Assembly: GCA_036630325.1 (NCBI GenBank) | Contig: CP142732.1 | Span: 1,116,001-1,180,000, forward strand | Direction of reading: 5' to 3' | Length of the DNA: 64,000 nucleotides | From: Vairimorpha necatrix | Taxonomy: Eukaryota | Notes under the pieces: model-generated | Database searches by the model: none | Told to the model about the DNA's origin: nothing | Seen by the model: only the letters and a program-made list of their open reading frames with translations | In this document: positions 1 through 64,000 of the stretch, piece after piece | Layout: each line of letters starts with the position of its first letter | How positions within the stretch are numbered: position 1 is the stretch's first letter | Made by a program: the position numbers and the translations under genes

Positions 1-199
1 TCTAGTGAGTGTGTACTCATTGAGATGATGTCTATTGCGTCATGTAAAAAAGTTCTGGTTTTTTCTCTCTCTGTTGACATTTCAAATTAGTGGGTAAGAA
101 AAAAAACAAAAAAATAATTTTTTGCATAAATTAAATTTAAGACGGAAAATCATGAAATCATTTGTCCATTATAAATAAATTATTTGTTCATTACAATTT

Positions 200-415
200 C
201 AAACATGACGGCATTTTTAAACAGGCAATTTCATACATGACAATTCCAAACATGACGACAATTCCAAACATGACATTTTTATGTTTAAATCATTTTATAG
301 ATTTGTCCATTTATAAAATAAATGACAGGATTCATTTCATCCAAATATGGGTAATAAAATAAATCTTAAATTTACACGAACAAGATTAATCAAAAATTTA
401 CACGAACAAGATTAT
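200..415. repeat. Short imperfect tandem repeats
   Basis: Recurrent (caattcc)aaacatgac units at ~200-275; aaatttacacgaacaagatta occurs twice at ~368-413. Confidence 0.7.
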
Positions 416-591
416 AATATGCCTGCATAAATTATAGAATCGCATAAGACATTTGATTTATCTTACTCATGTTTTTACCATATTAATTAATTTACAAATA
501 TACGCTTACACACATAATTTCACTTTTGGTCTCATTCATTATCTTTTGTATTTATTAGTGTTTGTTTGTTTCATAAACTTATCCCTATTAC

Positions 592-1785
592 ATGAAAGTA
601 GAGATAAAGAAAATAGACGGCTTTTATAATTTCTTCGTATTGATTTCTACACTGAGTATTCTGAGATTCTTAATAGAAGATTGTAAGGAATATGACTTAG
701 TAGTCAATTTTCCCCTTAGTAAATTGAGAATATTAGATCTCTGGTATTTCTTAATTACTATCTTGATTTTTACTATAAGATCCTGTATTTGTTATATTCT
801 TGTAAATAAGTCCCTTATATTTACTCTGTTGAATCTTCTAGTGTCTGAATGCCTTGTTCTGTATTTTAATATCAAGCATATTAGTCATGAATATATTTCC
901 GGGTGGTCTTTAATAATAAATGTGGTATTAATAGCCAAATTAATATCTTTTTACGTATATCATCAAGGCACACTTACGCGTAATAGGCATAATACACATA
1001 GTAGAAGCACATGTAATAGGCATAATGCACATATTGTACATAAGAGAAACTCCTATAATAGAATACATCATGACACAATCATAAAAACTACATGCCCCTT
1101 TAGACACTTCGCATATTTCATTGTTTCCCCTACACTCGTTTACTCCCCACATTACCCAAGAAATCCCTCCTGTAATTACAAGAGAGTCCTCAGTAAACTC
1201 GCCCTCCTCATCTCTGGCCTTTTTCTCTTTGTCTTTGTCACTGACCAATATTCTGTACCAAGTATTTACAGGATAATAGAAATGAAGAGTACAAGAGTAG
1301 TAGTAGAGAATATTATAAATTTATCTCTGTCTACTGCCTTCTTATTCCTGATCTTCTTTAACTTGGTCTTCGTGTGCTCTCTAGACATAATAGCAGAACT
1401 TACCAGATTCCAAGACACAGAGTTCTACCAGGAGTGGTGGAACTCGTCCACTGTGGCCCAGTTCTGGACCCTGTGGAATATTCCAGTACACATGTGGATT
1501 AAGAAGCATATTTATATTCCACTAATGAGGAGATCACTGACCAAGGGCCAGGCCCGGGCGGCCTCTTTTCTAATTTCTGCCTTGTTTCATGAATATGTAG
1601 TGAGTGTGGGGACTAAGCAGTTCTGTGGGTTTATATTTCTGGCTATGATGGCACAAGTGCCACTTATCATCATATCAGACAAGATAAATAAGAATTTCCC
1701 GAGATATTCTAATTTCTTCGTATGGGCATCTCTGTGTATAGTTGGGCATCCTATAATAGCCATATTGTATTATCTCAAGGAGTAA
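592..1785 (+). CDS. MBOAT-family sterol/diacylglycerol O-acyltransferase (ACAT/DGAT1-like)
   Basis: Motifs PTLVY..HYPR, AELTRF.D.EFYQEWWNS, FWTLWNIPVHMW and SALFHEY (catalytic His); multiple hydrophobic segments; CCC motif upstream of ATG. Confidence 0.9.
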   Translation: MKVEIKKIDGFYNFFVLISTLSILRFLIEDCKEYDLVVNFPLSKLRILDLWYFLITILIFTIRSCICYILVNKSLIFTLLNLLVSECLVLYFNIKHISHEYISGWSLIINVVLIAKLISFYVYHQGTLTRNRHNTHSRSTCNRHNAHIVHKRNSYNRIHHDTIIKTTCPFRHFAYFIVSPTLVYSPHYPRNPSCNYKRVLSKLALLISGLFLFVFVTDQYSVPSIYRIIEMKSTRVVVENIINLSLSTAFLFLIFFNLVFVCSLDIIAELTRFQDTEFYQEWWNSSTVAQFWTLWNIPVHMWIKKHIYIPLMRRSLTKGQARAASFLISALFHEYVVSVGTKQFCGFIFLAMMAQVPLIIISDKINKNFPRYSNFFVWASLCIVGHPIIAILYYLKE

Positions 1786-1964
1786 GGTGACTCTAGTTTA
1801 TAAATGCACAGTATGAAGCATATAATAAATATGTAAGTCCACAAAATATGTACTCCTATATAACACTATATTTCTGGAGTTTTTTTTCCATGTGATTATG
1901 CAGATTTTTTCTCTATTTATAGTTTTATAAATCACTTTGTTTGTTTCATACAAACAAAGTCACC

Positions 1965-2155
1965 AAATGCATAAAATACTTCTACAATGCATACAATACT
2001 TCTACAAATGCATAAAATACTTTTATTACATAAATCAATTCTACAATGCATAAATCAATTCTACAATGCATAAAACAGTTCTACAATGCATACAATACTT
2101 CTACAATGCATAAAACAGTTCTACAATGCATATAATACTTCTACAATGCATAAAT
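1965..2155. repeat. Intergenic minisatellite, ~20-bp unit ttctacaatgcata(a/c)aa(t/c)a.., about 9 imperfect copies
   Basis: Repeated ctacaatgcata core read directly. Confidence 0.9.
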
Positions 2156-2258
2156 TAATTCCATTGTTATGTATCTACTTTCTTGTGCATAAAACATTTC
2201 TGTTTTTTTATGTTTCAAATTTGAATATTTAAATTCTCTTTTTTTTCCTAGTCCTAAA

Positions 2259-2882
2259 ATGGGTAATGTCTTGACAATAATCCAGCAGAAATTCTTCTCT
2301 AAACTTAAGAAGATGTTTTCTACAGGTAAGAGACATTCTATTACTATGATAGGACTTGATGGTGCTGGTAAGACTACTCTTTTATATTTCATGAAGACAG
2401 GGGATATTCAGCACACTGTGCCCACAATTGGTTTTAATTGTGAGACACTTGAGATTGAAGATTTAACTTTCCAAGTTTGGGATATTGGTGGTCAAGAAGT
2501 TTTTATAAAATTCTGGCATAATTATATTAAGACTAGTAGTGCTATTGTGTATCTTGTAGATATAGCAGATCAACAGAGATTTAATAAATCTTCTGATGCT
2601 TTGTGGACTATTTTAAAGGAAGTTCCTACACATAAGCCACTTTTAATATTGGCGAATAAAGTGGACTGTATTAAAGATGAGGTAGAGAGGGAGAATAAGA
2701 TTAATAGTTTAGTAGAGGAGATGGTATTAGAGAAGTATACTGGGCCTAAGAAGATAGTCCCTTGTAGTGTGAAAGATGCGTGTAGTGGGTCAGTGGAGGC
2801 AGCCAAGGAAAACAGTAAAGTGATTTTAGGGGCCTTTAAGTGGCTCAGTGAGGAGCTTAAGAAGCTACCCACTGAAAATTAA
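2259..2882 (+). CDS. ARF: ADP-ribosylation factor (ARF/ARL) small GTPase
   Basis: MGN N-terminus (myristoylation-type), GLDGAGKTT, PTIGFN, WDIGGQ, NKVD. Confidence 0.93.
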   Translation: MGNVLTIIQQKFFSKLKKMFSTGKRHSITMIGLDGAGKTTLLYFMKTGDIQHTVPTIGFNCETLEIEDLTFQVWDIGGQEVFIKFWHNYIKTSSAIVYLVDIADQQRFNKSSDALWTILKEVPTHKPLLILANKVDCIKDEVERENKINSLVEEMVLEKYTGPKKIVPCSVKDACSGSVEAAKENSKVILGAFKWLSEELKKLPTEN

Positions 2883-3070
2883 ACCATTAAGCAATTGAAT
2901 ATATTTGAATATTTATATTAGATTTAATTATATTATATTATATTATATTTAGGTATATGCCAGATATGTTATTGATGCATTTATAATTATAACAATCAAA
3001 TATTAAATTCAATATATATATATATGTTATATATTAAATTCAATATATAAAATATATTATACTAATATAT

Positions 3071-6000
3071 TTATTGTAGTAATTCTTTAAGGGCTAATAT
3101 AAATGTCGACTCTAATTCTTCTAAATCCCTTATTATACAATATTTCATACTGAATAATTCTATATATTTCTGTATAAAGACATTTCCTTCTGTCACTGAC
3201 ACTTTTGACATATTCATTATATCATTCTTATCTATCAAAATTATTAAGAAATTCTTATTATAAAACCCTGTCTTCTGGAATATCCCATCAGTCAAGATAA
3301 TATTTATTCCTTCTTCATATTCTTCTATAAAATCCACATTCGTCTCTCTGTCTGTAAAAGTCATTTTGTTTATTTCACATTGACATTTTGTTTCTCCAAA
3401 TCTATAAATTTCTACTGGGATATTAAGTGCCTTAAAAGAGTTCTTAAGTCTAGAAGATAAAATCAAGAGTGTGTCAATCATCTCTTGACTGTACATAGAT
3501 TTAGAATTATCTATAAATAATCTGACACAATATTCTTTCTTATCATTCTTCTTTCTCTTCATCCATATCTTGTCCTTTCTGTAGTCACTGGCTATATACG
3601 GGATAAGTTTCTTCATGTTTAATTTCTTACCACTTTTATAGTCGCCTTTGTATTTGTTCTGTTTATTATTTTCTAGAATATTCCTGAGCATTAAGACTAA
3701 TTTCTCAGAATAAGATTCCTTATAAGAAATATTTATAATTTGATCTTGTGGATTTTTATCTCCTTGGTCTTGATTTCCTTCTATTTCTTGAGGCCCTTCG
3801 CCAGGGCAAAGGGCCTCTTCTTGTAATTCGCCGAAGACTCGTCTCTCGTAGTCCAGTGCTTCATTACAAGTCTGATTTTGATTTAATTTTCCTTCTTTAT
3901 ATTTGTAATCTGTGAGAATATTATTATAAATTTCTTGTACATCTTCTTCTAAAATAAAATCTTTTTCATTTGGTTTTTCTTCATTTAGTTCTTCTTCATT
4001 TGATTCTTCTTCATTTAATTCTTCTTCATATCCATTTTCTATATTTTCTGAGCTTTCTCCATGTCCTTCATCAGATTGTTCTTCTTGTTCATCAGATCGT
4101 TCATTTGATTCTTTATGTTCGCTTGATTGTTCACTTGATTCATCAGATTGTCCACTTGATTCTTCGTTGCCGTCTACTCCTGTCTCGTTTTTCTCATCTT
4201 CTTCGTCTTCTACTGATGACATATTTCCCTCATTCTCTAAATCTATCCCATCTTCTTCTTGTATATCTTCATTCTCACAGTACTCATTACTAATCTCATC
4301 TTCTTCTTCTATCTTGTCACTTATATTCTTCTCTCCTGTTCCTCCTTTGATTCCTGTACCATCTTCATATTCCACTTCATCTTCGTCTGCAAAATTAAAA
4401 ATGAAATATAAAAAAGGAGGGAAAGGGAAATTTAAGGCCAAATTTATAAGTCTCAAATGGGATGAGTCATCAGTGATCTTGTTTATGACTTTAGAGAGAC
4501 AAATTTCAGGATATGAAAATTTATCCACTACATTTCTCCCATAGAAAATGTCAAGTATTTTATCTCTAGTGAAAATGTCATTCTTTTTAATTATATTGTC
4601 AGTATGTATTATATAATTTTGATCTTCTTTAATTTCGTCATTATTCCCATGTAGAATTTCATGTGTTTCTAAAATGCTGGTGATTTGGGACCTGTTAATT
4701 TTCTCTGATAAATTTATAAATCTCTCACATATACAATTTGTTTCATTTTTATCTACAAACTTGTACATAATTTCTTCTATTTTTGTTTCTTTACAGCAAC
4801 ATCCTGGTTTATCAAATTTCAAGTCTAAAATATTTGTCACTGGTAGACTCAAGAAGTCTACTAATTCTTTCCTTATTTTACTATATAATTTGGGTTCTCT
4901 TTTTAATTTAGTTTTTGATTCATTAATCTTTTTTAGTGTTAATTTTTCTATATCAAATGCTTTATATTGTAGTACTAAGTTGTACATTAAATTATTATTA
5001 TTTCTTAGAGATTTTTCTGTTGCAAATTTCATTCTATCATTAAATTCGTATACTTGACAATCTAAGAAATATCTTTCTGCTAGATCTTTAGTAAAAGAAT
5101 GGATTTCTAGGAATATGAAATATTTATAATTTATAGGCCAAGACAAAGAGTCTGGATTTTTATAATATTTTACTAGTTCTTTATAAATCTGATCTTTTTT
5201 CTTATATTCTTGTTTTAAATACGAAGAAGTGTCTAATCCGTCTAGTAGATTTTTATTTATCTTGTTATTTGACATGTAGTCATTTATCTTATCTAATAAA
5301 ATATCTTGCTTAGTAAATAATGGATAATCTCCAATAATCATATTCGAATTTATACTTGCATCTATATTAGTATATTTATTCACTTCAGATTCATTTATAA
5401 ATGTCTTTATAAATTTATCTGTAAAGTGTATTATGTTTACTCGTGTATCTAAAATATAAGATATCTCTCTTATCTTAAATATATCAGTAAGACACTCATT
5501 TATATATTTCTCTGGTATGCTTATTCTGTCTATCTTGTCTGTATCTTTTATTATTGGATTATAAAGGCAGGCCTCTAGGACTAAATTAGAAATATCAAGA
5601 GATTTCTTATTTGTCAAGGAGTAGAGGATTTTACACATGTAAGAACCAAATTCCCCGTACTGGAGATCTTTAAGATATTTTATAAAGTCCTGATTGACTA
5701 GACAAGTAGCCACTAGATTCTTATAAGTCAAAGATTTAAGAGGTACTTCAATTTTCTGATATTCCTGATATAAATCATGAACAAAGTCTTTAAAGACATC
5801 TTCTACATGTATCAAAATATTCTTAAGATCTTCATCACCAGGTATTATATTTTTAACGTGATCTTCTTCTTCATGTACTAAATTATCTTTAGATACATCA
5901 TTTACATGTATATTATTTTTAACATGTATTAAACTTTTATCATTTTCTTCGTGTATTATATTTTTATCATTTTGTTTACAGGACCCATTACATTTGTTGG

Positions 6001-9000
6001 TCTTCCATCTCTCTTCTAGTAAATATATCAAATAATAATCTAGTAAATCAGAAAACTCTTCAAATAATTCTACTACTTGAATATCTAATAAATAAGAACA
6101 CAAGTCTAAATTTAAAAACATCTTCTTAAATTTATAAAAATCTCTATCTAATTTCTTATTAATTATTAATATTTCATTATAGAAATTTGTATTAATTTCT
6201 TCTAAATTAGAGACTAAATCTCTAATTTCTCCTCTACCATATTTATATAAAGATTTTATATTCTCATAAATATCTTCTAAAATCTCATTCTCTTTTTTAT
6301 ATTTTAAAAAAGTTATATAATCTTTATAATAGGAAAGTGGATCTTCTTGGAAACTCTGGAGCATAGTGAAATATTCTGGGTCGAAGTTTGTTGTAAAAGA
6401 CAAACAAAATTGTGATAAAGTGGTACAAAGATCTTTCAAGTTAGGGATGTCTTTTAGAGATTTAGAATTTAGAGAGGACAAGATTGTCTCTTTTAGTTCT
6501 TGTAGATTTGTAGGGACATTTAAAATGCATGTGTCTTTTAGACTGTTCTTTTTTCTTGTATTAATATTTCTAGTACTTGTAGTATTATCTTCTATGATAT
6601 TAAACATAGATAAGTTTGTATTATTATTTGTTGTACTAGTAATTATTGGATTTTTCAATTTGGTTTCTTGATGCTCGTTTTTATTATAAATTATTTCTAA
6701 GTTCATATTCTTTATAAATGTTATACATTTCTCATTATCTGTTAAATTATGTGTATTCCTCATATTTAATATCTTCTCTTTATCATTTTCTCCTCTATTT
6801 ATATTGAATTTTATCTTCTTATAAAATTCTATATATTTGATTTTACTAGTGTCAAATTCAATTTCTTTCTTTTTAAATCTGAACATATTTTCTATATTCT
6901 TATGTAAGATTTCATTATAAATATTAGTCAGATTTCTATATAAAAATTTAGGAGTTATAGAAAAACTCTGAAATTTTCTATAAGAAATGTCGAAATCTTT
7001 AGTATCTACAAATTCTTTATATTTGAAATCTTCAAAATTAATATTTGTAGAATCCCCATTGCCTGATAATTTCATTTTCTTCGTACTTTCATCTTTCAAA
7101 CATACTCGATCTTTTAGATATGGATTGTCTTTTAGACTTTCTTGATTTTGTACATATGCATCATCTTTCAGACATACTCGATCTTGTTCATAATTCTGAT
7201 CATTTGCATATGGATTGTCTTTTAGACATAATCTATTTGCATATGGATCATATTTTATATATGCATCATATTTTAGACTTTCTTGATCTTTTAGATATGA
7301 ATCATATTTTAAACTTTCTTGATCTTGTACATAATTCTGATTTTTTACATATGGATTGTCTTTTAAACTTTCTTGATTTTGTACATATGCATCATATTTA
7401 TGGCTTTCTTGATATTTTTTTAGACTTTCTTGATCATTTAGATGATTTTTATATATTTGCCTATTTCTGTAGAATATTTTCCATGCGTCAATATAAGATA
7501 TCTTATCTGATAATTCGACCACATAACATCTGTCAATTATAGCAGGTGACAAATCTATAAGATTATCTACTAGTAATATAAACTTAGTCTTATTATTTAT
7601 ATTTATCTCTGTGTCTATTCCTTTTTCATAAATATTAATTGATCTATCAGATTCAAATAAAGAATTACATCTGTCGAAAATACTCTTCTCTATTAATTCG
7701 GGATTATGTAAAACAATCAGAGATCCCTTGAGAATATTCTCAATAAAGAGGGAATTCCTCCACAAGAAAGTGCCTTCGTCACTTTTGTGATATTGGCCTA
7801 GGAGATCACTAGTGTCTATTTCTTTATGACACATAAAGTCGAAATATTGTAAATTAAACAAATTCGAGATAAAGTTTATGAGAGAAGATTTACCAAATCC
7901 ACCAGTGATGATCACAGGGATATTCTTGAGTAAGGCTGATAAAATTATTTCTAGTTGTGGTAATTGGGAATGAATCAGCACATAATCAGAAATGTCATTT
8001 TTAGATTTTCTTTTACTTAAATCTGAAATATTATTCTCATCTAATTTCATAGATCTATGAATCTCATGTAAATTCAAGGATTTATCTTTTTTATTCTGTT
8101 CAATGACGTCATAATTATAATTTTGAATCCTGACATTTCCTAATTGGAATTTATTTTCATCTACTTTGTAATTTATCTTTCCTGTAGTCACAGGACATAA
8201 ATTCCTTTTTATATTTTCTCTTAAATTTACCTTCTCATAATATTTATATTCTATAAATAATTTCTCCAATATATTCTTAATATCTTCTTTGGTATATTGT
8301 CTCATATAAATACTCACAAATCTGTCTACAAAACTCTTGGGTAATATTTTCCTACCATTCAGATTATTATAAGGATTCATAGTAGCAAAAATCTTAGTAT
8401 CAGAATGGACATTAATAATACACTCTGATAATACCAACTTCCTTCTATAATCTAAGACTGAATTTAATCCTTCTATGACACTCTGAGAGCACAAATTTAT
8501 TTCATCTAGAATTATCCAGTCCCCATTTTCTAAAGCCTGGGTAAATTGACTCTTTACAAATTTGATACCATTTTTGACTGGTAAATAAGTCCCTACTAAA
8601 TCTGATAACTCGGTTTGTTCTGAAAGATTAATTCTAATACACTTCTTGTTTACTAATTTCGAGAGATTGTAAATTATACTTGTTTTTCCTACGCCGGGCT
8701 CGCCTTCTAGTAAAAGGCCTTTTTGGACTACAAGAGCGCGGAGAATTTGATTTAAATTGTAAAGAGTCGTTTGATTTTGGAAATCAAACGAGACATGACA
8801 AGATTTTGAAATACAAAAGGAATTTAAAATTATAAAATCTTCTGTTTCCTTAAAATCACTAGTGTCAAAATATTTTTCGTCATTCTTTCCTAAATTAAAC
8901 TCTGAATTATATTCGTCTTTTGTTGTTTTATGTCCTGAGGTAAATGCTAATTGATAGGCTTCTTTTGATATTGTGGCATCAGAAATATCATTTCTGATTT

Positions 9001-12000
9001 TTACTACACCAGGTACTTTTTGTTTCATAGATTTATAAAATTCACAAAATAACTCGTAATTTCTTAAAGAAGATTTCGTCTTGATCATATTTTCATAAAA
9101 AACTGGTCTCTGTATCCCATGCTTAATTAGCATCATATCAAAAATCTTATGAATTTCTTCATTTGGTAAATCATAATAAATCTCTGTAAATCTATTTCTT
9201 AAAGCAGGACTTAATTCTCTTTTACCAAAATCATTGCCTGGGTTCATCGTAGCAACAATAATAAAATCATCATGTGCTCTAAAATTCTCATCAATTTCTG
9301 TAACAAATATTTCTCTTTTATCTTCTAAAAGACTATTAAGTCTTTCTAAGACCGCATCTTCTGCCAAATTTATTTCATCAATTAAGAAAAAATGTCCATT
9401 TTTTACTGCTTCAATTAGTGGGCCATTTTTCCATTCTATTTTTCCTTGATCTAAAGTGAAATTCCCTGTGAAATCTGAACTTTCTATTCCACTGTGCATA
9501 TTTGTAAATACGAAATTTCTATTTAAATATTTCGCCAAAACTTCACAGATTTTAGTTTTTCCTATTCCTGTTTCGCCAATTAATAAAATTGGTTCTTTAC
9601 AAAAAATTGCAGCTTTCAATAATTTTATAATTTTCAAAAGACTTGGTGTCAAAATTATGTCTTTTGAGATATTGGCAATTAATTCATTGTCAATTCTGAA
9701 AATATCATTTTCAGAATAATCAAAATTAAACTTTTCTAATTTGTTAAAAACTTCTCTAAAAATATCTAATACTTTTTCTTTATCTAAATAATTTCTCTGT
9801 CTTTCATAAATTATTGATAAGCCTATTTCATAGACTTCAAACATCGTCTTTGGAATTCTATTGGCCCATTTAAATAAATCTCTTAATGTCATTAAACTAT
9901 CAATATTCCTTAAATTCTTCAATTTAGTATAAATTTTTATCATGTTCGTGCAAAAACTCTTTGGTAATTTTGTTTTTATATGTAAAATTTCTAATAATTC
10001 TAAATCAGTTTTCTCTCCAAAAAATATTTCTATAAATCTATTTCTAAAAGCTTTACTGATTCCTTTTCTACCACCATATTCAATATTCTGTGTAGCAAAT
10101 AATCTGAAATCAGGATGTGCTTTAATTAATTCATCATTCTGGTTTAAATATATTTCCTTATTATCATCTAATAATCTATTTAAAACTTCTAATACGTCAC
10201 TTTGGGCCAAATTTAATTCATCCAAAATGACCCACCATCCTTTTCTTATGGCTTCTATGAAGACACTTTCTTTAAATTTAATTCCTTTTGGTGTTGCAAT
10301 GTAATTTCCTAAATAATCTGAGGCTTCAGTGTGTTCATGATTATTAAATCTGATGACCTTACGATTTTGTTTGTTTGCCAAATAAAATATAATACTAGTC
10401 TTACCAGTAGAAGTGTCCCCTTGTAGAAGAATTGGACAATTTAACAAAATGCTAATTTTTAAGTCATACATCATTATTTGTGTTTTTGGTGTCAAAATGT
10501 ATCCACAATCTTCATAAGTAGGCAAAATCTTATTTTCTATAGAACTAAATAAAGAAGACAACTTAGAATAAATCACAGATCTACTTTGTAGATCAAATTG
10601 TGTCAAAATGAATACTGAAAATATATCCATAATATTTATATTTCTATTATTCTTAATTGCATTTAAACATCTAATTAAAGTTCTTCCGGAAATTAAAGGC
10701 TCAATTTTGTTGGTCAATTCTTTGTTTCTTATTCCTTGTTTAATTTCGTAAAATATTTCTGATAATTTTTCAATTTCTTTTTCTTCTAAAATATTCTGCA
10801 CATAATTTGCTATGACTGCTTTTATATCGAAAATATTGCTAGTAAAATCGTAAAAAGTCACATAATTAAAATTATGAGAAATGAAATTCTTCTTTCCATG
10901 ATCATTTCCTGGATTCATACAAGCAAATAACATAAAATTCTTATGGATTTCTATTTTCTCTACATTTTTCCTTTCATAATTTATTACTTCTTTTTTTGAT
11001 AAAAGTGAGTCTATCATTCCTAAAGTCTCGTCATTGCACAAATTAATTTCATCTAAAAGAATCCAAAAACCATTTTTCATGGCTTCTACTAAAATTCCAT
11101 CTTTCCAAATAAAATTTGTCTTGTTTTGTATGCATTTTTCTAAGAAATCCACTTCTTCGTCATTTACTTTCTCTTTTAAATCTTTTATTAATATTTTATT
11201 ATCAAATATTTTCGGCTTACTAATTAAATGCTTGTTATACAAATCTGTAATTCTTTTTTCAATATCAAAACTGCCGTATCCACCAATAAGATCATAACCA
11301 TCTACATCTGGTGACATATTGACAACTTTCAAATTTATTTCTTGATCGAAATATTTTCTAGAATTATTACAAATATATTGTACTAAAGAAGTCTTTCCTA
11401 CTCCTGTTTCTCCTATCAAAAGACTATATTTCTTCATTTTGATATTATTCAAAATATTCCTAATTGCTAATTTATAGGCATAAGTTTTTACAATATTAAA
11501 ATCAAAAATAACAACATCAGGAAAATAATTGAGATTTAAAGTTGATAACAACTCTTCTGAATCGTGATTTAAAAATAATGTTACTAATTTATCATAAAAC
11601 TCTAATCTTGCTTCATGTGAATTTAAAATTTTTTCATCCAATAATTTATGCAACTGAAAAATCTTTTTATAGTGGAAAATGCGTAAATTTGTTTGTTTCG
11701 ACAAACAAAGTGTCGACCCATTATAACAGTCAAAATTTCCAGACATACAAAATTTGTTACAATCCATATTTTTATTATGATCACATTTAGTATTAACATT
11801 TGAATTTAATAAATGTATTACATTTTCCATAATATTTTCAAGTTTCTTTGGATATTTAAAAAGCGTATAATTTACTGGTCCCAAAAAATAAATGTCATTA
11901 TTTTTAAATTTTTCTTTTGATGTAAAAAAAATATTAAAATTTTTTTCTGCAAAAATTTCTTCATTTTTGTTATTTACGATTTTTCTGTTTTTTATAACTG

Positions 12001-12322
12001 AATTTAAAAAGAATTGTAGATTATAATTTTGATCAATATTTTTAAATAAAATGTTTAGTCCTTTTTTTAAAGCAGTAATTAGAATTCCTTCTACGTAGTT
12101 TATTTCTCCATTTTCTATTGCATAAAATCCTGATAGATTTCTAATATCAGAAATTTCTCTGGAGTCGATTATTATTAGATTTTTAATAATTGATTTTAGA
12201 AATCTTGTTTTTCCAATTTCTCCGTAAATGCAAATTGGTATTTTTAGATTTTTGTAAGATTCCATGTCTTTTAGGAGATCTTTGTAATTTTTTATAAAAT
12301 TGTGCGTTAAGTCTTCGTTCAT
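3071..12322 (-). CDS. MDN1: Midasin (Rea1/Mdn1) AAA+ ribosome-maturation ATPase
   Basis: Tandem AAA modules (GETGVGKT, GDTSTGKT, GETGIGKT, GEPGVGKT with LDE(I/L)NL Walker B), long linker, D/E-rich tail, GKKLNMKKLIPYIAS.YRKDKIW and C-terminal MIDAS DNSKS. Confidence 0.96.
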   Translation of the reverse strand: MNEDLTHNFIKNYKDLLKDMESYKNLKIPICIYGEIGKTRFLKSIIKNLIIIDSREISDIRNLSGFYAIENGEINYVEGILITALKKGLNILFKNIDQNYNLQFFLNSVIKNRKIVNNKNEEIFAEKNFNIFFTSKEKFKNNDIYFLGPVNYTLFKYPKKLENIMENVIHLLNSNVNTKCDHNKNMDCNKFCMSGNFDCYNGSTLCLSKQTNLRIFHYKKIFQLHKLLDEKILNSHEARLEFYDKLVTLFLNHDSEELLSTLNLNYFPDVVIFDFNIVKTYAYKLAIRNILNNIKMKKYSLLIGETGVGKTSLVQYICNNSRKYFDQEINLKVVNMSPDVDGYDLIGGYGSFDIEKRITDLYNKHLISKPKIFDNKILIKDLKEKVNDEEVDFLEKCIQNKTNFIWKDGILVEAMKNGFWILLDEINLCNDETLGMIDSLLSKKEVINYERKNVEKIEIHKNFMLFACMNPGNDHGKKNFISHNFNYVTFYDFTSNIFDIKAVIANYVQNILEEKEIEKLSEIFYEIKQGIRNKELTNKIEPLISGRTLIRCLNAIKNNRNINIMDIFSVFILTQFDLQSRSVIYSKLSSLFSSIENKILPTYEDCGYILTPKTQIMMYDLKISILLNCPILLQGDTSTGKTSIIFYLANKQNRKVIRFNNHEHTEASDYLGNYIATPKGIKFKESVFIEAIRKGWWVILDELNLAQSDVLEVLNRLLDDNKEIYLNQNDELIKAHPDFRLFATQNIEYGGRKGISKAFRNRFIEIFFGEKTDLELLEILHIKTKLPKSFCTNMIKIYTKLKNLRNIDSLMTLRDLFKWANRIPKTMFEVYEIGLSIIYERQRNYLDKEKVLDIFREVFNKLEKFNFDYSENDIFRIDNELIANISKDIILTPSLLKIIKLLKAAIFCKEPILLIGETGIGKTKICEVLAKYLNRNFVFTNMHSGIESSDFTGNFTLDQGKIEWKNGPLIEAVKNGHFFLIDEINLAEDAVLERLNSLLEDKREIFVTEIDENFRAHDDFIIVATMNPGNDFGKRELSPALRNRFTEIYYDLPNEEIHKIFDMMLIKHGIQRPVFYENMIKTKSSLRNYELFCEFYKSMKQKVPGVVKIRNDISDATISKEAYQLAFTSGHKTTKDEYNSEFNLGKNDEKYFDTSDFKETEDFIILNSFCISKSCHVSFDFQNQTTLYNLNQILRALVVQKGLLLEGEPGVGKTSIIYNLSKLVNKKCIRINLSEQTELSDLVGTYLPVKNGIKFVKSQFTQALENGDWIILDEINLCSQSVIEGLNSVLDYRRKLVLSECIINVHSDTKIFATMNPYNNLNGRKILPKSFVDRFVSIYMRQYTKEDIKNILEKLFIEYKYYEKVNLRENIKRNLCPVTTGKINYKVDENKFQLGNVRIQNYNYDVIEQNKKDKSLNLHEIHRSMKLDENNISDLSKRKSKNDISDYVLIHSQLPQLEIILSALLKNIPVIITGGFGKSSLINFISNLFNLQYFDFMCHKEIDTSDLLGQYHKSDEGTFLWRNSLFIENILKGSLIVLHNPELIEKSIFDRCNSLFESDRSINIYEKGIDTEININNKTKFILLVDNLIDLSPAIIDRCYVVELSDKISYIDAWKIFYRNRQIYKNHLNDQESLKKYQESHKYDAYVQNQESLKDNPYVKNQNYVQDQESLKYDSYLKDQESLKYDAYIKYDPYANRLCLKDNPYANDQNYEQDRVCLKDDAYVQNQESLKDNPYLKDRVCLKDESTKKMKLSGNGDSTNINFEDFKYKEFVDTKDFDISYRKFQSFSITPKFLYRNLTNIYNEILHKNIENMFRFKKKEIEFDTSKIKYIEFYKKIKFNINRGENDKEKILNMRNTHNLTDNEKCITFIKNMNLEIIYNKNEHQETKLKNPIITSTTNNNTNLSMFNIIEDNTTSTRNINTRKKNSLKDTCILNVPTNLQELKETILSSLNSKSLKDIPNLKDLCTTLSQFCLSFTTNFDPEYFTMLQSFQEDPLSYYKDYITFLKYKKENEILEDIYENIKSLYKYGRGEIRDLVSNLEEINTNFYNEILIINKKLDRDFYKFKKMFLNLDLCSYLLDIQVVELFEEFSDLLDYYLIYLLEERWKTNKCNGSCKQNDKNIIHEENDKSLIHVKNNIHVNDVSKDNLVHEEEDHVKNIIPGDEDLKNILIHVEDVFKDFVHDLYQEYQKIEVPLKSLTYKNLVATCLVNQDFIKYLKDLQYGEFGSYMCKILYSLTNKKSLDISNLVLEACLYNPIIKDTDKIDRISIPEKYINECLTDIFKIREISYILDTRVNIIHFTDKFIKTFINESEVNKYTNIDASINSNMIIGDYPLFTKQDILLDKINDYMSNNKINKNLLDGLDTSSYLKQEYKKKDQIYKELVKYYKNPDSLSWPINYKYFIFLEIHSFTKDLAERYFLDCQVYEFNDRMKFATEKSLRNNNNLMYNLVLQYKAFDIEKLTLKKINESKTKLKREPKLYSKIRKELVDFLSLPVTNILDLKFDKPGCCCKETKIEEIMYKFVDKNETNCICERFINLSEKINRSQITSILETHEILHGNNDEIKEDQNYIIHTDNIIKKNDIFTRDKILDIFYGRNVVDKFSYPEICLSKVINKITDDSSHLRLINLALNFPFPPFLYFIFNFADEDEVEYEDGTGIKGGTGEKNISDKIEEEDEISNEYCENEDIQEEDGIDLENEGNMSSVEDEEDEKNETGVDGNEESSGQSDESSEQSSEHKESNERSDEQEEQSDEGHGESSENIENGYEEELNEEESNEEELNEEKPNEKDFILEEDVQEIYNNILTDYKYKEGKLNQNQTCNEALDYERRVFGELQEEALCPGEGPQEIEGNQDQGDKNPQDQIINISYKESYSEKLVLMLRNILENNKQNKYKGDYKSGKKLNMKKLIPYIASDYRKDKIWMKRKKNDKKEYCVRLFIDNSKSMYSQEMIDTLLILSSRLKNSFKALNIPVEIYRFGETKCQCEINKMTFTDRETNVDFIEEYEEGINIILTDGIFQKTGFYNKNFLIILIDKNDIMNMSKVSVTEGNVFIQKYIELFSMKYCIIRDLEELESTFILALKELLQ
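7090..7440 (-). repeat. In-frame coding minisatellite inside midasin (QESLK / YDAY / DNPY units)
   Basis: Repeated plus-strand agactttcttgat and atatggattgtctttt; the peptide repeats are visible in the ORF. Confidence 0.9.
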
Positions 12323-12630
12323 TTACCCTCTCCAAATAATTTTTTATTTATAGCTGAAAAAAAAGTGGAAAAAATAAAAAAAGATTTTATTTTATTTTAA
12401 CTGCTTAGTTTTAGGAAAAAAAGTGGTACTACAATTATTGAGTTATTTAATAATGTTTAAGACATATAGTTTGAATTTTAACTATATTGTTATCTTGTAT
12501 CTTTAATTTTATTATTTCTAACTATATAATTTTGAAATTTAGACTATTTTATCAATATTTTCTTGTATTGAGTTAATATTTCATGGTCTTAATAAAAGAT
12601 GACATGCTTCTTTTAGAAATCTCTACAATT

Positions 12631-13068
12631 TCAAATTAAGTTGATTAAATAAATAATTATTTTTGCTATTATTATAGATATTATAAATAAAAACATTGTG
12701 ATGTAAACATTTCCAGATATATCATAAGGGATTTCATCTGTTTCATTTTCATTTTTAGATTGTTCCTTAATGCTAACAATATCTGTCTTCTCTTGTGTGC
12801 TCGTATTATTGGAACTGGTTGCCATGACTTTAGTTTTGGCACTATTTGGAGTGTCAATGATAATCCTCTGGTTGGTAGCTGAAGATGAATCTTTCTGTAG
12901 CTCTTTATCTCTAGTTAAACTCTGAACTCTTTTTTTAATATTTGAAATTACATCTCCATTTTTATATTCATAATCATCTTCACTTGTTTCACTATAATCT
13001 TCACTTGTTTCACTATCACTTACACTTAGTGCACAAAGTAATATAAAACAAAATATCAAAATTTTCAT
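12631..13068 (-). CDS. Orphan protein with signal peptide and C-terminal TM helix
   Basis: First ATG at 13068 (MKILIFCFILLCALSVS); SETSED repeated; hydrophobic C-terminus. Confidence 0.7.
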   Translation of the reverse strand: MKILIFCFILLCALSVSDSETSEDYSETSEDDYEYKNGDVISNIKKRVQSLTRDKELQKDSSSATNQRIIIDTPNSAKTKVMATSSNNTSTQEKTDIVSIKEQSKNENETDEIPYDISGNVYITMFLFIISIIIAKIIIYLINLI

Positions 13069-13194
13069 AATGGAATAGATAACATTTCTTATATAAATCA
13101 AATGAATGATGTAATAAAAAAGGAGGAAAACTCTTTAATCGTCAGTATTATTAGAACACATAATTAATACATTGTCTTATAGAGAGTTTGATTC

Positions 13195-13374
13195 TGTCGT
13201 ACCTCCTGCGGAAGTACAACTCCAATAAAGATAAGTTTTGAGTAAATAGTTTATTTCTCTTATCTTCCATACCCCTAAGTATGGAATTTTCTTTTATAGT
13301 TTTTTTTGTTTGTTTACAGGGTAAACAAATCAAGAAATGTCAAAAATGATATGTTTGACATGTGGGATACCACA
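13195..13374 (-). repeat. 3' LTR
   Basis: Identical by eye to 17111-17290. Confidence 0.97.
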
Positions 13375-13391
13375 TCCTACCCTCTTCTTTT
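13375..13391 (-). other. Polypurine tract (AAAAGAAGAGGGTAGGA on the minus strand)
   Basis: Purine run abutting the 3' LTR and overlapping the pol stop codon. Confidence 0.85.
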
Positions 13392-16300
13392 AATGTCCTT
13401 TATGTGGATCCAGTTGCCTCCTTCTTCTACTTTAACCCAGTTTCCTTTCTTCCCAACCTCTTTGATCGTACAGGGTCTTTTATATTGTTCATCCATTTTC
13501 CCAGCTTTGAAATCTCTTACAAATACTTTATCATTTATTTTTAATTTTTTATCGTTATTCTGGTTCAGTGTGGCTGGAACTGATTTGTATTTTGGTTCCT
13601 TTAGGTTGCTTTGTCGTCTGAATGGGTCAAAAAAGCTGTATTGTTTCTCTAATTCGAATGGAGAACATCCAATAGTTCTTTTGTAATTTACGTTAAGTTT
13701 AATGTTAATTTTATTTGTTATGTCGTTGATGTTATTTAGCTTGTTTATCCTTAGACATTCAGCTATTATACTGTTTTGCCTTTCTGCCATTCCGTTGCTT
13801 TGTGGATGGTATATTGGAGTGTTAACGAGTTTAATTCCTTTACTTTTCTCATATTTTTCTCTGAGTTTTTCTCCGGTAAATTGTGTGCCATTGTCCATGA
13901 TAATTTTTTCTGGCTGTTGAAATTCTTGTATCCATTTATCTATACATTTTATTATTGTATCTTCCGTTATGTTATATAGAAGGTATACCCTTGAAATTCT
14001 TGAGTAAACGTCTGTTATGCAAAGGTAATAAGCCTTATAATGGATTGTATCATGTTCAAAATTTTCAAGTTCAAATGGTCCAAATATGTCCATGGCTATT
14101 GTTCCGTAAATTTTATCAGATTCGATCTGTAATTTCTGAGTTTTGACTTTCTCTTTCTTATTTAAGTTACACATTCTGCAATTTTTTGTTATTGCTATTA
14201 TTTTGTTCTTTAATCCAATTATGTTGTAGAAAGGAGAGAGATTCTTGTTTAATACTACGATTCCTGGGTGGCCGGCTAGTTCATGTATTTTTGTTAGAAA
14301 ATTTTCTGCTTCGGTGTTTTTGATCATTATTTTGTCATCTTTATTTCTTTCCCAGTTTTCCTTTCCGGATTTATCGTCTGATATTTTTTCTACATATTGT
14401 TCTATTATATTCGTAAGGTTATTTCCATGTCTGACATTTTCTATTTTAAAACATCTTGATAGGTAGTCAGCTACTGAGTTATTCTCTCCTGCGATTTGTT
14501 TTATGCAGTAATTGTGCTCTATCATCATCGCGTCCCATCTTTCTATTCTTCTGCTTATTTTGCTTTTAAATAGACAATTCCTGTTATCTGTATAGATTTC
14601 GACGTAATTTCCGAGTACTATGTTTCTGCACTTATCCATCGCGTATACTATTGCAAAGTATTCTTTTTCCACTATTGTATAATTTCTTTCAGTTTTATTA
14701 AATTTCATGCTTATATTTAAAATTATTCCGTGTTCTTGTGATAGTACTGCGCCCATTCCTAGTTCAGAGGCGTCGCAATGTAGTGTAAATTTTTTACTGT
14801 AGTCTGGCAGTACTAGATGGCTATTGTTCTTTAGTGTACTTACTAATTTGTTTATTATTAGATTGTCTTCTTTTGTTAGCTTGACTTTTTTTTCGTTTCC
14901 TTTTAGCTTTTCGGTTAAGCTTAGAATTTCTAGACTTAAGTTTGGAATGTATTTTCTGTACCAATTAAATATGCCAATTATTTTTTGCAGGTCTTTTTTA
15001 GTGTGGCATTTCATGTTTTCTGTTAGTTTACAGTCTTTCGTGAGAGGGTACATTTTTCCGTTAAAAATTCTTGTTCCTAGGATTTCGGTGTCCTTTGTGC
15101 AAAACTCTGATTTTGCGAAATTTACATTTACATTGTAATGTTTCAATCTTGTGAACAGTTCTTTAAGCGTATTGAGGTGTGATTCGTAGTCCTTTGTGGC
15201 AATTATTATGTCGTCTATATATACTGAAATGTTATTTATCCCGAAAAGTATTTTGTTCATGATTTTCTGAAAAGCTTTTGGTCCATTTTTTAATCCAAAA
15301 GGAAGTCTTTTGTACCTGAATGTTTTACCAAATATCGAAAATGCTGTCCATTTTCTGCTATTTTTTGCTAGGAGTAATTGATTAAACCCGTTTGTCAAGT
15401 CTAATTTGCTTATTACTTCGCTTTTACCAAGTTGATAAATAATATCGTCCATTTTGGGTATTATTTCCACTTCATCTTCAACAAAGTTATTTATTTCTCT
15501 ATAGTCTACTATTAATCTCATTTTCCCATTTTTCTTTTTCTTAAAAAATGCGGGACTTGTGTATCTTTCATTACATTCTTCTATTATGTCAGCGGTTATA
15601 AGTCGTTGTATTTCGGCTATTGCATCTTCTTTAAAGTTTGATGGTACGGCATAGTTAATTTTCTTACATTTTATGTCGTTGTTTGAAACTTGTAATTTAA
15701 CGTGATCTGTGTTTATAGGACAATTTTCTTTGATTTCTCTTTTATAATTATCTATAATTTCCCTAAGTCTTTCTTCTTCCTTAGTGATAAGTATTTTTCC
15801 TGGGGGTTTTTTGAGTTCTGTTTCTTCTGCATTTGTTTTCATATTTACGGTTGCGTTGTTCCAGATTATTTTCTTTCTTGTAAAATCTAATATAATATCG
15901 TTTCTCGATATGAAATCTCTACCAAGTATAATATTGACTGGTAGGTTTTTTAATAAGTAAAATTCGATCTTGCATGTCTCGTTTTGATCCTTTAATTTTA
16001 AGTCGAGTTCTATTGTAGTGTTAGTTTTTTCACTAGATTTATTACCGAACATTACCTGGATCTCTTTGTTTTCTCTAATGGTGATGTTCCATTGTTCTAC
16101 GAGGTCTGCTTTTATAAAGTTTAATCCTGCTCCGCAGTCTATAGTTCCTGTTGACTCATGTTTTGTGTTGATTATGAGTGGGATATCGAGTTGTTCGACA
16201 ATGTTAGGATTTTCTAAAATAACATAGTTTAAAGAGTTTTTATTTTCCCTGGGCTCTGAAGTCTTTCTCGTTGTATTTTTTAAATTTTGATTGGTATCGG

Positions 16301-17186
16301 GAACTACTGTCTTTTTGTAGTTGTTGAATTTTTCGTGTTTTACTTTGCTCATATTCGATCGATTTGTTTCATTGCTTTGCCCGCAGTCTCTCGTTGTATG
16401 TCCCAAAGTTTTGTGGACTTTACACCATTTTTTCATGAATCTTATACCTGAGGTGTTATTTAGCTTTCTCGGTATGTTAAATCTTGTTATTATGTTTTCT
16501 TCAATTCTTTTTAGGGCTGGTATGATTTCGGGTAGTGTTTCGAAGTTTTGTTCCTCGAGATATCTTACTGTTTCTAAGCCTAGTCCTCTGTATAGAGATT
16601 CCTTTGATCTTCGTTCATATTCTTTCATGCTACAGTTGGATACTTTACTGTAGATAGTTAATCGATTCATGATTTCGTTTACATAGTCGTCGAAGAAGAT
16701 GTGGTCAGTCTGTTTGAGATTACTCAGTTCTGCTATTAAGTTCTCGACCCTTTTCTGTGAAAATACTTTGGACATGATGTATTTTTTGTTCTCTTCATAA
16801 TCATCTTTCAATTTGGTTTTATCTATAATCTGATCTTCTATAAGATCGTATAAAAAGAGCCTTTTAGTTTCTTCATTCCATTGGTTCCTTTGGAAAATTT
16901 CTTCGATCTTTTTGAACCATCCTAGTAGATCGATTTCGAATATGTCGTTGATCAGTTCTATATTCTTAGTGATTCCTAGATCCACTTCACCTGTCTTAAT
17001 TCTTATGGTGACTACTTTTGTTTCTTGAATTTTGGAGTTGTGCCCTGCGATTTCTCTTCCTCGCGTGGGTGGGAGTTCATTATATTTGTACTCTCTTATT
17101 GAATTCAATATGTCGTACCTCCTGCGGAAGTACAACTCCAATAAAGATAAGTTTTGAGTAAATAGTTTATTTCTCTTATCTTCCAT
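13377..17186 (-). CDS. Single-ORF Gag-Pol polyprotein
   Basis: First ATG at 17186 (ggggtATG); Gag knuckle CKVHKTLGHTTRDC; protease IDCGA; RT LPFGLKN and YIDD; RNase H CDAS; integrase H..GH/CRMC, MD, DNG and NGMAER; no stop or frameshift. Confidence 0.95.
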   Translation of the reverse strand: MEDKRNKLFTQNLSLLELYFRRRYDILNSIREYKYNELPPTRGREIAGHNSKIQETKVVTIRIKTGEVDLGITKNIELINDIFEIDLLGWFKKIEEIFQRNQWNEETKRLFLYDLIEDQIIDKTKLKDDYEENKKYIMSKVFSQKRVENLIAELSNLKQTDHIFFDDYVNEIMNRLTIYSKVSNCSMKEYERRSKESLYRGLGLETVRYLEEQNFETLPEIIPALKRIEENIITRFNIPRKLNNTSGIRFMKKWCKVHKTLGHTTRDCGQSNETNRSNMSKVKHEKFNNYKKTVVPDTNQNLKNTTRKTSEPRENKNSLNYVILENPNIVEQLDIPLIINTKHESTGTIDCGAGLNFIKADLVEQWNITIRENKEIQVMFGNKSSEKTNTTIELDLKLKDQNETCKIEFYLLKNLPVNIILGRDFISRNDIILDFTRKKIIWNNATVNMKTNAEETELKKPPGKILITKEEERLREIIDNYKREIKENCPINTDHVKLQVSNNDIKCKKINYAVPSNFKEDAIAEIQRLITADIIEECNERYTSPAFFKKKKNGKMRLIVDYREINNFVEDEVEIIPKMDDIIYQLGKSEVISKLDLTNGFNQLLLAKNSRKWTAFSIFGKTFRYKRLPFGLKNGPKAFQKIMNKILFGINNISVYIDDIIIATKDYESHLNTLKELFTRLKHYNVNVNFAKSEFCTKDTEILGTRIFNGKMYPLTKDCKLTENMKCHTKKDLQKIIGIFNWYRKYIPNLSLEILSLTEKLKGNEKKVKLTKEDNLIINKLVSTLKNNSHLVLPDYSKKFTLHCDASELGMGAVLSQEHGIILNISMKFNKTERNYTIVEKEYFAIVYAMDKCRNIVLGNYVEIYTDNRNCLFKSKISRRIERWDAMMIEHNYCIKQIAGENNSVADYLSRCFKIENVRHGNNLTNIIEQYVEKISDDKSGKENWERNKDDKIMIKNTEAENFLTKIHELAGHPGIVVLNKNLSPFYNIIGLKNKIIAITKNCRMCNLNKKEKVKTQKLQIESDKIYGTIAMDIFGPFELENFEHDTIHYKAYYLCITDVYSRISRVYLLYNITEDTIIKCIDKWIQEFQQPEKIIMDNGTQFTGEKLREKYEKSKGIKLVNTPIYHPQSNGMAERQNSIIAECLRINKLNNINDITNKINIKLNVNYKRTIGCSPFELEKQYSFFDPFRRQSNLKEPKYKSVPATLNQNNDKKLKINDKVFVRDFKAGKMDEQYKRPCTIKEVGKKGNWVKVEEGGNWIHIKDIKRRG

Positions 17187-17290
17187 ACCCCTAAGTATGG
17201 AATTTTCTTTTATAGTTTTTTTTGTTTGTTTACAGGGTAAACAAATCAAGAAATGTCAAAAATGATATGTTTGACATGTGGGATACCACA
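17111..17290 (-). repeat. 5' LTR containing TATAAAAG (17207-17214) and the Gag ATG
   Basis: Identical to 13195-13374. Confidence 0.97.
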
Positions 17291-19369
17291 GATTCACATT
17301 GAAAACATTAAAATTATAAATAAAAAACCGTATACGAAAGGCGCAAAAAAAAAAAACTAAGGCAAATAATTCAAGTCAAGAGGCTACAATTTTCTAGAAA
17401 CTATAATTTCTAACATGACAAAAAATATTCTAGCAGTCTATTTTGAGTGTTCTCTTTAGTCTTACATGCTATTCGTAATTGTCGTTTGACTTCGATAAGA
17501 ATATTATACCTTTTTTAGCAGTAAAAAAAGGTTAAACATTTACGTAGGAACTAAAGACTCTTCGATTACGATCCTCGTCTGATAAATGCTGTCAGATTTT
17601 TATTTCGTAATTTAATAAATTTGCCGCATGACTTTCTCTCCGGGACCAATATCGCGTCCAAAAAATTTATGAAAAAAAAAAAATTCTGGATAATTGCATA
17701 CACCAAATTAAATATAATACTGACGGGAAGAAGAACAATTATATGTATAACGCAGGCGACTCTACTAATCACCTCCCCCAACTTTTATGGATGTTTTTAC
17801 GGTATTTCACGTAATATTGGTCAACCTGTTACATGTGAACTAAATTTAGTGTATATGAGACAATTTTGCTCTACTTCGTCTAGTCTCTTTTTTCGAAAAA
17901 TTTTTATTAATATGCGCCATCAAAAGACTTTGAAACCCCCAAGTAGTACTATACATATCAAAAAGTAACATTTAATTTACATTATTTCGGCCGTAAGGTG
18001 TGTTTTAAAGCCTTAACTAAATTTTCGTATAGCTTGCTACGCACAAGTTTCATGCGCTAACATTTTATATCATTTGAGAAGGTCCAACCTAACACTATTC
18101 CAGAAAATTTAATGTTGCTAGTTGGAATATGAACACAATATTTTATGTATCAACAAAATGCTTCAAATACTAAAAATAAATTTTTTTTGTTCGGTAATAG
18201 TTAAAAAAATTGTAAGTTGAGAGATAATCTAAATATTTAGACAAGATCAGGAATAGGCCTATTCGAAAATAATGACAATCCATTAAATAAAACATCATTT
18301 GTAGTATAATATAACAGGAAAGTAAGCTTACGATTGAAAGAAGAGAAAAGAGTTAGGTAAAATCGACTAGAAGAGGAAAAAGAATATAAATTAAGAAAAG
18401 ATCTAGATTGAACGGCTTATACAAAATAAAAATTACAAAAATAAATAAATCTCGTGGTATATAAAAATTTTAATGTTGATAATTTAAAAATTTAATTACT
18501 AGTCTAAAAAAGTGGTACTATATCATAAAAAGATATTTAGGAAGACAGGTGGTTCGTAATCAATAGACGAATGTACAAATATTAATATAAATAACAGACA
18601 CGAAAATTCAATGCGCCGTGTAAAAATTATATTAGTTTGGCAATAAAATCAATAATACTATAGATCTCTTAAGAACAGAAAAAATGTAGAAAACCACAGT
18701 GGAAAGAATTACGACATGCTAATAAACACAAGAGATGTATTAGAACTACAAAAAAAAATTTACATAAAAGATAAAAAACTCCGCTTAAATTTGTATGTAA
18801 ATCTAAGAATGGTGCAAAGAATTTAAATTTCTAACTAAAAAAAATATGGTTGGTGTATTATAACGTGAAGAATTTCCTGACTATAACTAATTTTAGTTTA
18901 AATAAATTTTTAAAAAAAAAATAATCATAAAACGAATTTTTTAATTACAAAAAAAGAGTTTGAACAATTGACAATGAAAATTTTAGACAAATTCGCTTTA
19001 AAAATGAGACATTGTTAAAAACAAGCTAAAAAACGCACAGGGGAAATTTTGTTTGGCAATAATGAAAAAGAAGCTAATCTAATCCAATGACAGGAAAGGT
19101 CCCAATAGTCTTGATGAATATATATATAGGCCGTCTTGTAACCAATCTTAGATAAATTTTGTCGATCCATACACATTTGTACAAAAAAGACAATGAAAGA
19201 ATGTGGACGATTGGAAACAACATACACCAATTAGAAAGAATTAAAAATCGAAGGTTTTCAAATCTAGTACGTTTTAGTTATTATACCGGGGGTTTGAACG
19301 TATGCTTGAGAATTTAATATAATCTTTGTTTTTTTAAAAATTAATTTTATTAAAAATTCGATTTCTTTT

Positions 19370-20960
19370 TTAATTAGTCTCAATCAATGGTTTGGTCTGA
19401 AATTTATTTCGAAATATGTATATAGACGACTGTGACATTATAAAAATAAGTTTTTTTTTTGAATCAGACGAATTTACTTTTTTTTTTAATTGTAAAACAC
19501 ATTCATTTTTTCTAAATAATATCTATTTCTAGAAACATTAAAGATTATATCTTGTGTTTTACCAATAAAAAAAAGCCAGAAAAAAATTAAACTTGCAAAA
19601 AAACAATATAAAAGAAGTGGTTAATAATGGCACCAATAGTTAACTAAACTCAGTAGATACTTCTTTGGGACTAATAGATCTCTGTAAAAAAATGTGCGAC
19701 ATTTTGATCTAGCATATTAAGAGTTTAGTTAGAAATGATATATCAATTAAAAAAAAGTTACAAAGATCGGCAAAAACAATTTAATAAAAACGAATAAGAT
19801 ATGGGGTTGTGGGGAAATTGGTTTATACTTTAAATGCCAAGATATGAGTTCTCAGTCGTCTGTGAAAAAAGAAGTTTTGACATCAAGTTCTGCCGAGTAT
19901 AATAGACTCAAAGAGGTTTTAAGATCTCGAGATAGAATATAAGATTTATAAGTCAAGAAAGGAGATGATAAAAAATAAAGTATATTGCCAATTCCTGATT
20001 TCGTTACATATACTATAGTAAAAAAAGACGAGGCATTTTTTTTAGGAATCAAAAAAAAAAATTGCCAGTCTAATAGACATATCAAAAAGCCACAACGAAT
20101 GTAAAATAATATAATTAATGTAACAGCGAGATGAATCTATATTTTGGCAGTTAATAAGATTAAATATGTGGGGGAAATGCTTAAAAAATAGACAATATAC
20201 AATACATTGTTGAAATTATAAAAAAACTTAATTTTAAAAACGTTGGATAAATCTATTAATTAAGAAAATTGTGCTTGATTACAAGTAGAATTAAACATAT
20301 AAGTGTAGCACGAACATATCATCAAAAAAGAAAAGGTATTATTGGTGTTATGAATAAAATATAAGGAATACAAAATGTGAATAAATGTTTAAAATACACA
20401 AATTATTGTACCTTGAGATATATGAACTATATTTGTTGTATTGGTAAGAAGGTTTTTTGTATTTACTGTGTTATATTAGCACAAGGGGATATTATGAAAA
20501 ATGTCATTTAAAACAAACAAATCTTAAAGTAATTACATTTAAAAGATTTATGTCGTAATTTAAAACAAGAGGAAAGTCACGGACAAGAAAAAGGAGTTTT
20601 GTGATGATAAAATGAGGATGCTTTGTAGTATGCTGAGCATTTATCATAGCAATATAGATGATAAATCTGATTTTTAACCGGGGAGTTGGACGAGGCTGCA
20701 TTATAAAAAGCAAATGGAATTATTTTAAGGTCAGGCGAACGAATGATTTGAGAAAAAACTTTTTAATTCTCATATTGTTGTAAAACGTTTTCTATTCAAG
20801 CTGTTATGATATAACAGAATTATTTATACTGGGTGTTTTAGAAAAAATACAGAACGTAGTCTTAAAGAATCAAAAAATCAGAGCGTCAAACAATATAAAC
20901 ATGTGGGTTTAATGAAATATTAAAGGAAGATTTAGGATTGTCTTTTTTGTTAAAGTACAT
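19370..20960 (+). pseudogene. Probable decayed gene of unknown family (copy A)
   Basis: Purine-rich coding-like sequence conserved with copy B but broken by stops; strand and limits are inferred. Confidence 0.4.
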
Positions 20961-21161
20961 AATAAAAAAAACTAAGGAAAGGATTTAAGATCCAATAGTT
21001 AAAGTTTATAATGTTGTAAAACGTAGAATACCGTTGAAAGGGGAATGACATTAGTCATTCGTTTAAATATTATTGTAAATACTAATTGATAATATTTAAA
21101 GAGAAAAGTTTTTGCAACTTATAAAATATTTTTATTTATGTCAGCTCAATAATTTTTATTT

Positions 21162-21605
21162 TTAAATAAAAGGCGTACTATATAAAAGAACATACAAATC
21201 ATTAACTAACAAACATAAAATATAAATGAGACCTATTTCTAAAGATATTAAAAATACAACTAAAAATCCTTTTAAAAAAACCCATAATATTGAACGAGTT
21301 TTCTTGGTAGTATTTTGTTCTTCTATTTGTTTAGCTTCGCTTGGCGAGATTTTTTCTTTTATACTAGGTTTGGTGGGTCTCTCGCCCTCTTGTGTACCTT
21401 CAGAAGAATCGGAAGTACTTGTACCAATTTTTTCAGAGCCATTTTGGAGTCGTGTTGTTTTAACTCCAAATATTCTGTCGCCAGTGGTATAAAACACTTT
21501 TTCAATATTTTCTGTTCTTCTTTCATTTTCATTTTCTGTCATTTTCCTTACATCTTCCTGGAAATTTGATATACAAATTTTAAAAAATATAATTATTATA
21601 TACAT
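21162..21605 (-). CDS. Orphan protein with hydrophobic N-terminus and C-terminal TM segment
   Basis: 147-aa ORF; a disrupted paralog at 25506-25974 supports a coding origin. Confidence 0.75.
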   Translation of the reverse strand: MYIIIIFFKICISNFQEDVRKMTENENERRTENIEKVFYTTGDRIFGVKTTRLQNGSEKIGTSTSDSSEGTQEGERPTKPSIKEKISPSEAKQIEEQNTTKKTRSILWVFLKGFLVVFLISLEIGLIYILCLLVNDLYVLLYSTPFI

Positions 21606-21884
21606 AGTCTAATAATGGACATTTTTTTTATCAATCAAAGGAGTTTGTATTATTTAAGGGGAACTCCTTTATTTATCAACATTATAAGAATATTTGTTTA
21701 TTAAAATGTAAATTCGCTTCATAAAGGAGGTTTGCTCCCCAGCGATACAAGAAAAATAATTATAAAATAAAATATCGAAAAAAAAACACGTTTACATACA
21801 CTTTCTTTTATTTTGATTTTAAGTGTCAAACTCCTTTTTTTAAAAGGGGTAAAAAGTATTTAAAAAAAAAAAATTTAGAATTCA

Positions 21885-22109
21885 ATGAATTTCTTAAAGT
21901 CAAAGATCTCAATTATCTGCTTTTTATTGTTAATAAGATCTAAAGAACCATCAACTCAAGAAAATGATGAATTTAGTCAAAGTTTAGCAAATATTGTAAA
22001 AGCTCAAGTGATCAAAGAAATTAAACAATTAGAAGATGAAGGACAAAAAGCGGTGAAAGATACAACAGAAGGATTAATTGGTAGTCAAAGTGGTACATCT
22101 TCAGATTAA
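21885..22109 (+). CDS. Small secreted protein (74 aa)
   Basis: Signal-like MNFLKSKISIICFLLLIRS; paralogous 5' end at 26256. Confidence 0.75.
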   Translation: MNFLKSKISIICFLLLIRSKEPSTQENDEFSQSLANIVKAQVIKEIKQLEDEGQKAVKDTTEGLIGSQSGTSSD

Positions 22110-23689
22110 AACGCTAAAAACCTAAAGATTTATTGACAAATAAATTCTTTTCTAAAAGCTATAATTTTGTTTATTTTTATATGCTACTAGCGTACGTTTT
22201 CCTTGTTTTAAAAGCGAATTTATTTAATATGTGGTATTATAATTGCCACAAACAAATTATTTTTTATTTCTTTATAATTTACATTTTTGGAAATAAACCA
22301 TTCGACTGATCCATTTCAAGAATTAATTCGTTTTTTGATTTCAACCCTCACCCAAACAATCAGGATGAGAAAAAACAACAGGAAAATTAGTAACTATTAC
22401 CAATGGGATACAATCCCAAGGACAAGTGAGGACGCTATGAAATTTTTATCCCCACTCAAATGATCAATGTAGCCATCTGCCAAACAATAAAAAAAAAATA
22501 TAAATCTTATTGAATTATATTTGCTCAGAGGAATCTCCTCAGGTTTCGTCAGTGTTTTTAGACCTTTCAATTAATTTTTGATCGTATTAAGAAAAAAAGA
22601 GATCAGTATTCTAAAGCAGTAAAAATAGAATTCTTTCAAAACAAGGATAATTAATGCGATTTAAAACATTTTAAAGACTTTAAAAAGAATGCTTTTATAT
22701 GTTTTTATTTCCTAATTTCGACACATATTATAGTTTTCTTAGATGTTGAATGTTATTTCAAATTTTTACGAAAGAGACAAATAAATTTTAAAAAAGGTAT
22801 TAGCGTATGCTTTTCCGTTTTGAAATTGGATTTTTATGATCGTGTTTGCATTTTGTTTTTTTAATTTTCTTCATTCAAGTAAAATTATAAAGGAGAAAAT
22901 AGTAATTGTAAAACACACAATTAAAGTAACCTAGAAAACCTAATTAAACATGAAATGGCCATAAAATGTAAGATTATCTTTTGTGGCAATATTTTTTTTA
23001 TCTAAAAAGAGGGATTCTAGAAAATATTTGCTATAAAGATTTTATTGTATTTTGCTTCTTAAGCGCTAACATTAAGTTGAAAAGGACATGAGAGCAATTT
23101 ATAATTGTTAAAGATAATTGTAAGTTAAGGGTTAAATTTATTTAGTATATATTCTCAACAATAATGAGTACAAAATTACATTTTATATAATCAAAAATTT
23201 AAAGCAAAAATGAGCACTACAGAGACCTATTTACAAATAGGCCATCTCCCTGGTTGTGAGCTACATGTTTTAGTTTTTTTGTTTGCATTTATAATTTTTG
23301 GAAGTTTTAACATTTTTGCAATTTTTTGTGGAAGATTTAAATAATTCTAAAAAACGACTCTGACGATATTTTGAAACTTAGTTTTGCAAAAGTAATAATT
23401 TAAATGAAAATGTTACGCCCTACATGCATCAAATTGAAACAATAAATTATTTAAGACTATAAAAACATAATAAGTAAAAAACATCACGTTTAGCTAATTC
23501 AAAATTGTGAAAAGGGAGGAAATTTAAGGCGATGATGACGATGAGATGATAAGTCAAAAATCAAAGTTTGTTTGATTTTCACATTTTATATGTTTTTTAA
23601 GCAGACTTTAGAAAATATAATTTAAATTTTAATAAAATTTTTGTTTTTTCCGCTGATTGAATTTCTTTTAAAATTATTTATACTCTAAA

Positions 23690-25300
23690 TCAGTCTCAGT
23701 TGGAGTTTTGGGCTTTTATGATATATTTAAACACGTATATAGACGACTGTTAAACAAAAATATGTTTCGTAGATGATGTCAAATGTTACTACCTCTAATT
23801 GTAAAATACATTCATTTTCTGAATAAAATTTAGTTTAGAAACATTTTATTTTTAAATTCTGTGTCTTACTAGAAGTTGAATTAAAATAAATTTTAATAAA
23901 AAAAATAATATCAAAAACGTTTCAATATATGACATTTTTAGTTGCAAAATCTCGGCTGATACTAATATAGAAGAACTCTCAATCATGCAAAGCATGCCAG
24001 CGAATTTAAATTCAGTTATATCGAGAGTTTAGGTAGACATGATATAATAGTTTTAGAATGTTATAGAGATTGTAAAAAACAGTATGAAAAGATTTCGATA
24101 AGATATATAATTGTATTTAATTCGAAGGTTTCTTAAAAAGGCATTAATATGTTTTCTCCATAGATTATGAAAAAAAAGTTTTGACATCAATTCTGCGAGA
24201 TTACTAGATGTAAGTAGGTTTTTTGAATAAAGAGGTAGAATTGCGGGGATTATCCTCGATTGACGTATAAAATTACAGACTACTTAAAGTCAAGCAAAGA
24301 GATATTAAAACCCCGAAAAGATTGCCAATTTCTTATTTCGATACAGATGGTACTAAAAGAAATAGACGCGGCATTTTTTTATAAATTAAAACAAACATTC
24401 TTTTCAGTATTATATACATTAAAGAAGCTACAACGAATGTATTAAGACACAATATCTTAACAGAGATCAAGCTATATTTTGGCAGTTAAAAATTTTGAAT
24501 ACTAAAGAAATAAATGTCTAAAATATAGATAATATATATTACATTGTTATAATTGGAATACACTAAAATATAAAACCGTTGGATAAATTTATAAACCAAG
24601 AAAATTGTGCCTGGCTGACACATAGAATTAAAACATGGTGTTCAACCTAAGTATAAAAATGTAGAGAAAAGTTTTTATTTGAAAGAAATTAAGTATCAGA
24701 AAGATGAAAATAAATGTTTTATATACACAAATTTATTGTAACACGAGGTATGTAAAATGTTTTGTTATATTGGTAAGAAGGTGTTTTGTATTTACTGTGT
24801 TATATTATCACTTGGAGAATTATGAAGAATGTCAAAAGCAAACAAAACATTAAATAATTACATTTCAAGCTTTATGTTGTATATTAAAAAAACAGAGAAA
24901 TCGGCCATGGACAAAGGAAAAGAGCTCTGTAATGATAAATGAGAGTGCTTTGTAGTATGCTGAGTATTGATTATTATAATATAGATGTATATTCCTGCAG
25001 AAAACGGGGAATTGGACGAGGCAGCACTATAAAAAAGCAAATAAAATTATATGAATGATCTAAAAATATATTTCTAGTTCTAATATTATTATAAACTGTT
25101 TTTTCTTTCAAATTTTTATGATAAAAAGAAATAATGTTATTGTGAGATTCAGAAGAAGGTACAGAATAATGTCTAGAAAAAATCGAAAAAAAAAGAATAT
25201 CAAATAATCAAATAAACGATATAATAAAACAGTAAAAAGATTTCGAATTAAACTTTTTGGCGGAATTTCATAATTTTCGTTGAATTTAGTTACAAACTAG
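23690..25300 (+). pseudogene. Probable decayed gene of unknown family (copy B)
   Basis: Homologous to 19370-20960; only short ORF fragments remain. Confidence 0.4.
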
Positions 25301-25505
25301 AAAAATAAATCGAAAAGAGAAAATTGATTTAAAAAAAAAATAAGGTTTTTAATTTTATTAAACAGAATATCGTCGAAGATAAAAAAATTAAGCAATTTTT
25401 ATTAAACTATTATTATGGTAATACCAAAAGATATTTTTTTTACTAAAAAGTTTATAATAATACGTATAGAATATTTTTTTTATGTCGGCTCAATAATTTT
25501 TTATT

Positions 25506-25974
25506 TTAAATAAACAGCCGTACAATACAAAAGAACATACAAATCATTAACTAAGAACCATAAAATATAAATTAAACCTGTTTCTAAAGATATTAAAAAA
25601 TGGAACTAATAATCCTTTTAATAAAACCCCCAATGGTGTTAGAGTTTTCTTGATATAAGTATTTTTTTCTTCTTCTATCTGTATATCTCGCTTGGCGGCT
25701 TTTCTATTTATTTACCAATTTTGGGTTTGTTTAACATATTGGAGGAACCTCCATCTTCTTGTGTATTTACAGAAGTATCGTAAAAACTTGTACCAACTTC
25801 TTTGGGATTGTTCTAAAGATGAGTTGTTTCATGTCCAGATATTTTGTCTCCAGTGAGATAATACACCTTTTTGACATTTTCACGACTCCTTTAAACTTCG
25901 TTTTTTATTTCTTTGGCTATCTTTTTCTTGAAATTTGATATACAAAATCTGGTAAATATTTTTAATTTCAACAT
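25506..25974 (-). pseudogene. Disrupted paralog of the 21162-21605 TM protein
   Basis: MLKLKIFTRFCISNFKKKIAKEIKNEV*RSRENVKKVYYLTGDKISGHETTHL*NN aligns with copy A; in-frame stops at 25891-25893 and 25813-25815. Confidence 0.85.
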
Positions 25975-26255
25975 AGTCTAATGACTGAAAATTTTCACCA
26001 ATCAAATGATGTGTGTATTAATTAAGGCGAACTCCTTTAATACCGTCAATCAAAGAAGATTTGTTTAACTAAAGGTAAATTTGCCTTTAATGTAGATTTG
26101 TTCCCTAGTGGGATAATTAAATATTTTTTATAACATCAAATTTCAAAAAACACGTTTATAAACACTTTCTACAATTTAAATTTTTTAATAATGTTAACCT
26201 CCTTATCTTTTAAAAGGGGTAAAAAGTATATAAAAAAAAAAAATTTTAAAATTCA

Positions 26256-26435
26256 ATGAATTTCTTAAAGTCAAAGATCTCAATCCTCTGCTTTTTATTT
26301 CTAATAAAATCAGCACATCCCCCAAGAGAACAAGCAGGAGAAGCAGTGGGCGACGAATCAGAAGATGTTTATCGGGCAGACCGTCAACGAAATCGCCCCA
26401 AGGTGTATGGCCATAGGAATCCTATAAGTAGTTAG
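26256..26435 (+). CDS. Small secreted peptide (59 aa, not in the ORF track)
   Basis: MNFLKSKISILCFLFLIKSAHPPREQAGEAVGDESEDVYRADRQRNRPKVYGHRNPISS*; upstream region and signal peptide shared with 21885-22109. Confidence 0.7.
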   Translation: MNFLKSKISILCFLFLIKSAHPPREQAGEAVGDESEDVYRADRQRNRPKVYGHRNPISS

Positions 26436-26525
26436 AAAAAATAGATTTATTAATGAATAAATTCTTTCTTTACTTTATTTTTATATGTAATAATATCAGG
26501 TTTTTTATTTTTTTATATTTAAACT

Positions 26526-27093
26526 TGCTAAAGAGAACTTTAGGTCCTAATTTTTGAACTGGGGTTTTTTATTTTTTTTACCACTTTTTTAAAAAAATGG
26601 AGGAAAGAATTCGAACCAGAGAAGAATTAGAAATCTACTACAAATGATTTTTTAGACTAGAACAAAACAAAACTGTACAATATATAATTTTAAATTAATA
26701 ATTACACGTTTTTAAGAGGTCTTTGTTTTATAAACAGTACTAAGAAAATGAAATTTTAATGAGTTATCGCTTATATATAATGTTTGTAGAATTAGTAAAA
26801 TTCTCGTATTACAAACGCTTTATGTCTATTCTCTTCTTCAATCGAATAATATATTTTACTAAACGTAGAAAAAGCTAAACTAATGCTAACTATAATCATA
26901 AAGAAAATATAATGAAAAACAATTACATAGTATATGATGCTTATAAATATTATTAAATTTATATTTTGCCGTATTAATAAATATTTAATTAGTTTATTTA
27001 TTTTTCTGAATTCTTCAGCGTTTTCTTTCCTCATTTTTATTAAAAAAAGACACCCCCCAGCTTAAAAATTTTGACCTAAAGTTTTTTTTAGCC
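26526..27093. mobile_element. Non-autonomous TIR DNA transposon (MITE), Merlin-like
   Basis: 38-bp inverted repeats with 32/38 matches (26527-26564 vs 27055-27092); TTTAAACT duplicated at 26518-26525 and 27094-27101; right terminus reads GG inward. Confidence 0.8.
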
Positions 27094-27278
27094 TTTAAAC
27101 TTTTGAAATTTATTGATTTCATATAAAACATAATAAGATTATATATTCATGAAGGCAACATATTTTTAAATTACAATAAAAGCCGATGTAGATTTTTTTG
27201 TTTTATTTATATTTACTCATTAAAGAGTCATTTAATTTACGAATGTAATTATTAAATTAATTAGTTATATTAATTTTT

Positions 27279-29756
27279 TTACATAAATTCTAACGGGTCG
27301 ATTTCGATATTTACACTGACTATTCTTAAATCATCCACATCATTAATTTCAAACACATCACTATAAATTTTGCAAAAATTAATAAATTCAAAATCTTTAC
27401 AAACCTTGACTTTTTCTAAAAGTTCGTTCATTTCCATAGATCCTGTTTTTACTAAAATTTCATAAAACAATACAAAATAAATTTTATATATCGTGTCTCT
27501 ATTGAGATATTCTTGCATTCTTGTATCTTGAATCTCTAAATGTTTCATTAATTTGTATTTTAACCTGCTTTTAATTCTACAATTTTGGACCGTGATTTTT
27601 CTTTCATTACAAACTACAATTCCATCTTCCCGTAATTTTTCGAGAATTAATTCAATGTTCGAATAGTCTTTATATTCCAAAGGATTTAATAAATCATTAT
27701 ACAACAGATCATATTTGATTTTTGTATAAAGAAATTCCTGAGTATTTGGAGGTTCAGCACATGTTTCTTGTTCTTCTTCTGTCATATTTCCAAATGCTTC
27801 ATCAATGTATTTCATTAATTCTTTGTAAATATTCGTGTAATTTTGCTTTATAAATTTCTTGATAATTTTATAAGCAGTGGCTTTTTTATTATATCTAAGA
27901 TAATTGAAACATTTGATTCTGTTTACGTAATTCATATAAACATTCTTCTTGTTTTTAGTTGGTATATTATCAATTAATTCATTATAATTTGTGCATAGTT
28001 TAATAATGATCAAATTACTTAATAAATCTTTAACCTTTTCTCTGTCCGTATTTTTATTAACTAAATCCTTTGTTGTATTTATCGAATAATTTTCATCAAC
28101 TAGTTTTTTCATATTTTTTTCACCATTTTCGTTTAATTTTGTTTTTTTGAAAATTTTTTCGCCTTCTTGATTTAATTTAGAATTCTGTTCAATGTCTTTT
28201 AATAATTTAGAATCTTTTACAGTTTCCTTATTCAACCCTGATTTATTAGCGTTTTGTTCATTTATTATATATTCATTTGCTTTTTCCTCATTTAAATTTT
28301 CTTTTTTTGTATATTTTTCTATTAATCCAATTTTTTCTAGATCTAAAATTTTTTTGAGTATTCTTTTGATTGTAATTGATATTTTCAAATTTTTCGTTAC
28401 ATTAGATCTTTTAAGTTTATTCAGTAAATCGTCATATTTTAGATCTTTAAATTTACAATCTTGTGTTATTGAAGCCATAACATTTAAAATGTCGATTGGA
28501 ATTATCTTAAATAAAAATTTTAAATTCATTTCAAGAAAAAAATTTTCATCCAAAATAATGTAATTATCTTCGTTTTTATTATGTAAATAATCACATAATA
28601 GGCGTATCTTTTCCTTTTCATTTGTTATATAATAATTATCTTTGATTATGAAATTTCTTGCTAATACAAATTTGTTGTATAGATTTTCTTCTGTGCTATT
28701 TTTAAATTCTATTTGTGTCCTATCTTCTGTTTCATTTAGATAATCAACAACATTTACATCTTTGTGAATAATCAAAGTTTTACATTCGTTTTTCTCTTTG
28801 ATTGTAAAAATTTTATGACCACATTTTAAAGCTGTCGACATTATCGTTTTTTTACATGGTAAGAAATTCGTATTTAGATTAATTTGAAATTGTCTTAAAG
28901 ATTCATCAGTAATTACAAATCCTTTTTTATCTTGTAACATTTGGTCAAGTGCATTCATCCTGTCTTCTACAGTTATAAATTTTTTATCTGTAAATTTTTT
29001 TTTCTCTACTACATCAGTCGATACAAAAAACAAAAGTCTTCTAATTTTGCCTATAAATATTTCTTTACATAAATATTGTTCTCTATCTAATTCGTTAATT
29101 TTTGTTAGATAGTTTAACCCTTGTCTTATTGACATCCCGAAATTTTTTTTTACATCTTCTGTTGTAATGCCCACCGGCGAATTTTTTATTAGATTTCTAA
29201 TTTGATCTAAAAGTGGTATTTCTGTACATAAATTTTCAGGAATCATTGGTGTGTCGTAATTGTCGTTTGTTGGATTTTCATATTTAAATAATAATTTTTT
29301 ATCAAGTTTAAAATAGTAAACACCACTTCCCTCTCTTTTTTGTTCTAGTACTTCGCTTCTCTTTAGTATTTTTGTAACATAAAAAATTCTTTTAGAATCC
29401 AAATTTAGTTTTTCTCGTAGTTCTGAGCTTTTTACATATTCGTCTGCGTTTAGTAAATAATCTATGACTTTGTATGGATATTCTTCTTTCCATTTATACT
29501 GCGCAAGATTTTGTTTAAAAATATTATATTTTACTCTAATGTTTAAAGAGTTGAGATCTGTCATTATTGTATTAAAATCAGTTAATTTTATTATTGTTTC
29601 GCCATTTAGATTTTTTTCTAGTTTTTCTTTATCTTTCGTGTAATATATTTCATATGAGTCGTCAACGCATAACGTGCGTATTTCTTCTTCATTAAATCTA
29701 TTAAGATTTGTTCCATAAAGTCCATATCCCAGAAATTCATTTAGATATTTTTCCAT
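27279..29756 (-). CDS. Probable TFIIIC B-box-binding large subunit (Tfc3/GTF3C1-like), reduced
   Basis: ATG at 29756 preceded by CCCA; N-terminal EFLGYGLYGT, winged-helix-like segments (LLDQIRNLIKNSPVGIT) and the T.EDR...CKKTI pattern resemble Tfc3; recognition is weak. Confidence 0.55.
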   Translation of the reverse strand: MEKYLNEFLGYGLYGTNLNRFNEEEIRTLCVDDSYEIYYTKDKEKLEKNLNGETIIKLTDFNTIMTDLNSLNIRVKYNIFKQNLAQYKWKEEYPYKVIDYLLNADEYVKSSELREKLNLDSKRIFYVTKILKRSEVLEQKREGSGVYYFKLDKKLLFKYENPTNDNYDTPMIPENLCTEIPLLDQIRNLIKNSPVGITTEDVKKNFGMSIRQGLNYLTKINELDREQYLCKEIFIGKIRRLLFFVSTDVVEKKKFTDKKFITVEDRMNALDQMLQDKKGFVITDESLRQFQINLNTNFLPCKKTIMSTALKCGHKIFTIKEKNECKTLIIHKDVNVVDYLNETEDRTQIEFKNSTEENLYNKFVLARNFIIKDNYYITNEKEKIRLLCDYLHNKNEDNYIILDENFFLEMNLKFLFKIIPIDILNVMASITQDCKFKDLKYDDLLNKLKRSNVTKNLKISITIKRILKKILDLEKIGLIEKYTKKENLNEEKANEYIINEQNANKSGLNKETVKDSKLLKDIEQNSKLNQEGEKIFKKTKLNENGEKNMKKLVDENYSINTTKDLVNKNTDREKVKDLLSNLIIIKLCTNYNELIDNIPTKNKKNVYMNYVNRIKCFNYLRYNKKATAYKIIKKFIKQNYTNIYKELMKYIDEAFGNMTEEEQETCAEPPNTQEFLYTKIKYDLLYNDLLNPLEYKDYSNIELILEKLREDGIVVCNERKITVQNCRIKSRLKYKLMKHLEIQDTRMQEYLNRDTIYKIYFVLFYEILVKTGSMEMNELLEKVKVCKDFEFINFCKIYSDVFEINDVDDLRIVSVNIEIDPLEFM

Positions 29757-30014
29757 TGGGGTTAATAAAAAGTTGTTTATTAAATTTTTGAAATGAATTT
29801 TATTGAAATGTGCCATAAGCATCTTGTCTTTTTTTATTGCCACACAATGGTTTTCTGATTTAAATCTGCTCTGCAATAGTATTTTATATGAAATTTAAAG
29901 AACTTTTTATGTTTCTGTTTTTATTAAATAACGAACAATAAATTAGAGTTGTTCATAAAACTAATATAATAACAATTATATATATTTAGTAAAACGAATG
30001 TTTAATAAATTTCT

Positions 30015-30701
30015 TTATTGTTCAAATTTGTCTACATCAAATGTCCCCAAATGTTCCCATCCATTTTTATCCATAAAGTATAAGTTGACATTTCCTCCTG
30101 AGTACGCGTCTCTGTGCGTCGCATGCCAAATGGCTTTCTTTCCTAAGTTCAGGGCTTCTTCTTTTGTTAAGTCGAATCTGTAAGATTCATTTAAAACACC
30201 GTACGCAATGGTTGACCCACTACCAACAGAGAATAAGTTCCCAGAGAGTCTTTGCCCAGCATCATCCACGTAGTAAATCACTGGTTTGTCTCCGTCATAT
30301 CCACAGACCATTGATCCTAAAGATAGACCTTGGCCTTTATAGCTATACACACAATTACTTAAGTACATACTGGCCGCAGATACAGAAATCCTTTTATTAT
30401 TCTTTAACTCATACAGTTTTGCGTACAAGCCCATTTTCTTCTCCCAGAAATAACAATCTGAAGCACCTCCTGCCATTGTACCAATCAAGTGTTTATTCAC
30501 TCTAATAACTTTGTGTACATTTTGTGAAGCAATGTAAGACCCGGCGGAAGCTCTAGAATCTACTGCTATTACCATACCACCTTGAAAGATGAATGCCAGA
30601 GTGGTAGTCCCTTTATAGGGTACAATTTTATTTTTCATAAAAGCAGAATCTACTTTGGTATTTTGGATTTCCATAATATTGCCAGTAAACAATTTCTCCA
30701 T
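30015..30701 (-). CDS. PRE2: 20S proteasome subunit beta 5
   Basis: Propeptide then G|TTTLAF, AVDSRAS, GTMAGGASDC, SVGSGS, HRDAYSGG. Confidence 0.97.
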   Translation of the reverse strand: MEKLFTGNIMEIQNTKVDSAFMKNKIVPYKGTTTLAFIFQGGMVIAVDSRASAGSYIASQNVHKVIRVNKHLIGTMAGGASDCYFWEKKMGLYAKLYELKNNKRISVSAASMYLSNCVYSYKGQGLSLGSMVCGYDGDKPVIYYVDDAGQRLSGNLFSVGSGSTIAYGVLNESYRFDLTKEEALNLGKKAIWHATHRDAYSGGNVNLYFMDKNGWEHLGTFDVDKFEQ

Positions 30702-30913
30702 GGGGTAAATAAAAGATAAAAATAAATAATAGTAAAGGTATTAAAAAAAGAAAAAAAAATTTAGTGTTCTTTTCATAACGCACATACTGACCTAATGGTA
30801 TTTCATTATTTCATTTGAGATTTATACTTTGATATGAAAATTTTGATAAAACAATTACTAAGTTTTTTTCAAAAATATTTCCTGTCTGCTTTTGGTATTA
30901 ATTTTTCTATCCC

Positions 30914-31504
30914 ATGAAATTTAAAGACTTAAAAATCGAACTATCAAAAATAAAAAATTTTCAAAATGTAAAATATAAACTAGAACAATACTTAACTCCA
31001 CCTGATTTAGCCGCTCATGTAATTTACACAATACACACAGTATACGACGATATACAAAATAAAAAAATTTTAGACTTATGTTGTGGCACAGGAATGTTGT
31101 CTGCAGCTTGCGAATTTTTTAATCCCGGCTTTTTAGTAGGCGTGGATATTGACAGCGAAGCTCTAGAAATTTACAAAGAAAATCTTAACTATTCTTACGA
31201 CTTGATAAAAGCAGATTTTAATGAACTCAATTTTCCAGATCAATTTTTTGATGTAGTGATTATGAATCCACCATTTGGCACCAAAATTAAACATCAAGAT
31301 GTAAAAGCTTTAGATAAAGCATTGAGTATTGGTAAAGTGGTGTATTCGATGCATAAAACGAGTACTAGAGAATTTTTATTAAAAAAATATAAAGGAGCGA
31401 AAGTCATAGCAGAAATGAAATATGACCTACCTAGGACTTATGATTTTCATAAGAAGAAAACTAAGACGATAGAAGTGGATTTTATAAGATTTACGAAAAA
31501 ATAA
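30914..31504 (+). CDS. METTL5: METTL5-like N6-adenine methyltransferase
   Basis: LEQYLTPP, DLCCGTGML, MNPPFGT, VYSMHKTSTR, LPRTY.FHKK. Confidence 0.9.
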   Translation: MKFKDLKIELSKIKNFQNVKYKLEQYLTPPDLAAHVIYTIHTVYDDIQNKKILDLCCGTGMLSAACEFFNPGFLVGVDIDSEALEIYKENLNYSYDLIKADFNELNFPDQFFDVVIMNPPFGTKIKHQDVKALDKALSIGKVVYSMHKTSTREFLLKKYKGAKVIAEMKYDLPRTYDFHKKKTKTIEVDFIRFTKK

Positions 31505-31783
31505 ATTTAAAAAAAAATATTTAGTCTAAGAATTATGTAATATTGCGTGTTATTCTACAAATAAAAAACACGGAGTTTAAAAAAAATCCCCAAGGAAACT
31601 TATGTCTGCAGGTAATTTTTCTGATTTTTTTTTCAAATAATAAATTTGAGAACTACATTAAAAAGAATAGTAGAAAAAAAAAAACGATGAAGAACTTAAT
31701 ACTTTAAATAACCATGTAACATTTATAGAAGTGGCAAGCCGATTTTTCAATATAATAAAATTCAAAAAGAAGATTTTTTAGGT

Positions 31784-33136
31784 TTAATTATATTTATTTT
31801 CGATTTTTTCTAGCATTTGTTCTACTTCATTTGGTATATCTGATCCCTTTGAATAATAAAAAAGTGGTTTATCTTTTTTTAATATACATCCATATATTTT
31901 CCATAATAAATCTGCCTCATGAAATCTTACCACATCAAAATCATTATCATTTATGAATGAATTAAAGACAATCTCGTGATTTTCGTAGTTACCATATTTT
32001 TCCACCATGTGTTTTTGAATTTCCGAATTTGTAAAAATTTTATATTTTAAAAGCTTGTTTTCCATTTCAATTTCAAGATAAACTTCGCTTTTGGGTGTCA
32101 AATTACAAACAAGTCTAATGTTTTTGATTTCATCAATATGACATATGTCTCCATTATCTTGACATACATCTTCCTTATCTTGATACACTACCTCTTTATT
32201 TTTAATATATTCATTTATAAAATCAAGTGCATCTTTAAATGAGTTTCTTTTAAATTCTAATATAACTTCTGTTTTTTTCTCGTTCAATCCTTTGCCTGCT
32301 ATCATTATTAATGGAATATACTTCCATTTATCTAAATTGACTTCTAAAGTTACCAAAGAAAATGTTTCTGTTGTAGAATCTAAACTCATTTCATGACAGT
32401 ATTCATTATATTGACCAAATAAAGATAATTCCTCTATGATTTTCATATTCTTAAAGAATTCGACACGATTTTCTGCGTGTTTGTTACACGAATTGGTTTT
32501 TTGTTCGGTTGCGATTACTGCCAATATTTCTGATAGATGATTTTGTACTACGTCTTTTAAAAAACCATGTGTATCAAAATATCTTCTCCCTTCTCCGCCT
32601 ATTTCTTCTTTAAAGATCACTTTTATGCTTTTTATATGTTCGTTATTTAATATATTTTTTAATTTATGATTAGAATTAATTAAAATCGGCCAAGATACTA
32701 TCAGTGGCTTTAATAAGAAATGATCAATAAAATATAATTTTTCTGTTGGATATTCCTTGAAATTTACGAAATCTTTGTAATCCGCCCCAAAAGGTTTTTC
32801 GACTGCTATGCTTTTATATTGGTAGGTGTTAAGTACTTTCAAGGTATCAAGATATATTTCAGGAGGTAGAGACAAATAAATTATAGTATGTTCATTTAGA
32901 TATGGGTTTAAGATTTCTAAATCTGTATAACATCTACCTTGAATGTATTTTATTGTATCGCAAAATGATTCGTCCTCGTATGAGTAGAAATCTTTTAATA
33001 TTTCCGAAAAGGGTTTGTCGTAAAGAGTCCTGGCGAATGCAATGAGTTGTACATTTTTAAGATCACATTTTGCTAGTGCAGGGAATAATTTCCTTTTTGC
33101 AAGGTCCCCGCTTGCTCCAAATATGATGAGATACAT
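31784..33136 (-). CDS. ZWF1: Glucose-6-phosphate dehydrogenase
   Basis: FGASGDLAKRKLFPAL, YLSLPP, EKPFG, IDHFLLK, DVVQNHL; ATG at 33136 follows CCCCAAA. Confidence 0.95.
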   Translation of the reverse strand: MYLIIFGASGDLAKRKLFPALAKCDLKNVQLIAFARTLYDKPFSEILKDFYSYEDESFCDTIKYIQGRCYTDLEILNPYLNEHTIIYLSLPPEIYLDTLKVLNTYQYKSIAVEKPFGADYKDFVNFKEYPTEKLYFIDHFLLKPLIVSWPILINSNHKLKNILNNEHIKSIKVIFKEEIGGEGRRYFDTHGFLKDVVQNHLSEILAVIATEQKTNSCNKHAENRVEFFKNMKIIEELSLFGQYNEYCHEMSLDSTTETFSLVTLEVNLDKWKYIPLIMIAGKGLNEKKTEVILEFKRNSFKDALDFINEYIKNKEVVYQDKEDVCQDNGDICHIDEIKNIRLVCNLTPKSEVYLEIEMENKLLKYKIFTNSEIQKHMVEKYGNYENHEIVFNSFINDNDFDVVRFHEADLLWKIYGCILKKDKPLFYYSKGSDIPNEVEQMLEKIENKYN

Positions 33137-33390
33137 TTTGGGGTACAAAGATTTCCAATAAATAATGACTCCTATAAAAAAGGAGCAAAGAGAAATGTCA
33201 AATAGATAAATGAACAAACAAAAATTTTATAAATTATTAAAAATTAATTTATAACGTATAATTAAAAAAATAAATTAAAGTTTTAATGAATAACGGAAAA
33301 AAATATCTTATGTATAGTAGAATGATATCTTTTTTATTTTAAATTCTATGACTAAATTTATTTAAATTGGTTTAATTTTCACAATTTTAT

Positions 33391-34149
33391 TTAATTTTTC
33401 CCATTTATTTTATTGTTTCTGTCAATAAGCTCTAAATATTTATCATACGTAATATCAAAAACCACATGATTGTCATGTTTTATATTTTCCTTCTCATTTT
33501 CATAATACATCACCAAATAAATATTTCCTGCCTCGGTATGAAACATGATCCTCTTCGATCTTATTGCTATCGAACAATTAAAAATATTTTCCACTGTCTT
33601 GTCAAACGACACAGGGTCTAAAACACAATCATAAAAAGGAATCTGCTTACATTTCTTCAATTTTTTTTCAAGATCCTGTAAAAAAATGCACACATCTTCT
33701 TCTATGTCATTCTGACCCGTCAATGTAGTCACATCTTTCACTACTTTCTGTATTCTTTCTACTGGTTTCCTTTCTTTTGTCACTCTGTAAAAATCAAAAT
33801 CTATAAATTTGGCAAAGTGACATTTTCTACTTTGCATAGCGACTTTTTTAAAAAATTCGTCGAGTTTTTTTTCATTTACTTTTTCTATAAAATTTTTTGC
33901 ATTAATTTTTCGATTTTTTACATTTTTGGTAAATCGCCTTAAAAATAAGTCGCTGTGAATTTCAGTGACTTTGGCATCTAATTTTAATTCACTCGTGTTT
34001 GAGATTTGGCTGAATAAAATGTTTGAGTCGTCAAGGATGTCTACTAGAGACAGATCTTCCTCTGAATGTTCTTTCTTTGAAGTTTTTAATCTTTTTAGAA
34101 TCTCAATATAATCTCCTTGGATATTTTTATCTTTAATTGGCTTTGTCAT
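33391..34149 (-). CDS. NSE4: SMC5/6 kleisin subunit Nse4
   Basis: Nse4 C-terminal motif VLDPVSFDKTVENIF; N-terminal ELKLDAK. Confidence 0.8.
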   Translation of the reverse strand: MTKPIKDKNIQGDYIEILKRLKTSKKEHSEEDLSLVDILDDSNILFSQISNTSELKLDAKVTEIHSDLFLRRFTKNVKNRKINAKNFIEKVNEKKLDEFFKKVAMQSRKCHFAKFIDFDFYRVTKERKPVERIQKVVKDVTTLTGQNDIEEDVCIFLQDLEKKLKKCKQIPFYDCVLDPVSFDKTVENIFNCSIAIRSKRIMFHTEAGNIYLVMYYENEKENIKHDNHVVFDITYDKYLELIDRNNKINGKN

Positions 34150-34245
34150 TAGTGGGGGAAATTTAAAATATTGAAATATTTTTATTGTCTTAAAAAGTAT
34201 GTGTACATTTTAAAAGGCTTTAACTACTTTTAATAAAGATTTATA

Positions 34246-34836
34246 TCATAAAAATGTGTAGTTTTCTGTAGTAAATGGACTTGTAAAGTCATTTACATTT
34301 TTGTAATTATTTGATGTCTCTGGACTTTCCATTTTGCTTATAAAAATCCCAGTAGATTTTTCCAAACTGATCCCGCCTTCTACAAAAATCTCAAATTTGA
34401 TATTTTTACAATTTTTTATACGAAGTTGTTTCACTCGACATTTTATAAAACAATCTTCAGAATCTTCTAAGATTAAACTTTCTTTGACTTCTAAATAATC
34501 AAATGTACAAGTTTGTACATTTTTAATTTTAGTGCAATTTTGTATACCCGTAAATTTGATATTTTCATTATTAAGATTTTCATATACAGCAAAATCTTTA
34601 AGAATAACCTCATCTTGTAGTTTTGGAATGTTAATTTGTGCGTCATGATATTTTGTGTCCTTTATCGATATCTTTTGAGAGTACAAATGTCTGTATTTAT
34701 TCAATTTCTCCTGTAATTTACCTCTGGTATAATCAGATTTTTCAGTAAGAAGAGATTTCTCGATATCTTGTATTAGAGATTTTGCAAGATCGAGATTGTT
34801 ATTTTCTATTTCTACTTCTATTTTGTCGGTTATCAT
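34246..34836 (-). CDS. TBCC: Tubulin-binding cofactor C
   Basis: Beta-helix repeats, QLRIKNC, LE.S, NNYKNVNDF; first ATG at 34836. Confidence 0.8.
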   Translation of the reverse strand: MITDKIEVEIENNNLDLAKSLIQDIEKSLLTEKSDYTRGKLQEKLNKYRHLYSQKISIKDTKYHDAQINIPKLQDEVILKDFAVYENLNNENIKFTGIQNCTKIKNVQTCTFDYLEVKESLILEDSEDCFIKCRVKQLRIKNCKNIKFEIFVEGGISLEKSTGIFISKMESPETSNNYKNVNDFTSPFTTENYTFL

Positions 34837-35014
34837 AGTTGAGGGCACAAATCAATGAAATATTGAAAATAGGATGTAACTGACAAATAAGAACAAGTTA
34901 AAAATAAATTTATTAACTAGAGAAAAAAGTAAAAAAAATGATTGCAGATAAAATCATTGACAATATAGTTTTTATTGTATAAAATAAGAAGATTTGTATA
35001 ACTATTTGTTTAAT

Positions 35015-35743
35015 TTATTTTTTCTCAAGTGATAATTCTTTGATTTTCATATAAAATACAGTCCCATTAGCAAATGTCTCATCGGGGTGGCACATAATTT
35101 CTACTTCTTTGTAATTAATTTTATGGGAAAACAACTTACAATCAAGCACAACTGTCTCGTACTCGCCACCTTCTCCACAATAATTATCATATAATTTAAC
35201 ATTTTCCTTAAAGATTTGACTTATATCTTTACCAAGCCACGACCTATCTAAGAAAGAAGAAGCCACTTTAACTATTGTCCCTTTTACTCCTCTATCTATC
35301 ATTTCTTCAAGTAAATCTCTTTGATTTCTCTGCCAGAGTGGAGATAAAGATTCCAAATTTAGTCTTTTAGTTACATTTAAGACTCTATTCTTTTGATATG
35401 TTGAGAGAATTGCCCCGGACGAAACAGCTTCAAAATTTAATTTACTCTTAATATCCAATAAAGCCTCATATAAATCTTCAACCTCATCGTCTTTACTTAT
35501 TTTATAGTCTAGATCTTTATTATTTGTCTTACACTTTGTTTTATACTGAAAAAGTGGAAGGTTCAGACATGTCTCGAATAACTCAACTATTTCTGACCCC
35601 ACTGTCTGGTACATGTAGGAATCCACATATGTATCCTCATTTTTCATGTATAATAAGCCAACTGGGACATGTCCTTGGTCTTTAAGTGTTTGTATTGTGT
35701 AAATACTGTCCTTTCCTCCACTTACCAAAGCAACAAATTTCAT
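35015..35743 (-). CDS. DPH6: Diphthine--ammonia ligase
   Basis: MKFVALVSGGKDS, DSYMYQTVG, DEVEDL, GAILSTYQ, CGEGGEYET. Confidence 0.95.
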   Translation of the reverse strand: MKFVALVSGGKDSIYTIQTLKDQGHVPVGLLYMKNEDTYVDSYMYQTVGSEIVELFETCLNLPLFQYKTKCKTNNKDLDYKISKDDEVEDLYEALLDIKSKLNFEAVSSGAILSTYQKNRVLNVTKRLNLESLSPLWQRNQRDLLEEMIDRGVKGTIVKVASSFLDRSWLGKDISQIFKENVKLYDNYCGEGGEYETVVLDCKLFSHKINYKEVEIMCHPDETFANGTVFYMKIKELSLEKK

Positions 35744-36076
35744 TTAAAAAAATGGGATTTAAAAAATTTTAATATTAGAAAAAAAAAGATGTACGGTGTT
35801 AAAAATAGATATTTAAGGCAATTAGTCTCTTCACTAGACTAATAGATCAGATGAAAAAAATGGACCCTTAGAAATATCTGAAATTTGTTACGAATATGAA
35901 ACGAAACATAACAATATGTTTAAAATTAAAAGAGAGAAAAAATTTTTAGATTTTTAAAAAATTAATAAAAAATCAAACATTTTTATATTTTTTGTACATT
36001 ATGAGTTTGTGACATTGTTTCAGAATAAAACATTGTTTCACAAAAAAATATAAATTTGAAAAAAATAATAAACACA

Positions 36077-37102
36077 ATGAAATTGAGTTTACTCGCAATA
36101 GTTACAATCGCAAGTATTTCTGCATACAGCAATGTAAAGGGTGGATTCTTTGCTACTACCAAGAACAACTTGACAGTAAGTAATCTCCTCAGCAATCAAA
36201 ATAAAAAAAGTCCAAGCTATTTGAAATCTTCTAAATCAAAAGAAGAAAACACATCTAAGAAGAATAAAAAGAAGAAGAGTAAGAAATCATCCGAATTATT
36301 AGGACATAAAGCAAGTGAAAATATTAATACAAGTGAACTAGCTAGTAGTGCACTAATGAATAAAAGTAGTTCGTTAAAATCAACAATAAAGTCAAGTGCT
36401 GCTAAAGATTCTGATAAGTCGAAAAAGAGCGAAGAAGAAAGCACCGAAAAATCTAAAAACAAAGATGAAAATGAAGAAGAAAAAAAAGAAGAGAAGAAAG
36501 AATCAAATGCAACAGAAAAAAAAGGGAAAGAGGAAGTGAAAAAAGCAAAAAAAAAGTCTCCCGAAGAAGAGGAAGGAAAAGAAAAGGAGACTAAGAAACT
36601 CTCAAGTGCAAAAGTACAAAAAGGCAAACCAGAAAAGGAAGAAAAAGCTAAAAAGGCCAAAGAAGAAGGTGAAAAATCAGAGGGAGAAAAAAATGAATCA
36701 AATGTCGCAGAAACCGAAGAAAAACCAAAAGAGAAAAAGAAGGCCAAAAAAAGAAAAGCTACAGAAAATGAACCAGAAAAGTCAACTGAAAAAAAATTAA
36801 ACGCAACAGAAAAATCCAAGAAACCAAAAAAAGAAGAAAATGAACCAGAAAAGGAGGAAAATGTCGAGGAAACAAAACAAAAACCTAAAGAGAAAAAATC
36901 AAAAGATGGAAAAGAAAAGAAAAAATCTAATGGGTCCAATTTATTAGATTTTGTTCATGCGTTTAATCCACAAAGCAGTTTACTGAGTTCTAAAAAATCT
37001 AATTTAACTGAAGAAAGTTCGGACATGGAAGATAGTCAATCAGGTGATGAGCGAATAAATAATTATTTTTATTTTTTTTATTTTTTTTATAAAAAATTAT
37101 AA
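36077..37102 (+). CDS. Secreted Lys/Glu/Ser-rich low-complexity protein (possible spore-wall or structural protein)
   Basis: Signal peptide MKLSLLAIVTIASISA followed by ~270 aa of charged low-complexity sequence. Confidence 0.75.
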   Translation: MKLSLLAIVTIASISAYSNVKGGFFATTKNNLTVSNLLSNQNKKSPSYLKSSKSKEENTSKKNKKKKSKKSSELLGHKASENINTSELASSALMNKSSSLKSTIKSSAAKDSDKSKKSEEESTEKSKNKDENEEEKKEEKKESNATEKKGKEEVKKAKKKSPEEEEGKEKETKKLSSAKVQKGKPEKEEKAKKAKEEGEKSEGEKNESNVAETEEKPKEKKKAKKRKATENEPEKSTEKKLNATEKSKKPKKEENEPEKEENVEETKQKPKEKKSKDGKEKKKSNGSNLLDFVHAFNPQSSLLSSKKSNLTEESSDMEDSQSGDERINNYFYFFYFFYKKL

Positions 37103-37112
37103 TTTTTTACCC

Positions 37113-38039
37113 ATGGAAAAATATAAACGAATTTCGCAAGTGGGCGAGGGCGCATTTGGAAAAGTTTTCAAATCAAAAGATTTGGAAAAAAATATAGACG
37201 TTGCTATAAAAAGAATACCTGTAGAAATTGAGAATGGCATTCCTTTTACAGCTTACAGGGAAATTAAAATATTAAAAAAATATACACACACTAATTTAGT
37301 GAAGCTTCATGATGCGATGCATGAAGAAGGGTTCATTTTTCTTGTTATGGATTATCTCCCTTACGATCTTACTGGTTTGCTCCTTTCAAAATATAAATTT
37401 CAACCAGATCAAATCCGTGGCTTAATTTATCAACTTTGCCTAGCGACTTCTTATTTGCACAGTCAAAATATTATTCACCGGGACATTAAAGCTTCTAATA
37501 TTTTAATTGACAATAACGGGGTACTAAAATTAACTGATTTTGGACTAGCGAGAGAACAAGGATTTTATATGACTAATAGGGTATGCACTCTGTGGTATAG
37601 AGCTATTGAGTTATTATTGGGCGAAATCAAATACACTTGTAAAGTAGATTCCTGGTCTATTGGGATTATTTTTTTAGAAATGAAACTTGGCCATGTTCCA
37701 TTTAAAGGATCTAATGAAGCTCCACAGGTCAAAGAGATTGTAAAAGTTCTGGGAATACCAGAAGAAAGATATCAGTGGTCAGATCTATTTGAACTGAACA
37801 GATATAAAAAAGACATTCCACATTCTGAATTGATCAAAGAGATTTATTCTGGTGTGTGTGATGAACAAGAAATTATTTTATTGAAAGAACTTCTTTGTTT
37901 GAATTCTAAAGAGCGAATTTCCCCTAAATACGCTTTAAAGCTAAAATTCTTTCAAGAAATTGACCAAATTTATTTCCCAATAGAACTAAATGAAGTGCAT
38001 GAGTTTGATATAAAGAAGTCTGATAAAGATGATAATTGA
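37113..38039 (+). CDS. Cyclin-dependent kinase, CTD-kinase type (Ctk1/Bur1-like)
   Basis: GEGAFG, PFTAYRE, HRDIKASN, DFGLAR, TNRVCTLWYR. Confidence 0.88.
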   Translation: MEKYKRISQVGEGAFGKVFKSKDLEKNIDVAIKRIPVEIENGIPFTAYREIKILKKYTHTNLVKLHDAMHEEGFIFLVMDYLPYDLTGLLLSKYKFQPDQIRGLIYQLCLATSYLHSQNIIHRDIKASNILIDNNGVLKLTDFGLAREQGFYMTNRVCTLWYRAIELLLGEIKYTCKVDSWSIGIIFLEMKLGHVPFKGSNEAPQVKEIVKVLGIPEERYQWSDLFELNRYKKDIPHSELIKEIYSGVCDEQEIILLKELLCLNSKERISPKYALKLKFFQEIDQIYFPIELNEVHEFDIKKSDKDDN

Positions 38040-38123
38040 ATATTATCATGGCAAAAATAATTAATTGTACATTTTTTTTGTGACAGTTTTTTTTATTTTT
38101 TTTGTAAATTTTTGCCCCCTAAA

Positions 38124-38666
38124 ATGGTAAGTGAAAATTTTATAATTTAGATCAAAGACATACAAATAAGATTACAAGAAACTGCTAAGTACCAATCAGA
38201 AGATGTACCAAAATATATTGAAAAATATATGAAGAAGCTTAATAAACAAAATGAGAGAAAAAGAAGAACAGATTTAGAATGTGGTATGATAGTGGTAGTC
38301 TGCGAAGGAATTTATGAGGCCAAGAGAGTTTTTTATCTTAAAGGGCTTGATAAAAATTTAGTACTTTGCGCTGTCCTCAAAGATGGCAATAATGTTTCAT
38401 TCTTCAAGATTGATGAATCTTATTTATTGGCTACTTCTACTAAAATTAATATTAACGTTAATGAAATACATATTAGCGAAGATGAAGTTCCATTGATTAC
38501 TAAAGATAAATCTATTGAGATTATGGATATCGAAAATTCTGAAAAAATGACTAAAATTGAGAAATCTATAATGGATGAAGTTCGTAAGGTTGATTATCTT
38601 AAAACTTATTTAAATACTCCATTCGAAATTGATAGCTCAGTAGAATTTTACAGTCAGAAATATTAA
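38124..38666 (+). CDS. RPL6: 60S ribosomal protein L6, spliced: join(38124..38126,38151..38666)
   Basis: [40 protein letters not shown]; splicing joins the ATG in frame to IKDIQ... Confidence 0.88.
38127..38150 (+). other. 24-nt spliceosomal intron directly after the ATG
   Basis: GTAAGT-gaaaatttta-TAATT-TAG; CCCCC motif upstream of the ATG. Confidence 0.92.
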
Positions 38667-39033
38667 ATTATTTTTAAAAGACATTTATAAGTTGTAACAT
38701 TTTTTAGATGTAAAAAAAACTTTTATTTTTCAAATTAAATTTATTTTCAAATTATTTAAATATTAGCAAGGTTTTCGCACTTAAATATTATTACCAGAGT
38801 AAAAAAAAGATATTTAATTTAAACTTTTGCGTATTTTAAATTAAATTTTTGTGTAAGAAAAACATTAACTAACTATCATTGTGTAAAATATATCATCTAT
38901 TGTTTACTGTGACGTTATAATACATAAACAAAATTTTATCTTGTAAAGTAAGCGGAAATTTATTAATGAAAAGCTCTATATTTCATTTTATTCGTTGTCA
39001 TATTAATTTTTAAGTTTCAAACATGAAACCCCA

Positions 39034-39783
39034 ATGGACGTCGAAGTTAAAAAATGCAAAATCGTGGAAAAATATATGATATCCCAGGACACTATATTTA
39101 TTAAAGTGTCTAGTGAAGAATTTTTATTAAATAATGAAGTATCATTTTTTGTTTACATATATAACGACAGTCAAGATTTTTTTAGACCTTACACTCCTGT
39201 ATCTTGGAAACATAACGAAATAAATTTTGTTATAAAAAAATATCCAAGAAATGGAATTTCAGAAATGATACACAACAAAAATATAGGCGATGAAGTAAAT
39301 ATTTCTAAATCTATACCTAAATTGAAATATAATGAAAATAAAAAAAATATTTTGATGATCAGCGCAGGGACTGGAATCACTCCAATGCTTCAAATTCTTA
39401 AAAAAGAACAAAATATTGGTAAATTTACGATTATAGATTGTAATAGGACTTTTGATGATATTTTGATCAATAGGAATATCATAAATAAAGATATAAAAAT
39501 TTTTTATATTTTGAATAAAGAAAAAAACCAGTGCGTGTTGAATAAAAACTTATATTTTATCAAAGATGATGAGGAAAATATTATAAAAGAAAGATTAACA
39601 AAGCAACTTTTAGAAAAAATACTAAAAGAACTTCCGTCAAGACCAGAATTTGTGTATGTATGTGGACCTCCTGGATTTATGAAAAGTATTTCTGGAGAAA
39701 AATTGCCTAATTTGGAACAGGGCGAGCTAACAGGAATGTTAAAAGAATTGGGATTTACAAGCGATGAAGTTTATAAATTTTAA
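39034..39783 (+). CDS. NADH-cytochrome b5 reductase
   Basis: RPYTP, AGTGITPMLQ, VCGPPG, QGELTG.L, C-terminal VYKF. Confidence 0.92.
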   Translation: MDVEVKKCKIVEKYMISQDTIFIKVSSEEFLLNNEVSFFVYIYNDSQDFFRPYTPVSWKHNEINFVIKKYPRNGISEMIHNKNIGDEVNISKSIPKLKYNENKKNILMISAGTGITPMLQILKKEQNIGKFTIIDCNRTFDDILINRNIINKDIKIFYILNKEKNQCVLNKNLYFIKDDEENIIKERLTKQLLEKILKELPSRPEFVYVCGPPGFMKSISGEKLPNLEQGELTGMLKELGFTSDEVYKF

Positions 39784-41356
39784 TCATAAAAATTTTGGTT
39801 TGATATTGAACATAACCTTTTTATATTTTTACCTGAATAGAAAGTCATTATGTTTACCATTATACTTTACAAATATTATCTGTCAAATGTAGGACTAAAT
39901 TTTATAAATGCTTGCATAACGTAGAGATTGAATATATTGTAAATATTTTGGAATTAACAATACATGTTCATGAGTTTATTTTTAAAATTTTTTTTGATAT
40001 TATAAAAATTTGTAATTTCAATTGACGCGAGTTCAGATTAAAACGTAATTTATACTTTTTTAATTATTGTAAAGTATTATTACAAAAACTATTAATTATA
40101 TTAAAATTTTCCTTCTAAGAATAACTCGGTATTATTTATTTGCAAAAAATTAACAAACCATATTATTTTTAAAATGTAATGAACAAAATGCATATAGTAG
40201 CAAATTTATATATCAAAAAAGATAATAATGAATGATACAAAATGCACATTTTCGATTTTATACTTAAAACAAAAGTCTAAAGAAATATATATGTAAAAAA
40301 AAAATATTTAGATCAGTAGTATTTTTATTTACAAATGAATAATGATAATTTTACATTAGTAAAAAATTTTAAAATATTACTAAAAAAATTATTTCAGAAC
40401 ATAAAAAACAATCAAACTAGTCGTACTTGCGTATGAGCAAAATCTAGATAAACAGTATAAATCTATAAAATAACATTAATGTATCTCAATTTTTTTTTGT
40501 GTAGTTAAAGACGCAAATAATATTTTTAAGGCATTGTAAAAAATGACAAGGCATTTTTTGCAATAGATATACCATATAATTTTCAAAGTGCAAGTTTATT
40601 CTACAGAAGCTATCTATTAGAAGAATAACACATCTTCTATTTTATAGAATACAATCTCACAAAGTTCTCTATTTAAATCTATAACATAATAAAATTTCAG
40701 TCATATTATAATTTAAATTTTAACAAAAATTAAACAAAGAAATATAAAAAATAAAAGTTAAATACACAATAAATTTGAAAAAACACATTTTCTAACAATC
40801 TTTTAAGAATTGACAATACTTCTTAAGTTAAAATATCTAATCAAGAAAATAGAGATATATACAAACGATCATGTTATAATAATGCTGCAATTATAAAAAA
40901 TAAAAAAAGACAAAGTTATTAGCATGTTTTTATGTATATCTATTGAAATAAACCTTATATATTAGATGTAATTATTTGTTTTTTTAAAGTGGATTAAATG
41001 CACAATGAGTTTTAGTATTAGTAACAAAAAATGATATTTATTAAACTTAAAAAAGTAGGAAGAATTCAAATGATAATTCAATGCTGAATAAATTCTGATT
41101 TAATATCCAGGTTACCTGATATATATTTTTATTCTTTTGTTTATAAAAACGAAAAATTTTAATTTCTTTTTTTTATATGATAAATTTTTTCTAAATTAAT
41201 TTCTTAGTTATTACTAATTTTTTTTTTGTAATTTAAATATTTAGTATGCGTAAATAAACATTATTTCATTAGAATAACTCAATTATTTTAATTTGTTTAT
41301 TTAGTTGTCAAAACAAAACAATATAATGTTTATAATTAATATGATCTGGTAACCCT

Positions 41357-43737
41357 ATGTTATCACAAGGTGAAATTTTAAGAAATCCATCTAGAACAAG
41401 ATTTCAGAAAAAAACAAAGAAAAAAAGAGATTCCGGAGGTATGTGGCCTTTCATAACTTGCATTTGTACATTCCTAATACCAAATTTCGTTTTAAGTTGT
41501 TTTGGTATGAAAACGGAAGAAGTACGGAATGCATGGAGAGAAAAGGTTGCCCTTTGTGTTTGTATTGCTTTGTGTTGTTGTACTTTGACATTTTTGACTT
41601 ATGGCATGACAACAATTGTTTGTAAGGGAGGTAATCAATATGTATTTGGTAAATTAAAAAATGCAAAATTAAAAAACGCAGTCATTACTAATGGAAGTAT
41701 TTATTTGACAAAAGATTCGTCCTATAGTTTAGATAAGATTTATACTGGAACATTTAAAAATAAAAGTGAAGCTTGTTCAAGTGCATTTGGTAGACAATTG
41801 CTTAGTGGTCGTAGGAGTATGGATAAACTGAATAGAATTGCTCCAATATGTTTTGATTATTCTTATATTGTAAAAAATAACTTCATCGTTATTGATAATA
41901 AAGTATATGATACGAATTTATGTAAAGAGTCGACATATAAAGAATTTATTAAAAAGTATGCTGGCGGGGAAGCAAAACAAGATTATCTAACCACTGAAGA
42001 ATTTCAATGCTTTAAAGATACATTTTTTTCGGGGGAAGTAGCTGGGAAAACCAGAGGTTGTTATATCGCCGATGCTTTCTTGTACATAACAACAGTTATT
42101 ATTTTCAGCTTAATATTTGCGAAGTTTGTATTAGCGACTGTATATTCTTGGCACATGAGAAGAAAAGTAAAGAGTTCTCCGTGTGTTACACCTTCTATCA
42201 TGTTGGTTACATGTTATTCAGAAGACGAAGAAGGAATTAGAAATACCATTGATAGCCTTTGTAAACAAGATTATGACTATGAAAACAAATTAATTATGGT
42301 CATATCTGATGGAGAAATAACAGGATCCAATAATATAAAAAGTACACCAGAACTTATATTAGGATTAATGGAGACAGAAGGTTCATCGCCTCAGCCAAAG
42401 AATTATGTTTCATTGATGCCTGGATCTAAAAGAGTCAATAGAGCAATTGTATATTCAGGATATTACAAAACAAGAAGTTTAGACTTAGATTTCGGCGCAA
42501 AAGAACCATCAAAATGTAGAATGATTTTTATAAGAAAATGCGGAAATGAGTTTGAGACATTTAAAGCTGGAAATAGAGGAAAACGAGACAGTCAAGTTTT
42601 ATTAATGTCTTTTTTTTCTAAATTAATTTATAATGATAGATTGTCTGAATTAGACTTCGAGCTTTACAATAAAATGAAAGCTTTAATGCCGCATATAGAT
42701 CCTAAAGATTTTGAATGTATTTTGATGGTAGACGCAGATACGGTAGTAAAGCCAGATGCACTTACGAAAATGATAAATATATTTGAGACAGATCCTAAAG
42801 TAATAGGAATATGCGGAGAAACCATGATATCTAATAAATGTGAGAGCTGGGTAAGTATGATTCAAGTGTTTGAATATTATATTAGTCATCATCTCACCAA
42901 AACATTTGAATCAGTTTTCGGTGGTGTAACTTGCCTTCCTGGTTGCTTTTGTATGTATAGAATAAAAATTATAACTGACGAAGAAGGAAATGTTGTTACA
43001 GGACATAGATCCAATACTAGAAGAATATTCAATGAAGACGTAACTCAAAAAATTGCTTGCCTATTTTAGCTAATCCTTTTATTATCAATTCCTATTCAGT
43101 ATATGAAGCTAAAACCCTACACCAAAAAAATCTATTACATCTAGGCGAAGATCGATACCTGACAACCCTACTTCTGAAAAACTTCTTTAAGAGGAAATTA
43201 ATCTTCGTACCACAAGCTAAATGTGAAACATATGTACCAGGAGAATTCAAAATTTTACTGAGCCAAAGGAGAAGATGGATAAATTCTACAATTCATAATT
43301 TGTTCGAATTGGCTATTGTCGATAAATTATGTGGAGTATTCTGCTGTTCGATGCAATTTGTAGTTATTGTGGAACTATTCGGTACTCTTGTTCTTCCTGC
43401 TGCAATTGTATTTACAGTTGTGTTGATAGTCTCATCAATAATTAATGAACCAGCTTGGATTCCATTGATAATGTTAGGCGGTATATTTTTATTACCCGCC
43501 GTTTTAATTCTCATTACTACATTTCAAATTAGTTACATATTTTGGTTATTAATCTATATCATTTCTATACCAATATGGAATTTTGTATTACCTATGTATG
43601 CCTTTTGGCATTTCGATGATTTTTCATGGGGAGATACTAGAAAAATAGATGGAGCTGAAAATAACGAAGAAGAAGTAGAGAATGAGCAACAAAAAATAAT
43701 ACTCAAAGAATTAGAAGATTTAAAAGGATCTAAATAA
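41357..43737 (+). CDS. CHS: Chitin synthase (class IV-like), split by a one-base frameshift near 43050
   Basis: [32 protein letters not shown] in the first ORF; LGEDRYL, QRRRW, DDFSWG in the second. Confidence 0.93.
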
Positions 43738-44149
43738 ATCTACACGTTATAAATATACAAAAATTATTGTATAGCACATAATATATTAGAATTAAAAAAA
43801 TTATTTTTTAATAAAATTAATTTCAATATCAAACAAATAGAAAGTGCTACCTTTTTTGCGAAATATGTTTTGTAGTCAGAAGGAATTTTACTTTCCTGTA
43901 CGTATACTAATTTTTTTTGTATGTTTTACACGACAAAAAATATTATGTATAATTAGAATGCAATAAAATTGATAAACTATTTGATGTATTTTGTAGTAAC
44001 ATAATCAAAAAGTACGGTGCGTTTATTTCATTAAAAATTTATTGAATGCGTCTTAATATCAATTTAAATCGAAAATGGCGCAATAAATAAACTATTTTTT
44101 TATTTAATTATTAATATTTAATTTTTTAAAAATCTAATAACAAAATGAT

Positions 44150-45793
44150 TTAATCAAAAGTTCTTTCTAATCTCGATTTTAGTATTTTCCTTGTGTTATT
44201 TATCTCAGACACATTTAAATTATTTTCATTATGAGTTTTATCAATTTTATCATCTAGACTTTTGAGTAAAGAAATTGTTTGATAAATATTTTTCCATTCT
44301 TGTCTGATAGCTGAAGAAAAACGATTTTTTTCTTTAAACATTTCAGTAAATACTTTCATTATACTAAAACTTGGTGTTTGTCGCATATAAAAAAGCTTTT
44401 CGAGAAATTTTATCGTAGTGGATTTGTTACTTTCTTCTTTTTCTTTAATTAAGTCTCCGATAAGTTTTAATCTATTGTATACTTGTTCTTCGACGTATTC
44501 ATTTTCATTGATAATATTTTCCACTTTATAAAATAAACAAACTTTTACCATATAAGAAATCTGTTTGTCAGCATATATTAATACGTTTTTGATTCGATCC
44601 GCTATGTCATTAATTTTATATTTATCCAAATCATTCAACATATCTATACTTAATAGCTTTAGATTCACACAAAGATGCTTAAAAAAAATATTTAATCCGG
44701 ATTCATCTTTCGTTAAAATCTTTTTAACGAGAGATTCTACCAAATTATTTTTTGTTATCAACAAATAAAAATATTCAATCTCTTCGAACTTTCTCACTCT
44801 TAAATTATAAAAAAACGTTATTACTAATTTAAGCTCATTAAAGCTTGAGTCTTGAATTTTATTTGTTGCCTCATTCCTAAACAAAAAATCTCCTGTAGTA
44901 TAAACTGTTATTTGATCCATATATTTGAAAGTTATATAATTTTCGAATAAATCAACATCTATCGACAAATCAATATATTTCTCATCAATAAAATCGTAAT
45001 ATATAATTTCAATTGAGTTGTATTCAAATTTCATTTTTGATATTTTTAATGATTTGTACACGTCATTTAACTCATAGATTTTATATAAGGAAAGAGTAGA
45101 TTCCAATATCTTTTTATCATAAACAACATGACTTAAGTGACGCAATAAAGACTTGATAAAAACAGTTTCCAATTTCAACTCTTCTATATCGATCTCAAAT
45201 AAATTTATTAGATTATTATTTTGTATAAAAAAATTGATAAATAATGAATTATCTTTTTTTACAGTATAAATTTCGTCAACGTATTTTTTGTTCTTCAAAT
45301 TATAATTTTTGTTTATATTTAAGCTAGCTCTATATAAATGACTTTTTTGATCAACAATGTTTTCATAGTAATTTTTATACTTGTTTTTATTTCTTTTTTT
45401 ATTTTTGTTTACTTCTTTTATATGTTTAATAATACATTCTATATTTTTATTCAATAAAAAATCTTTTCTATTATAAACTAATAATTTCGAACGAGGAGAT
45501 AACTCTAGATATGATGCAATATGTTCTTCTATCTTTCTTGATATATCGTGTATTGAATATTGTTTAGACAAAGGAGGGAAGTTTATTCTATTATCATTCG
45601 AAAATATTTCAACGGAAAAAAATTTGCATTCTTCTTTAATGTTTATATATTCTATATCACAGACTTGTCTTGTATCTATTTGAGCATAATCTTCTAAAAA
45701 TATTTTTTCTATCAAAATGCTTCTAATTCTATTGAGAAGCAATTCGCTAGCTGTTATTAGTAAAATTAAAGAAAAAATTATTCTCAAATTCAT
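44150..45793 (-). CDS. Orphan secreted protein (547 aa)
   Basis: Long ORF, signal-like MNLRIIFSLILLITAS, CCC motif upstream. Confidence 0.8.
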   Translation of the reverse strand: MNLRIIFSLILLITASELLLNRIRSILIEKIFLEDYAQIDTRQVCDIEYINIKEECKFFSVEIFSNDNRINFPPLSKQYSIHDISRKIEEHIASYLELSPRSKLLVYNRKDFLLNKNIECIIKHIKEVNKNKKRNKNKYKNYYENIVDQKSHLYRASLNINKNYNLKNKKYVDEIYTVKKDNSLFINFFIQNNNLINLFEIDIEELKLETVFIKSLLRHLSHVVYDKKILESTLSLYKIYELNDVYKSLKISKMKFEYNSIEIIYYDFIDEKYIDLSIDVDLFENYITFKYMDQITVYTTGDFLFRNEATNKIQDSSFNELKLVITFFYNLRVRKFEEIEYFYLLITKNNLVESLVKKILTKDESGLNIFFKHLCVNLKLLSIDMLNDLDKYKINDIADRIKNVLIYADKQISYMVKVCLFYKVENIINENEYVEEQVYNRLKLIGDLIKEKEESNKSTTIKFLEKLFYMRQTPSFSIMKVFTEMFKEKNRFSSAIRQEWKNIYQTISLLKSLDDKIDKTHNENNLNVSEINNTRKILKSRLERTFD

Positions 45794-46440
45794 ATGGGTT
45801 ACAAAAAGAAAAATAATATTAAAACAATTTGTAGATTTATTTTACATTATTTTTTGCTTTTGAATTAAACAAAAAACGAAATTTTAAGCAATGCGATACT
45901 TATTTAAAGACTTGATAAATTTGCAGCTCTGACAAAACCTACAAAATTAATATCAGATATAATTGGAGAATTTTAAATACGTTAAATGTCATTTGAGCCT
46001 TTTGTAATCCACAGACATCTACTTGAACTAGTCTAGTTGTTGTGTCGACAAAATGTTAAAGGAAAACATGTAATTCACAATAAAACAAAACCATTACCAA
46101 TTAAATAAAAACTGCACTTTTAGCCCAAAATATGTGATTCTAAGAGAAATTTGTAATCAATTTGTGAGTCAGACTTGTTTGTACACACAAAGAAACATGA
46201 ATATAAATCCTTAAGACAAAGTTTAGAGGGTATGGCGGAGCTTGTTTCAATATAGACTAAGAGGATGGGATTTAGTGAGATCGAGTCTCTCTGTATCGAC
46301 CATTCTTTCAGTATCACTGATAGATGTTGTTGTACACCGACATTTCTTCGTCCTTTGACAACAAAAAAAATTAAAATATAAAATAAAAACATCTTTTTTT
46401 GTTCATGATGATTATAATAATTGTAAGTCTAAAAGATAAT

Positions 46441-47421
46441 TTATTGATCGGATGTTATATTGGTAAGTTTAATTGCTTCCACTGGAGCTAATTCATAGGA
46501 TCTTTTGCTTTTCTTATATTTTCGAATAAAATAAAATAAAATTATGCCTACGACTAGAATTATAAAGAACAATAAAACCAAAAACAACATATAACTAGAT
46601 CTAAAATATAAAGAATAGCCGCTTTGACTACCTTGTACGTCAATGTCTGCAGAATTTCCATTGAGTGTTGAGTTGTAGGGCAACAACTTGAAATCACTTT
46701 CAGTAGTATTGGGCACATCTACACTTGTATTTTGTAAAAAAATTTCTTTTGTTAAATTTGATGTTACATAGTTTTCTGTGTTTTTTAACAGCAACGAATC
46801 ATTTATGTTACCTCTTTGTTTCTGGTGGGATCTTTCTATAGTTTCTTTTGTTGCATTAAAATCAAAGTAATTTTCGCACCCTATTCTATCTAAAAATTTT
46901 TTATCAAAGCATTGTTTAAGTTTGACAGTTCTAGAAAATAAAGATGCGCCTTTGTAGATTTCAAAACTATCTTTTATGATATTTTCTAAATCCGGACCTA
47001 ATATCACCATATCGTGTTCTTTATCATATTCACCATATACTTCACAGAGGTACAAAAGTTCAACCATAGGAACTACTTCTGTTGCAATCGAATCGAGCTG
47101 TTCAGTGTGGGACAGCATCAAGACATTTATATTTTCGGATGGCAAATATCTTTCGGTTGTTTTATTACATCCCAGTTCTCCAAAATACTCTCTTTCTGAG
47201 TGATTATGTTGTTTTATTTTAAGATAACTGTCCCCCTTATAAATTATTTTAATAATAACGTCGTAGATAGCTCTATATAAGGCCTTCAAATATGCTAGAT
47301 CGTAATTAATCTTCTTAAATAAATTTTCTTTTGATTTTAAAGATGAATTTTTATTGTCAAAATACTCATTTAAATCATTGATACTGATTACAAACTTTAA
47401 AAACCATAAAATTAATATCAT
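46441..47421 (-). CDS. Orphan type-I membrane protein (signal peptide, S/T/N-rich stalk, TM, basic tail)
   Basis: 326-aa ORF; TM LFLVLLFFIILVVGIILFYFI followed by RKYKKSKR; CCCCC upstream. Confidence 0.82.
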   Translation of the reverse strand: MILILWFLKFVISINDLNEYFDNKNSSLKSKENLFKKINYDLAYLKALYRAIYDVIIKIIYKGDSYLKIKQHNHSEREYFGELGCNKTTERYLPSENINVLMLSHTEQLDSIATEVVPMVELLYLCEVYGEYDKEHDMVILGPDLENIIKDSFEIYKGASLFSRTVKLKQCFDKKFLDRIGCENYFDFNATKETIERSHQKQRGNINDSLLLKNTENYVTSNLTKEIFLQNTSVDVPNTTESDFKLLPYNSTLNGNSADIDVQGSQSGYSLYFRSSYMLFLVLLFFIILVVGIILFYFIRKYKKSKRSYELAPVEAIKLTNITSDQ

Positions 47422-49386
47422 AATATAGGGGGAATATTTTTTGAAATTTTTTACTAAATTTCCTAAATGATGGTTTTCGGTATTACGGTTTTAAAATACC
47501 ATAAAAACTTGAGACCAAAGCTTTTTATAGACATAAGAAATAAATAAACACAAAGGATTATGTCTATCTACTTAAAATGTATTTATTTACTTAATGTTCA
47601 TATTTATGATAGACTTCATGTTAAAACATTCAATAAACTGTTAAAAATCTCATAAAGTAACTTATAAACAAAAATAAATTGTTTTTATAAGATCAATTTT
47701 TTAAAATAGCAAAATATGGAAGAAAACGTGTTAAATGAAAATATAAAAAAAAAAAACAACAATTAAATATAGTTACATCATGTGATAAATTTGGTTTAAA
47801 CAATAATTCTAATATATTTTGATTTTTTATGATACATTCATTTGAAATAAATTAAATATTTGTATTTACTGACACTAAAAGCCGTTTTGATGTACGCACC
47901 CGACAATAATGATATTATATTTGTGATTTCACAAGGGGTAAATACACATTTAATTTACAAAATTGCTCATAAATTTAATAATTATGGTTATATATTTACA
48001 CTGTAGAGTCATTACAAGATCGCGCAATAAACGAATTAGGATACTCTGAATTTTACAGACAGTAGAAAAACATAGCTTCCTAATGAAATATCTTATTAGA
48101 ATAATTTAATATCATTTCTTAAGATGGAGAAATAAAAATGATCCTTTAGACCATTAGAAAATTAAACTTTAATTAGTATTACACTTTTTTCCGGTTATTA
48201 CTCTAAGGTAACAATAATTTTTTTGTAAATCCAAGGTGCTCATTAAAGCATCCACCGAGTCTCTAGAAATATTCTCATACTCAAATTCCAATATGATGGG
48301 TATCAGCGGGGGTTTATGCTCTATTTATAATGCATTAATCCTATCATTATCAGTAAATTTCGCAAAAATACTATATTGCAAACAAATTGTCTCTCATTAT
48401 GGAGTACTAATTTCTATTACTTACATCTAGGACAAAAGATGGTGTGAGACAAATTCATAAAGACTCAGTTAAGGCTCAAAAACTCTGCCTAGATTTAAGG
48501 CCATATTCAATCTAAAGCCTCGAATAAACTTTGAAACCAATGGTTTTAGAGGGAACTCTATATTAAAAAAGTACAAGATGAGGATCTTAGAATCAAAACC
48601 TTTGCAGCCGGATAACTACGACTCAGATACTTAGTACCGACATAGAATGTTTATATAAATCATTAATCTTTCTTAATAAAAAAAAATTTAAATACAAAAA
48701 TTGGGGTTATATCGTTATACGAAGATAACAATGTGCTAGTAAAGTTTAGTGATATACGGTTATCATAATTTTTTAATATTCCTTAATTGTGATTTTTTTT
48801 AATTTTAGCTAAAACAAAAAATATGTATCAATATTAATTATTTCTATAAGTAATTAAAATAAAATAATATTGTGTAATATAATATTTGAGACATAAAAAT
48901 TTACTATGAAAGCGGTTTAAAAAGAGTTTATCTTATAATTTTGGAATATCGAAATAAAAGCGATTTCAAAAGAAGAATTTTCTAAATTTATCATCTTTAG
49001 TATCTCACAAATTGTGTATTTATCTAGCAGTACACGAATTTATTTTCCGAAAATAAGTTTACGATACACAAAAGGGCAATTTTTGATCAGATAGAGGTAT
49101 CACCATTGGTGAATTTTTTCATCTTTATTAGAAATGTGATAACAGATAAGAATTTAGCCGTCAATGTTTCATTCAAATATTTTCGAACAGGGTATATATA
49201 ATGTTACATGAAATATGATCTAAATTTTTGCAAAAAATTCTTAAAATTTGTTTAAAAAGAAAAATTATTATTTTTAGTAGAGTAGTAAACAAAATTTCAA
49301 GAACAATAAAAAGAACTGTTTGTTTTTAGTAATTAATAATATTAATAAAAAAGTTGTATATCTAGAATATTTTTAATCCCATAAGG

Positions 49387-50517
49387 ATGAGGTCACGATT
49401 TTATTTGCCGTTTTTGTTTATATTTCTAATTTTTAAAATAAAAACTAGCAGTAAAGAGTCCGATTTACTTGCTGATATTTTTTATTTTGATAATAAAAAA
49501 AATTGTCATATAACTAAAAATTATAAAACAGGTGAGAGTTTTAAGAGGAATATTATTGAAATATTTGTAAATTTAGTATGGAAAACATTAACTAAAAATT
49601 CCATTTTCATTTGTACTTTAAAGAAAGACAATCTTCTGGAAAGTTTCCATGACAGAAAAAAGATATTAAAAAATGATTACATGACAAGGATTTTACCTTA
49701 TCTAGGAGCGTATGAAAATGATTATGTATATACAGGCTTGATAACTGATGCAGAAAAAAGATTTTTAGACATGATAGTCGCTAGAACGTATAAAATTTTT
49801 CGTTCGTTTCGCATCTGTTACAAAGACAAGCTAGATAAACCGTGCTCTCTTCTAATAACTATGAAAAAAATTATTAATAAAGGGATTTGTATTAAATCCA
49901 ATGGTATAAATAGGTATCCAGATTTCCATTACAAGTGGTGTAGTGATATCTTTTATTATTATGACAGTTGTTTTGACGAAAAATTCAAAAATCTTACAGT
50001 TTCATTTGCGAGGGACAGTAAAAAATATATAAGCGAATCTCTCTGTATGGATGAGTTCTATGAACTTAAAAATTTCAATTTTACTGATTCTACCTCTTTT
50101 GAGAATCTTGCTAATGCCTTTGGTTCTGCCTTTGATTGTGTACATAATAGTATTAAAACGGGTAACGGCTCTAAATACAAGAAAAATAAATCTAATGTTG
50201 ATTACCAAACTACCAAAAATTACTATAATTGTACAAATTCGGCTGAGATTTATAATGAAAGGCAATCTAGAGAAAATCTTAATGACACAACTTATGAAAG
50301 TATCATTAATGTCACTAATTCAGAGAATGAGATACACGAAACTACTTATGAAGGACCATTTAATTATAATATTAACAACAAAACCGAAAAAGGAATTGAA
50401 TATTTAAAAGACTTATTGAGCACCAACTTGAGCAATAGTGACATTCAGATCGCAGTACTTTTAGTGCCTGTTTTATTAATTTTATTAATTATTTATTTTT
50501 TTTTAAAGAAATATTAA
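49387..50517 (+). CDS. Orphan Cys-containing protein with signal peptide and C-terminal TM anchor
   Basis: 376-aa ORF; hydrophobic ends; N-x-S/T-rich stalk; CCC upstream. Confidence 0.82.
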   Translation: MRSRFYLPFLFIFLIFKIKTSSKESDLLADIFYFDNKKNCHITKNYKTGESFKRNIIEIFVNLVWKTLTKNSIFICTLKKDNLLESFHDRKKILKNDYMTRILPYLGAYENDYVYTGLITDAEKRFLDMIVARTYKIFRSFRICYKDKLDKPCSLLITMKKIINKGICIKSNGINRYPDFHYKWCSDIFYYYDSCFDEKFKNLTVSFARDSKKYISESLCMDEFYELKNFNFTDSTSFENLANAFGSAFDCVHNSIKTGNGSKYKKNKSNVDYQTTKNYYNCTNSAEIYNERQSRENLNDTTYESIINVTNSENEIHETTYEGPFNYNINNKTEKGIEYLKDLLSTNLSNSDIQIAVLLVPVLLILLIIYFFLKKY

Positions 50518-52441
50518 AAAATAGGTCATACAAATTTCATAATGGTAAAATTTATAACTGTATAGACTCCGAAGACATTCAAACATTGTAATATCGTCAT
50601 ACTTTTATTAAAAATGTAAATAAAAGTAAATTTTAAAAAACATACGGGGTCGTAGATTTTTTTTTATTGCGGTGTAAATTGAACATTTTTTATTTTTTTC
50701 ACTCCAACTATATTTTTTTGAAATTTTTTTCTGTATCAGTTAAGATAAGGTACAGAAACACAGAAAGCAAAGTTTCTGATTTATATCTTTTAAAAATTGT
50801 GTTAAAATACAAAAGAAATGCTCATGGATTTGTTACAATTTATTCGCCGCTTTGTTGGCAAAATCAGGGATAAACATTTTCATATGTATAAATAACTATT
50901 TGATAATACATACAGTTATTTTACTGTTTATAATTCTTTGGTTTACAAAGACAAAAGAAATAAGAAAATGTAACATTTGAGAATTTTTATGTTTTTCTAG
51001 CCATATATAACATTTTATTTCATAAAATCAGTAGATTAAAGAGTCAAGACCAAATTATATATAATGTTATAATTTAGAACAAATACATATTTTTATTTAT
51101 AACATTCTTATTTATCATTAATACTATTTATTTCAAAACGAATAATCAAATATATGAAATTTTATAATATAACTTCGGAAATGTTTGTAAGTATCCAAAT
51201 TAATATCTATTTTTTCACATCAGCTTTTTCGCTTTGGCATTCAAAGTTAGGGCTAAAAAACTCACATGTTCATATTCTTAAGTAAGGGCTTAGTTAAATT
51301 GTTTTATTTAATTTTAGAACATGAAATTAATACTTAGGCACTGTTTAAAAAGTATGTGTATGTAAAATAAATCTCTTAAAATTCTATTAGGCCCATACAT
51401 TTAACTCAAGGAAGCGAATTTTATTTAGTCAACTTATTTGTTAGCATTATTAAATGTTTACATGACCCTCATTAATGAAATTTATTTAGCCTTTATTATT
51501 CCATGCAGATTTATCTAATATTCGATTTTCCTTGTAAAATTTTTTTAAATAATCGAATATAACCTTATCTGCAATAAATTTCATTTATTTTTTGCTTTCT
51601 TTAGTTCATTAATACAGTAGGGATAATATTAAATTGAAAAAAGATACTTTTAAATGATAAACACGTATTTTATAGACCATGCATTCGTTTATATAATGTG
51701 ACAAACAAATAGAATAAGATATTCCTGTCTTTGTAATAACAAAGTTTTCTGCCATAAAACGATTCTAAAAAATTAAAAAAAAATTGAAGTTTACTTTTAA
51801 TCATTTTATAGTTTTTGAATATAGTCTCGTAAATATTCTTTACAAATTCTTAATTCTCTAGAGGTAACCTTAAAAATATAAAAAGAACAGAATTTTTACT
51901 TCATATTACATCAGGCTTTACAATATTAATACAAATCTAAATATGTTATTACTTATAAAACAATGTTTTTTTTCCATTTATTATCCTTTTTTTCACAACT
52001 TAACATTAAAAAATTATTATAAATTTAATAAATTGCAATAAACAAATTTGTCATAATTATCATTTTTCATTCGCAATATAATATTTAGAGATTATAATGC
52101 ATTTAAGTTCTTTAATTTTATTTAATTGCACATATACATGTATATATTAAAAAGCAGAACTACATAATCTAAAGGCTAACATTATTCATACGGAAAAGAT
52201 TTATTATTATAGCGCAATTTATAACACCAGGACATAACATCGAAACATAAAAATGAATATTTTGTGATGTAAAAAAATTTCGTATGTAAAATCATAATAT
52301 CTGCAATTCTAAGAATATAATTATTTTTAAAATATAAAATTATGAAAAACTGTGTTATTTTTTAATATTTTTAGTGACATGGGATATAAATATGAAACAT
52401 TTTAATTTTGTATTAAATGTCGAGTATCTCTTATTATGTTA

Positions 52442-52834
52442 CCGGGGGGGGGGGTACCGAATAAAAAATCCACCATCACAGTCGAATTTCACGATATTTA
52501 ACAAAAAAATTCTATAACTAGTATAAGATATCCACCCCGCGGTTAAATTGTAAAAAATATAATTTAAAAAAATGAAACCTGTTAAAAACTTGTAATTTTT
52601 TCATAGAAATCTTTGACTCGAGATCAGTAATACCTATTTTTTTCATTGTTTTACGCAATTTTTTAACTTTTTTAATATATCTTTTAGAGTGTAAGATTTT
52701 TTTTATAAGGGTAAATTGGTAAATTTTCATAAAAATTTAAAAGAAATTTTATACTTTTATATCAATAGATAAGATCAAATTGATTAGATCCATAGTCTTT
52801 TCTATGGACGGATCATTTACCCCAGAAACCCCGG
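52442..52834. mobile_element. Possible MITE with TA|CCGGGG...CCCCGG|TA ends
   Basis: Inverted match ttat(g/a)ttaccgggg, 13/14, at 52434-52447 vs 52829-52842; interior is non-coding. Confidence 0.35.
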
Positions 52835-55800
52835 TAATATAAAACATGTTTTTTATTAAATTTTAAGAACTATATGATATTCATTTATCAATCAATTTAT
52901 ATTATTCTTTAATGTAAAACATTTAAATCAAAAACTCATGAAATATTTGTATTTAACGAGGAGAAATCATTTTACAAATCAATGGAACAAATTTTAATTA
53001 GATATAAATGAGAAAGCGTAACAAAGATTTTTTTGAAACAATGTTCTGTTTAGCAATAACCATCTATAATGTTCTAGATTCTTAACAGATGTACCCAATA
53101 AATTGTTTTGGGTTTATAAATAATTTTTTGATTTCATAAATGTTAACATACTAATAGGTATTTAAAAATTAAAATTTTTCAAAATAAAGAGAAAAAGTAC
53201 AAAAAAGTAAATAAATTGTAGCTGAAATCAGATAATAGAAATAAATACAAACAAGTTATTAAATCAAAAGTCTGAAAAATATTTCGATGTTTTAAATAGG
53301 AAGAAACCCTTAAAATTTCTGTTTAGTGATGACTGAGAAATTTTTTTAGAATATCTTACTGTCTTTCTGATCGAGCATATTGTCAGCATATTCTTTAAAA
53401 TGTTGAATTTACAGTTTATTTCAATTAAAATCATCATAAAAATTCAAAGGATAAGACACAGTTCTTATTTGTAGATCATAAATGTGTTGTACTTGCACAA
53501 AATAAGGAATTGTATGTCTCTCAAATCTTAGAAAAATAAATGATGCTGATTTTAAAAATGTTTGAAATATTAATCCTTCTATAATTGAAGAATGACAATT
53601 GAAATGTATTTAGATACCTATAAAACCTTTTCTATTAGGTTTTAGATATATACAATTATATATAAGTTTTTTATTTTTTAAAATTGTTTTTTCGAATATT
53701 CAAATAGGATTTTGCATAAAAAAAGCTTAAATTTGTATATCTAGAGCTATATTCAAGTAAATACATATAAAACAACTAGTTTATATTTCATAATAAATTT
53801 GATTTTTTCCTTATGCTCTTTTTTCGACTTTATAAATATCAGGGTTTGAAAAAAAAATTTATTTTAGATAGATAGTAGGAAATCAAAATGTAAAATAGCT
53901 ATTTTCATGTCATCAGTCTAAGACTGTAATTACTTTTGATGGGGAGAACCTACGAATGAAAAAAACTTCATAAAATTAGGCTATTGACAAAATCTTTTTT
54001 TTATTTTTATTAAATTGCACATTTCCTTACCCATACAAATCTTCCAAATTAACAGTTAACTTATTTTAATACACAAAGAGATATCTCATATTTAAATTAG
54101 ACTATACTTTTGTATAATAGTAATTTAATGGCTTTTTTAAAAATTTTTAAGCAATCACAACGCGAAGTTCTACGTTAGCAAAATCGACTGCTTTGATTTT
54201 GATCTATTTAAATATGTTATGCAATCATCGTTTTTGATATTTGTTGCTCAGTTATTTACATATACACAGGGAAGAGTGGTATGTCATACACAATTTCTGT
54301 GGCTATACTAGCAAAAAATATATTTTATTATGTTCGTGTTGCATTATGTATTATTCAATTTTTTTATAAAATTTCGGTTCGTTAACATCTAATATCTTCA
54401 TAATTTCCTATGTTCTTGGTACACATTTTTATATTAGGCAAGGTTTTATTTACTTATTCTTAATATTTAAAAAGACTCTGGAGGATTACTTCAAAAAACT
54501 TATGTTTATGTTATATGTGAAAAGAAAATATGCAAATAAATAAGAACTATAGAAATATTATCTTTAGGTAGATTAAGTAGGAAATAAAGTATTCATAAAC
54601 CTTCTCTTCGATCAAATCAACATATCTCCTTCATACACAATTTAATCTATACTAATCAACCTTAACGAAAAGCTATACGATGTTCATATTGTTACTAAAT
54701 TTCTTATGTTGAATCTATTTCATATTGTACTACTTTTAGGATACTACATATTTTTAATTAATGTCTTCTTTTAATTGTTAATGTCAAGAGGTTCTTAACA
54801 TGACACAAGAGAGGTATTTTTTTATAAAAATCAAAAAAAAAAAATTTTATCAAATACACCTACGAACGAGTTCTAGAGAAATTCATAATAACAAAATAAA
54901 TTATTATTACGTTAATAAACATTTACCCTTATACAATCTGAGTTTGTATTAAGAACGTGCAAGGAGAAGTCTATATAAAGTCCGTTACGTCCAATAGAGT
55001 TAAAATTTATAACTTTACTATAGTTAAAATTAGAAGAGGATGCCTGGTTTCTTGTTAACAAGTATAAACCTCGCATTTAGTAGCATCTTGATATCATTTC
55101 TTTTATCATGTCCAAATATGCAGTAGATATAATTTGAAAAAAGCTAATAAAAAATTAAATGATTTGCCGCCAAGAGTAAAAAAAAGATTCGTATAAATGA
55201 TTAAACTCTGTACATTAAATGAAAAATACATGGTATATATTTGGAAAAAATATGAATGTTTTTATATTTACCATCAAGGGTCAACCCCCTTTATATCTGT
55301 AATGCTGATTAAAGAGAAAGTTTCCAACTGGACTTATTAGTAAATATTTAGTGTGAAATTATTCTCATTCTTTTCAGAATATATTTGAGGAGGGGAATAG
55401 TTTTTGAACGAAAGATTGCAACTCTACCTAATATACCCACCATTTTAAGTATATACTCGACCCAATTATTATTTAAGATAAGAAAAAAACGGATACTTTT
55501 ATCCATCTGCATATTATAATGAAAAATAAGTAAAAAAGGATTGAACTCAGATACCTTCCCACAATTTTTCCTTTATTTAATTTTTTACATAATTTAATTA
55601 GTTTTAAATTGGTTTTGTGGTATTATAACTACTCTAAGTTAGTTATTTTATTTAATCGATTTTCCCTATTTGACAATAGATCATTTCGACCGTTATATTT
55701 TGAAAATTAAATATTTATTGTCAGACCTTACCTCATACTGGACCATGGAGCATGAAAAGAATATCCCCCTGGTACACTAGAACAAGAAAGGAACACAACG

Positions 55801-56779
55801 CCAGGGACAGAGTTTATACAGAGTTGGCTCACAAGCTCTATATTACTAATTTTAACAATAAATTTAGTAAAACTTTTTTATCTAGATGCATATTCTCTGG
55901 ATTACGTCAGTTTTCAATTCAAAATTCTTCCTATTAAATCTATCTCCTAAAAAACATAGTCAAGAAAAATACTAAATAAACAAAAAACAAAATTTAGTCA
56001 ACTATTGACTCGATCATAAAACATAAATAATTTTTTTGTCATAATCGTTACCGTATATAAAAAAACCTAATATAGATTTTAGGCCTAGTATTCGTAGTTT
56101 CGTAATTTTCATAGTGATAATTTTATTTTTGTAATGCTAAAATAAACTCATTTAGTAAACGTAATTATGATGGCATGATATACTTTTTTCTTTGTCTCAA
56201 TATCCTATAAAAATATTGCACTATTATTTCTCAAGATTATCCTCCTAGGAAAATGTAGTGTCATTTGACCATATAAATTTTTAAAAAAAAAATTGCTAAA
56301 TATAAACATTAAAATGTTTTAATATCGTCTCGGCTGTCTTGATTCAATTTTACAGTAAATTTTTTACTTTAAAAGCGTGCAAAAATGAATAGAAGCAAAA
56401 TTTATCCTATAGTTATTAACTTCCGGAAATGGAAATATCAAATAAAAATGCAGTAATTTATAATATATACCTTTTACGGAAATTTTGTCGATGTTTTATG
56501 ATATTGTTTTAAAAGGGAAAATTTAATTAATCGGGTACAAATATAGATAATTACAAAAAGTATAATAGAATGAAAATGAAATACGATTGAATTAAAAAGA
56601 TATATCGTATGCTTAAACTTTTATCTATGAATAATAGATAGTGTTTGTTAATATTCAAATGAAAAGTGACTAAAAGATGAGTTTTTTTTAAAATGTGAGC
56701 GTATCATATTGATGTCTAAAACGGGTAAATATCTTAAATCCCCTTTTTTTGAATAAATAAAAATTTATGGCTTTGGGGT

Positions 56780-58744
56780 ATGTTATCAAACAAAAAAATT
56801 TTGAAGTATGAAAATCTTATCTATGAAGTTAAAAATAAAGATAAAAAAATAAACAGCAAGTATGTCACAATAATTAATGGATTATCTGCAACAATAGAAT
56901 CTGGGAAAGTTACTGCTGTTATGGGAGCTAGCGGCTGTGGTAAAACACATTTGTTCGAATTGCTTATCGGTAATTTATCTACTAATTGTAAGACTTCGGG
57001 GAAAATAACTTACAATGGCCAAGAAAGAGATTGGAAAAAATGGACGAAACAGATAGCCTTTCTCCCCCAGGATGATATATATTATCCCGATTTGACTACT
57101 TACGAATCTATTATATACAACCTCTCATTTAATTCGAATAACTATAAGGAAAATATTAAGATAGCGAACGATGCCATTAATTGCGCATGCATTTTTTATA
57201 AAAAGGATGCACCAATAAGAACATTATCTGGTGGAGAAAGGAAAAGAGCTATGATGGCAATCACAATGGCAAATAATCCTGAAATTTTAATATTAGACGA
57301 GCCAACAGCCGGACTTGATTCCTATAGTGCACTAAAAATCGTTGAGAGTCTCAAAAAATATGCTGTTGACACTAATAATATAGTTATAATGACAGTACAT
57401 CAACCAGGAGATGGGATGTTCAATTTATTTGATGATTTAATATTTTTGACTAGAGGTGGTTTGTTTTATGCGGGACCAGTTAATGAAATCAATAGTTTTT
57501 TAGAATCGACCAATATTTGTCCGCCAACGAACATGTCACATTCAGAAGCGCTTTTCATGTTACATTCAGATCCCAAAGAATCGGAATTTGCCCGAAAATA
57601 TGAAAATGCGGTTAAGGACATCGTTTATAGAAATGCAGTAAAAGATCCATTACCAGAGCCCAAAGCATGTAATAACAAAAGTATGGTTTTTTTTGGTATA
57701 AACGTTAGGCATATTTTCATTCTGTTAAAACATAATTTTAGTTTAATGCTGAAAAGTCCTGATAGATTTAAAAGTTATTTGATGTTTATAATATTTAGTC
57801 TTCTCTCTTTTGGACCATCTGTTATAATAAAATTTATCGCTAAACATGAGGATATTTTAGAAGATTACGATAGTTTAAGACAAGCAAACTTAAAATTTTC
57901 AGAAAAACTTGCTTTATCTTACGTTTTGTTTTCAAGCGAATATATGATTTCAGTTGCCTTATGGACTACATTTTTTAGTATAAATATGCAAGACGAAGTT
58001 ATTTTGAAGATGGAATTATTCACTAGAAAATATTCACTAATGACATATTATTTATACAACTTTGTGCAGAAATTTTTGTGCTCTTACATTTTCTTAACTA
58101 TTGGATATTTGATTATGTTTATTATCGATTTCAACTCTGGTTATCCTGCAGAAACTATATACCTATTATATCCCATTATAATAATATCATTATTTTTGAC
58201 TGTTGCAGTTAATTTATTGTTAACATCAATTCCTTTAGGTTTTAAAATGTCATATTTTATTGTCCTGTGCAATACATTTGGGGTTTATTGTGGTCATACA
58301 TTACTAATTAATGCGTACAAAATTTTTTTGGAGCGTTTTTGGGATAAGACGCCTCTAGCATTAAATTTACTATTACTCTTTCCTAATTATTGTTTCGACA
58401 TCTATTCTATGACCAAAATGCGTATTATTCGTAGAAATACTCAACCTCGATTTTTTCACGACATTATAGAGCATTTAAAATTCTATGAAATTGGTGGTTA
58501 TAGTCCTTATGCAGAATCGACGCCAATTATAAGAAGCAGACGTCAATATAGTCTCATTAGATCCCTTGTCCCCAATGAATTTTTTTATGATCCTAAGTTT
58601 GCTCTATCCCTAATTTCTTTTGATATTGAACCCAATACTTTATTATTTATTATTCCAATAAGTTTTTCTATCTGCGTAATGTTGACATTATTGAATATGT
58701 GGTTTAATAAAGTTAGTAACATCAGGACCAAACTTATGAGCTAA
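56780..58744 (+). CDS. ABCG (White-type) half transporter
   Basis: NBD-TMD order; GASGCGKT, LSGGERKR, LDEPTAGLD, TVHQP; C-terminal TM helices. Confidence 0.95.
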   Translation: MLSNKKILKYENLIYEVKNKDKKINSKYVTIINGLSATIESGKVTAVMGASGCGKTHLFELLIGNLSTNCKTSGKITYNGQERDWKKWTKQIAFLPQDDIYYPDLTTYESIIYNLSFNSNNYKENIKIANDAINCACIFYKKDAPIRTLSGGERKRAMMAITMANNPEILILDEPTAGLDSYSALKIVESLKKYAVDTNNIVIMTVHQPGDGMFNLFDDLIFLTRGGLFYAGPVNEINSFLESTNICPPTNMSHSEALFMLHSDPKESEFARKYENAVKDIVYRNAVKDPLPEPKACNNKSMVFFGINVRHIFILLKHNFSLMLKSPDRFKSYLMFIIFSLLSFGPSVIIKFIAKHEDILEDYDSLRQANLKFSEKLALSYVLFSSEYMISVALWTTFFSINMQDEVILKMELFTRKYSLMTYYLYNFVQKFLCSYIFLTIGYLIMFIIDFNSGYPAETIYLLYPIIIISLFLTVAVNLLLTSIPLGFKMSYFIVLCNTFGVYCGHTLLINAYKIFLERFWDKTPLALNLLLLFPNYCFDIYSMTKMRIIRRNTQPRFFHDIIEHLKFYEIGGYSPYAESTPIIRSRRQYSLIRSLVPNEFFYDPKFALSLISFDIEPNTLLFIIPISFSICVMLTLLNMWFNKVSNIRTKLMS

Positions 58745-61700
58745 AATAAAGGAATTTTAGTATTTATTTAAAGTTTGTAGTTTTTTAAAGTACTTAGTCA
58801 TGTTTTAATATCATAATATTTAAATTATTTAATATCAGAGACGTAAGTATCTAATGATAAATTTATGAGTTCTTTTTTTCACTTAAGAAATTAATTACTC
58901 AAACATATAAAAACGAACAATTGATTCTATATTATTATATTGTTTATCACAAAATAACAAACTTTATAAATTTAGTTTATTATGCCCCGCCTTATAACGC
59001 TTATATCGCTATCCTTTGATGCCCCATAACCGATACTAAAAGTAGATACTAAATTACAAATGCATAAAAATATTGAAAAAACATTTTAAGACGATATTTA
59101 CAGTTATAAGAGTAGATCAAGGTGTCTAACAAAAAACTTGAAAACTAGGTCTCTTATGAAGCAAAACACAGAATAAGTTTCAAAGAGCCATCATTTGTTT
59201 AAATAAATTTTATGCAGATTTCTTGGTGTAAATATTAAATTTTATATAATTCCTAGGAAAATCATAAAAGAATCAAGTATTTGACATAGATACTCAAATT
59301 TTATCAATGTTTAGTAACCTTAGTTTTTAAGTGACGATTAAATTTATTGTAAGAAGTTAAGAGCTGCGATACTTAAATTAAATTTTAAAAATCTATAGTT
59401 TATAAGCTAAAATTATTTTATAGCTAAAACAATCTATATGAGTAAAAGCGAAGTTAAAATTGCAACACTTTTTTATGTATTTCGAAGTTAATACGTAGAA
59501 AAAATACAGAAATAACCATAATTATTTTTTTTGCTTTATACTTTGATAAATATCTCTAAAACAATCCCTATTTAAGAGTTTGTGTTTTAAGTTTTTTATT
59601 TTCGAACACATTAATAACGACTTTATAAAAAAACAAACAAGTCTAAAACTACACAATATGAACCAATATATTATTTCTTATTCTATTTTTTTTTCTACAT
59701 TGTGTTGTTTTGTGTTGCCAATACGAAACTGTTATTTTTGCATAAAACATATAAAGTTTTTTTTATTATGCTTTTTTTGTCTCATTATATTTCCATAAAA
59801 TTATATAAATATAAAGATTAATTAATTAGTTAATCCTGTTACTACAGACTAAGGGCTTGTCAAAAAATTATCGGCTCTTTGTCCTATTTGAAAAAACTGG
59901 AATTGAGCTGATTAATATAGAAAATCTAAAAAAATTACTGAATTTTTAAATGTCGATATAAAAAGAGATAATTTAATTTCAGATCATTCATTTGTAACAA
60001 AAGTATTAATATGTTAATTTCTTTTATAGATAAGTGGATTATGCTGGTTTTATATCATCAGGGGGACATTAAGACAAAATCTGGGCTACAAACAATATAA
60101 GTTAAAGAAAATAGATATAATATACTAAATTAAGATATTTATCTTTCTTTTTATTTGGATTACATGTGTATTACTGCTTGAAACCCATATTTAACAAACC
60201 AAAAATTGCATACAGACAAAATAAAGTGCATATATAAAATAAAGACAAATTAATAATCTTACATTTTTTTAGACATAAGTAGTTATCTGCAACTAAAACA
60301 CTCAACTAGAAGTTTTTTTCACGACAATGAACTTAGGTTGAGAATATGTTTGCAAAAACCTACAGTAATGATTGTAATAAAGTTAAATCTAATATGAAAG
60401 GTATAAACAATAAGCATATCTTAGAATTTAAAAAATTTCTTTGTCATAGAAGATCCTCTTTTATATAAGAAATACCAGAAAAAACACACAGAGTTGAGAA
60501 GTTATAAGCGACACAGTTAAAAGTTAAGATAAGATTATAGAGTAATTTAGATGGAAACATAAAACAATTCTACGTAAAGTTGCTGTAAAAATAGGGAATA
60601 CATTTATACAATATAACTCTTAAACCTAACAGGTATTAATGAAGTATCACTTATCGACACATAAACATAAAAAGTAAGCTTGAAAAATTAAAATCGGAAA
60701 AATTTAGATTTTACTAAACATTAGCAGCAATAAAAACTTAAGTCGTTTTATTTTTGGTACTATAATGTATTAAAGTATAAACGTTGTTATATTTTGTCTT
60801 TATTTTACATTTATTTAGAAAAAAAACGGAAGGATTTCCCAAATGGTGCAGAACACATTTTATGTGTCCGAAATCGAGATTTTCATGTTAAAATAATGCA
60901 AATGAATTTTTAAACTTTTTTATCTGCCTGTTATTGACTTAGTAATGTACTGCCCAATTAAATTAATAGTTGGTGCTCGCAAGAATATTAGAATATTTCA
61001 ACGTCTTAAAATACTATAGAACAGTAGATGTACCTCTACAATACTCTTGACAGAAGAAATCATTTTATACAAAAATTTTTTATATCGGTGATTCGATATA
61101 AATTCTTTTTTTAATATATCGGCTGAGATATCAAACACAGATTCACCTCTACATTGGGAATGCCAAATTTGTAAACGTATCTAGTACCAGATCATTTAAC
61201 TATATACATTGTAAACTTTTGTTTGTAACAATCTGATAAAGTTTTTATAAGCTAAGGTTATGTTATTTTTTTTCATCTTCATACTCTTGAAAGTATGATT
61301 TCTTTTGGTATTTATAGGCGGGATAACATTGGACATTCGACTTTTTAAATCATATTTGAAAAATTTAAATAATTTTCATAGAATACAATCTCTGGTCTTC
61401 AAAGTCAAAAGCACTAAATAAAATCTGTCCCTTGGCAGCATAATCATTTTTTGTGAATTGAAATCAATTTAGCATACTTTTTTTTTGCATATTTGTAAAT
61501 ATGATTATTCCAATGAATATATTCATTTATGCGCTTTTTTTAAATTGAATCAATTACACACGTAATCATCCATGCTAAAACTATATGTAACAAAGATAAA
61601 GTATATTTTAAAATATTTAATCGAGTCAAATATACCAATCTTAGTTTATAGATCTTGAAATTATGGTCTTTTGAAGACTAATTCTAGACATACACATTAT

Positions 61701-62218
61701 ACTATTTTAAATCAGAAACTTTGCTTTAAATAAAGAGCGTAAAATCCAAATTTTATTATTAATTGAGCAATATATATCTTTTAAAAACAGTTATTTATAA
61801 AACCTAGTTTTTCATTGTTTAATTTTAATATATCTATCTAAATATTTAAACCTGTTAAAAGAGCCGCCAAATCCTTTATATCTCTTATCTAGATCATGTA
61901 ATGTCGTTCTATACGTAACTATGACAATCAAGTTCTAATTGTAAGGATTACAAAACTACGAAGATAGGATATAGATTGAAATATATTTAAATGAAAAGCT
62001 TTAGATATATAAAAAAAACGAACCTAAGGCAAGTTGACATGCCGAAATCGACAATGACTGATATTAACTCAATATTAATATCTTGGATCAGTTATGTAAT
62101 TTTTTGAGAGGACAACAAGAGGGTATTTGGATACTAAAAAGTAGCTTTGCTTGAAAAAATTTAAATCGGAAAGAGCTATATAAGTTTGTTAAAAGATTTG
62201 TAAAACAGAAGTAATTAA

Positions 62219-64000
62219 TGTCACAGTTAGTTGGTGGAACCAGTTAGTAGAGGGAACCCTAAAAAAATTTATAAAAAAAGACCCCCGTGGGAATCGAACT
62301 TGGGACTTCTCGAAAGAATACAATCACAATGAACGACTTTTTTGAGACGGTTCTAAATTTGTCCTAATTGTATTATGGGGTATATTTCGAGTAATTTTAT
62401 ATAAATTTGGAGGGAAAATAAAAAAAAATAAAATAAACAACTTTTTAAAAATTTATTCGTTATCAAGCAATCTCAGATCTCTAGTGTAAATTTCTTCTAT
62501 AATAAGCAATGGATCGGCCTCTTTAGATAATTTTACTTTATTAAATTGAAGTATATCCATTACAATATATACATCGACATCCAAATGTTCGTATAGAGAT
62601 AGCCTTCTAGTACTTTGATTATTGTCTAAATATGGTCTTATAAGAACCCTATCTCCCAATTTATATTCATAGAAGTCATTTCTCCACATACTTCTTTCAA
62701 TCATTCTATTAGCAGCATTTTGAGTATTAAACCGTGCAGATTCGTGGTAAACTTAATTTAAAAAAAGATTTTCATTGTTTAAAGCATATAGTTCTTCGTA
62801 ATTTACGACGTTACTTTCTTCAAAAACAAATTCTTCTCTTCGTTCTTCTTCCTCGTTTTCAACTTCGTTTTTTTTTGCAACCGAATCTATTTTATCAGTG
62901 ATTCTAGATTCTTGCATCATGTCTTTAATGGGTTTACCAAAAATTAAACCGAATGTAGTTTGTTTAGTTGTTTTTGCCTTAAGTTGTTATATGCCCAGTT
63001 AACTTCTTGGCGTACTATGGTCCATTGCCCTAAGATATTCTTCGACCTCAGAGTAGATTCAATCATCCATTTTATTGTTTGATTGCATCGTTCTATCTGT
63101 TCTTGTATCCAAGGACATCTAGCTCTTCCTATTACATGTCTTATTTCATACTTTACACATAAATTCACGATATATTGATTAACAAATTCTCTACCGTTGT
63201 CGGTATGAAGTATAAAACAAGATCCAAACGTATTGAATAGTGTTTCAAAGGCATCACGCACACTAATGCCAGTTTTGTCACACAATGGAATCGTCCAACA
63301 GAACTTGGTAAATGAATCCACTACGTTAAGTAACCATTTATATCCATCATTGAGTTTGTGATACAATCGAAGATCAATCAAATCAGCAATTTACCTTTCT
63401 CTATAATATTTTGAAATGATTGGTCTAATAACTGGTCTAGTTATTAGATTTCTTCTTGCTTGACAAATATCACAACTTTTCAAAACTCCTCAGTACTTCG
63501 TTTTGAGTAACGTCGTATACTTTTGATTGTAACAATGGATACAATCTGTCACGCCCAGGATGTCCATTAGAAACATGAATCAGTTTGATGAAATCCAGTT
63601 TGAAACGCTGCTCATTAGTTGTAAAGAATCTCAATGATCTATATTAATCTACTTTAAACCTCACAGTTAGTTCAAAACTTCCATTGTTGTTTTCTTCAAA
63701 CAACATGAAACGTTCAGCTTTTCTTTAAAAATTTTTACGATCAACTTTGTCCAACAACGTTGGTGGCAGCTGACCATATAATAAAAAATTGTAAACTTCT
63801 TGTCTTTTATCATTGTCCATTTTTATTCTCATAACCCCACAAAAAAAAAAAATTATTTACTATAAATTGAAGGATAATTTTACTGTAATTTCTTATAATA
63901 TTTTTTTTCCTTTCTAAGTAAATTTTGTTTTTCTTCAAAAGGTCCTGGGTTCGATCCCCACAGAGCTCTTTTTTAGGGTTCCCTCTACTAACTGGTTCCC
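62219..64000 (-). mobile_element. Ginger-like integrase-encoding DNA transposon (decayed); right end cut by the window edge
   Basis: TGT left terminus; perfect 31-bp inverted repeat 62236-62266 vs 63969-63999; integrase present without RT or Gag. Confidence 0.85.
62453..63832 (-). pseudogene. Disrupted rve-type integrase/transposase
   Basis: ggggttATG at 63832; HVSNGH..CDIC zinc finger; ADLID, HTDNGREF, IERCNQT (DDE); C-terminal GDRVLI; several stops and at least two frameshifts. Confidence 0.9.

Follow-up and report, generated by a model that had tools for sequence, protein, structure and literature searches.

A self-complementary sequence in the primer slot of microsporidian Ty3/gypsy retrotransposons: a candidate tRNA-independent primer site

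The element and its reading frame

The window analysed, a stretch of 64,000 nucleotides from Vairimorpha necatrix, contains on its minus strand an intact Ty3/gypsy element of 4,096 bp with two long terminal repeats (LTRs) of 180 bp that are 100% identical. Both the 5' LTR (17111..17290, minus strand) and the 3' LTR (13195..13374, minus strand) have the form TG...CA, and the whole is framed by a 5-bp direct repeat, GAATC, representing the target-site duplication (upstream copy 17291..17295, downstream copy 13190..13194, both minus strand). In run X2, contig loose ends fall at 17290, the edge of the 5' LTR, and at 13193/13194, beside the 3' LTR, and a contig joins both flanks across the element. 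Where the 5' LTR ends was set from the identity of the LTRs, their TG/CA ends and the GAATC repeat, independently of the palindrome described below; a repeat longer by 7 nt was rejected, as just four of the seven extra positions match.

A single gag-pol reading frame (13377..17186, minus strand) encodes protease, reverse transcriptase, RNase H and integrase. Pfam domains recognized on the polyprotein were a protease-like domain (residues 358-449), RVT_1 (571-727), RT_RNaseH (816-909), Integrase_H2C2 (979-1032) and rve (1053-1149), the integrase thus following the RNase H. The frame opens with an ATG inside the 5' LTR (17186-17184) and closes with a TAG (13379-13377) inside the 17-nt stretch AAAAGAAGAGGGTAGGA (13375..13391, minus strand), which adjoins the 3' LTR and, from this position, is taken to be the polypurine tract. 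The domain order, the LTRs, the target duplication and the purine tract together place the element in the Ty3/gypsy group (Metaviridae). Its closest homologues are found in Nosema granulosis (36% over 98% of the query) and V. necatrix (33%). The N-terminus of the gag-pol product aligns with the N. granulosis polyprotein from residue 26, and the N-termini of other homologues likewise align to a start at ATG 17186. No other in-frame ATG lies upstream of the Gag core, and across the LTR the frame runs for 56 codons without a stop (P ~0.016). The ATG at 17080 was rejected as a start, being out of frame and followed by a stop after 22 codons.

A TATA box, TATAAAAG (17207..17214, minus strand), lies 28 nt before the ATG and is followed by AAAATT and then GGGG, a promoter layout of the microsporidian type. 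According to the available text of PMC2803860, microsporidian 5' untranslated regions are shorter than 7 nt, with an AAATTT-like element and then a CCC or GGG motif just before the ATG. An AATAAA (17166..17171, minus strand) is likely to act as the poly(A) signal and so to define where R ends. Towards the end of U5 there is a predicted hairpin (17112..17136, minus strand; 11-bp stem, GCA loop, -15.1 kcal/mol) whose 3' arm stops one base short of the LTR end, and similar hairpins with changed arms were recognized by eye in families P, U, AA, AQ, C and BJ of Anncaliia algerae. An inverted repeat, TTCCATAC...GTATGGAA (17181..17202, minus strand; -10.3 kcal/mol), spans the start codon and takes in the stretch AATTCCATA; none of the A. 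algerae LTRs inspected showed it.

Neither other copies nor solo LTRs were found within the window, where the element is present as a single copy. Diverged copies in contigs of runs X1-X3 lose their likeness to it before the palindrome site is reached. Because its LTRs are identical and its reading frame is intact, the copy described here is a candidate active element.

The palindrome and its conservation

The 5' LTR ends ...GGTACGACA at 17111 and is directly adjoined by TATTGAATTCAATA (17110 to 17097), a perfect palindrome of 14 nt (17097..17110, minus strand) which lies within the Gag reading frame and encodes I-L-N-S-I. The preliminary description had reported a palindrome abutting the LTR in place of a tRNA-type primer site, and both observations hold with the LTR end fixed independently: no TGG, the mark of a site for a tRNA 3' end, occurs in the 71 nt after the 5' LTR. 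Such a TGG site is usual but not universal in Ty3/gypsy elements. The 10-nt core of the palindrome, TTGAATTCAA (17099..17108, minus strand), starts 2 nt after the terminal CA of the LTR, which is the usual spacing of a primer-binding site. No tRNA gene was found in the window by ARAGORN.

The window contains 14 perfect palindromes of 14 bp, where its base composition predicts about 15, and the chance that one abuts the LTR exactly is about 2e-4 per position. The element holds no second copy of the palindrome at up to two mismatches, and the bases flanking it offer only a 4-bp GTAC pairing; near-copies at 3001 and 3032 were dismissed as part of a low-complexity AT run. The homodimer duplex of TATTGAATTCAATA is predicted at -13.4 kcal/mol, compared with -0.8 kcal/mol for the hairpin.

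All 50 complete LTR-retrotransposon consensuses of A. algerae (PMC4202319, File S1 and Table S1) were read for the same feature; they were read by eye and not aligned by program, and some LTR lengths are imprecise. A palindrome of the same type, 12-22 nt long and 0-4 nt after the CA, stands next to the LTR in 30 of the 50 families (including BC, which contains Ns, BO, with one T.G, and BU, whose LTR end disagrees with the table), and in most of these the core begins, by eye, 2 nt after the CA. Families F and W carry a 14-mer identical to TATTGAATTCAATA, and in C, G, W and AD the palindrome reaches 18-22 nt. An interrupted inverted repeat with a stem of 4-7 bp and a loop of 4-10 nt abuts the LTR in 10/50 families, weakly in J; a TGG-type tRNA site occupies the palindrome's slot in 9/50, and is one exactly shared site in four of these nine (T, O, V and Z); AM (1/50) is degenerate at the slot. 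The open reading frame starts inside the LTR in 43 of the 50 consensuses (Table S1), and the last 9 nt of the present LTR are the same as those of families P and AC.

The centres of the 30 palindromes are GAATTC in 24 families (plus BC, GAATTN), GAGCTC in three, GCTAGC in one and GCATGC in one. All four types are self-complementary, having changed in a matched fashion, while at the pair six bases from the centre all four pair types occur across the 30 families; in AC, AR, BP and BO the sole departures are T..G, which corresponds to a U.G wobble in the sense RNA. This comparison of consensuses shows that, from family to family, matched changes maintain the complementarity of the two halves of the palindrome, the central four bases included. 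The core is read as x-E-F-N/K in F, K and BE and as L/M-x-S/A in the other families and the present element, and the palindrome is shown by the same comparison to be conserved as nucleotides, in two reading frames. DNA scans for relatives returned only distant elements, at identities of no more than 30%, on 144 confirmed metagenome contigs (80 kept), one viral contig and one prokaryote genome contig; the two loci of lowest G+C among them (L001 and L018) had no LTR pair, and the distant loci were left out of the comparison.

Gag starts inside the LTR, and therefore the LTR end and the palindrome are imprinted in the protein as an H/Y-D...L-N-S motif. The set used for this feature comprised 77 Gag homologues (75 representatives plus P0002 and P0006), 55 of which have residues at the column of the L-N-S of this element. 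A tetrapeptide that can be back-translated to a 10-nt palindrome stands at exactly this column in 37 of the 55 homologues and within two positions of it in 41, where about 2.3 would be expected from a background of 4.24% (1294/30,524; binomial 1e-37); homologues share descent, and neither these counts nor those of families are independent events. The triplets vary jointly, in the way that a palindromic site requires (L-[N/S/I/T]-S, L-H-A, L-L-T and L-D-P), and the rule was confirmed on nucleotides in BF (L-H-A), P (L-S-S) and AQ (M-S-S). This column-specific test replaced a general one, in which pentapeptides compatible with any 12-nt palindrome were counted over the first 90 homologue residues and which did not discriminate (299/6853 compared with 1045/32,831 elsewhere). 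Judged by its position and conservation, and not by its rarity, the palindrome is a real, selected signal.

Possible roles of the palindrome

In the established model of LTR reverse transcription, the 3' end of the primer sets the end of the 3' LTR. The primer site of this element must therefore begin within a few bases of 17111, and the palindrome alone occupies the stretch where it must start. A primer site in the G+C-rich stretch 30-50 nt past the LTR was discounted, since it would require an LTR that reaches up to that stretch. Read together with the A. algerae families that carry a TGG-type site at the same position, the sequence places the palindrome in the slot for annealing of the minus-strand primer.

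We tentatively propose that in this microsporidian Ty3/gypsy clade the palindrome replaces the primer-binding site and would act through self-complementarity instead of through a tRNA 3' end, a reading that we consider quite possible though a little short of probable. Self-pairing is preferred to a host primer because the palindromes differ by family, whereas T, O, V and Z share one TGG site exactly, and one exactly shared site among families is what is expected for a host tRNA. A duplex is preferred to a hairpin because the matched changes of the two central pairs would fall in the loop of a hairpin. The palindrome thus probably acts as a duplex between two genomic RNAs, a mechanism that we infer; the suggestion of a dimerisation signal in the preliminary description agrees with it, in that pairing of two copies would fit the matched changes at the centre.

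Under the proposed mechanism, the palindromes of two co-packaged genomic RNAs would pair to give a duplex of 10-22 bp, forming the dimer linkage beside U5. Much as RNase H cleaves an RNA duplex in Tf1, one strand would be cleaved where the duplex ends on its 3' side, and the new 3' end would face the partner's first base after U5 and so prime minus-strand strong-stop DNA. The strong hairpin adjoining in U5 would serve as the U5-IR stem, and the sister families whose inverted repeats are interrupted would arrive at this geometry by fold-back in one RNA. This would constitute a third initiation route, in which the cut edge of an RNA-RNA palindrome duplex primes on the partner, making dimerisation and priming one event, and in which the hairpin sisters do so within one RNA; in this complete form the scheme is possible but should be held loosely. 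Against it, plus-strand strong-stop DNA should be able to fold on itself at the palindrome, a cost for which the model does not account, and a primer bearing the whole R-U5 leader raises questions about primer removal and the second strand transfer.

A further point against the proposal is that 24 of the 30 palindrome families hardly vary at the inner positions T-G-A...T-C-A, which suggests sequence-specific recognition as well and would fit pairing with a conserved host RNA equally. The palindrome might on this account be a dimer or packaging signal only, and a host RNA, such as an internal tRNA fragment or other small RNA, would then anneal as the primer to that stretch or to one overlapping it. 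In retroviruses and Ty1, dimerisation makes use of palindromes close to the primer site. A precedent for such a primer exists in the half-tRNAs used by copia lineages, as given in the available text of PMC6317226. A dimer site, however, need not abut the LTR, yet the core lies 2 nt after the CA in most families, and no single host RNA could pair with all of the families with GAGCTC, GCTAGC and GCATGC centres. About 85% of the site's complement is A/U, and when it was threaded manually onto the anticodon, T or D arm the fit would break invariant tRNA positions; moreover, those families that use a tRNA have an ordinary TGG site. This explanation appears somewhat unlikely.

Fold-back self-priming, in which a hairpin beside U5 in one RNA is cut after its 3' arm and the arm primes its own U5-R, draws on the ten A. 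algerae families whose inverted repeats abut the LTR. Their non-palindromic loops favour an intramolecular fold there and weigh against the intermolecular duplex, since the palindromes might also be fold-backs. The stems of these families show matched changes (A compared with M, and Q with CA), the longest palindromes, in C, G, W and AD, would suffice for a stable hairpin, and an outer GGTAC...GTACC brackets the palindrome in P and AC, as does GGTGC...GTACC (one G.U) in AA. Nevertheless, the central four bases are always self-complementary, with four matched centres, whereas a hairpin loop needs no such complementarity; the hairpin of the present element has the low predicted stability given above, and after the cut the leader would no longer be joined to the coding part of its own RNA. 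As the explanation of the palindrome, fold-back is unlikely.

The preliminary description had put forward self-priming of the Tf1 type, in which the transcript, starting at 17204, would fold its first 9 nt (AAUUCCAUA) onto the site and these would be cut off as the primer. The proposed complement is present: AATTCCATA (17204 to 17196) is complementary to the palindrome's first 9 nt at 8/9 positions, and the base immediately following the LTR would find its partner in the last base of this complement. The strong U5 hairpin resembles a U5-IR stem. Self-priming is established for Tf1 and has been proposed for Tj1, the Tcn1 lineage and others (PMC4600332 and PMC6317226, available portions). The match is, however, at chance level: Watson-Crick matches of at least 8/9 were found in 620 of 5000 shuffled LTRs (12%), and with G:U pairs and offsets of 0-3 allowed the mean best match of shuffled LTRs was 9.6 nt. 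The pairing includes an internal C.U mismatch and reaches only -1.5 kcal/mol, against -10.3 kcal/mol for the competing hairpin over the start codon, in which AATTCCATA would be sequestered with GTATGGAA. Transcription usually starts 25-30 nt from the TATA box, and a start at about 17204 is unlikely because AATTCCATA sits 3 nt after TATAAAAG, covering positions only 3-10 nt past it. According to the parts of PMC5445492 available, Tf1 requires perfect complementarity to the first bases of its mRNA, as against 8/9 at best here with all LTR positions tested. Nor was a co-varying partner seen by eye in the relatives: the LTRs of F and W contain no stretch like AATTCCATA or AATTCAATA, and those of BA, P and AQ, which have other centres, contain no copy of that centre. 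No chromodomain was detected by Pfam (E <= 0.01). Priming from the 5' end of the transcript is thus very unlikely. The hairpin over the Gag AUG noted in the same description is real, but the translation/priming switch attributed to it falls, because it was built on the same AATTCCATA pairing.

An origin of the palindrome by chance in AT-rich sequence, or as a by-product of a conserved Gag peptide, is scarcely credible, for although such palindromes are about as frequent in the window as expected and the site is translated, the same type recurs in the same place in 30/50 A. algerae families, in two frames and with matched changes, and at the aligned column of 37/55 homologues.

Comparison with known systems and significance

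The closest parallel is the Conserved Hairpin Site of GalEa, a fungal Ty1/copia element which lacks a tRNA primer site and instead has at the end of its 5' LTR a 9-nt sequence that forms a palindrome when the final A of the LTR is included and varies by matched substitutions (Donnart et al., 2017; PMC5445492, available text). The same text states that no complement was found in the LTR and that no described model fits. The microsporidian elements share with GalEa the missing tRNA site and a conserved palindrome at the LTR end with matched changes, but they are gypsy and not copia elements, the host group and the sequence differ, and the palindrome, at 12-22 nt, is longer than that of GalEa and falls within the Gag frame. 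GalEa also has a second, inverse-complementary box 12-41 bp downstream that forms a hairpin with the first (PMC5445492, as available); such a box is absent from the present element at up to two mismatches. The same principle may have arisen independently in GalEa.

In the model proposed here, priming would be independent of tRNA and rely on the element's own RNA, as in Tf1, Tf2 and Tj1, the Tf1/sushi group and Tcn1, and the U5-IR-like hairpin beside the site and the proposed need for a cut in an RNA duplex to provide the 3' end are likewise shared with the Tf1 type (PMC4600332, PMC6317226, in the sections available). The Tf1 site is non-palindromic and pairs with the first bases of its own transcript (PMC5445492, available text), whereas the present site is self-complementary, with no credible partner at the 5' end and no Pfam chromodomain. 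The palindromic dimer sites of retroviruses and Ty1 (DIS, PAL) are likewise self-complementary 5' sequences that pair two genomic RNAs; these are additional to a tRNA primer site and usually located in a hairpin loop or off the LTR edge (PMC5445492 as available, and partly general knowledge), while the microsporidian palindrome starts at the LTR edge and would replace the primer site. Skipper, a dictyostelid Ty3/gypsy element, has neither a TGG site nor a complement in the left LTR, and its authors suggest novel self-priming; in place of a palindrome it has a polypyrimidine stretch (PMC5006619, available text).

With a length of about 4 kb, a single polyprotein ORF and short LTRs, the element resembles the microsporidia-specific Ty3/gypsy groups of Parisot et al. 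(2014; PMC4202319, available parts); the ORF start inside the 5' LTR and closest relatives that are microsporidian point the same way. The terms 'PBS', 'primer' and 'tRNA' do not occur in the main text of that paper, and the palindrome, hairpin and TGG classes used here are a new reading of its supplementary sequences. For microsporidian retrotransposons, neither a palindrome nor a primer site is described in the papers that our literature search returned; Xu et al. (2006), on Nosema bombycis, lies outside that search and may bear on the question.

A palindrome kept by matched changes in the primer slot suggests a mode of initiating reverse transcription that has not been described. The manner of priming is a defining trait of retroelement lineages. 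To our knowledge only two routes are established for LTR elements, by host tRNA and by the Tf1-type 5' end, and we know of no model for the fungal GalEa palindrome since 2017. The microsporidian clade provides, besides GalEa, a second, independent and much richer instance of a palindrome in the primer slot. For annotation, the LTR end, two bases and a 10-nt palindrome form a usable marker, all the more so as LTR finders based on tRNAs will score such elements as lacking a primer site, and the H/Y-D...L-N-S protein motif gives a practical clue to the LTR end. The occurrence of palindrome, fold-back hairpin and tRNA-site families in one genome offers a natural three-way comparison, and makes the manner of priming in these elements a testable question.

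The element and its coding layout

The palindrome lies in an intact 4,096-bp Ty3/gypsy retrotransposon on the minus strand, bounded by a 5' LTR (17290-17111) and a 3' LTR (13374-13195) of 180 bp each, both of the form TG...CA and 100% identical to one another, with the 5-bp direct repeat GAATC on both sides of the element. An LTR repeat 7 nt longer, returned by the repeat search, was rejected since only four of the seven extra positions match. ORF and domain searches identified a single reading frame of 1,269 codons on the minus strand (ATG 17186 to TAG 13377), whose domains follow the Ty3/gypsy order: protease, reverse transcriptase, RNase H, integrase. The closest polyproteins are those of Nosema granulosis, at 36% identity over 98% of the query length, and of Vairimorpha necatrix, at 33%. 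Taken with the low G+C of the window, these matches make a microsporidian of the same clade the probable host. Identical LTRs and an open frame mark this copy as young and potentially active. Sequence inspection located a 17-nt polypurine tract adjoining the 3' LTR on the minus strand, and the TAG stop of gag-pol sits within it (13377-13391, minus strand), 2 nt before the LTR. With a start in the 5' LTR and a stop in the polypurine tract, the element has no non-coding internal sequence.

The contig ends of sequencing run X2 coincide with the LTR edges, and in one contig of that run (organism B) the two flanks are joined with the element absent and 22 other letters in its place (13167-17291). 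Depth in the same run is far higher over the LTR than over most of the internal part, a contrast which suggests many solo LTRs or copies there. The window (G+C 26.8%) also contains two direct-repeat pairs spaced by about 4.35 kb, 21153-21283/25498-25628 (80%) and 21837-21940/26208-26311 (84%); a tblastn search with the element's polyprotein gave no match at 21153-21940 or 25498-26311, and these repeats are therefore a segmental duplication or an unrelated repeat. A cluster at 7109-7469 comprises four direct-repeat copies that overlap; each is about 130 nt long, and identity is 65-80%.

The gag-pol frame is open from 17249 across the last third of the LTR and across the palindrome (the probability of 56 stop-free codons here is about 0.016), and the Gag core has only one in-frame ATG ahead of it, 17186, which lies within the LTR. 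ATG 17080 was rejected as a start, being in another frame with a stop after 22 codons. The N-termini of two homologues (P0002 and P0006) align to the LTR-encoded part and share the motif F-T-x-N..L-E-x-Y-F with it. As Gag starts at 17186, the palindrome is translated, namely as I-L-N-S-I; yeast Ty1 also begins Gag in its LTR and has its primer site within coding sequence.

The preliminary description predicted a transcript start at about 17204 and proposed Tf1-type self-priming by AATTCCATA (17204-17196). That start is unsupported, being only 3 nt past the TATA box and about 10 nt from its first T. The distance from TATA box to start is usually 25-30 nt, which would put the start at about 17189-17184, just 5' of the ATG, in line with short microsporidian leaders. 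Passages of PMC2803860 and PMC2685015 give 5' UTRs of less than 7 nt for Encephalitozoon cuniculi and describe, for microsporidian genes, an AAATTT-like signal followed by CCC (more rarely GGG) directly 5' of the start codon. The element has the same layout, ATG 17186 being preceded, in order, by TATAAAAG (28 nt upstream), AAAATT and GGGG.

The complementarity of AATTCCATA to eight of the first nine bases of the palindrome is real, but Tf1-type pairing finds no support: 620 of 5000 shuffles contained a match of this grade in the same register at some point of the LTR, and shuffled LTRs gave a mean best match of 9.6 nt when G:U pairs and offsets of 0-3 were allowed. The pairing amounts to -1.5 kcal/mol, compared with -15.1 for the U5 hairpin and -10.3 for a hairpin of the same bases with GTATGGAA, and according to PMC5445492 Tf1 requires a perfect complement of its first mRNA bases. 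The hairpin with GTATGGAA, also part of the earlier proposal, does exist as an inverted repeat in the LTR (TTCCATAC...GTATGGAA, 17181-17202, minus strand) spanning the Gag start codon, but none of this type was seen in the Anncaliia algerae LTRs read by eye. A transcript containing the repeat would have its AUG masked; should transcription begin past the 5' arm, the repeat is a DNA-level palindrome in the core promoter.

The palindrome at the LTR edge and its relatives

The 14-mer TATTGAATTCAATA (17110-17097) is a perfect palindrome whose first base is the first base after the 5' LTR. No TGG was found in the 71 nt downstream of that LTR, so the 3' end of a tRNA (...CCA) cannot anneal there; on both points the preliminary description was correct. 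The LTR's CA is followed by TA and then by a 10-nt core, and a primer site is usually spaced two bases from the CA of U5. Palindromes of 14 bp number 14 in the window against about 15 expected in such AT-rich DNA; the reality of this one rests on its position and its relatives, not on its mere existence. A coding, G+C-rich island in AT-rich surroundings, CTCCCACCCACGCGAGG...GCAGGGCAC (17040-17075, minus strand), lies 30-70 nt past the LTR and was rejected as a primer site, being too distant.

A scan of metagenome, viral and prokaryote contigs yielded distant gypsy elements only. Relatives were taken from the consensus sequences and table of A. algerae transposable elements in the supplement of Parisot et al. 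2014 (PMC4202319), in the main text of which the words 'PBS', 'primer' and 'tRNA' do not occur. Table S1 of that paper contains 50 complete LTR retrotransposons, mostly of 3.6-4.3 kb, and in 43 of these families the ORF starts within the 5' LTR, the same build as in the element. All 50 junctions of the 5' LTR were read by eye, with the LTR end set by the terminal CA plus the consensus 3' end where printed; the tabulated LTR lengths are a few bases off in several families.

Thirty families carry a palindrome of the element's type (F, P, R, U, X, C, G, H, K, W, AA, AC, AD, AF, AK, AQ, AR, AX, BA, BB, BC, BD, BE, BF, BJ, BO, BP, BQ, BU and BY), 12-22 nt long and 0-4 nt past the CA; among these BC has Ns, BO one T.G, and the LTR end of BU conflicts with the table. 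The element's exact 14-mer recurs in F and W, and in AR with its last base changed, while P, AC and the element have the last 9 nt of the LTR, GGTACGACA, in common. The printed consensus 3' ends of F, U, R and K overrun the CA by 2-12 nt, with bases equal to or resembling those after the 5' LTR. This accounts for some of the overshooting LTR lengths in Table S1. Possible causes are an LTR shared between copies in tandem, a preferred target, or an LTR that ends a few bases past the CA.

Ten further families (A, E, M, B, Q, CA, AL, BL, AU and, weakly, J) have an interrupted inverted repeat, with a stem of 4-7 bp and a loop of 4-10 nt, directly after LTRs ending in CCAACC or CCAAGG. These repeats may embody the same principle in the form of a fold-back. 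The stems vary by matched changes (A compared with M, Q with CA). Nine families have a TGG-type tRNA site 0-3 nt past the LTR, identical in T, O, V and Z, closely similar in L, CK and S, and different in AB and BN; one (AM) has a degenerate site. With nine TGG-site families among the 50, some sharing sites, tRNA-primed and palindrome-bearing gypsy elements coexist in the A. algerae genome.

Conservation of symmetry in nucleotides and protein

The palindrome centres of the 30 families are GAATTC in 24 (and GAATTN in BC), GAGCTC in P, AQ and BJ, GCTAGC in BA and GCATGC in BF, all self-complementary. At the pair six bases from the centre A:T, T:A, G:C and C:G all occur, and variation at the pairs five and seven bases from it is likewise matched throughout. 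The T..G departures, in the outermost pair of AC, AR and BP and five bases out in BO, are U.G wobbles in the sense RNA and mismatches on the other strand. The inner T-G-A...T-C-A is highly constant, and the invariant 10-nt core starts two bases past the CA in most families. This core is read as x-E-F-N/K in F, K and BE and as L/M-x-S/A in the remaining families and the element, and its use in two frames indicates a constraint on nucleotides, not peptide. The third frame would hold a TGA stop.

Gag (339 residues from ATG 17186) was the query of a full HMMER search, which gave 75 representatives at E <= 0.001; their first 110 residues were aligned with P0002 and P0006 (n=77). At the column of the element's L27, where 55 of the 77 have residues, a 10-nt perfect palindrome can be back-translated from four residues in 37 (41 within two positions), against 2.3 expected from a background of 4.24% of positions (1294/30,524; binomial 1e-37); back-translation gives possible codons, not actual ones, and the homologues are related by descent, some being A. 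algerae elements themselves (P0126 matches BE, P0155 matches F). The 37 comprise L-N-S (12), L-I-S (6), L-S-S (5), L-S-L (3), M-N-S (3), V-N-L (2) and one each of L-T-S, M-I-S, L-D-P, L-L-T, L-H-A and L-N-L. Residues two and three covary as the palindrome requires (second-codon initial A with S, C with A, T with T, G with P), a rule also seen in the nucleotides of BF (L-H-A), P (L-S-S) and AQ (M-S-S), and the residue following L-x-S always has some codon beginning with A. Within the first 90 residues the class [LM][NSIT]S occupies 54 of 6,930 positions; elsewhere the figure is 67 of 33,062. Homologues P0122-P0196 show, at residues ~20-60, [H/Y]-D-x-L-[N/S/I]-S after an L-E-x-Y-F box. This string is the protein trace of the LTR end (...CAC/TAC GAC A) and palindrome, and provides a protein-level marker for such elements.

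A putative function in priming

The 3' end of the primer determines the end of the 3' LTR, and a minus-strand primer must thus anneal within a few bases of 17111. The tRNA sites of the relatives lie exactly there, so the palindrome occupies the primer slot. Judged from these comparisons, it is very probably a conserved cis element selected for self-complementarity. The observation of the preliminary description stands, on far stronger grounds than it had: the signal is clade-wide (with matched changes among 30 of the 50 A. algerae families), co-varying and frame-independent. Its tRNA-independent reading is supported.

If the palindrome served only in dimerisation or packaging, such close adherence to the LTR edge would go unexplained. 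Pairing with a host RNA primer would fix the sequence, as in the TGG families, and not demand symmetry, yet the palindromes differ among families and retain their symmetry. A hairpin within one RNA would leave the central four bases unpairable, yet these change in matched fashion, and it amounts to -0.8 kcal/mol for the element against -13.4 for a two-copy duplex.

Priming from such a duplex is put forward tentatively, at slightly under even odds for the mechanism as a whole. Pairing between the sites of two co-packaged genomic RNAs, next to the strong U5 hairpin, would be followed by cleavage of one strand where the duplex ends on its 3' side; the end so produced would prime synthesis across U5 and R of the partner. 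The cut is proposed by analogy with Tf1, whose RNase H was reportedly found by Levin in 1996 to cut an RNA duplex. The hairpin families might attain equal geometry by fold-back within one RNA. The costs would be a plus-strand strong-stop DNA ending in its own palindrome, liable to fold, and a long RNA primer to be removed.

Tf1-type self-priming has tRNA independence and a U5 hairpin in common with the element; the palindrome is absent there, and the 5'-end partner is Tf1's own. The closest published case (PMC5445492) is the Conserved Hairpin Site of GalEa, a fungal copia element, for which its authors state that no model fits, as does a bivalve TRIM paper (PMC6934838). GalEa likewise lacks a primer site and an LTR complement and has an LTR-edge palindrome with paired substitutions; it differs in superfamily, in sequence (9 nt, palindromic together with the LTR's last A) and in a second downstream box pairing with the first (PMC5445492). 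Two further papers describe another gypsy element, Skipper of dictyostelids, whose non-TGG site is likewise unexplained (PMC5006619), and self-priming and half-tRNA sites predicted in plant lineages (PMC6317226). No description of a primer-slot palindrome in microsporidian elements was found in the literature, although a 2006 paper on the Nosema bombycis elements could mention it. The palindrome would take its place as a variant among tRNA-independent primer sites, with a reasonable prospect of representing a new priming mechanism.

Follow-up and report, generated by a model that had tools for sequence, protein, structure and literature searches.

ORF A (21885-22109, 74 aa; 225 nt with the stop codon) and ORF B (26256-26435, 59 aa; 180 nt with the stop codon) lie in well-delimited intergenic sites of a 64-kb window (the whole stretch of DNA that we analyzed), and neither has a noteworthy overlapping ORF. 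The window has microsporidian traits: it encodes a protein with a match to HTH_micro (PF17007, E = 2e-97, Pfam), its GC content is 26%, and CCC motifs precede its ATGs. In 13 of the 21 other ORFs, CCC is found at most 15 nt upstream of the ATG (GGG in 2 of 21), and CCC ahead of the ATG has been described as a microsporidian signal (PMC2803860). The larger features around the two ORFs are:

19313..22150, forward strand: duplication unit A, ~2.85 kb (blastn, MAFFT profile), mostly non-coding DNA, with a 147-aa gene and ORF A
23628..26467, forward strand: duplication unit B (blastn, MAFFT profile), 1.44 kb downstream of unit A
21162..21605, reverse strand: 147-aa ORF, divergent from ORF A, hydrophobic at its C-terminus, without a Pfam family
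25509..25974, reverse strand: decayed unit B copy of the 147-aa gene, a pseudogene at 45% identity with 7 in-frame stops

Each ORF sits at the right edge of its own ~2.85-kb unit, and a spacer of ~1.4 kb separates the units. By blastn, 19313-19562 is 69% identical to 23628-23869, and 19950-21940 is 71% identical to 24287-26311. In a MAFFT profile over 19313-21822, 1686 of 2632 columns are identical (~64% across the duplicated block). The shared parts of ORFs A and B are thus the right end of a segmental duplication, which the sequence-only reading of this DNA had missed. This one local duplication fully accounts for the presence of two copies. That reading had also described neighboring duplicated genes as decayed, which is true of the 147-aa gene: with 7 stops in its copy, unconstrained sequence in unit B evidently decays. 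Separately, contigs of a sequencing run (X1, of unknown kind, depth ~1-4) pile up near 23343-23400 and 26583.

Conserved flanks of the two genes

The two genes have the same parts in the same order:

21842..21884, forward strand: upstream block of ORF A, with GGGG at -39..-36, TATA-like TATTTAAAA at about -28..-20, and a run of 12 A
21885..21941, forward strand: ORF A leader, 19 codons, signal-peptide-like, with 2 Lys, a 10-residue hydrophobic core, and Ile-Arg-Ser ahead of the junction
21942..22109, forward strand: ORF A payload and stop, 55 aa, pI 4.5, a predicted long amphipathic helix with a Ser/Gly/Thr tail
22126..22150, forward strand: 3′ block of ORF A, 16 nt past the stop, AATAAA inside
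26212..26255, forward strand: upstream block of ORF B, with GGGG, TATATAAAA, and an A run
26256..26312, forward strand: ORF B leader, 19 codons, 6 nt different from the ORF A leader
26313..26435, forward strand: ORF B payload and stop, 40 aa, predicted to be mostly disordered, 51% GC
26443..26467, forward strand: 3′ block of ORF B, 7 nt past the stop, AATAAA inside

The shared upstream block, the leader with 16 of 19 residues identical, and the 3′ block had all been noticed from the letters, and all three are there. In a scan of the window, an 18-nt upstream block is exact at 21842-21859 and 26212-26229; the sole further match (26571-26588, reverse strand) has 3 mismatches, and 0.33 such matches are expected by chance. 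Both ORFs have an in-frame stop 9 nt 5′ of the ATG. Their first 29 nt are identical, and this sequence has 2 matches in the window, versus none in 100 shuffles. Over the whole leader, 51 of 57 nt are identical. Of the six differences, three are synonymous and three are conservative (I>L, L>F, and R>K).

The leaders resemble signal peptides. Their hydropathy over 9 residues reaches 3.27 and 3.08, and both have Ile-x-Ser ahead of the junction. (By the -3/-1 rule, Ile-x-Ser may mark a signal-peptidase site.) A crude signal-peptide filter was passed by just 6 of the 143 ATG-initiated ORFs of at least 35 aa, including both of these, and AlphaFold models the ORF A leader as a helix (residues 2-20).

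Conservation between the two copies begins at the TATA-like box and stops at the junction of the leader and the mature part. Across promoter and leader, 107 of 122 columns are identical (88%), which is significantly more than in the rest of the block (1686/2632; P = 9.5e-9, Fisher exact test). Downstream of the leaders, the 3′ block (22/25 nt identical) is the sole local match above noise, with a score of 35 versus 18.4 ± 2.5 in 300 shuffles (maximum 27). AATAAA lies 7-30 nt past the stop in both ORFs, and it lies within 60 nt of the stop in 6 of the 21 other ORFs. As a hairpin, the 3′ block is weak in A (-6.6 kcal/mol, z = -2.5) and has no significant fold in B (z = +0.47), so we read it instead as the context of a poly(A) signal. 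Neither ORF has CCC or GGG within 15 nt of its ATG.

The two payloads

Between these flanks, the mature parts cannot be aligned, as had been claimed. At the DNA level, their best local score is 10, which is what shuffled sequences give (9.2 ± 1.4; 156 of 500 reach 10). In all 9 pairs of frames, |z| was at most 1.1, which rules out that the payload of ORF B is a frameshifted or decayed version of that of ORF A, as far as alignment can tell. Neither payload has a displaced copy in the rest of the 64-kb window. Neither mature part contains a cysteine or a dibasic pair (KR or RR), which sets them apart from the toxin peptides that had been cited as a parallel.

From their composition and codon usage, we read both payloads as coding sequence. 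In both, GC content declines from codon position 1 to position 3, and the coding signatures fall in the reading frame of the ATG. This agrees with the initial impression of two genuine small genes with signal-peptide-like leaders. The payload of ORF A has a codon log-odds of +28.8 bits in frame 0, versus -47 and -49 in the other frames (for 55 codons, true genes have 13.8 ± 7.7 and intergenic DNA has -39), and its GC1/2/3 is.51/.35/.07. AlphaFold models it as a helix over residues 25-68, with pLDDT of 83-94 at mid-helix. Its hydrophobic moment is 1.93, versus 1.19 ± 0.29 in shuffles, 10 of 1000 of which reach that value.

The payload of ORF B has a GC content in the top 0.02% of 120-nt windows. 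Its GC1/2/3 is.725/.50/.30 (permutation P = 0.0004), and just 3 of 1888 intergenic windows have equal periodicity. Because the GC is concentrated in codon positions 1 and 2, the 51% GC is due to the amino-acid content. Its codon log-odds is +11.65 bits in frame 0, versus -5.3 and -17.3 in the other frames (for 40 codons, true genes have 10.1 ± 5.9 and intergenic DNA has -29). The first half of the peptide is acidic (pI 4.1) and the second half is basic (pI 11.8). Some of its Arg codons are rare in the window (CGG 0.42 and CGC 0.52 per 1000). All three forward frames of the GC-rich part are open for 33-40 codons, so the open frame of ORF B by itself proves little. The AlphaFold model of ORF B has a pLDDT of 67.7 and a single short helix (35-45). 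We also considered the GC-rich stretch as a non-coding RNA and rejected this, as it has no match in Rfam at E ≤ 1 and no tRNA; across 17300-30000, we found no Rfam families or tRNAs either.

Searches and comparison with known systems

The pair had been described as unannotated. This holds for ORF B, which is absent from all three protein collections that we searched; ORF A is a predicted protein that is already in public collections, encoded on a contig of 1,234,891 bp. The pair had also been proposed to belong to a hypervariable family, and this is not supported beyond the pair itself. The 64-kb window has no third copy of the leader, the promoter block, or the 3′ block. A leader-weighted profile of A and B, searched against 1.84 billion representative proteins, found no further member besides ORF A. 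(One other hit, to a 1604-aa protein (P0002, E = 8e-4, profile positions 14-63), is noise, as this protein has unrelated weak Pfam matches.) By the number of copies, the evidence leans against a family.

In a word-index search of proteins, ORF A matched itself alone and ORF B had no candidate, and this index is not exhaustive: with ORF B as the query, it missed ORF A despite six consecutive shared 5-mers. As a control, we used the neighboring HTH_micro protein, which also matched itself alone among 7997 scored candidates. Close relatives are therefore missing from the libraries, and the null results for homology are weak.

Searches for the leader itself gave no relatives. The exact leader had 0 matches in metagenome contigs, and degenerate patterns were confirmed in 0 of 599 cases in metagenomes and in 1 of 303 cases in prokaryote genomes. 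That one match, in a metagenome-assembled genome of Acidobacteriota (L001), rests on the searched word SIICFLLLI within a bacterial signal peptide, and we rejected it as a relative. Pfam had no match for ORF A, ORF B, or the three forward frames of the ORF B payload. A sequence search of the PDB gave nothing for ORF B and, for ORF A, only matches with E of at least 0.15, mainly to helical or coiled-coil entries. In the ESM Atlas, ORF A had only generic single-helix look-alikes, and the score for ORF B (0.83) is below the level of a lead.

We then compared the pair to described systems. Reinke et al. 2017 (PMC5423893) describe large families in microsporidia as having at least 10 members per genome. 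Like the host-exposed proteins of that account, the pair is lineage-restricted as far as searched, has a putative N-terminal targeting signal and no known domain, and arose by local duplication and diverged fast. (With the HTH_micro control matching itself alone, the finding of no relative in the libraries searched, which is consistent with clade specificity, has low power.) Unlike those large families, the pair amounts to two copies within the 64-kb window, the protein libraries gave no further one, and its mature products (55 and 40 aa) are far smaller than the host-exposed proteins described there.

Belkorchia et al. 2015 (PMC4589312) report missed microsporidian sCDSs of 78-255 bp, for which a CCC-like motif, RACE, and orthologues from other microsporidia gave support, and they report a signal peptide in just 1 of the new proteins. 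The pair is similar in size (both CDSs are within the 300-nt limit for small CDSs) and in having a polyadenylation-type signal beside the stop, and one of the two (ORF B) had not been called as a gene. Unlike the sCDSs in that report, the pair has no CCC or GGG beside the ATG, and no orthologue was found in libraries that lack close relatives. The ricin-B-lectin-like proteins of Nosema bombycis (PMC9224602) are also, by that account, microsporidian secretory genes that expanded by local duplication. They share a recognizable lectin domain, whereas neither A nor B has any domain, and their mature parts are unrelated.

A conserved leader with an unrelated mature part is also seen in the mussel MgCRP-I family (PMC4558851), and it has been described for myticalins, conopeptides, and frog skin peptides. 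As described, systems of the MgCRP-I or conopeptide type comprise multigene families marked by either cysteine frameworks or defined processing sites, and the genes are usually intron-bearing ones of animals. The pair, in contrast, has two copies, no cysteine in the mature parts, no KR or RR site, and no intron.

Interpretation of the pair

The locus is a lineage-specific duplicated pair of microsporidian mini-genes, and a large family is not demonstrated. Our preferred explanation, to which we give a probability of roughly 50%, is that these are two paralogous genes for small secreted proteins and that one payload was replaced. A segmental duplication of ~2.85 kb copied the 147-aa gene, probably for a membrane protein, together with a mini-gene that consists of a TATA-like, A-rich promoter, a putative signal peptide of 19 residues, a short payload, and an AATAAA block. 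The 147-aa gene then decayed in copy B, whereas the mini-gene there still has the promoter, the start codon, the leader, and the signal at its 3′ end. In the stretch flanked by those two anchors, the payload would have turned into a different coding sequence, by replacement or by turnover through indels; point mutation or a frameshift would not be the source.

Under this explanation, transcription probably starts a few bases 5′ of the ATG. The leader would direct the nascent chain into the ER, and signal peptidase would cleave after Ser19. The products would be an acidic amphipathic helix of 55 aa (A, predicted 5.9 kDa) and a disordered acidic/basic peptide of 40 aa (B, predicted 4.5 kDa). They may leave the parasite cell, bound for the host cytoplasm or the surface of the spore or sporont, and they may have a host-directed role.

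Alternatively, only ORF A works, and ORF B is a relic or chimera that lost its payload and had it replaced by unrelated GC-rich DNA. This is possible, but we doubt it. The insert might be a piece of some other coding gene, whose periodicity it would have kept, with the frame open by chance, and gene conversion with copy A might have kept the promoter and leader similar. The absence of ORF B from the three protein collections, its three open frames and rare Arg codons, the little structure in its AlphaFold model, and its location in unit B, where the other gene is dead, all fit this scenario. So does a second island of identity (108 of 121 columns), which spans the 3′ end of the 147-aa gene despite the dead copy in unit B, where selection is implausible: such islands may stem from gene conversion instead of selection. 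However, the island at the promoter and leader is just 88% identical, not near 100%, so any gene conversion was not recent. Also, the start codon, TATA-like box, A run, and AATAAA block of ORF B are intact; the changes in its leader are all synonymous or conservative; and its periodicity matches the reading frame of its ATG, which is one of three possible. With stops as dense as in the pseudogene (7 in 147 codons), an ORF of 59 codons would be expected to carry ~2.8 of them. We count the intact mini-gene beside the dead 147-aa copy, with its intact signals and its coding signatures, as favoring two genes.

It is unlikely that A and B are just the two members seen so far of a larger family, for the most part unannotated, of secretion cassettes with hypervariable effector payloads. 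The borders of the modules are sharp, and they match the leader/mature junction and the 3′ signal; gene calling misses such ORFs, as the case of ORF B shows; annotation of microsporidia under-calls small CDSs (PMC4589312); and in Nematocida, clade-specific proteins with signal peptides are enriched among host-exposed proteins (PMC5423893). Against this, the window has no third leader, promoter block, or 3′ block, the profile search returned only ORF A and one unrelated protein, one local duplication fully explains both copies, and the mature parts have neither a cysteine framework nor dibasic sites. We consider it similarly improbable that the locus exemplifies a reusable "secretion cassette," in which an intron-less parasite genome swaps unrelated payloads between a promoter-leader module and an AATAAA block, with mostly uncalled micro-proteins genome-wide and ORF B as a precursor of the cationic-peptide type. 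(The acidic-then-basic layout of ORF B may resemble the anionic propiece and cationic peptide of such precursors, and its acidic, propiece-like half and basic half with Pro and Arg may be likened to the precursors of host-defence peptides.)

Least probable of all is that neither ORF is coding, with the conserved block serving the duplicated segment as a regulatory or non-coding element and the ORFs being incidental: homologues and a Pfam family were not found in the libraries searched, CCC and GGG are atypically missing beside the ATG, and E. cuniculi ORFs without such signals were treated as likely mispredictions (PMC2803860), but the frame 0 signal of ORF A and its GC3 of 0.07, conservation that runs from the TATA-like box to the leader/mature junction, AATAAA close behind both stops, and the lack of any Rfam family or tRNA in 17300-30000 all argue otherwise.

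Overall, the locus is of an ordinary kind, a duplicated orphan gene for a secreted protein, and its odd detail is the non-homologous, GC-rich, coding-like payload. ORF B is probably a coding, signal-peptide-bearing ORF of 59 codons with no entry in the collections searched. Microsporidia are thought to manipulate their hosts mainly via secreted proteins specific to their lineage, and those of very small size are easily overlooked. The pair suggests that a gene without introns can swap its payload while the leader before it and the 3′ signal behind it stay conserved, and such swaps would give one route to new secreted proteins.

Two small ORFs at the end of a diverged duplication

ORFs A and B share a leader (the first 19 codons), which is followed by a mature part (the payload). 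They lie at the right edges of two duplicated units, also called A and B. A 3' block follows each stop codon, and unit A also carries a neighboring 147-aa gene.

Features of the pair
21885-22109, + strand: ORF A, 74 aa
22126-22150, + strand: 3' block of A, with AATAAA, 16 nt past the stop
26256-26435, + strand: ORF B, 59 aa
26443-26467, + strand: 3' block of B, with AATAAA, 7 nt past the stop
21162-21605, - strand: 147-aa ORF with a hydrophobic C-terminus, divergent from ORF A

The sequence-only reading had claimed that the pair shares an upstream block, a leader and a 3' block, and this observation is real. Upstream, the same 18 nt recur without mismatch at 21842-21859 and 26212-26229. The ORFs themselves open with 29 identical nt (a match seen in 0 of 100 shuffles), and 16 of the 19 leader residues are the same. 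The leaders differ at 6 nucleotides, with 3 synonymous changes and 3 conservative ones (I>L, L>F, R>K). The 3' blocks are identical at 22 of 25 nt and are the sole local DNA match past the leaders that exceeds shuffled sequence (score 35 vs. 18.4 ± 2.5, maximum 27).

Short, AT-rich and very hydrophobic ORFs start in the 3' blocks (22133-22309 and 26453-26557, both + strand). They begin xNKFF, with a TTG start in A and ATG in B. Because the DNA past the 3' block is not conserved, these ORFs are probably due to chance.

The elements common to A and B make up the right-hand edge of a segmental duplication that has diverged and whose homology ends at the 3' block. The units (19313-22150 and 23628-26467) are ~2.85 kb each, with a spacer of 1.44 kb. 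By blastn, 19313-19562 matches 23628-23869 at 69%, and 19950-21940 matches 24287-26311 at 71%. Identity over 19313-21822 is 64% (1686 of 2632 alignment columns), as compared to 88% (107 of 122) across the promoter and leader (21823-21941; P = 9.5e-9, Fisher exact test). The top 60-nt window of the duplicated block, at 95% identity, lies at the promoter and ORF start. Just past codon 19, identity drops to 40%, which is the level of unrelated AT-rich DNA.

The copy of the 147-aa ORF in unit B has 45% amino-acid identity and 7 in-frame stops, so unit B is largely decaying DNA. The duplication contains other islands of identity at 20400-20520 vs. 24729-24845 (82-86%) and at 21136-21254 vs. 25480-25600 (89-91%). 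The latter spans the TM-coding 3' end of the 147-aa gene, whose copy in unit B is a pseudogene. These islands are either old gene-conversion tracts or unrecognized functional elements. Since old conversion tracts would appear identical, high local identity alone does not imply selection on B.

Promoters and coding signal

Both ORFs have an in-frame stop 9 nt 5' of the ATG, GGGG at -39..-36, a TATA-like box at about -29..-20 (TATTTAAAA in A, TATATAAAA in B), and an A-run of 12-13 nt upstream of the ATG. Neither has CCC/GGG beside the ATG, so this promoter type is atypical for the window. In excerpt, PMC2803860 refers to TATA-like promoters in Nosema ceranae and describes adenine-rich upstream regions as a mark of genes for abundant spore proteins in E. 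cuniculi; an excerpt of PMC4589312 associates adenine-rich upstream sequence with high expression.

We scored the payloads with codon statistics trained on 9561 codons from 19 long ORFs. In frame 0, the payloads score +28.8 bits (A) and +11.65 bits (B); the other two frames give -47 and -49 for A and -5.3 and -17.3 for B. For reference, real genes score 13.8 ± 7.7 bits (55 codons) or 10.1 ± 5.9 bits (40 codons), vs. -39 and -29 bits for intergenic DNA. At 51% GC, the B payload ranks within the top 0.02% of 120-nt windows. Its GC content at codon positions 1/2/3 is.725/.50/.30 (permutation P = 0.0004; the gene set has a GC3 of 0.24), and 3 of 1888 intergenic windows are at least as periodic. 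Because the GC content is periodic by codon position, the GC-richness reflects the composition of the peptide (rich in Gly/Ala/Arg/Pro/Glu/Asp) rather than a foreign base composition. Both ORFs probably code for protein.

Several points count against B as a gene: all 3 forward frames are open across the GC-rich part, its Arg codons are rare in the window, and B is missing from the word-indexed library, the representative library and the ESM Atlas. With the decay of unit B, these points would fit a gene A beside a relic or chimera B that was held similar by conversion. We consider this possible but doubtful, given B's frame-0 score. We favor, with a probability of roughly 0.5, two paralogous small secreted-protein genes, one with an exchanged payload. 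We rank this reading ahead of the relic or chimera, then a broader cassette family, and then no gene at all.

Payloads, predicted products and relatives

The mature parts had been called unrelated by eye, and alignment agrees. The DNA alignment of the payloads scores 10, vs. 9.2 ± 1.4 for shuffles (156 of 500 score at least as high), and protein alignments give |z| ≤ 1.1 for all 9 frame pairs. These alignments, which include the all-frame check that the sequence-only reading proposed, exclude a recognizable frameshift or simple decay as the origin of the B payload. Neutral DNA around the payloads is still 64-69% identical, so point substitution cannot explain the lost similarity. Judging from the alignments, the payload may have been replaced, rebuilt by indels, or subject to very strong diversifying selection. 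Neither payload has a second copy within the 64-kb window.

The leader contains 2 lysines along with a hydrophobic core of 10 residues, and Ile-x-Ser stands ahead of the junction; by the -3/-1 rule, the leader is presumably cleaved after Ser19. A crude signal-peptide filter was passed by 6 of 143 ATG-ORFs of at least 35 aa in the window, among them A, B and two large proteins. We infer the secretion, cleavage, expression and any host action of A and B. Mature A is predicted to have 55 aa and a pI of 4.5. AlphaFold without an alignment models A as a single helix at 25-68 (pLDDT 83-94 mid-helix, mean 76.9), which is amphipathic (moment 1.93 vs. 1.19 ± 0.29, reached in 10 of 1000 shuffles). Predicted mature B is a 40-aa peptide whose first half is acidic (pI 4.1) and whose second half is basic (pI 11.8); its model is mostly unstructured (pLDDT 67.7). 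Both mature parts lack cysteines, N-glycosylation sequons, ER-retention tails and C-terminal hydrophobic segments.

By tblastn, A and B are each other's sole significant match in the window (E about 1e-8, residues 1-29; next best, E = 0.067). A profile of A and B, built from an alignment whose only shared part is the leader, matched among 1.84 billion representatives just A itself and one 1604-aa protein (E = 8e-4), which we set aside as unrelated. No credible match emerged from metagenome or prokaryote contigs, and searches of PDB, Pfam and the ESM Atlas yielded none. As a control, a microsporidia-specific HTH_micro neighbor likewise matched only itself in the word-indexed protein search, and the search with B missed A despite six consecutive 5-residue words in common. 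Blanks from the word index therefore say little for the V. necatrix genome, and the failure to find relatives counts for little. The proposed family of hypervariable effectors did not extend beyond two copies in the window and profile searches; the conserved leader with variable payload would suit such a family, which we think improbable. That neither ORF is a gene is less probable still, given the coding scores. A protein identical to A occurs both in the word-indexed library, where it sits on a 1,234,891-bp contig, and in the ESM Atlas.

Genomic setting and known systems

We treated the window as microsporidian because of a PF17007 match, AT-rich DNA, ORFs without introns, and CCC/GGG motifs upstream of ATGs. 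The ORF at 27279-29876 (- strand) matches the microsporidia-specific family PF17007 (HTH_micro, E = 2e-97), the DNA is 22-33% GC, and the window has long ORFs that lack introns. Other ORFs match Pfam families for a proteasome subunit, glucose-6-phosphate dehydrogenase and a Ty3/gypsy polyprotein. Among 21 larger ORFs, 13 have CCC within 15 nt 5' of the first ATG and 2 have GGG there, which is a motif described for microsporidia (PMC2803860, in excerpt); 10 of the 21 have AATAAA or ATTAAA within 60 nt 3' of the stop. The placement of both motifs is usable as an annotation signal for this genome.

The window also contains a Ty3/gypsy LTR retrotransposon (13195-17290), whose polyprotein ORF (13377-17249, - strand) has protease, RT, RNase H and integrase domains. 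Its 180-bp LTRs are 100% identical, so it inserted recently. A 3083-aa ORF (3071-12322, - strand) has internal direct repeats at ~7108-7443 and 9172-10222. Contigs of run X1 stack at ~23343-23400 (summed depth >5000, 23 contigs) and at ~26583 (depth ~54, 8 contigs), over a background of 1-4; these stacks are dispersed repeats or AT-rich cross-matches. Over A and B themselves, the contigs of this run were uninformative.

In the open-access text searched, we found no account of a microsporidian mini-gene pair built in this way. The nearest kind is that of clade-specific microsporidian proteins with signal peptides, which in Nematocida are enriched among host-exposed proteins (PMC5423893, in excerpt), and small CDSs missed in microsporidian annotation (PMC4589312, in excerpt) are also near. 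As far as the sources excerpted describe them, animal peptide families with a conserved leader and variable mature part resemble A and B, but the pair lacks their many paralogues and their cysteine framework or processing sites. The odd detail of the pair is a GC-rich, coding-like, non-homologous payload flanked by conserved anchors.

Follow-up and report, generated by a model that had tools for sequence, protein, structure and literature searches.

The window is a 64,000-nucleotide stretch of the Vairimorpha necatrix genome (G000:C7:1116001-1180000; the genome searched comprises 15.0 Mb in 12 contigs). A DNA transposon with an integrase-type transposase lies at its right-hand end. The structural features of the element are the following.

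62214..62218, plus strand: left target-site duplication ATTAA, 5 bp, preceded by an A (contig extension and copy comparison)
62219..62266, plus strand: left outer terminal inverted repeat of 48 bp, beginning TGTCAC, 44/48 identical to the right one by hand count
62224..62257, plus strand: two tandem 17-bp subterminal repeats, 62224-40 and 62241-57 (repeat finder)
62453..63832, minus strand: integrase-type transposase gene, with H2C2 zinc finger, D-D35-E core and SH3-like tail
63835..63838, minus strand: GGGG motif immediately upstream of the integrase ATG
63969..64000, plus strand: outer terminal inverted repeat of the right end, containing two of the 17-bp repeats and running on for 16 bp past the window
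L001:3418-3422: right copy of ATTAA, directly after the element end and followed by T

Boundaries, coding content and copies

Contig extension gives the element a total length of 1,798 bp, from 62219 to 16 bp beyond the window end, with TGT...ACA termini. The right terminus reads ...GCGACA at window-equivalent 64016 (L001:3417). An earlier note on this DNA had predicted the end near 64016; the position and the ACA were right, the predicted letters GTGACA were not. The same note took the target duplication to be a 4-bp TTAA, which is in fact the 5-bp ATTAA at 62214-62218. A 5-bp duplication is found in 10/10 copies of this family (family A) that have both ends in one locus. Families A-D and F together include 31 copies with both ends and a duplication; all duplications are of 5 bp, and 30 of the 31 targets have the form A-N5-T. 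The exception is copy L077, in which the duplication is still 5 bp. Family E has 4-bp duplications in five of the six copies for which both ends and a duplication were found. A duplication call of 4 bp in copy L233, which is outside the 31, is probably spurious.

The same letters also fit a 7-bp duplication with GT...AC ends. Integrases of this class have CA at their ends; for this reason, and because L077 departs from A-N5-T and keeps 5 bp, TG...CA ends with a 5-bp duplication are preferred.

The repeat finder reports an inverted pair of 31 bp at 62236-62266 and 63969-63999 that is 100% identical, and inner inverted arms of 50 bp at 62274-62323 and 63925-63974 that are 74% identical. The TGT terminus followed by two 17-bp repeats, as described in the earlier note, begins at 62219; at the opposite end there are one or two such repeats, depending on the copy. 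The 17-bp repeats are probably binding sites for the transposase. The B-box segment described below was considered as a third copy of this repeat and was dropped, as in family A it matches at no more than 9/17 (hand count). The left outer terminal repeat (62219..62266) is the downstream end with respect to the integrase gene.

One frame fills the 1.8-kb element, and the integrase is its sole coding content. In the window copy this gene is broken by stops and frameshifts, several short frames remain, and the copy differs from the intact copy L004 by 44 substitutions and 2 gap columns. A search for intact copies, which the earlier note had proposed, found two, L004 and L005, each with an uninterrupted integrase frame of 459 aa. 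The intact protein contains the Pfam domains rve (E 3e-12) and Integrase_H2C2 (E 2e-6) and no other. Its catalytic residues D150, D211 and E247 are conserved in our alignment of these proteins (A1). The predicted fold is nearest to foamy-virus and Ty3 integrases and aligns over its full length with the foamy-virus integrase; matches in a protein atlas are to general integrase clusters only. The earlier description of an integrase-only, TIR-bounded DNA transposon is borne out; the single frame carries rve and H2C2 only, and neither reverse transcriptase (RT) nor RNase H is present.

A DNA search of the genome finds family A at 13 loci with 92-100% identity, two of which are halves of one interrupted copy, giving about 12 copies. 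Nine further copies are complete and share 94-97% identity with the window copy, which indicates that family A has been recently active. The window element thus arose recently but is now dead, and belongs to a microsporidian cut-and-paste transposon of the Ginger type. The same search finds a sister family, B, of 71-77% identity, with 27 loci among the matches listed. Protein searches extend this to remoter families, namely C (437 aa), D (420 aa) and E (581 aa), and to the decayed lineages F, F2, G and H. Those distant lineages that bear promoter boxes are about 33% identical to the family-A integrase. Sequencing run X2 contains the same families; run X1 shares its flanks with the copies in this genome and is not independent of them, and run X3 gives matches of 38-41 nt only.

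tRNA-like segments and promoter boxes

Inside the outer repeats lie two outward-facing segments with similarity to tRNA, whose parts are listed below; box scores are from matrices made from the genome's own tRNAs.

62273..62279, minus strand: T7 run closing the left segment at tRNA position 73
62280..62310, minus strand: left diverged tRNA-like segment, outward-facing, with no A box
62290-62300, minus strand: left B box, 17.4 bits
63938..63968, plus strand: right segment, like the 3' half of a tRNA (tRNA positions 42-72: variable loop, T-arm and B box)
63948-63958, plus strand: right B box, 19.5 bits
63969..63974, plus strand: T6 run from tRNA position 73, with the geometry of a terminator, which is also the inner A-tract of the terminal repeat

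The earlier note had read AGGTC (63940-44), CTGGG (63945-49), TTCGATC (63950-56), CCCAC (63957-61), AGAGCTC (63962-68) and T6 (63969-74) on the right, all correctly, and its figure of 22/31 for a diverged inverted copy at 62280-62310 on the left was obtained again by hand count. It had also proposed a B box in each end. The matrices were built from 44 distinct tRNA sequences (50 of the 63 listed tRNA genes were taken), and the tRNAs themselves score 11.0-19.7 bits for the A box and 13.4-20.5 bits for the B box, so that both B boxes of the element are within the tRNA range. In the background a single B-box site of at least 16 bits occurs in 300,800 positions, and this site is itself a tRNA gene.

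The right segment matches the genome's own tRNA-Ala(AGC) over positions 42-66 at 22/25 in the window copy and 23/25 in L004, and outside the B box at 11/14 and 12/14 respectively. In simulations that take the best of all tRNAs, the corresponding p is about 4e-4 to 1e-3 for the window copy and 2e-5 to 1e-4 for L004. The donor tRNA cannot be fixed with certainty, because tRNA-Phe(GAA) also matches the window copy's right segment at 21/25. A covariance model of 26 own tRNAs has its best match in the 64-kb window at 63887-63969 (17.5 bits, E 0.004 under a rough calibration). This match covers the 3' half only, ARAGORN finds no tRNA in the element, and Rfam, run against the element and six other loci with a threshold of E 10, gives no tRNA match; the element is therefore neither a tRNA gene nor a full tRNA pseudogene. 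The left segment is not detected by the own-tRNA model in the window and reaches at most 17/25 with any own tRNA. Four of five T-stem pairs can form on the right and one of five on the left, and neither segment folds better than shuffles.

The right segment is a genuine tRNA 3' half, and the left segment is reduced to a B box and a T-run. The claim of tRNA 3'-half sequence in both TIRs thus stands for the right end and, for the left, does not extend beyond the box and the T-run. The covariance check that went with this claim is negative with Rfam, and with the genome's own model it is positive on the right and negative on the left.

A boxes are absent at both outward-facing ends in family A, where A scores are below 0. 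In terms of a type 2 Pol III promoter, the window element has the B box and lacks the A box 30-60 nt upstream of it. Runs of T5 and T8 lie upstream of the right B box on the same strand. The missing A box and these preceding runs indicate that the window element is not a working Pol III gene, and the transcription that the earlier note had considered is not supported for this copy. The right B box is antisense to the integrase and 116 nt upstream of its ATG (116-118 nt in family A). This position suggests that the right segment belongs to the promoter region in front of the integrase gene, a reading to be preferred over that of a TIR feature.

In families C and D an A box and a B box lie a short way upstream of the transposase ATG, in antisense orientation. 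A type 2 promoter with an A box is found in families C, D, F2 and G, in which the A and B scores sum to 32-37 bits, compared with 25-40 bits for real tRNA genes. In these A+B lineages the A box is 68-94 nt and the B box 109-137 nt from the ATG, and a CCC or GGG motif adjoins the ATG in each, like the GGGG of the window element. CCC/GGG is described as a microsporidian transcription signal in the accessible text of PMC5499648. The spacing from A to B box is tRNA-like at 30-33 nt (41 in C), the acceptor stems are gone, and the integrases of the box lineages share only about 40-57% identity with that of C or D. T-runs begin at position 73/74 in both A segments and in B and C; in family D the 30 nt past the B box contain no T4 run.

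Counted over a fixed interval, family C has an A box of at least 11 bits in 10/10 copies and an intact B box (19.5 bits) in 8/10, and family D has both boxes in 3/3. Among 20 further decayed copies, 12 have an A box of at least 11 bits or a B box of at least 13 bits at the same place, three have weaker traces, and five have nothing, two of these apparently being without their 5' region. Family A has a B box of at least 16 bits upstream in 10/13 loci and downstream in 12/13. In family B the upstream B box is found in 0/27 loci and a downstream one is intact in 9/27, at the place matching the left box of family A. No boxes were found in family E (0/7). Lineage H falls inside G by its integrase, but has a different upstream region and has lost both boxes.

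Across five lineages the boxes share 77% identity. The figure is 50% for the upstream flank, 45% for the spacer and 46% for the downstream flank, where shuffles of the same regions give 48, 42 and 41%; the contrast between boxes and flanks is inflated, as the five lineages were picked for showing boxes. Out of 100 shuffles, 28, 8 and 2 respectively attain the observed values. The downstream flank, at 2 of 100, is slightly above its shuffles.

A pattern search of the genome for a B box with a T-run gives 26 matches and 9 in a reversed control, one of the 26 being beside a family-C integrase. A pattern of A and B boxes occurs 109 times with none in the control; among the matches listed, most belong to one tRNA-headed SINE-like repeat family in which both boxes are kept. 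Outside this genome, a metagenome scan with a single protein found no relative. A scan with the alignment found 80 loci, mostly distant and often truncated, and a viral scan found four. Among these 84 loci, many of them truncated, A+B pairs are found only in L115/L116. These are one animal-type, Ginger2-related element seen twice, with an antisense A+B pair about 240 nt upstream that may be a SINE insertion. A complete metagenome element of the same broad group as the window element (L111, with TGTCGC ends and a 5-bp duplication) has no boxes.

Relationships within the Ginger elements

Two quick IQ-TREE runs with SH-aLRT support only were used to place the integrases. The short-core rows P0177, L234 and L232 were left out of one tree, and the LTR tree kept 9 of the genome's 27 LTR integrases after removal of near-copies and of short or broken rows. 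In these trees the LTR integrases, including the nine, lie on one side of a branch with SH-aLRT 98-99, apart from the elements described here; the LTR tree has 16 LTR integrases, and the branch there has SH-aLRT 98. The integrase thus stands outside the pol of LTR retrotransposons, as the earlier note had expected, and the element also lacks the RT and RNase H of a Ty3/Gypsy pol. The closest grouping of families A and B is with a protein of Dictyocoela (SH-aLRT 98-99), and then with proteins of Nosema granulosis, Pseudoloma and Nematocida. Families C to H form a second group, and E groups with animal-type proteins. Protein names of the KRBA2- and SCAND3-like kind point to Ginger2. With family E as a proxy for Ginger2, the A/B group and the family-E group are separate sisters on the non-LTR side.

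Ginger1 and Ginger2/Tdd were defined by Bao, Kapitonov and Jurka in 2010 (PMC2836005, here and below as far as its accessible text goes). The element belongs to the Ginger superfamily, having an integrase-like DDE domain with H2C2 as its only coding content, TGTCA/TGTCG ends (TGTNR), a 48-bp outer repeat and a 5-bp duplication. It resembles Ginger1 in its TGT ends, in its integrase-only coding content and perhaps in its N-terminal region, where F16, P23, F42 and F58 and the matching columns of A1 look like the YPYY motif that Ginger1 has upstream of the zinc finger. Ginger1 is further marked by target duplications of 4 bp (CCGG/CCGT), by the GPY/F motif and by a C-terminal OTU or Ulp1 domain (PMC2836005), and the element shares none of these. 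The duplications here are AT-rich and of 5 bp, with A-N5-T in 30/31 copies of families A-D and F, GP(Y/F) is absent from the C-terminal block of A1, in which a G-D-x-V block remains, and the element has no OTU or Ulp1 Pfam domain.

Ginger2/Tdd elements, above all TDD-4 and TDD-5 of Dictyostelium, are among the nearest known systems. Like the window element they encode one transposase that combines H2C2 and DDE, have TGTNR ends and TIRs no shorter than about 50 bp, insert into AT-rich targets, and lack GPY/F and a protease tail (PMC2836005). Duplications in Ginger2/Tdd are of 4 bp in metazoans and of 5 bp in TDD-4/5 (PMC2836005), and the element has the latter length. It differs from Ginger2 in being only 1.8 kb long, in its strict A-N5-T target, in an apparently YPYY-like N-terminus (YPYY is said to be absent from Ginger2; PMC2836005), in the separation of A/B from the genome's animal-type family E with its 4-bp TATA duplications, and in its tRNA-type promoter boxes, which the accessible text of PMC2836005 does not mention. 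By description the element would fit the TDD type of Ginger2 except for the apparent YPYY-like region.

The earlier note proposed that the element came from an animal host. Host-parasite transposon transfers have been reported for microsporidia (PMC4202319, accessible text), two relatives are annotated in an Octopus sinensis assembly, and the animal-type relative L115/L116 has a similar antisense A+B pair. Against this, the nearest named relatives are microsporidian and of several genera, A and B group with the Dictyocoela protein, it is family E and not family A that groups with animal-type elements, and the genome's own tRNA-Ala, the best match, accounts for the segment. A recent acquisition of the element and its tRNA piece from an animal is accordingly very improbable, and the evidence does not support an animal source of recent date for family A.

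The homology of the family-A segment to the promoter of families C to G is positional only; the two groups are separate in the tree. This separation, and the larger number of tRNA-specific letters in the A segment than in C or D, suggest that the segment may have been captured independently and later at that position, and may not descend from a single ancestral promoter. Some advantage is implied in both cases. It is possible, and we put it forward tentatively, that these elements form a distinct, mainly microsporidian Ginger-like group with a back-to-back tRNA-type Pol III promoter, in which TFIIIC/TFIIIB would act as a built-in regulator or insulator and family A would be reduced to B-box-only sites. 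Such a group would have kept its promoter or captured it repeatedly; its members have 5-bp A-N5-T targets, a YPYY-like N-terminus and no GPY/F.

Possible role of the boxes

Known systems offer several parallels. B-box-only TFIIIC sites occur at the ETC loci of budding yeast and in the inverted repeats that flank the mating-type domain of fission yeast. Like the family-A ends, these are B boxes without a working Pol III gene, and the mating-type repeats are inverted on both sides of a domain; they differ in being fixed host boundaries with demonstrated binding, while those described here are candidate sites inside a mobile element. In yeast, tRNA genes also repress adjacent Pol II promoters. 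The Ty3 retrotransposon has its promoter back-to-back with a tRNA-type promoter. It inserts beside host tRNA genes, whereas the present elements carry the promoter inside and insert randomly relative to tRNA genes. A and B boxes derived from tRNA are likewise found inside tRNA-derived SINEs (SINE2), including the genome's own tRNA-headed repeat. In SINEs the promoter is inward-facing and needed for the transposition intermediate; here it is outward-facing, in a DNA transposon that needs no RNA intermediate.

We propose, with a probability of roughly 0.5, that the boxes are kept because host TFIIIC binds them and thereby tunes or insulates the transposase promoter, the site being helpful but dispensable and without a role in the choice of insertion site. 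For binding by TFIIIC as such we would give about even odds. In the A+B lineages TFIIIB and Pol III would stand back-to-back with, and overlapping, a very short Pol II promoter of the transposase. Given the established geometry of Pol III promoters, TFIIIB would, with the A box at 68-94 nt from the ATG, sit on the AT-rich stretch about 25-65 nt upstream of the start codon, which is where the short transposase promoter would have to lie. In family A the B boxes would be TFIIIC-only sites bracketing the gene at both ends. The effect could be to damp or to assist transcription of the transposase; alternatively, the boxes could provide a nucleosome-free or barrier site that keeps the end out of silent chromatin. 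In lineages with integrases as diverged as these, a neutral 11-mer should have decayed together with its neighbours. The genome contains a gene for the TFIIIC subunit tau95. Two Pfam searches for tau138, the subunit that binds the B box, gave no candidates and are uninformative on its absence.

The boxes may instead be inert in family A, a tRNA fragment having been captured once by its ancestor, copied to the other end and left to decay. The tRNA-specific letters that the right segment keeps outside the box (the variable loop, 12/14 in L004) are as expected after a recent capture, and there is no A box. Members of sister family B have moved without the upstream box or with a broken one: copies L014, L015, L018 and L073 have their common B box broken at the invariant A and yet have clean duplications, which indicates that they transposed without it. 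Neutral decay does not readily explain why the boxes keep their distance and orientation across lineages with integrases roughly 40-55% identical to the C or D protein and with spacers near shuffles. Nor does it explain L004, where the left and right segments differ at 8/31 places, yet both hold a high-scoring B box and a T-run at position 73. We consider this account unlikely, though a serious contender. With inert boxes, nothing would set the element apart from other Ginger-type transposons except that it has captured a tRNA fragment.

A third possibility is a small-RNA gene, in which Pol III would make a short outward transcript that stops at the T-run; the element would then be regulated either by this RNA or by its transcription as such. 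The A+B scores of C, D, F2 and G lie within the range of real tRNA genes, and the T-runs from position 73/74 are suitably placed. This fits poorly with the window element, which lacks the A box and has T5 and T8 before the B box on the transcribed strand. Neither the spacer sequence nor the cloverleaf is conserved, and family D lacks a T4 run close behind the box. Such a gene is improbable.

The ends might also serve the integrase through TFIIIC/TFIIIB, as in Ty3, by targeting to Pol III genes or in transpososome assembly. The fold is akin to foamy-virus and Ty3 integrases, the Ty3 structure being of a complex on a TFIIIB-bound tRNA gene, and family A has boxes at both ends. The distribution of copies argues otherwise: 52 copies are at a median of 98 kb from the nearest of 63 tRNA genes, compared with 89 kb for random positions, and two are within 3 kb of a tRNA gene, where 1.3 are expected. 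Insertion targeting through the B boxes, one of the roles named in the earlier note, is largely refuted by these distances. In most lineages the module is at one end only, and lineages without it have transposed. The chance of a Ty3-like role is consequently slight.

Lastly, insertion or recombination of the abundant tRNA-headed SINE-like repeat into the transposon ends, which the 109 A+B matches might suggest, is the least probable source of the segments and was rejected: the right segment of L004 matches tRNA-Ala(AGC) at 23/25 and two SINE head types at 16/25, the C and D segments match the heads at 16-17/25, no better than they match tRNA, and no SINE body follows the segment.

tRNA-Ala-like sequence has reportedly been described in the ends of animal Ginger1 elements, and the earlier note named a tRNA-derived precedent of this kind. 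tRNA is not mentioned in the main text of the defining paper (PMC2836005) or in the one supplement that was also searched. No tRNA-like Ginger ends are noted in the accessible text of PMC4202319, PMC6839031, PMC3845634 or PMC5753468, and PMC5751038, in its accessible part, lists Ginger in Anncaliia by domain only. The precedent was thus not found in the literature searched; should such a report exist, the capture would be less novel and the conserved A+B pattern still new. A conserved tRNA-type promoter in such DNA transposons was likewise not found in the literature searched, the scope of which did not extend to subscription journals and Repbase Reports. New here are the right B box, antisense and 116 nt upstream of the integrase ATG, and the A+B boxes at that position in distant lineages.

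DNA transposons need no RNA intermediate, so that a tRNA-type promoter fixed in place across diverged lineages points to elements that draw on the host's Pol III factors to regulate or insulate themselves. If the proposed group is real, it would be a case of cut-and-paste transposition that depends on Pol III factors although no RNA intermediate is made, and it would be evidence that microsporidian A/B boxes have promoter activity beyond tRNA genes. The need of microsporidian Pol III for these boxes is left open in the accessible text of PMC5499648, and the elements bear on whether the boxes act as promoters there or persist through tRNA structure. In the elements the boxes persist where the cloverleaf is gone. 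The families form a natural comparison set, with A and B boxes in C, D and G, a B box only in A, and neither in B and H.

Young Ginger-like families in the genome

Family C (loci L091-L099 and L103; for example G000:C8:456300-459500, where G000 is the Vairimorpha necatrix genome and C8 one of its contigs) is a young Ginger-like family of 1.82 kb, its ends are GC-rich and in part palindromic and its 437-aa frames are open in most copies. Upstream, a full antisense promoter with the tRNA-type Pol III A and B boxes is predicted from the sequence, and a weaker B-box-like site (13 bits) faces inward near the downstream end. Family C is the best subject for experiments.

Family E (L104-L110; for example G000:C11:883300-887300) is also young, an animal-type Ginger2 of 2.75 kb that encodes a 581-aa protein with a cysteine-rich tail. 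Most of its target duplications are 4-bp and TATA-type. An animal-type metagenome element groups with this family, which is a better candidate for transfer from a host than family A, the family of the broken copy at the window's end.

Altered upstream ends and decayed boxes

The integrase of lineage H (L229, L230, L233) is nearly identical to that of lineage G, its upstream region has been replaced and carries a short GC-containing inverted repeat in place of the A and B boxes. In many copies of family B (L014-L020, L071-L090) a terminal unit of about 55 bp is tandemly duplicated at the upstream end; the 17-bp repeat of this family, in part a palindrome, is homologous to the one in family A and has diverged from it.

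In the decayed copies L217, L218, L221, L231 and L234, a C-to-T change at the CG dinucleotide has often disrupted the B box; this might be a hint that old copies are methylated at cytosines.

Metagenome elements

In two metagenomes a tRNA-like A+B segment of 30 bits (L115:180-260 and L116:480-560, minus strand) lies antisense about 240 nt upstream of the ATG of an animal-type Ginger2 integrase gene; it may be an intrinsic part of the element or else a SINE insertion. Promoter boxes are absent from a complete 2-kb element on a metagenome contig (L111:96-2081). This element belongs to the same broad group as the family A element; its ends read TGTCGC, its subterminal repeats are in tandem, and its target duplication of 5 bp sits in an A-N5-T context.

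A neighbouring frame and a SINE-like repeat

One further frame lies in the window, 3.5 kb from the family A element, to which no link was seen:

56753-58744, + strand, intronless frame of 663 aa

Judged by its motifs, it looks like an ABCG-type half transporter.

A SINE-like repeat with a tRNA head is abundant in the genome (L195-L214; for example G000:C1:174300-177400). Its heads are of two types, in which the acceptor and T stems are kept; L203 and L204 carry double heads in tandem, and in L204 both types are joined.
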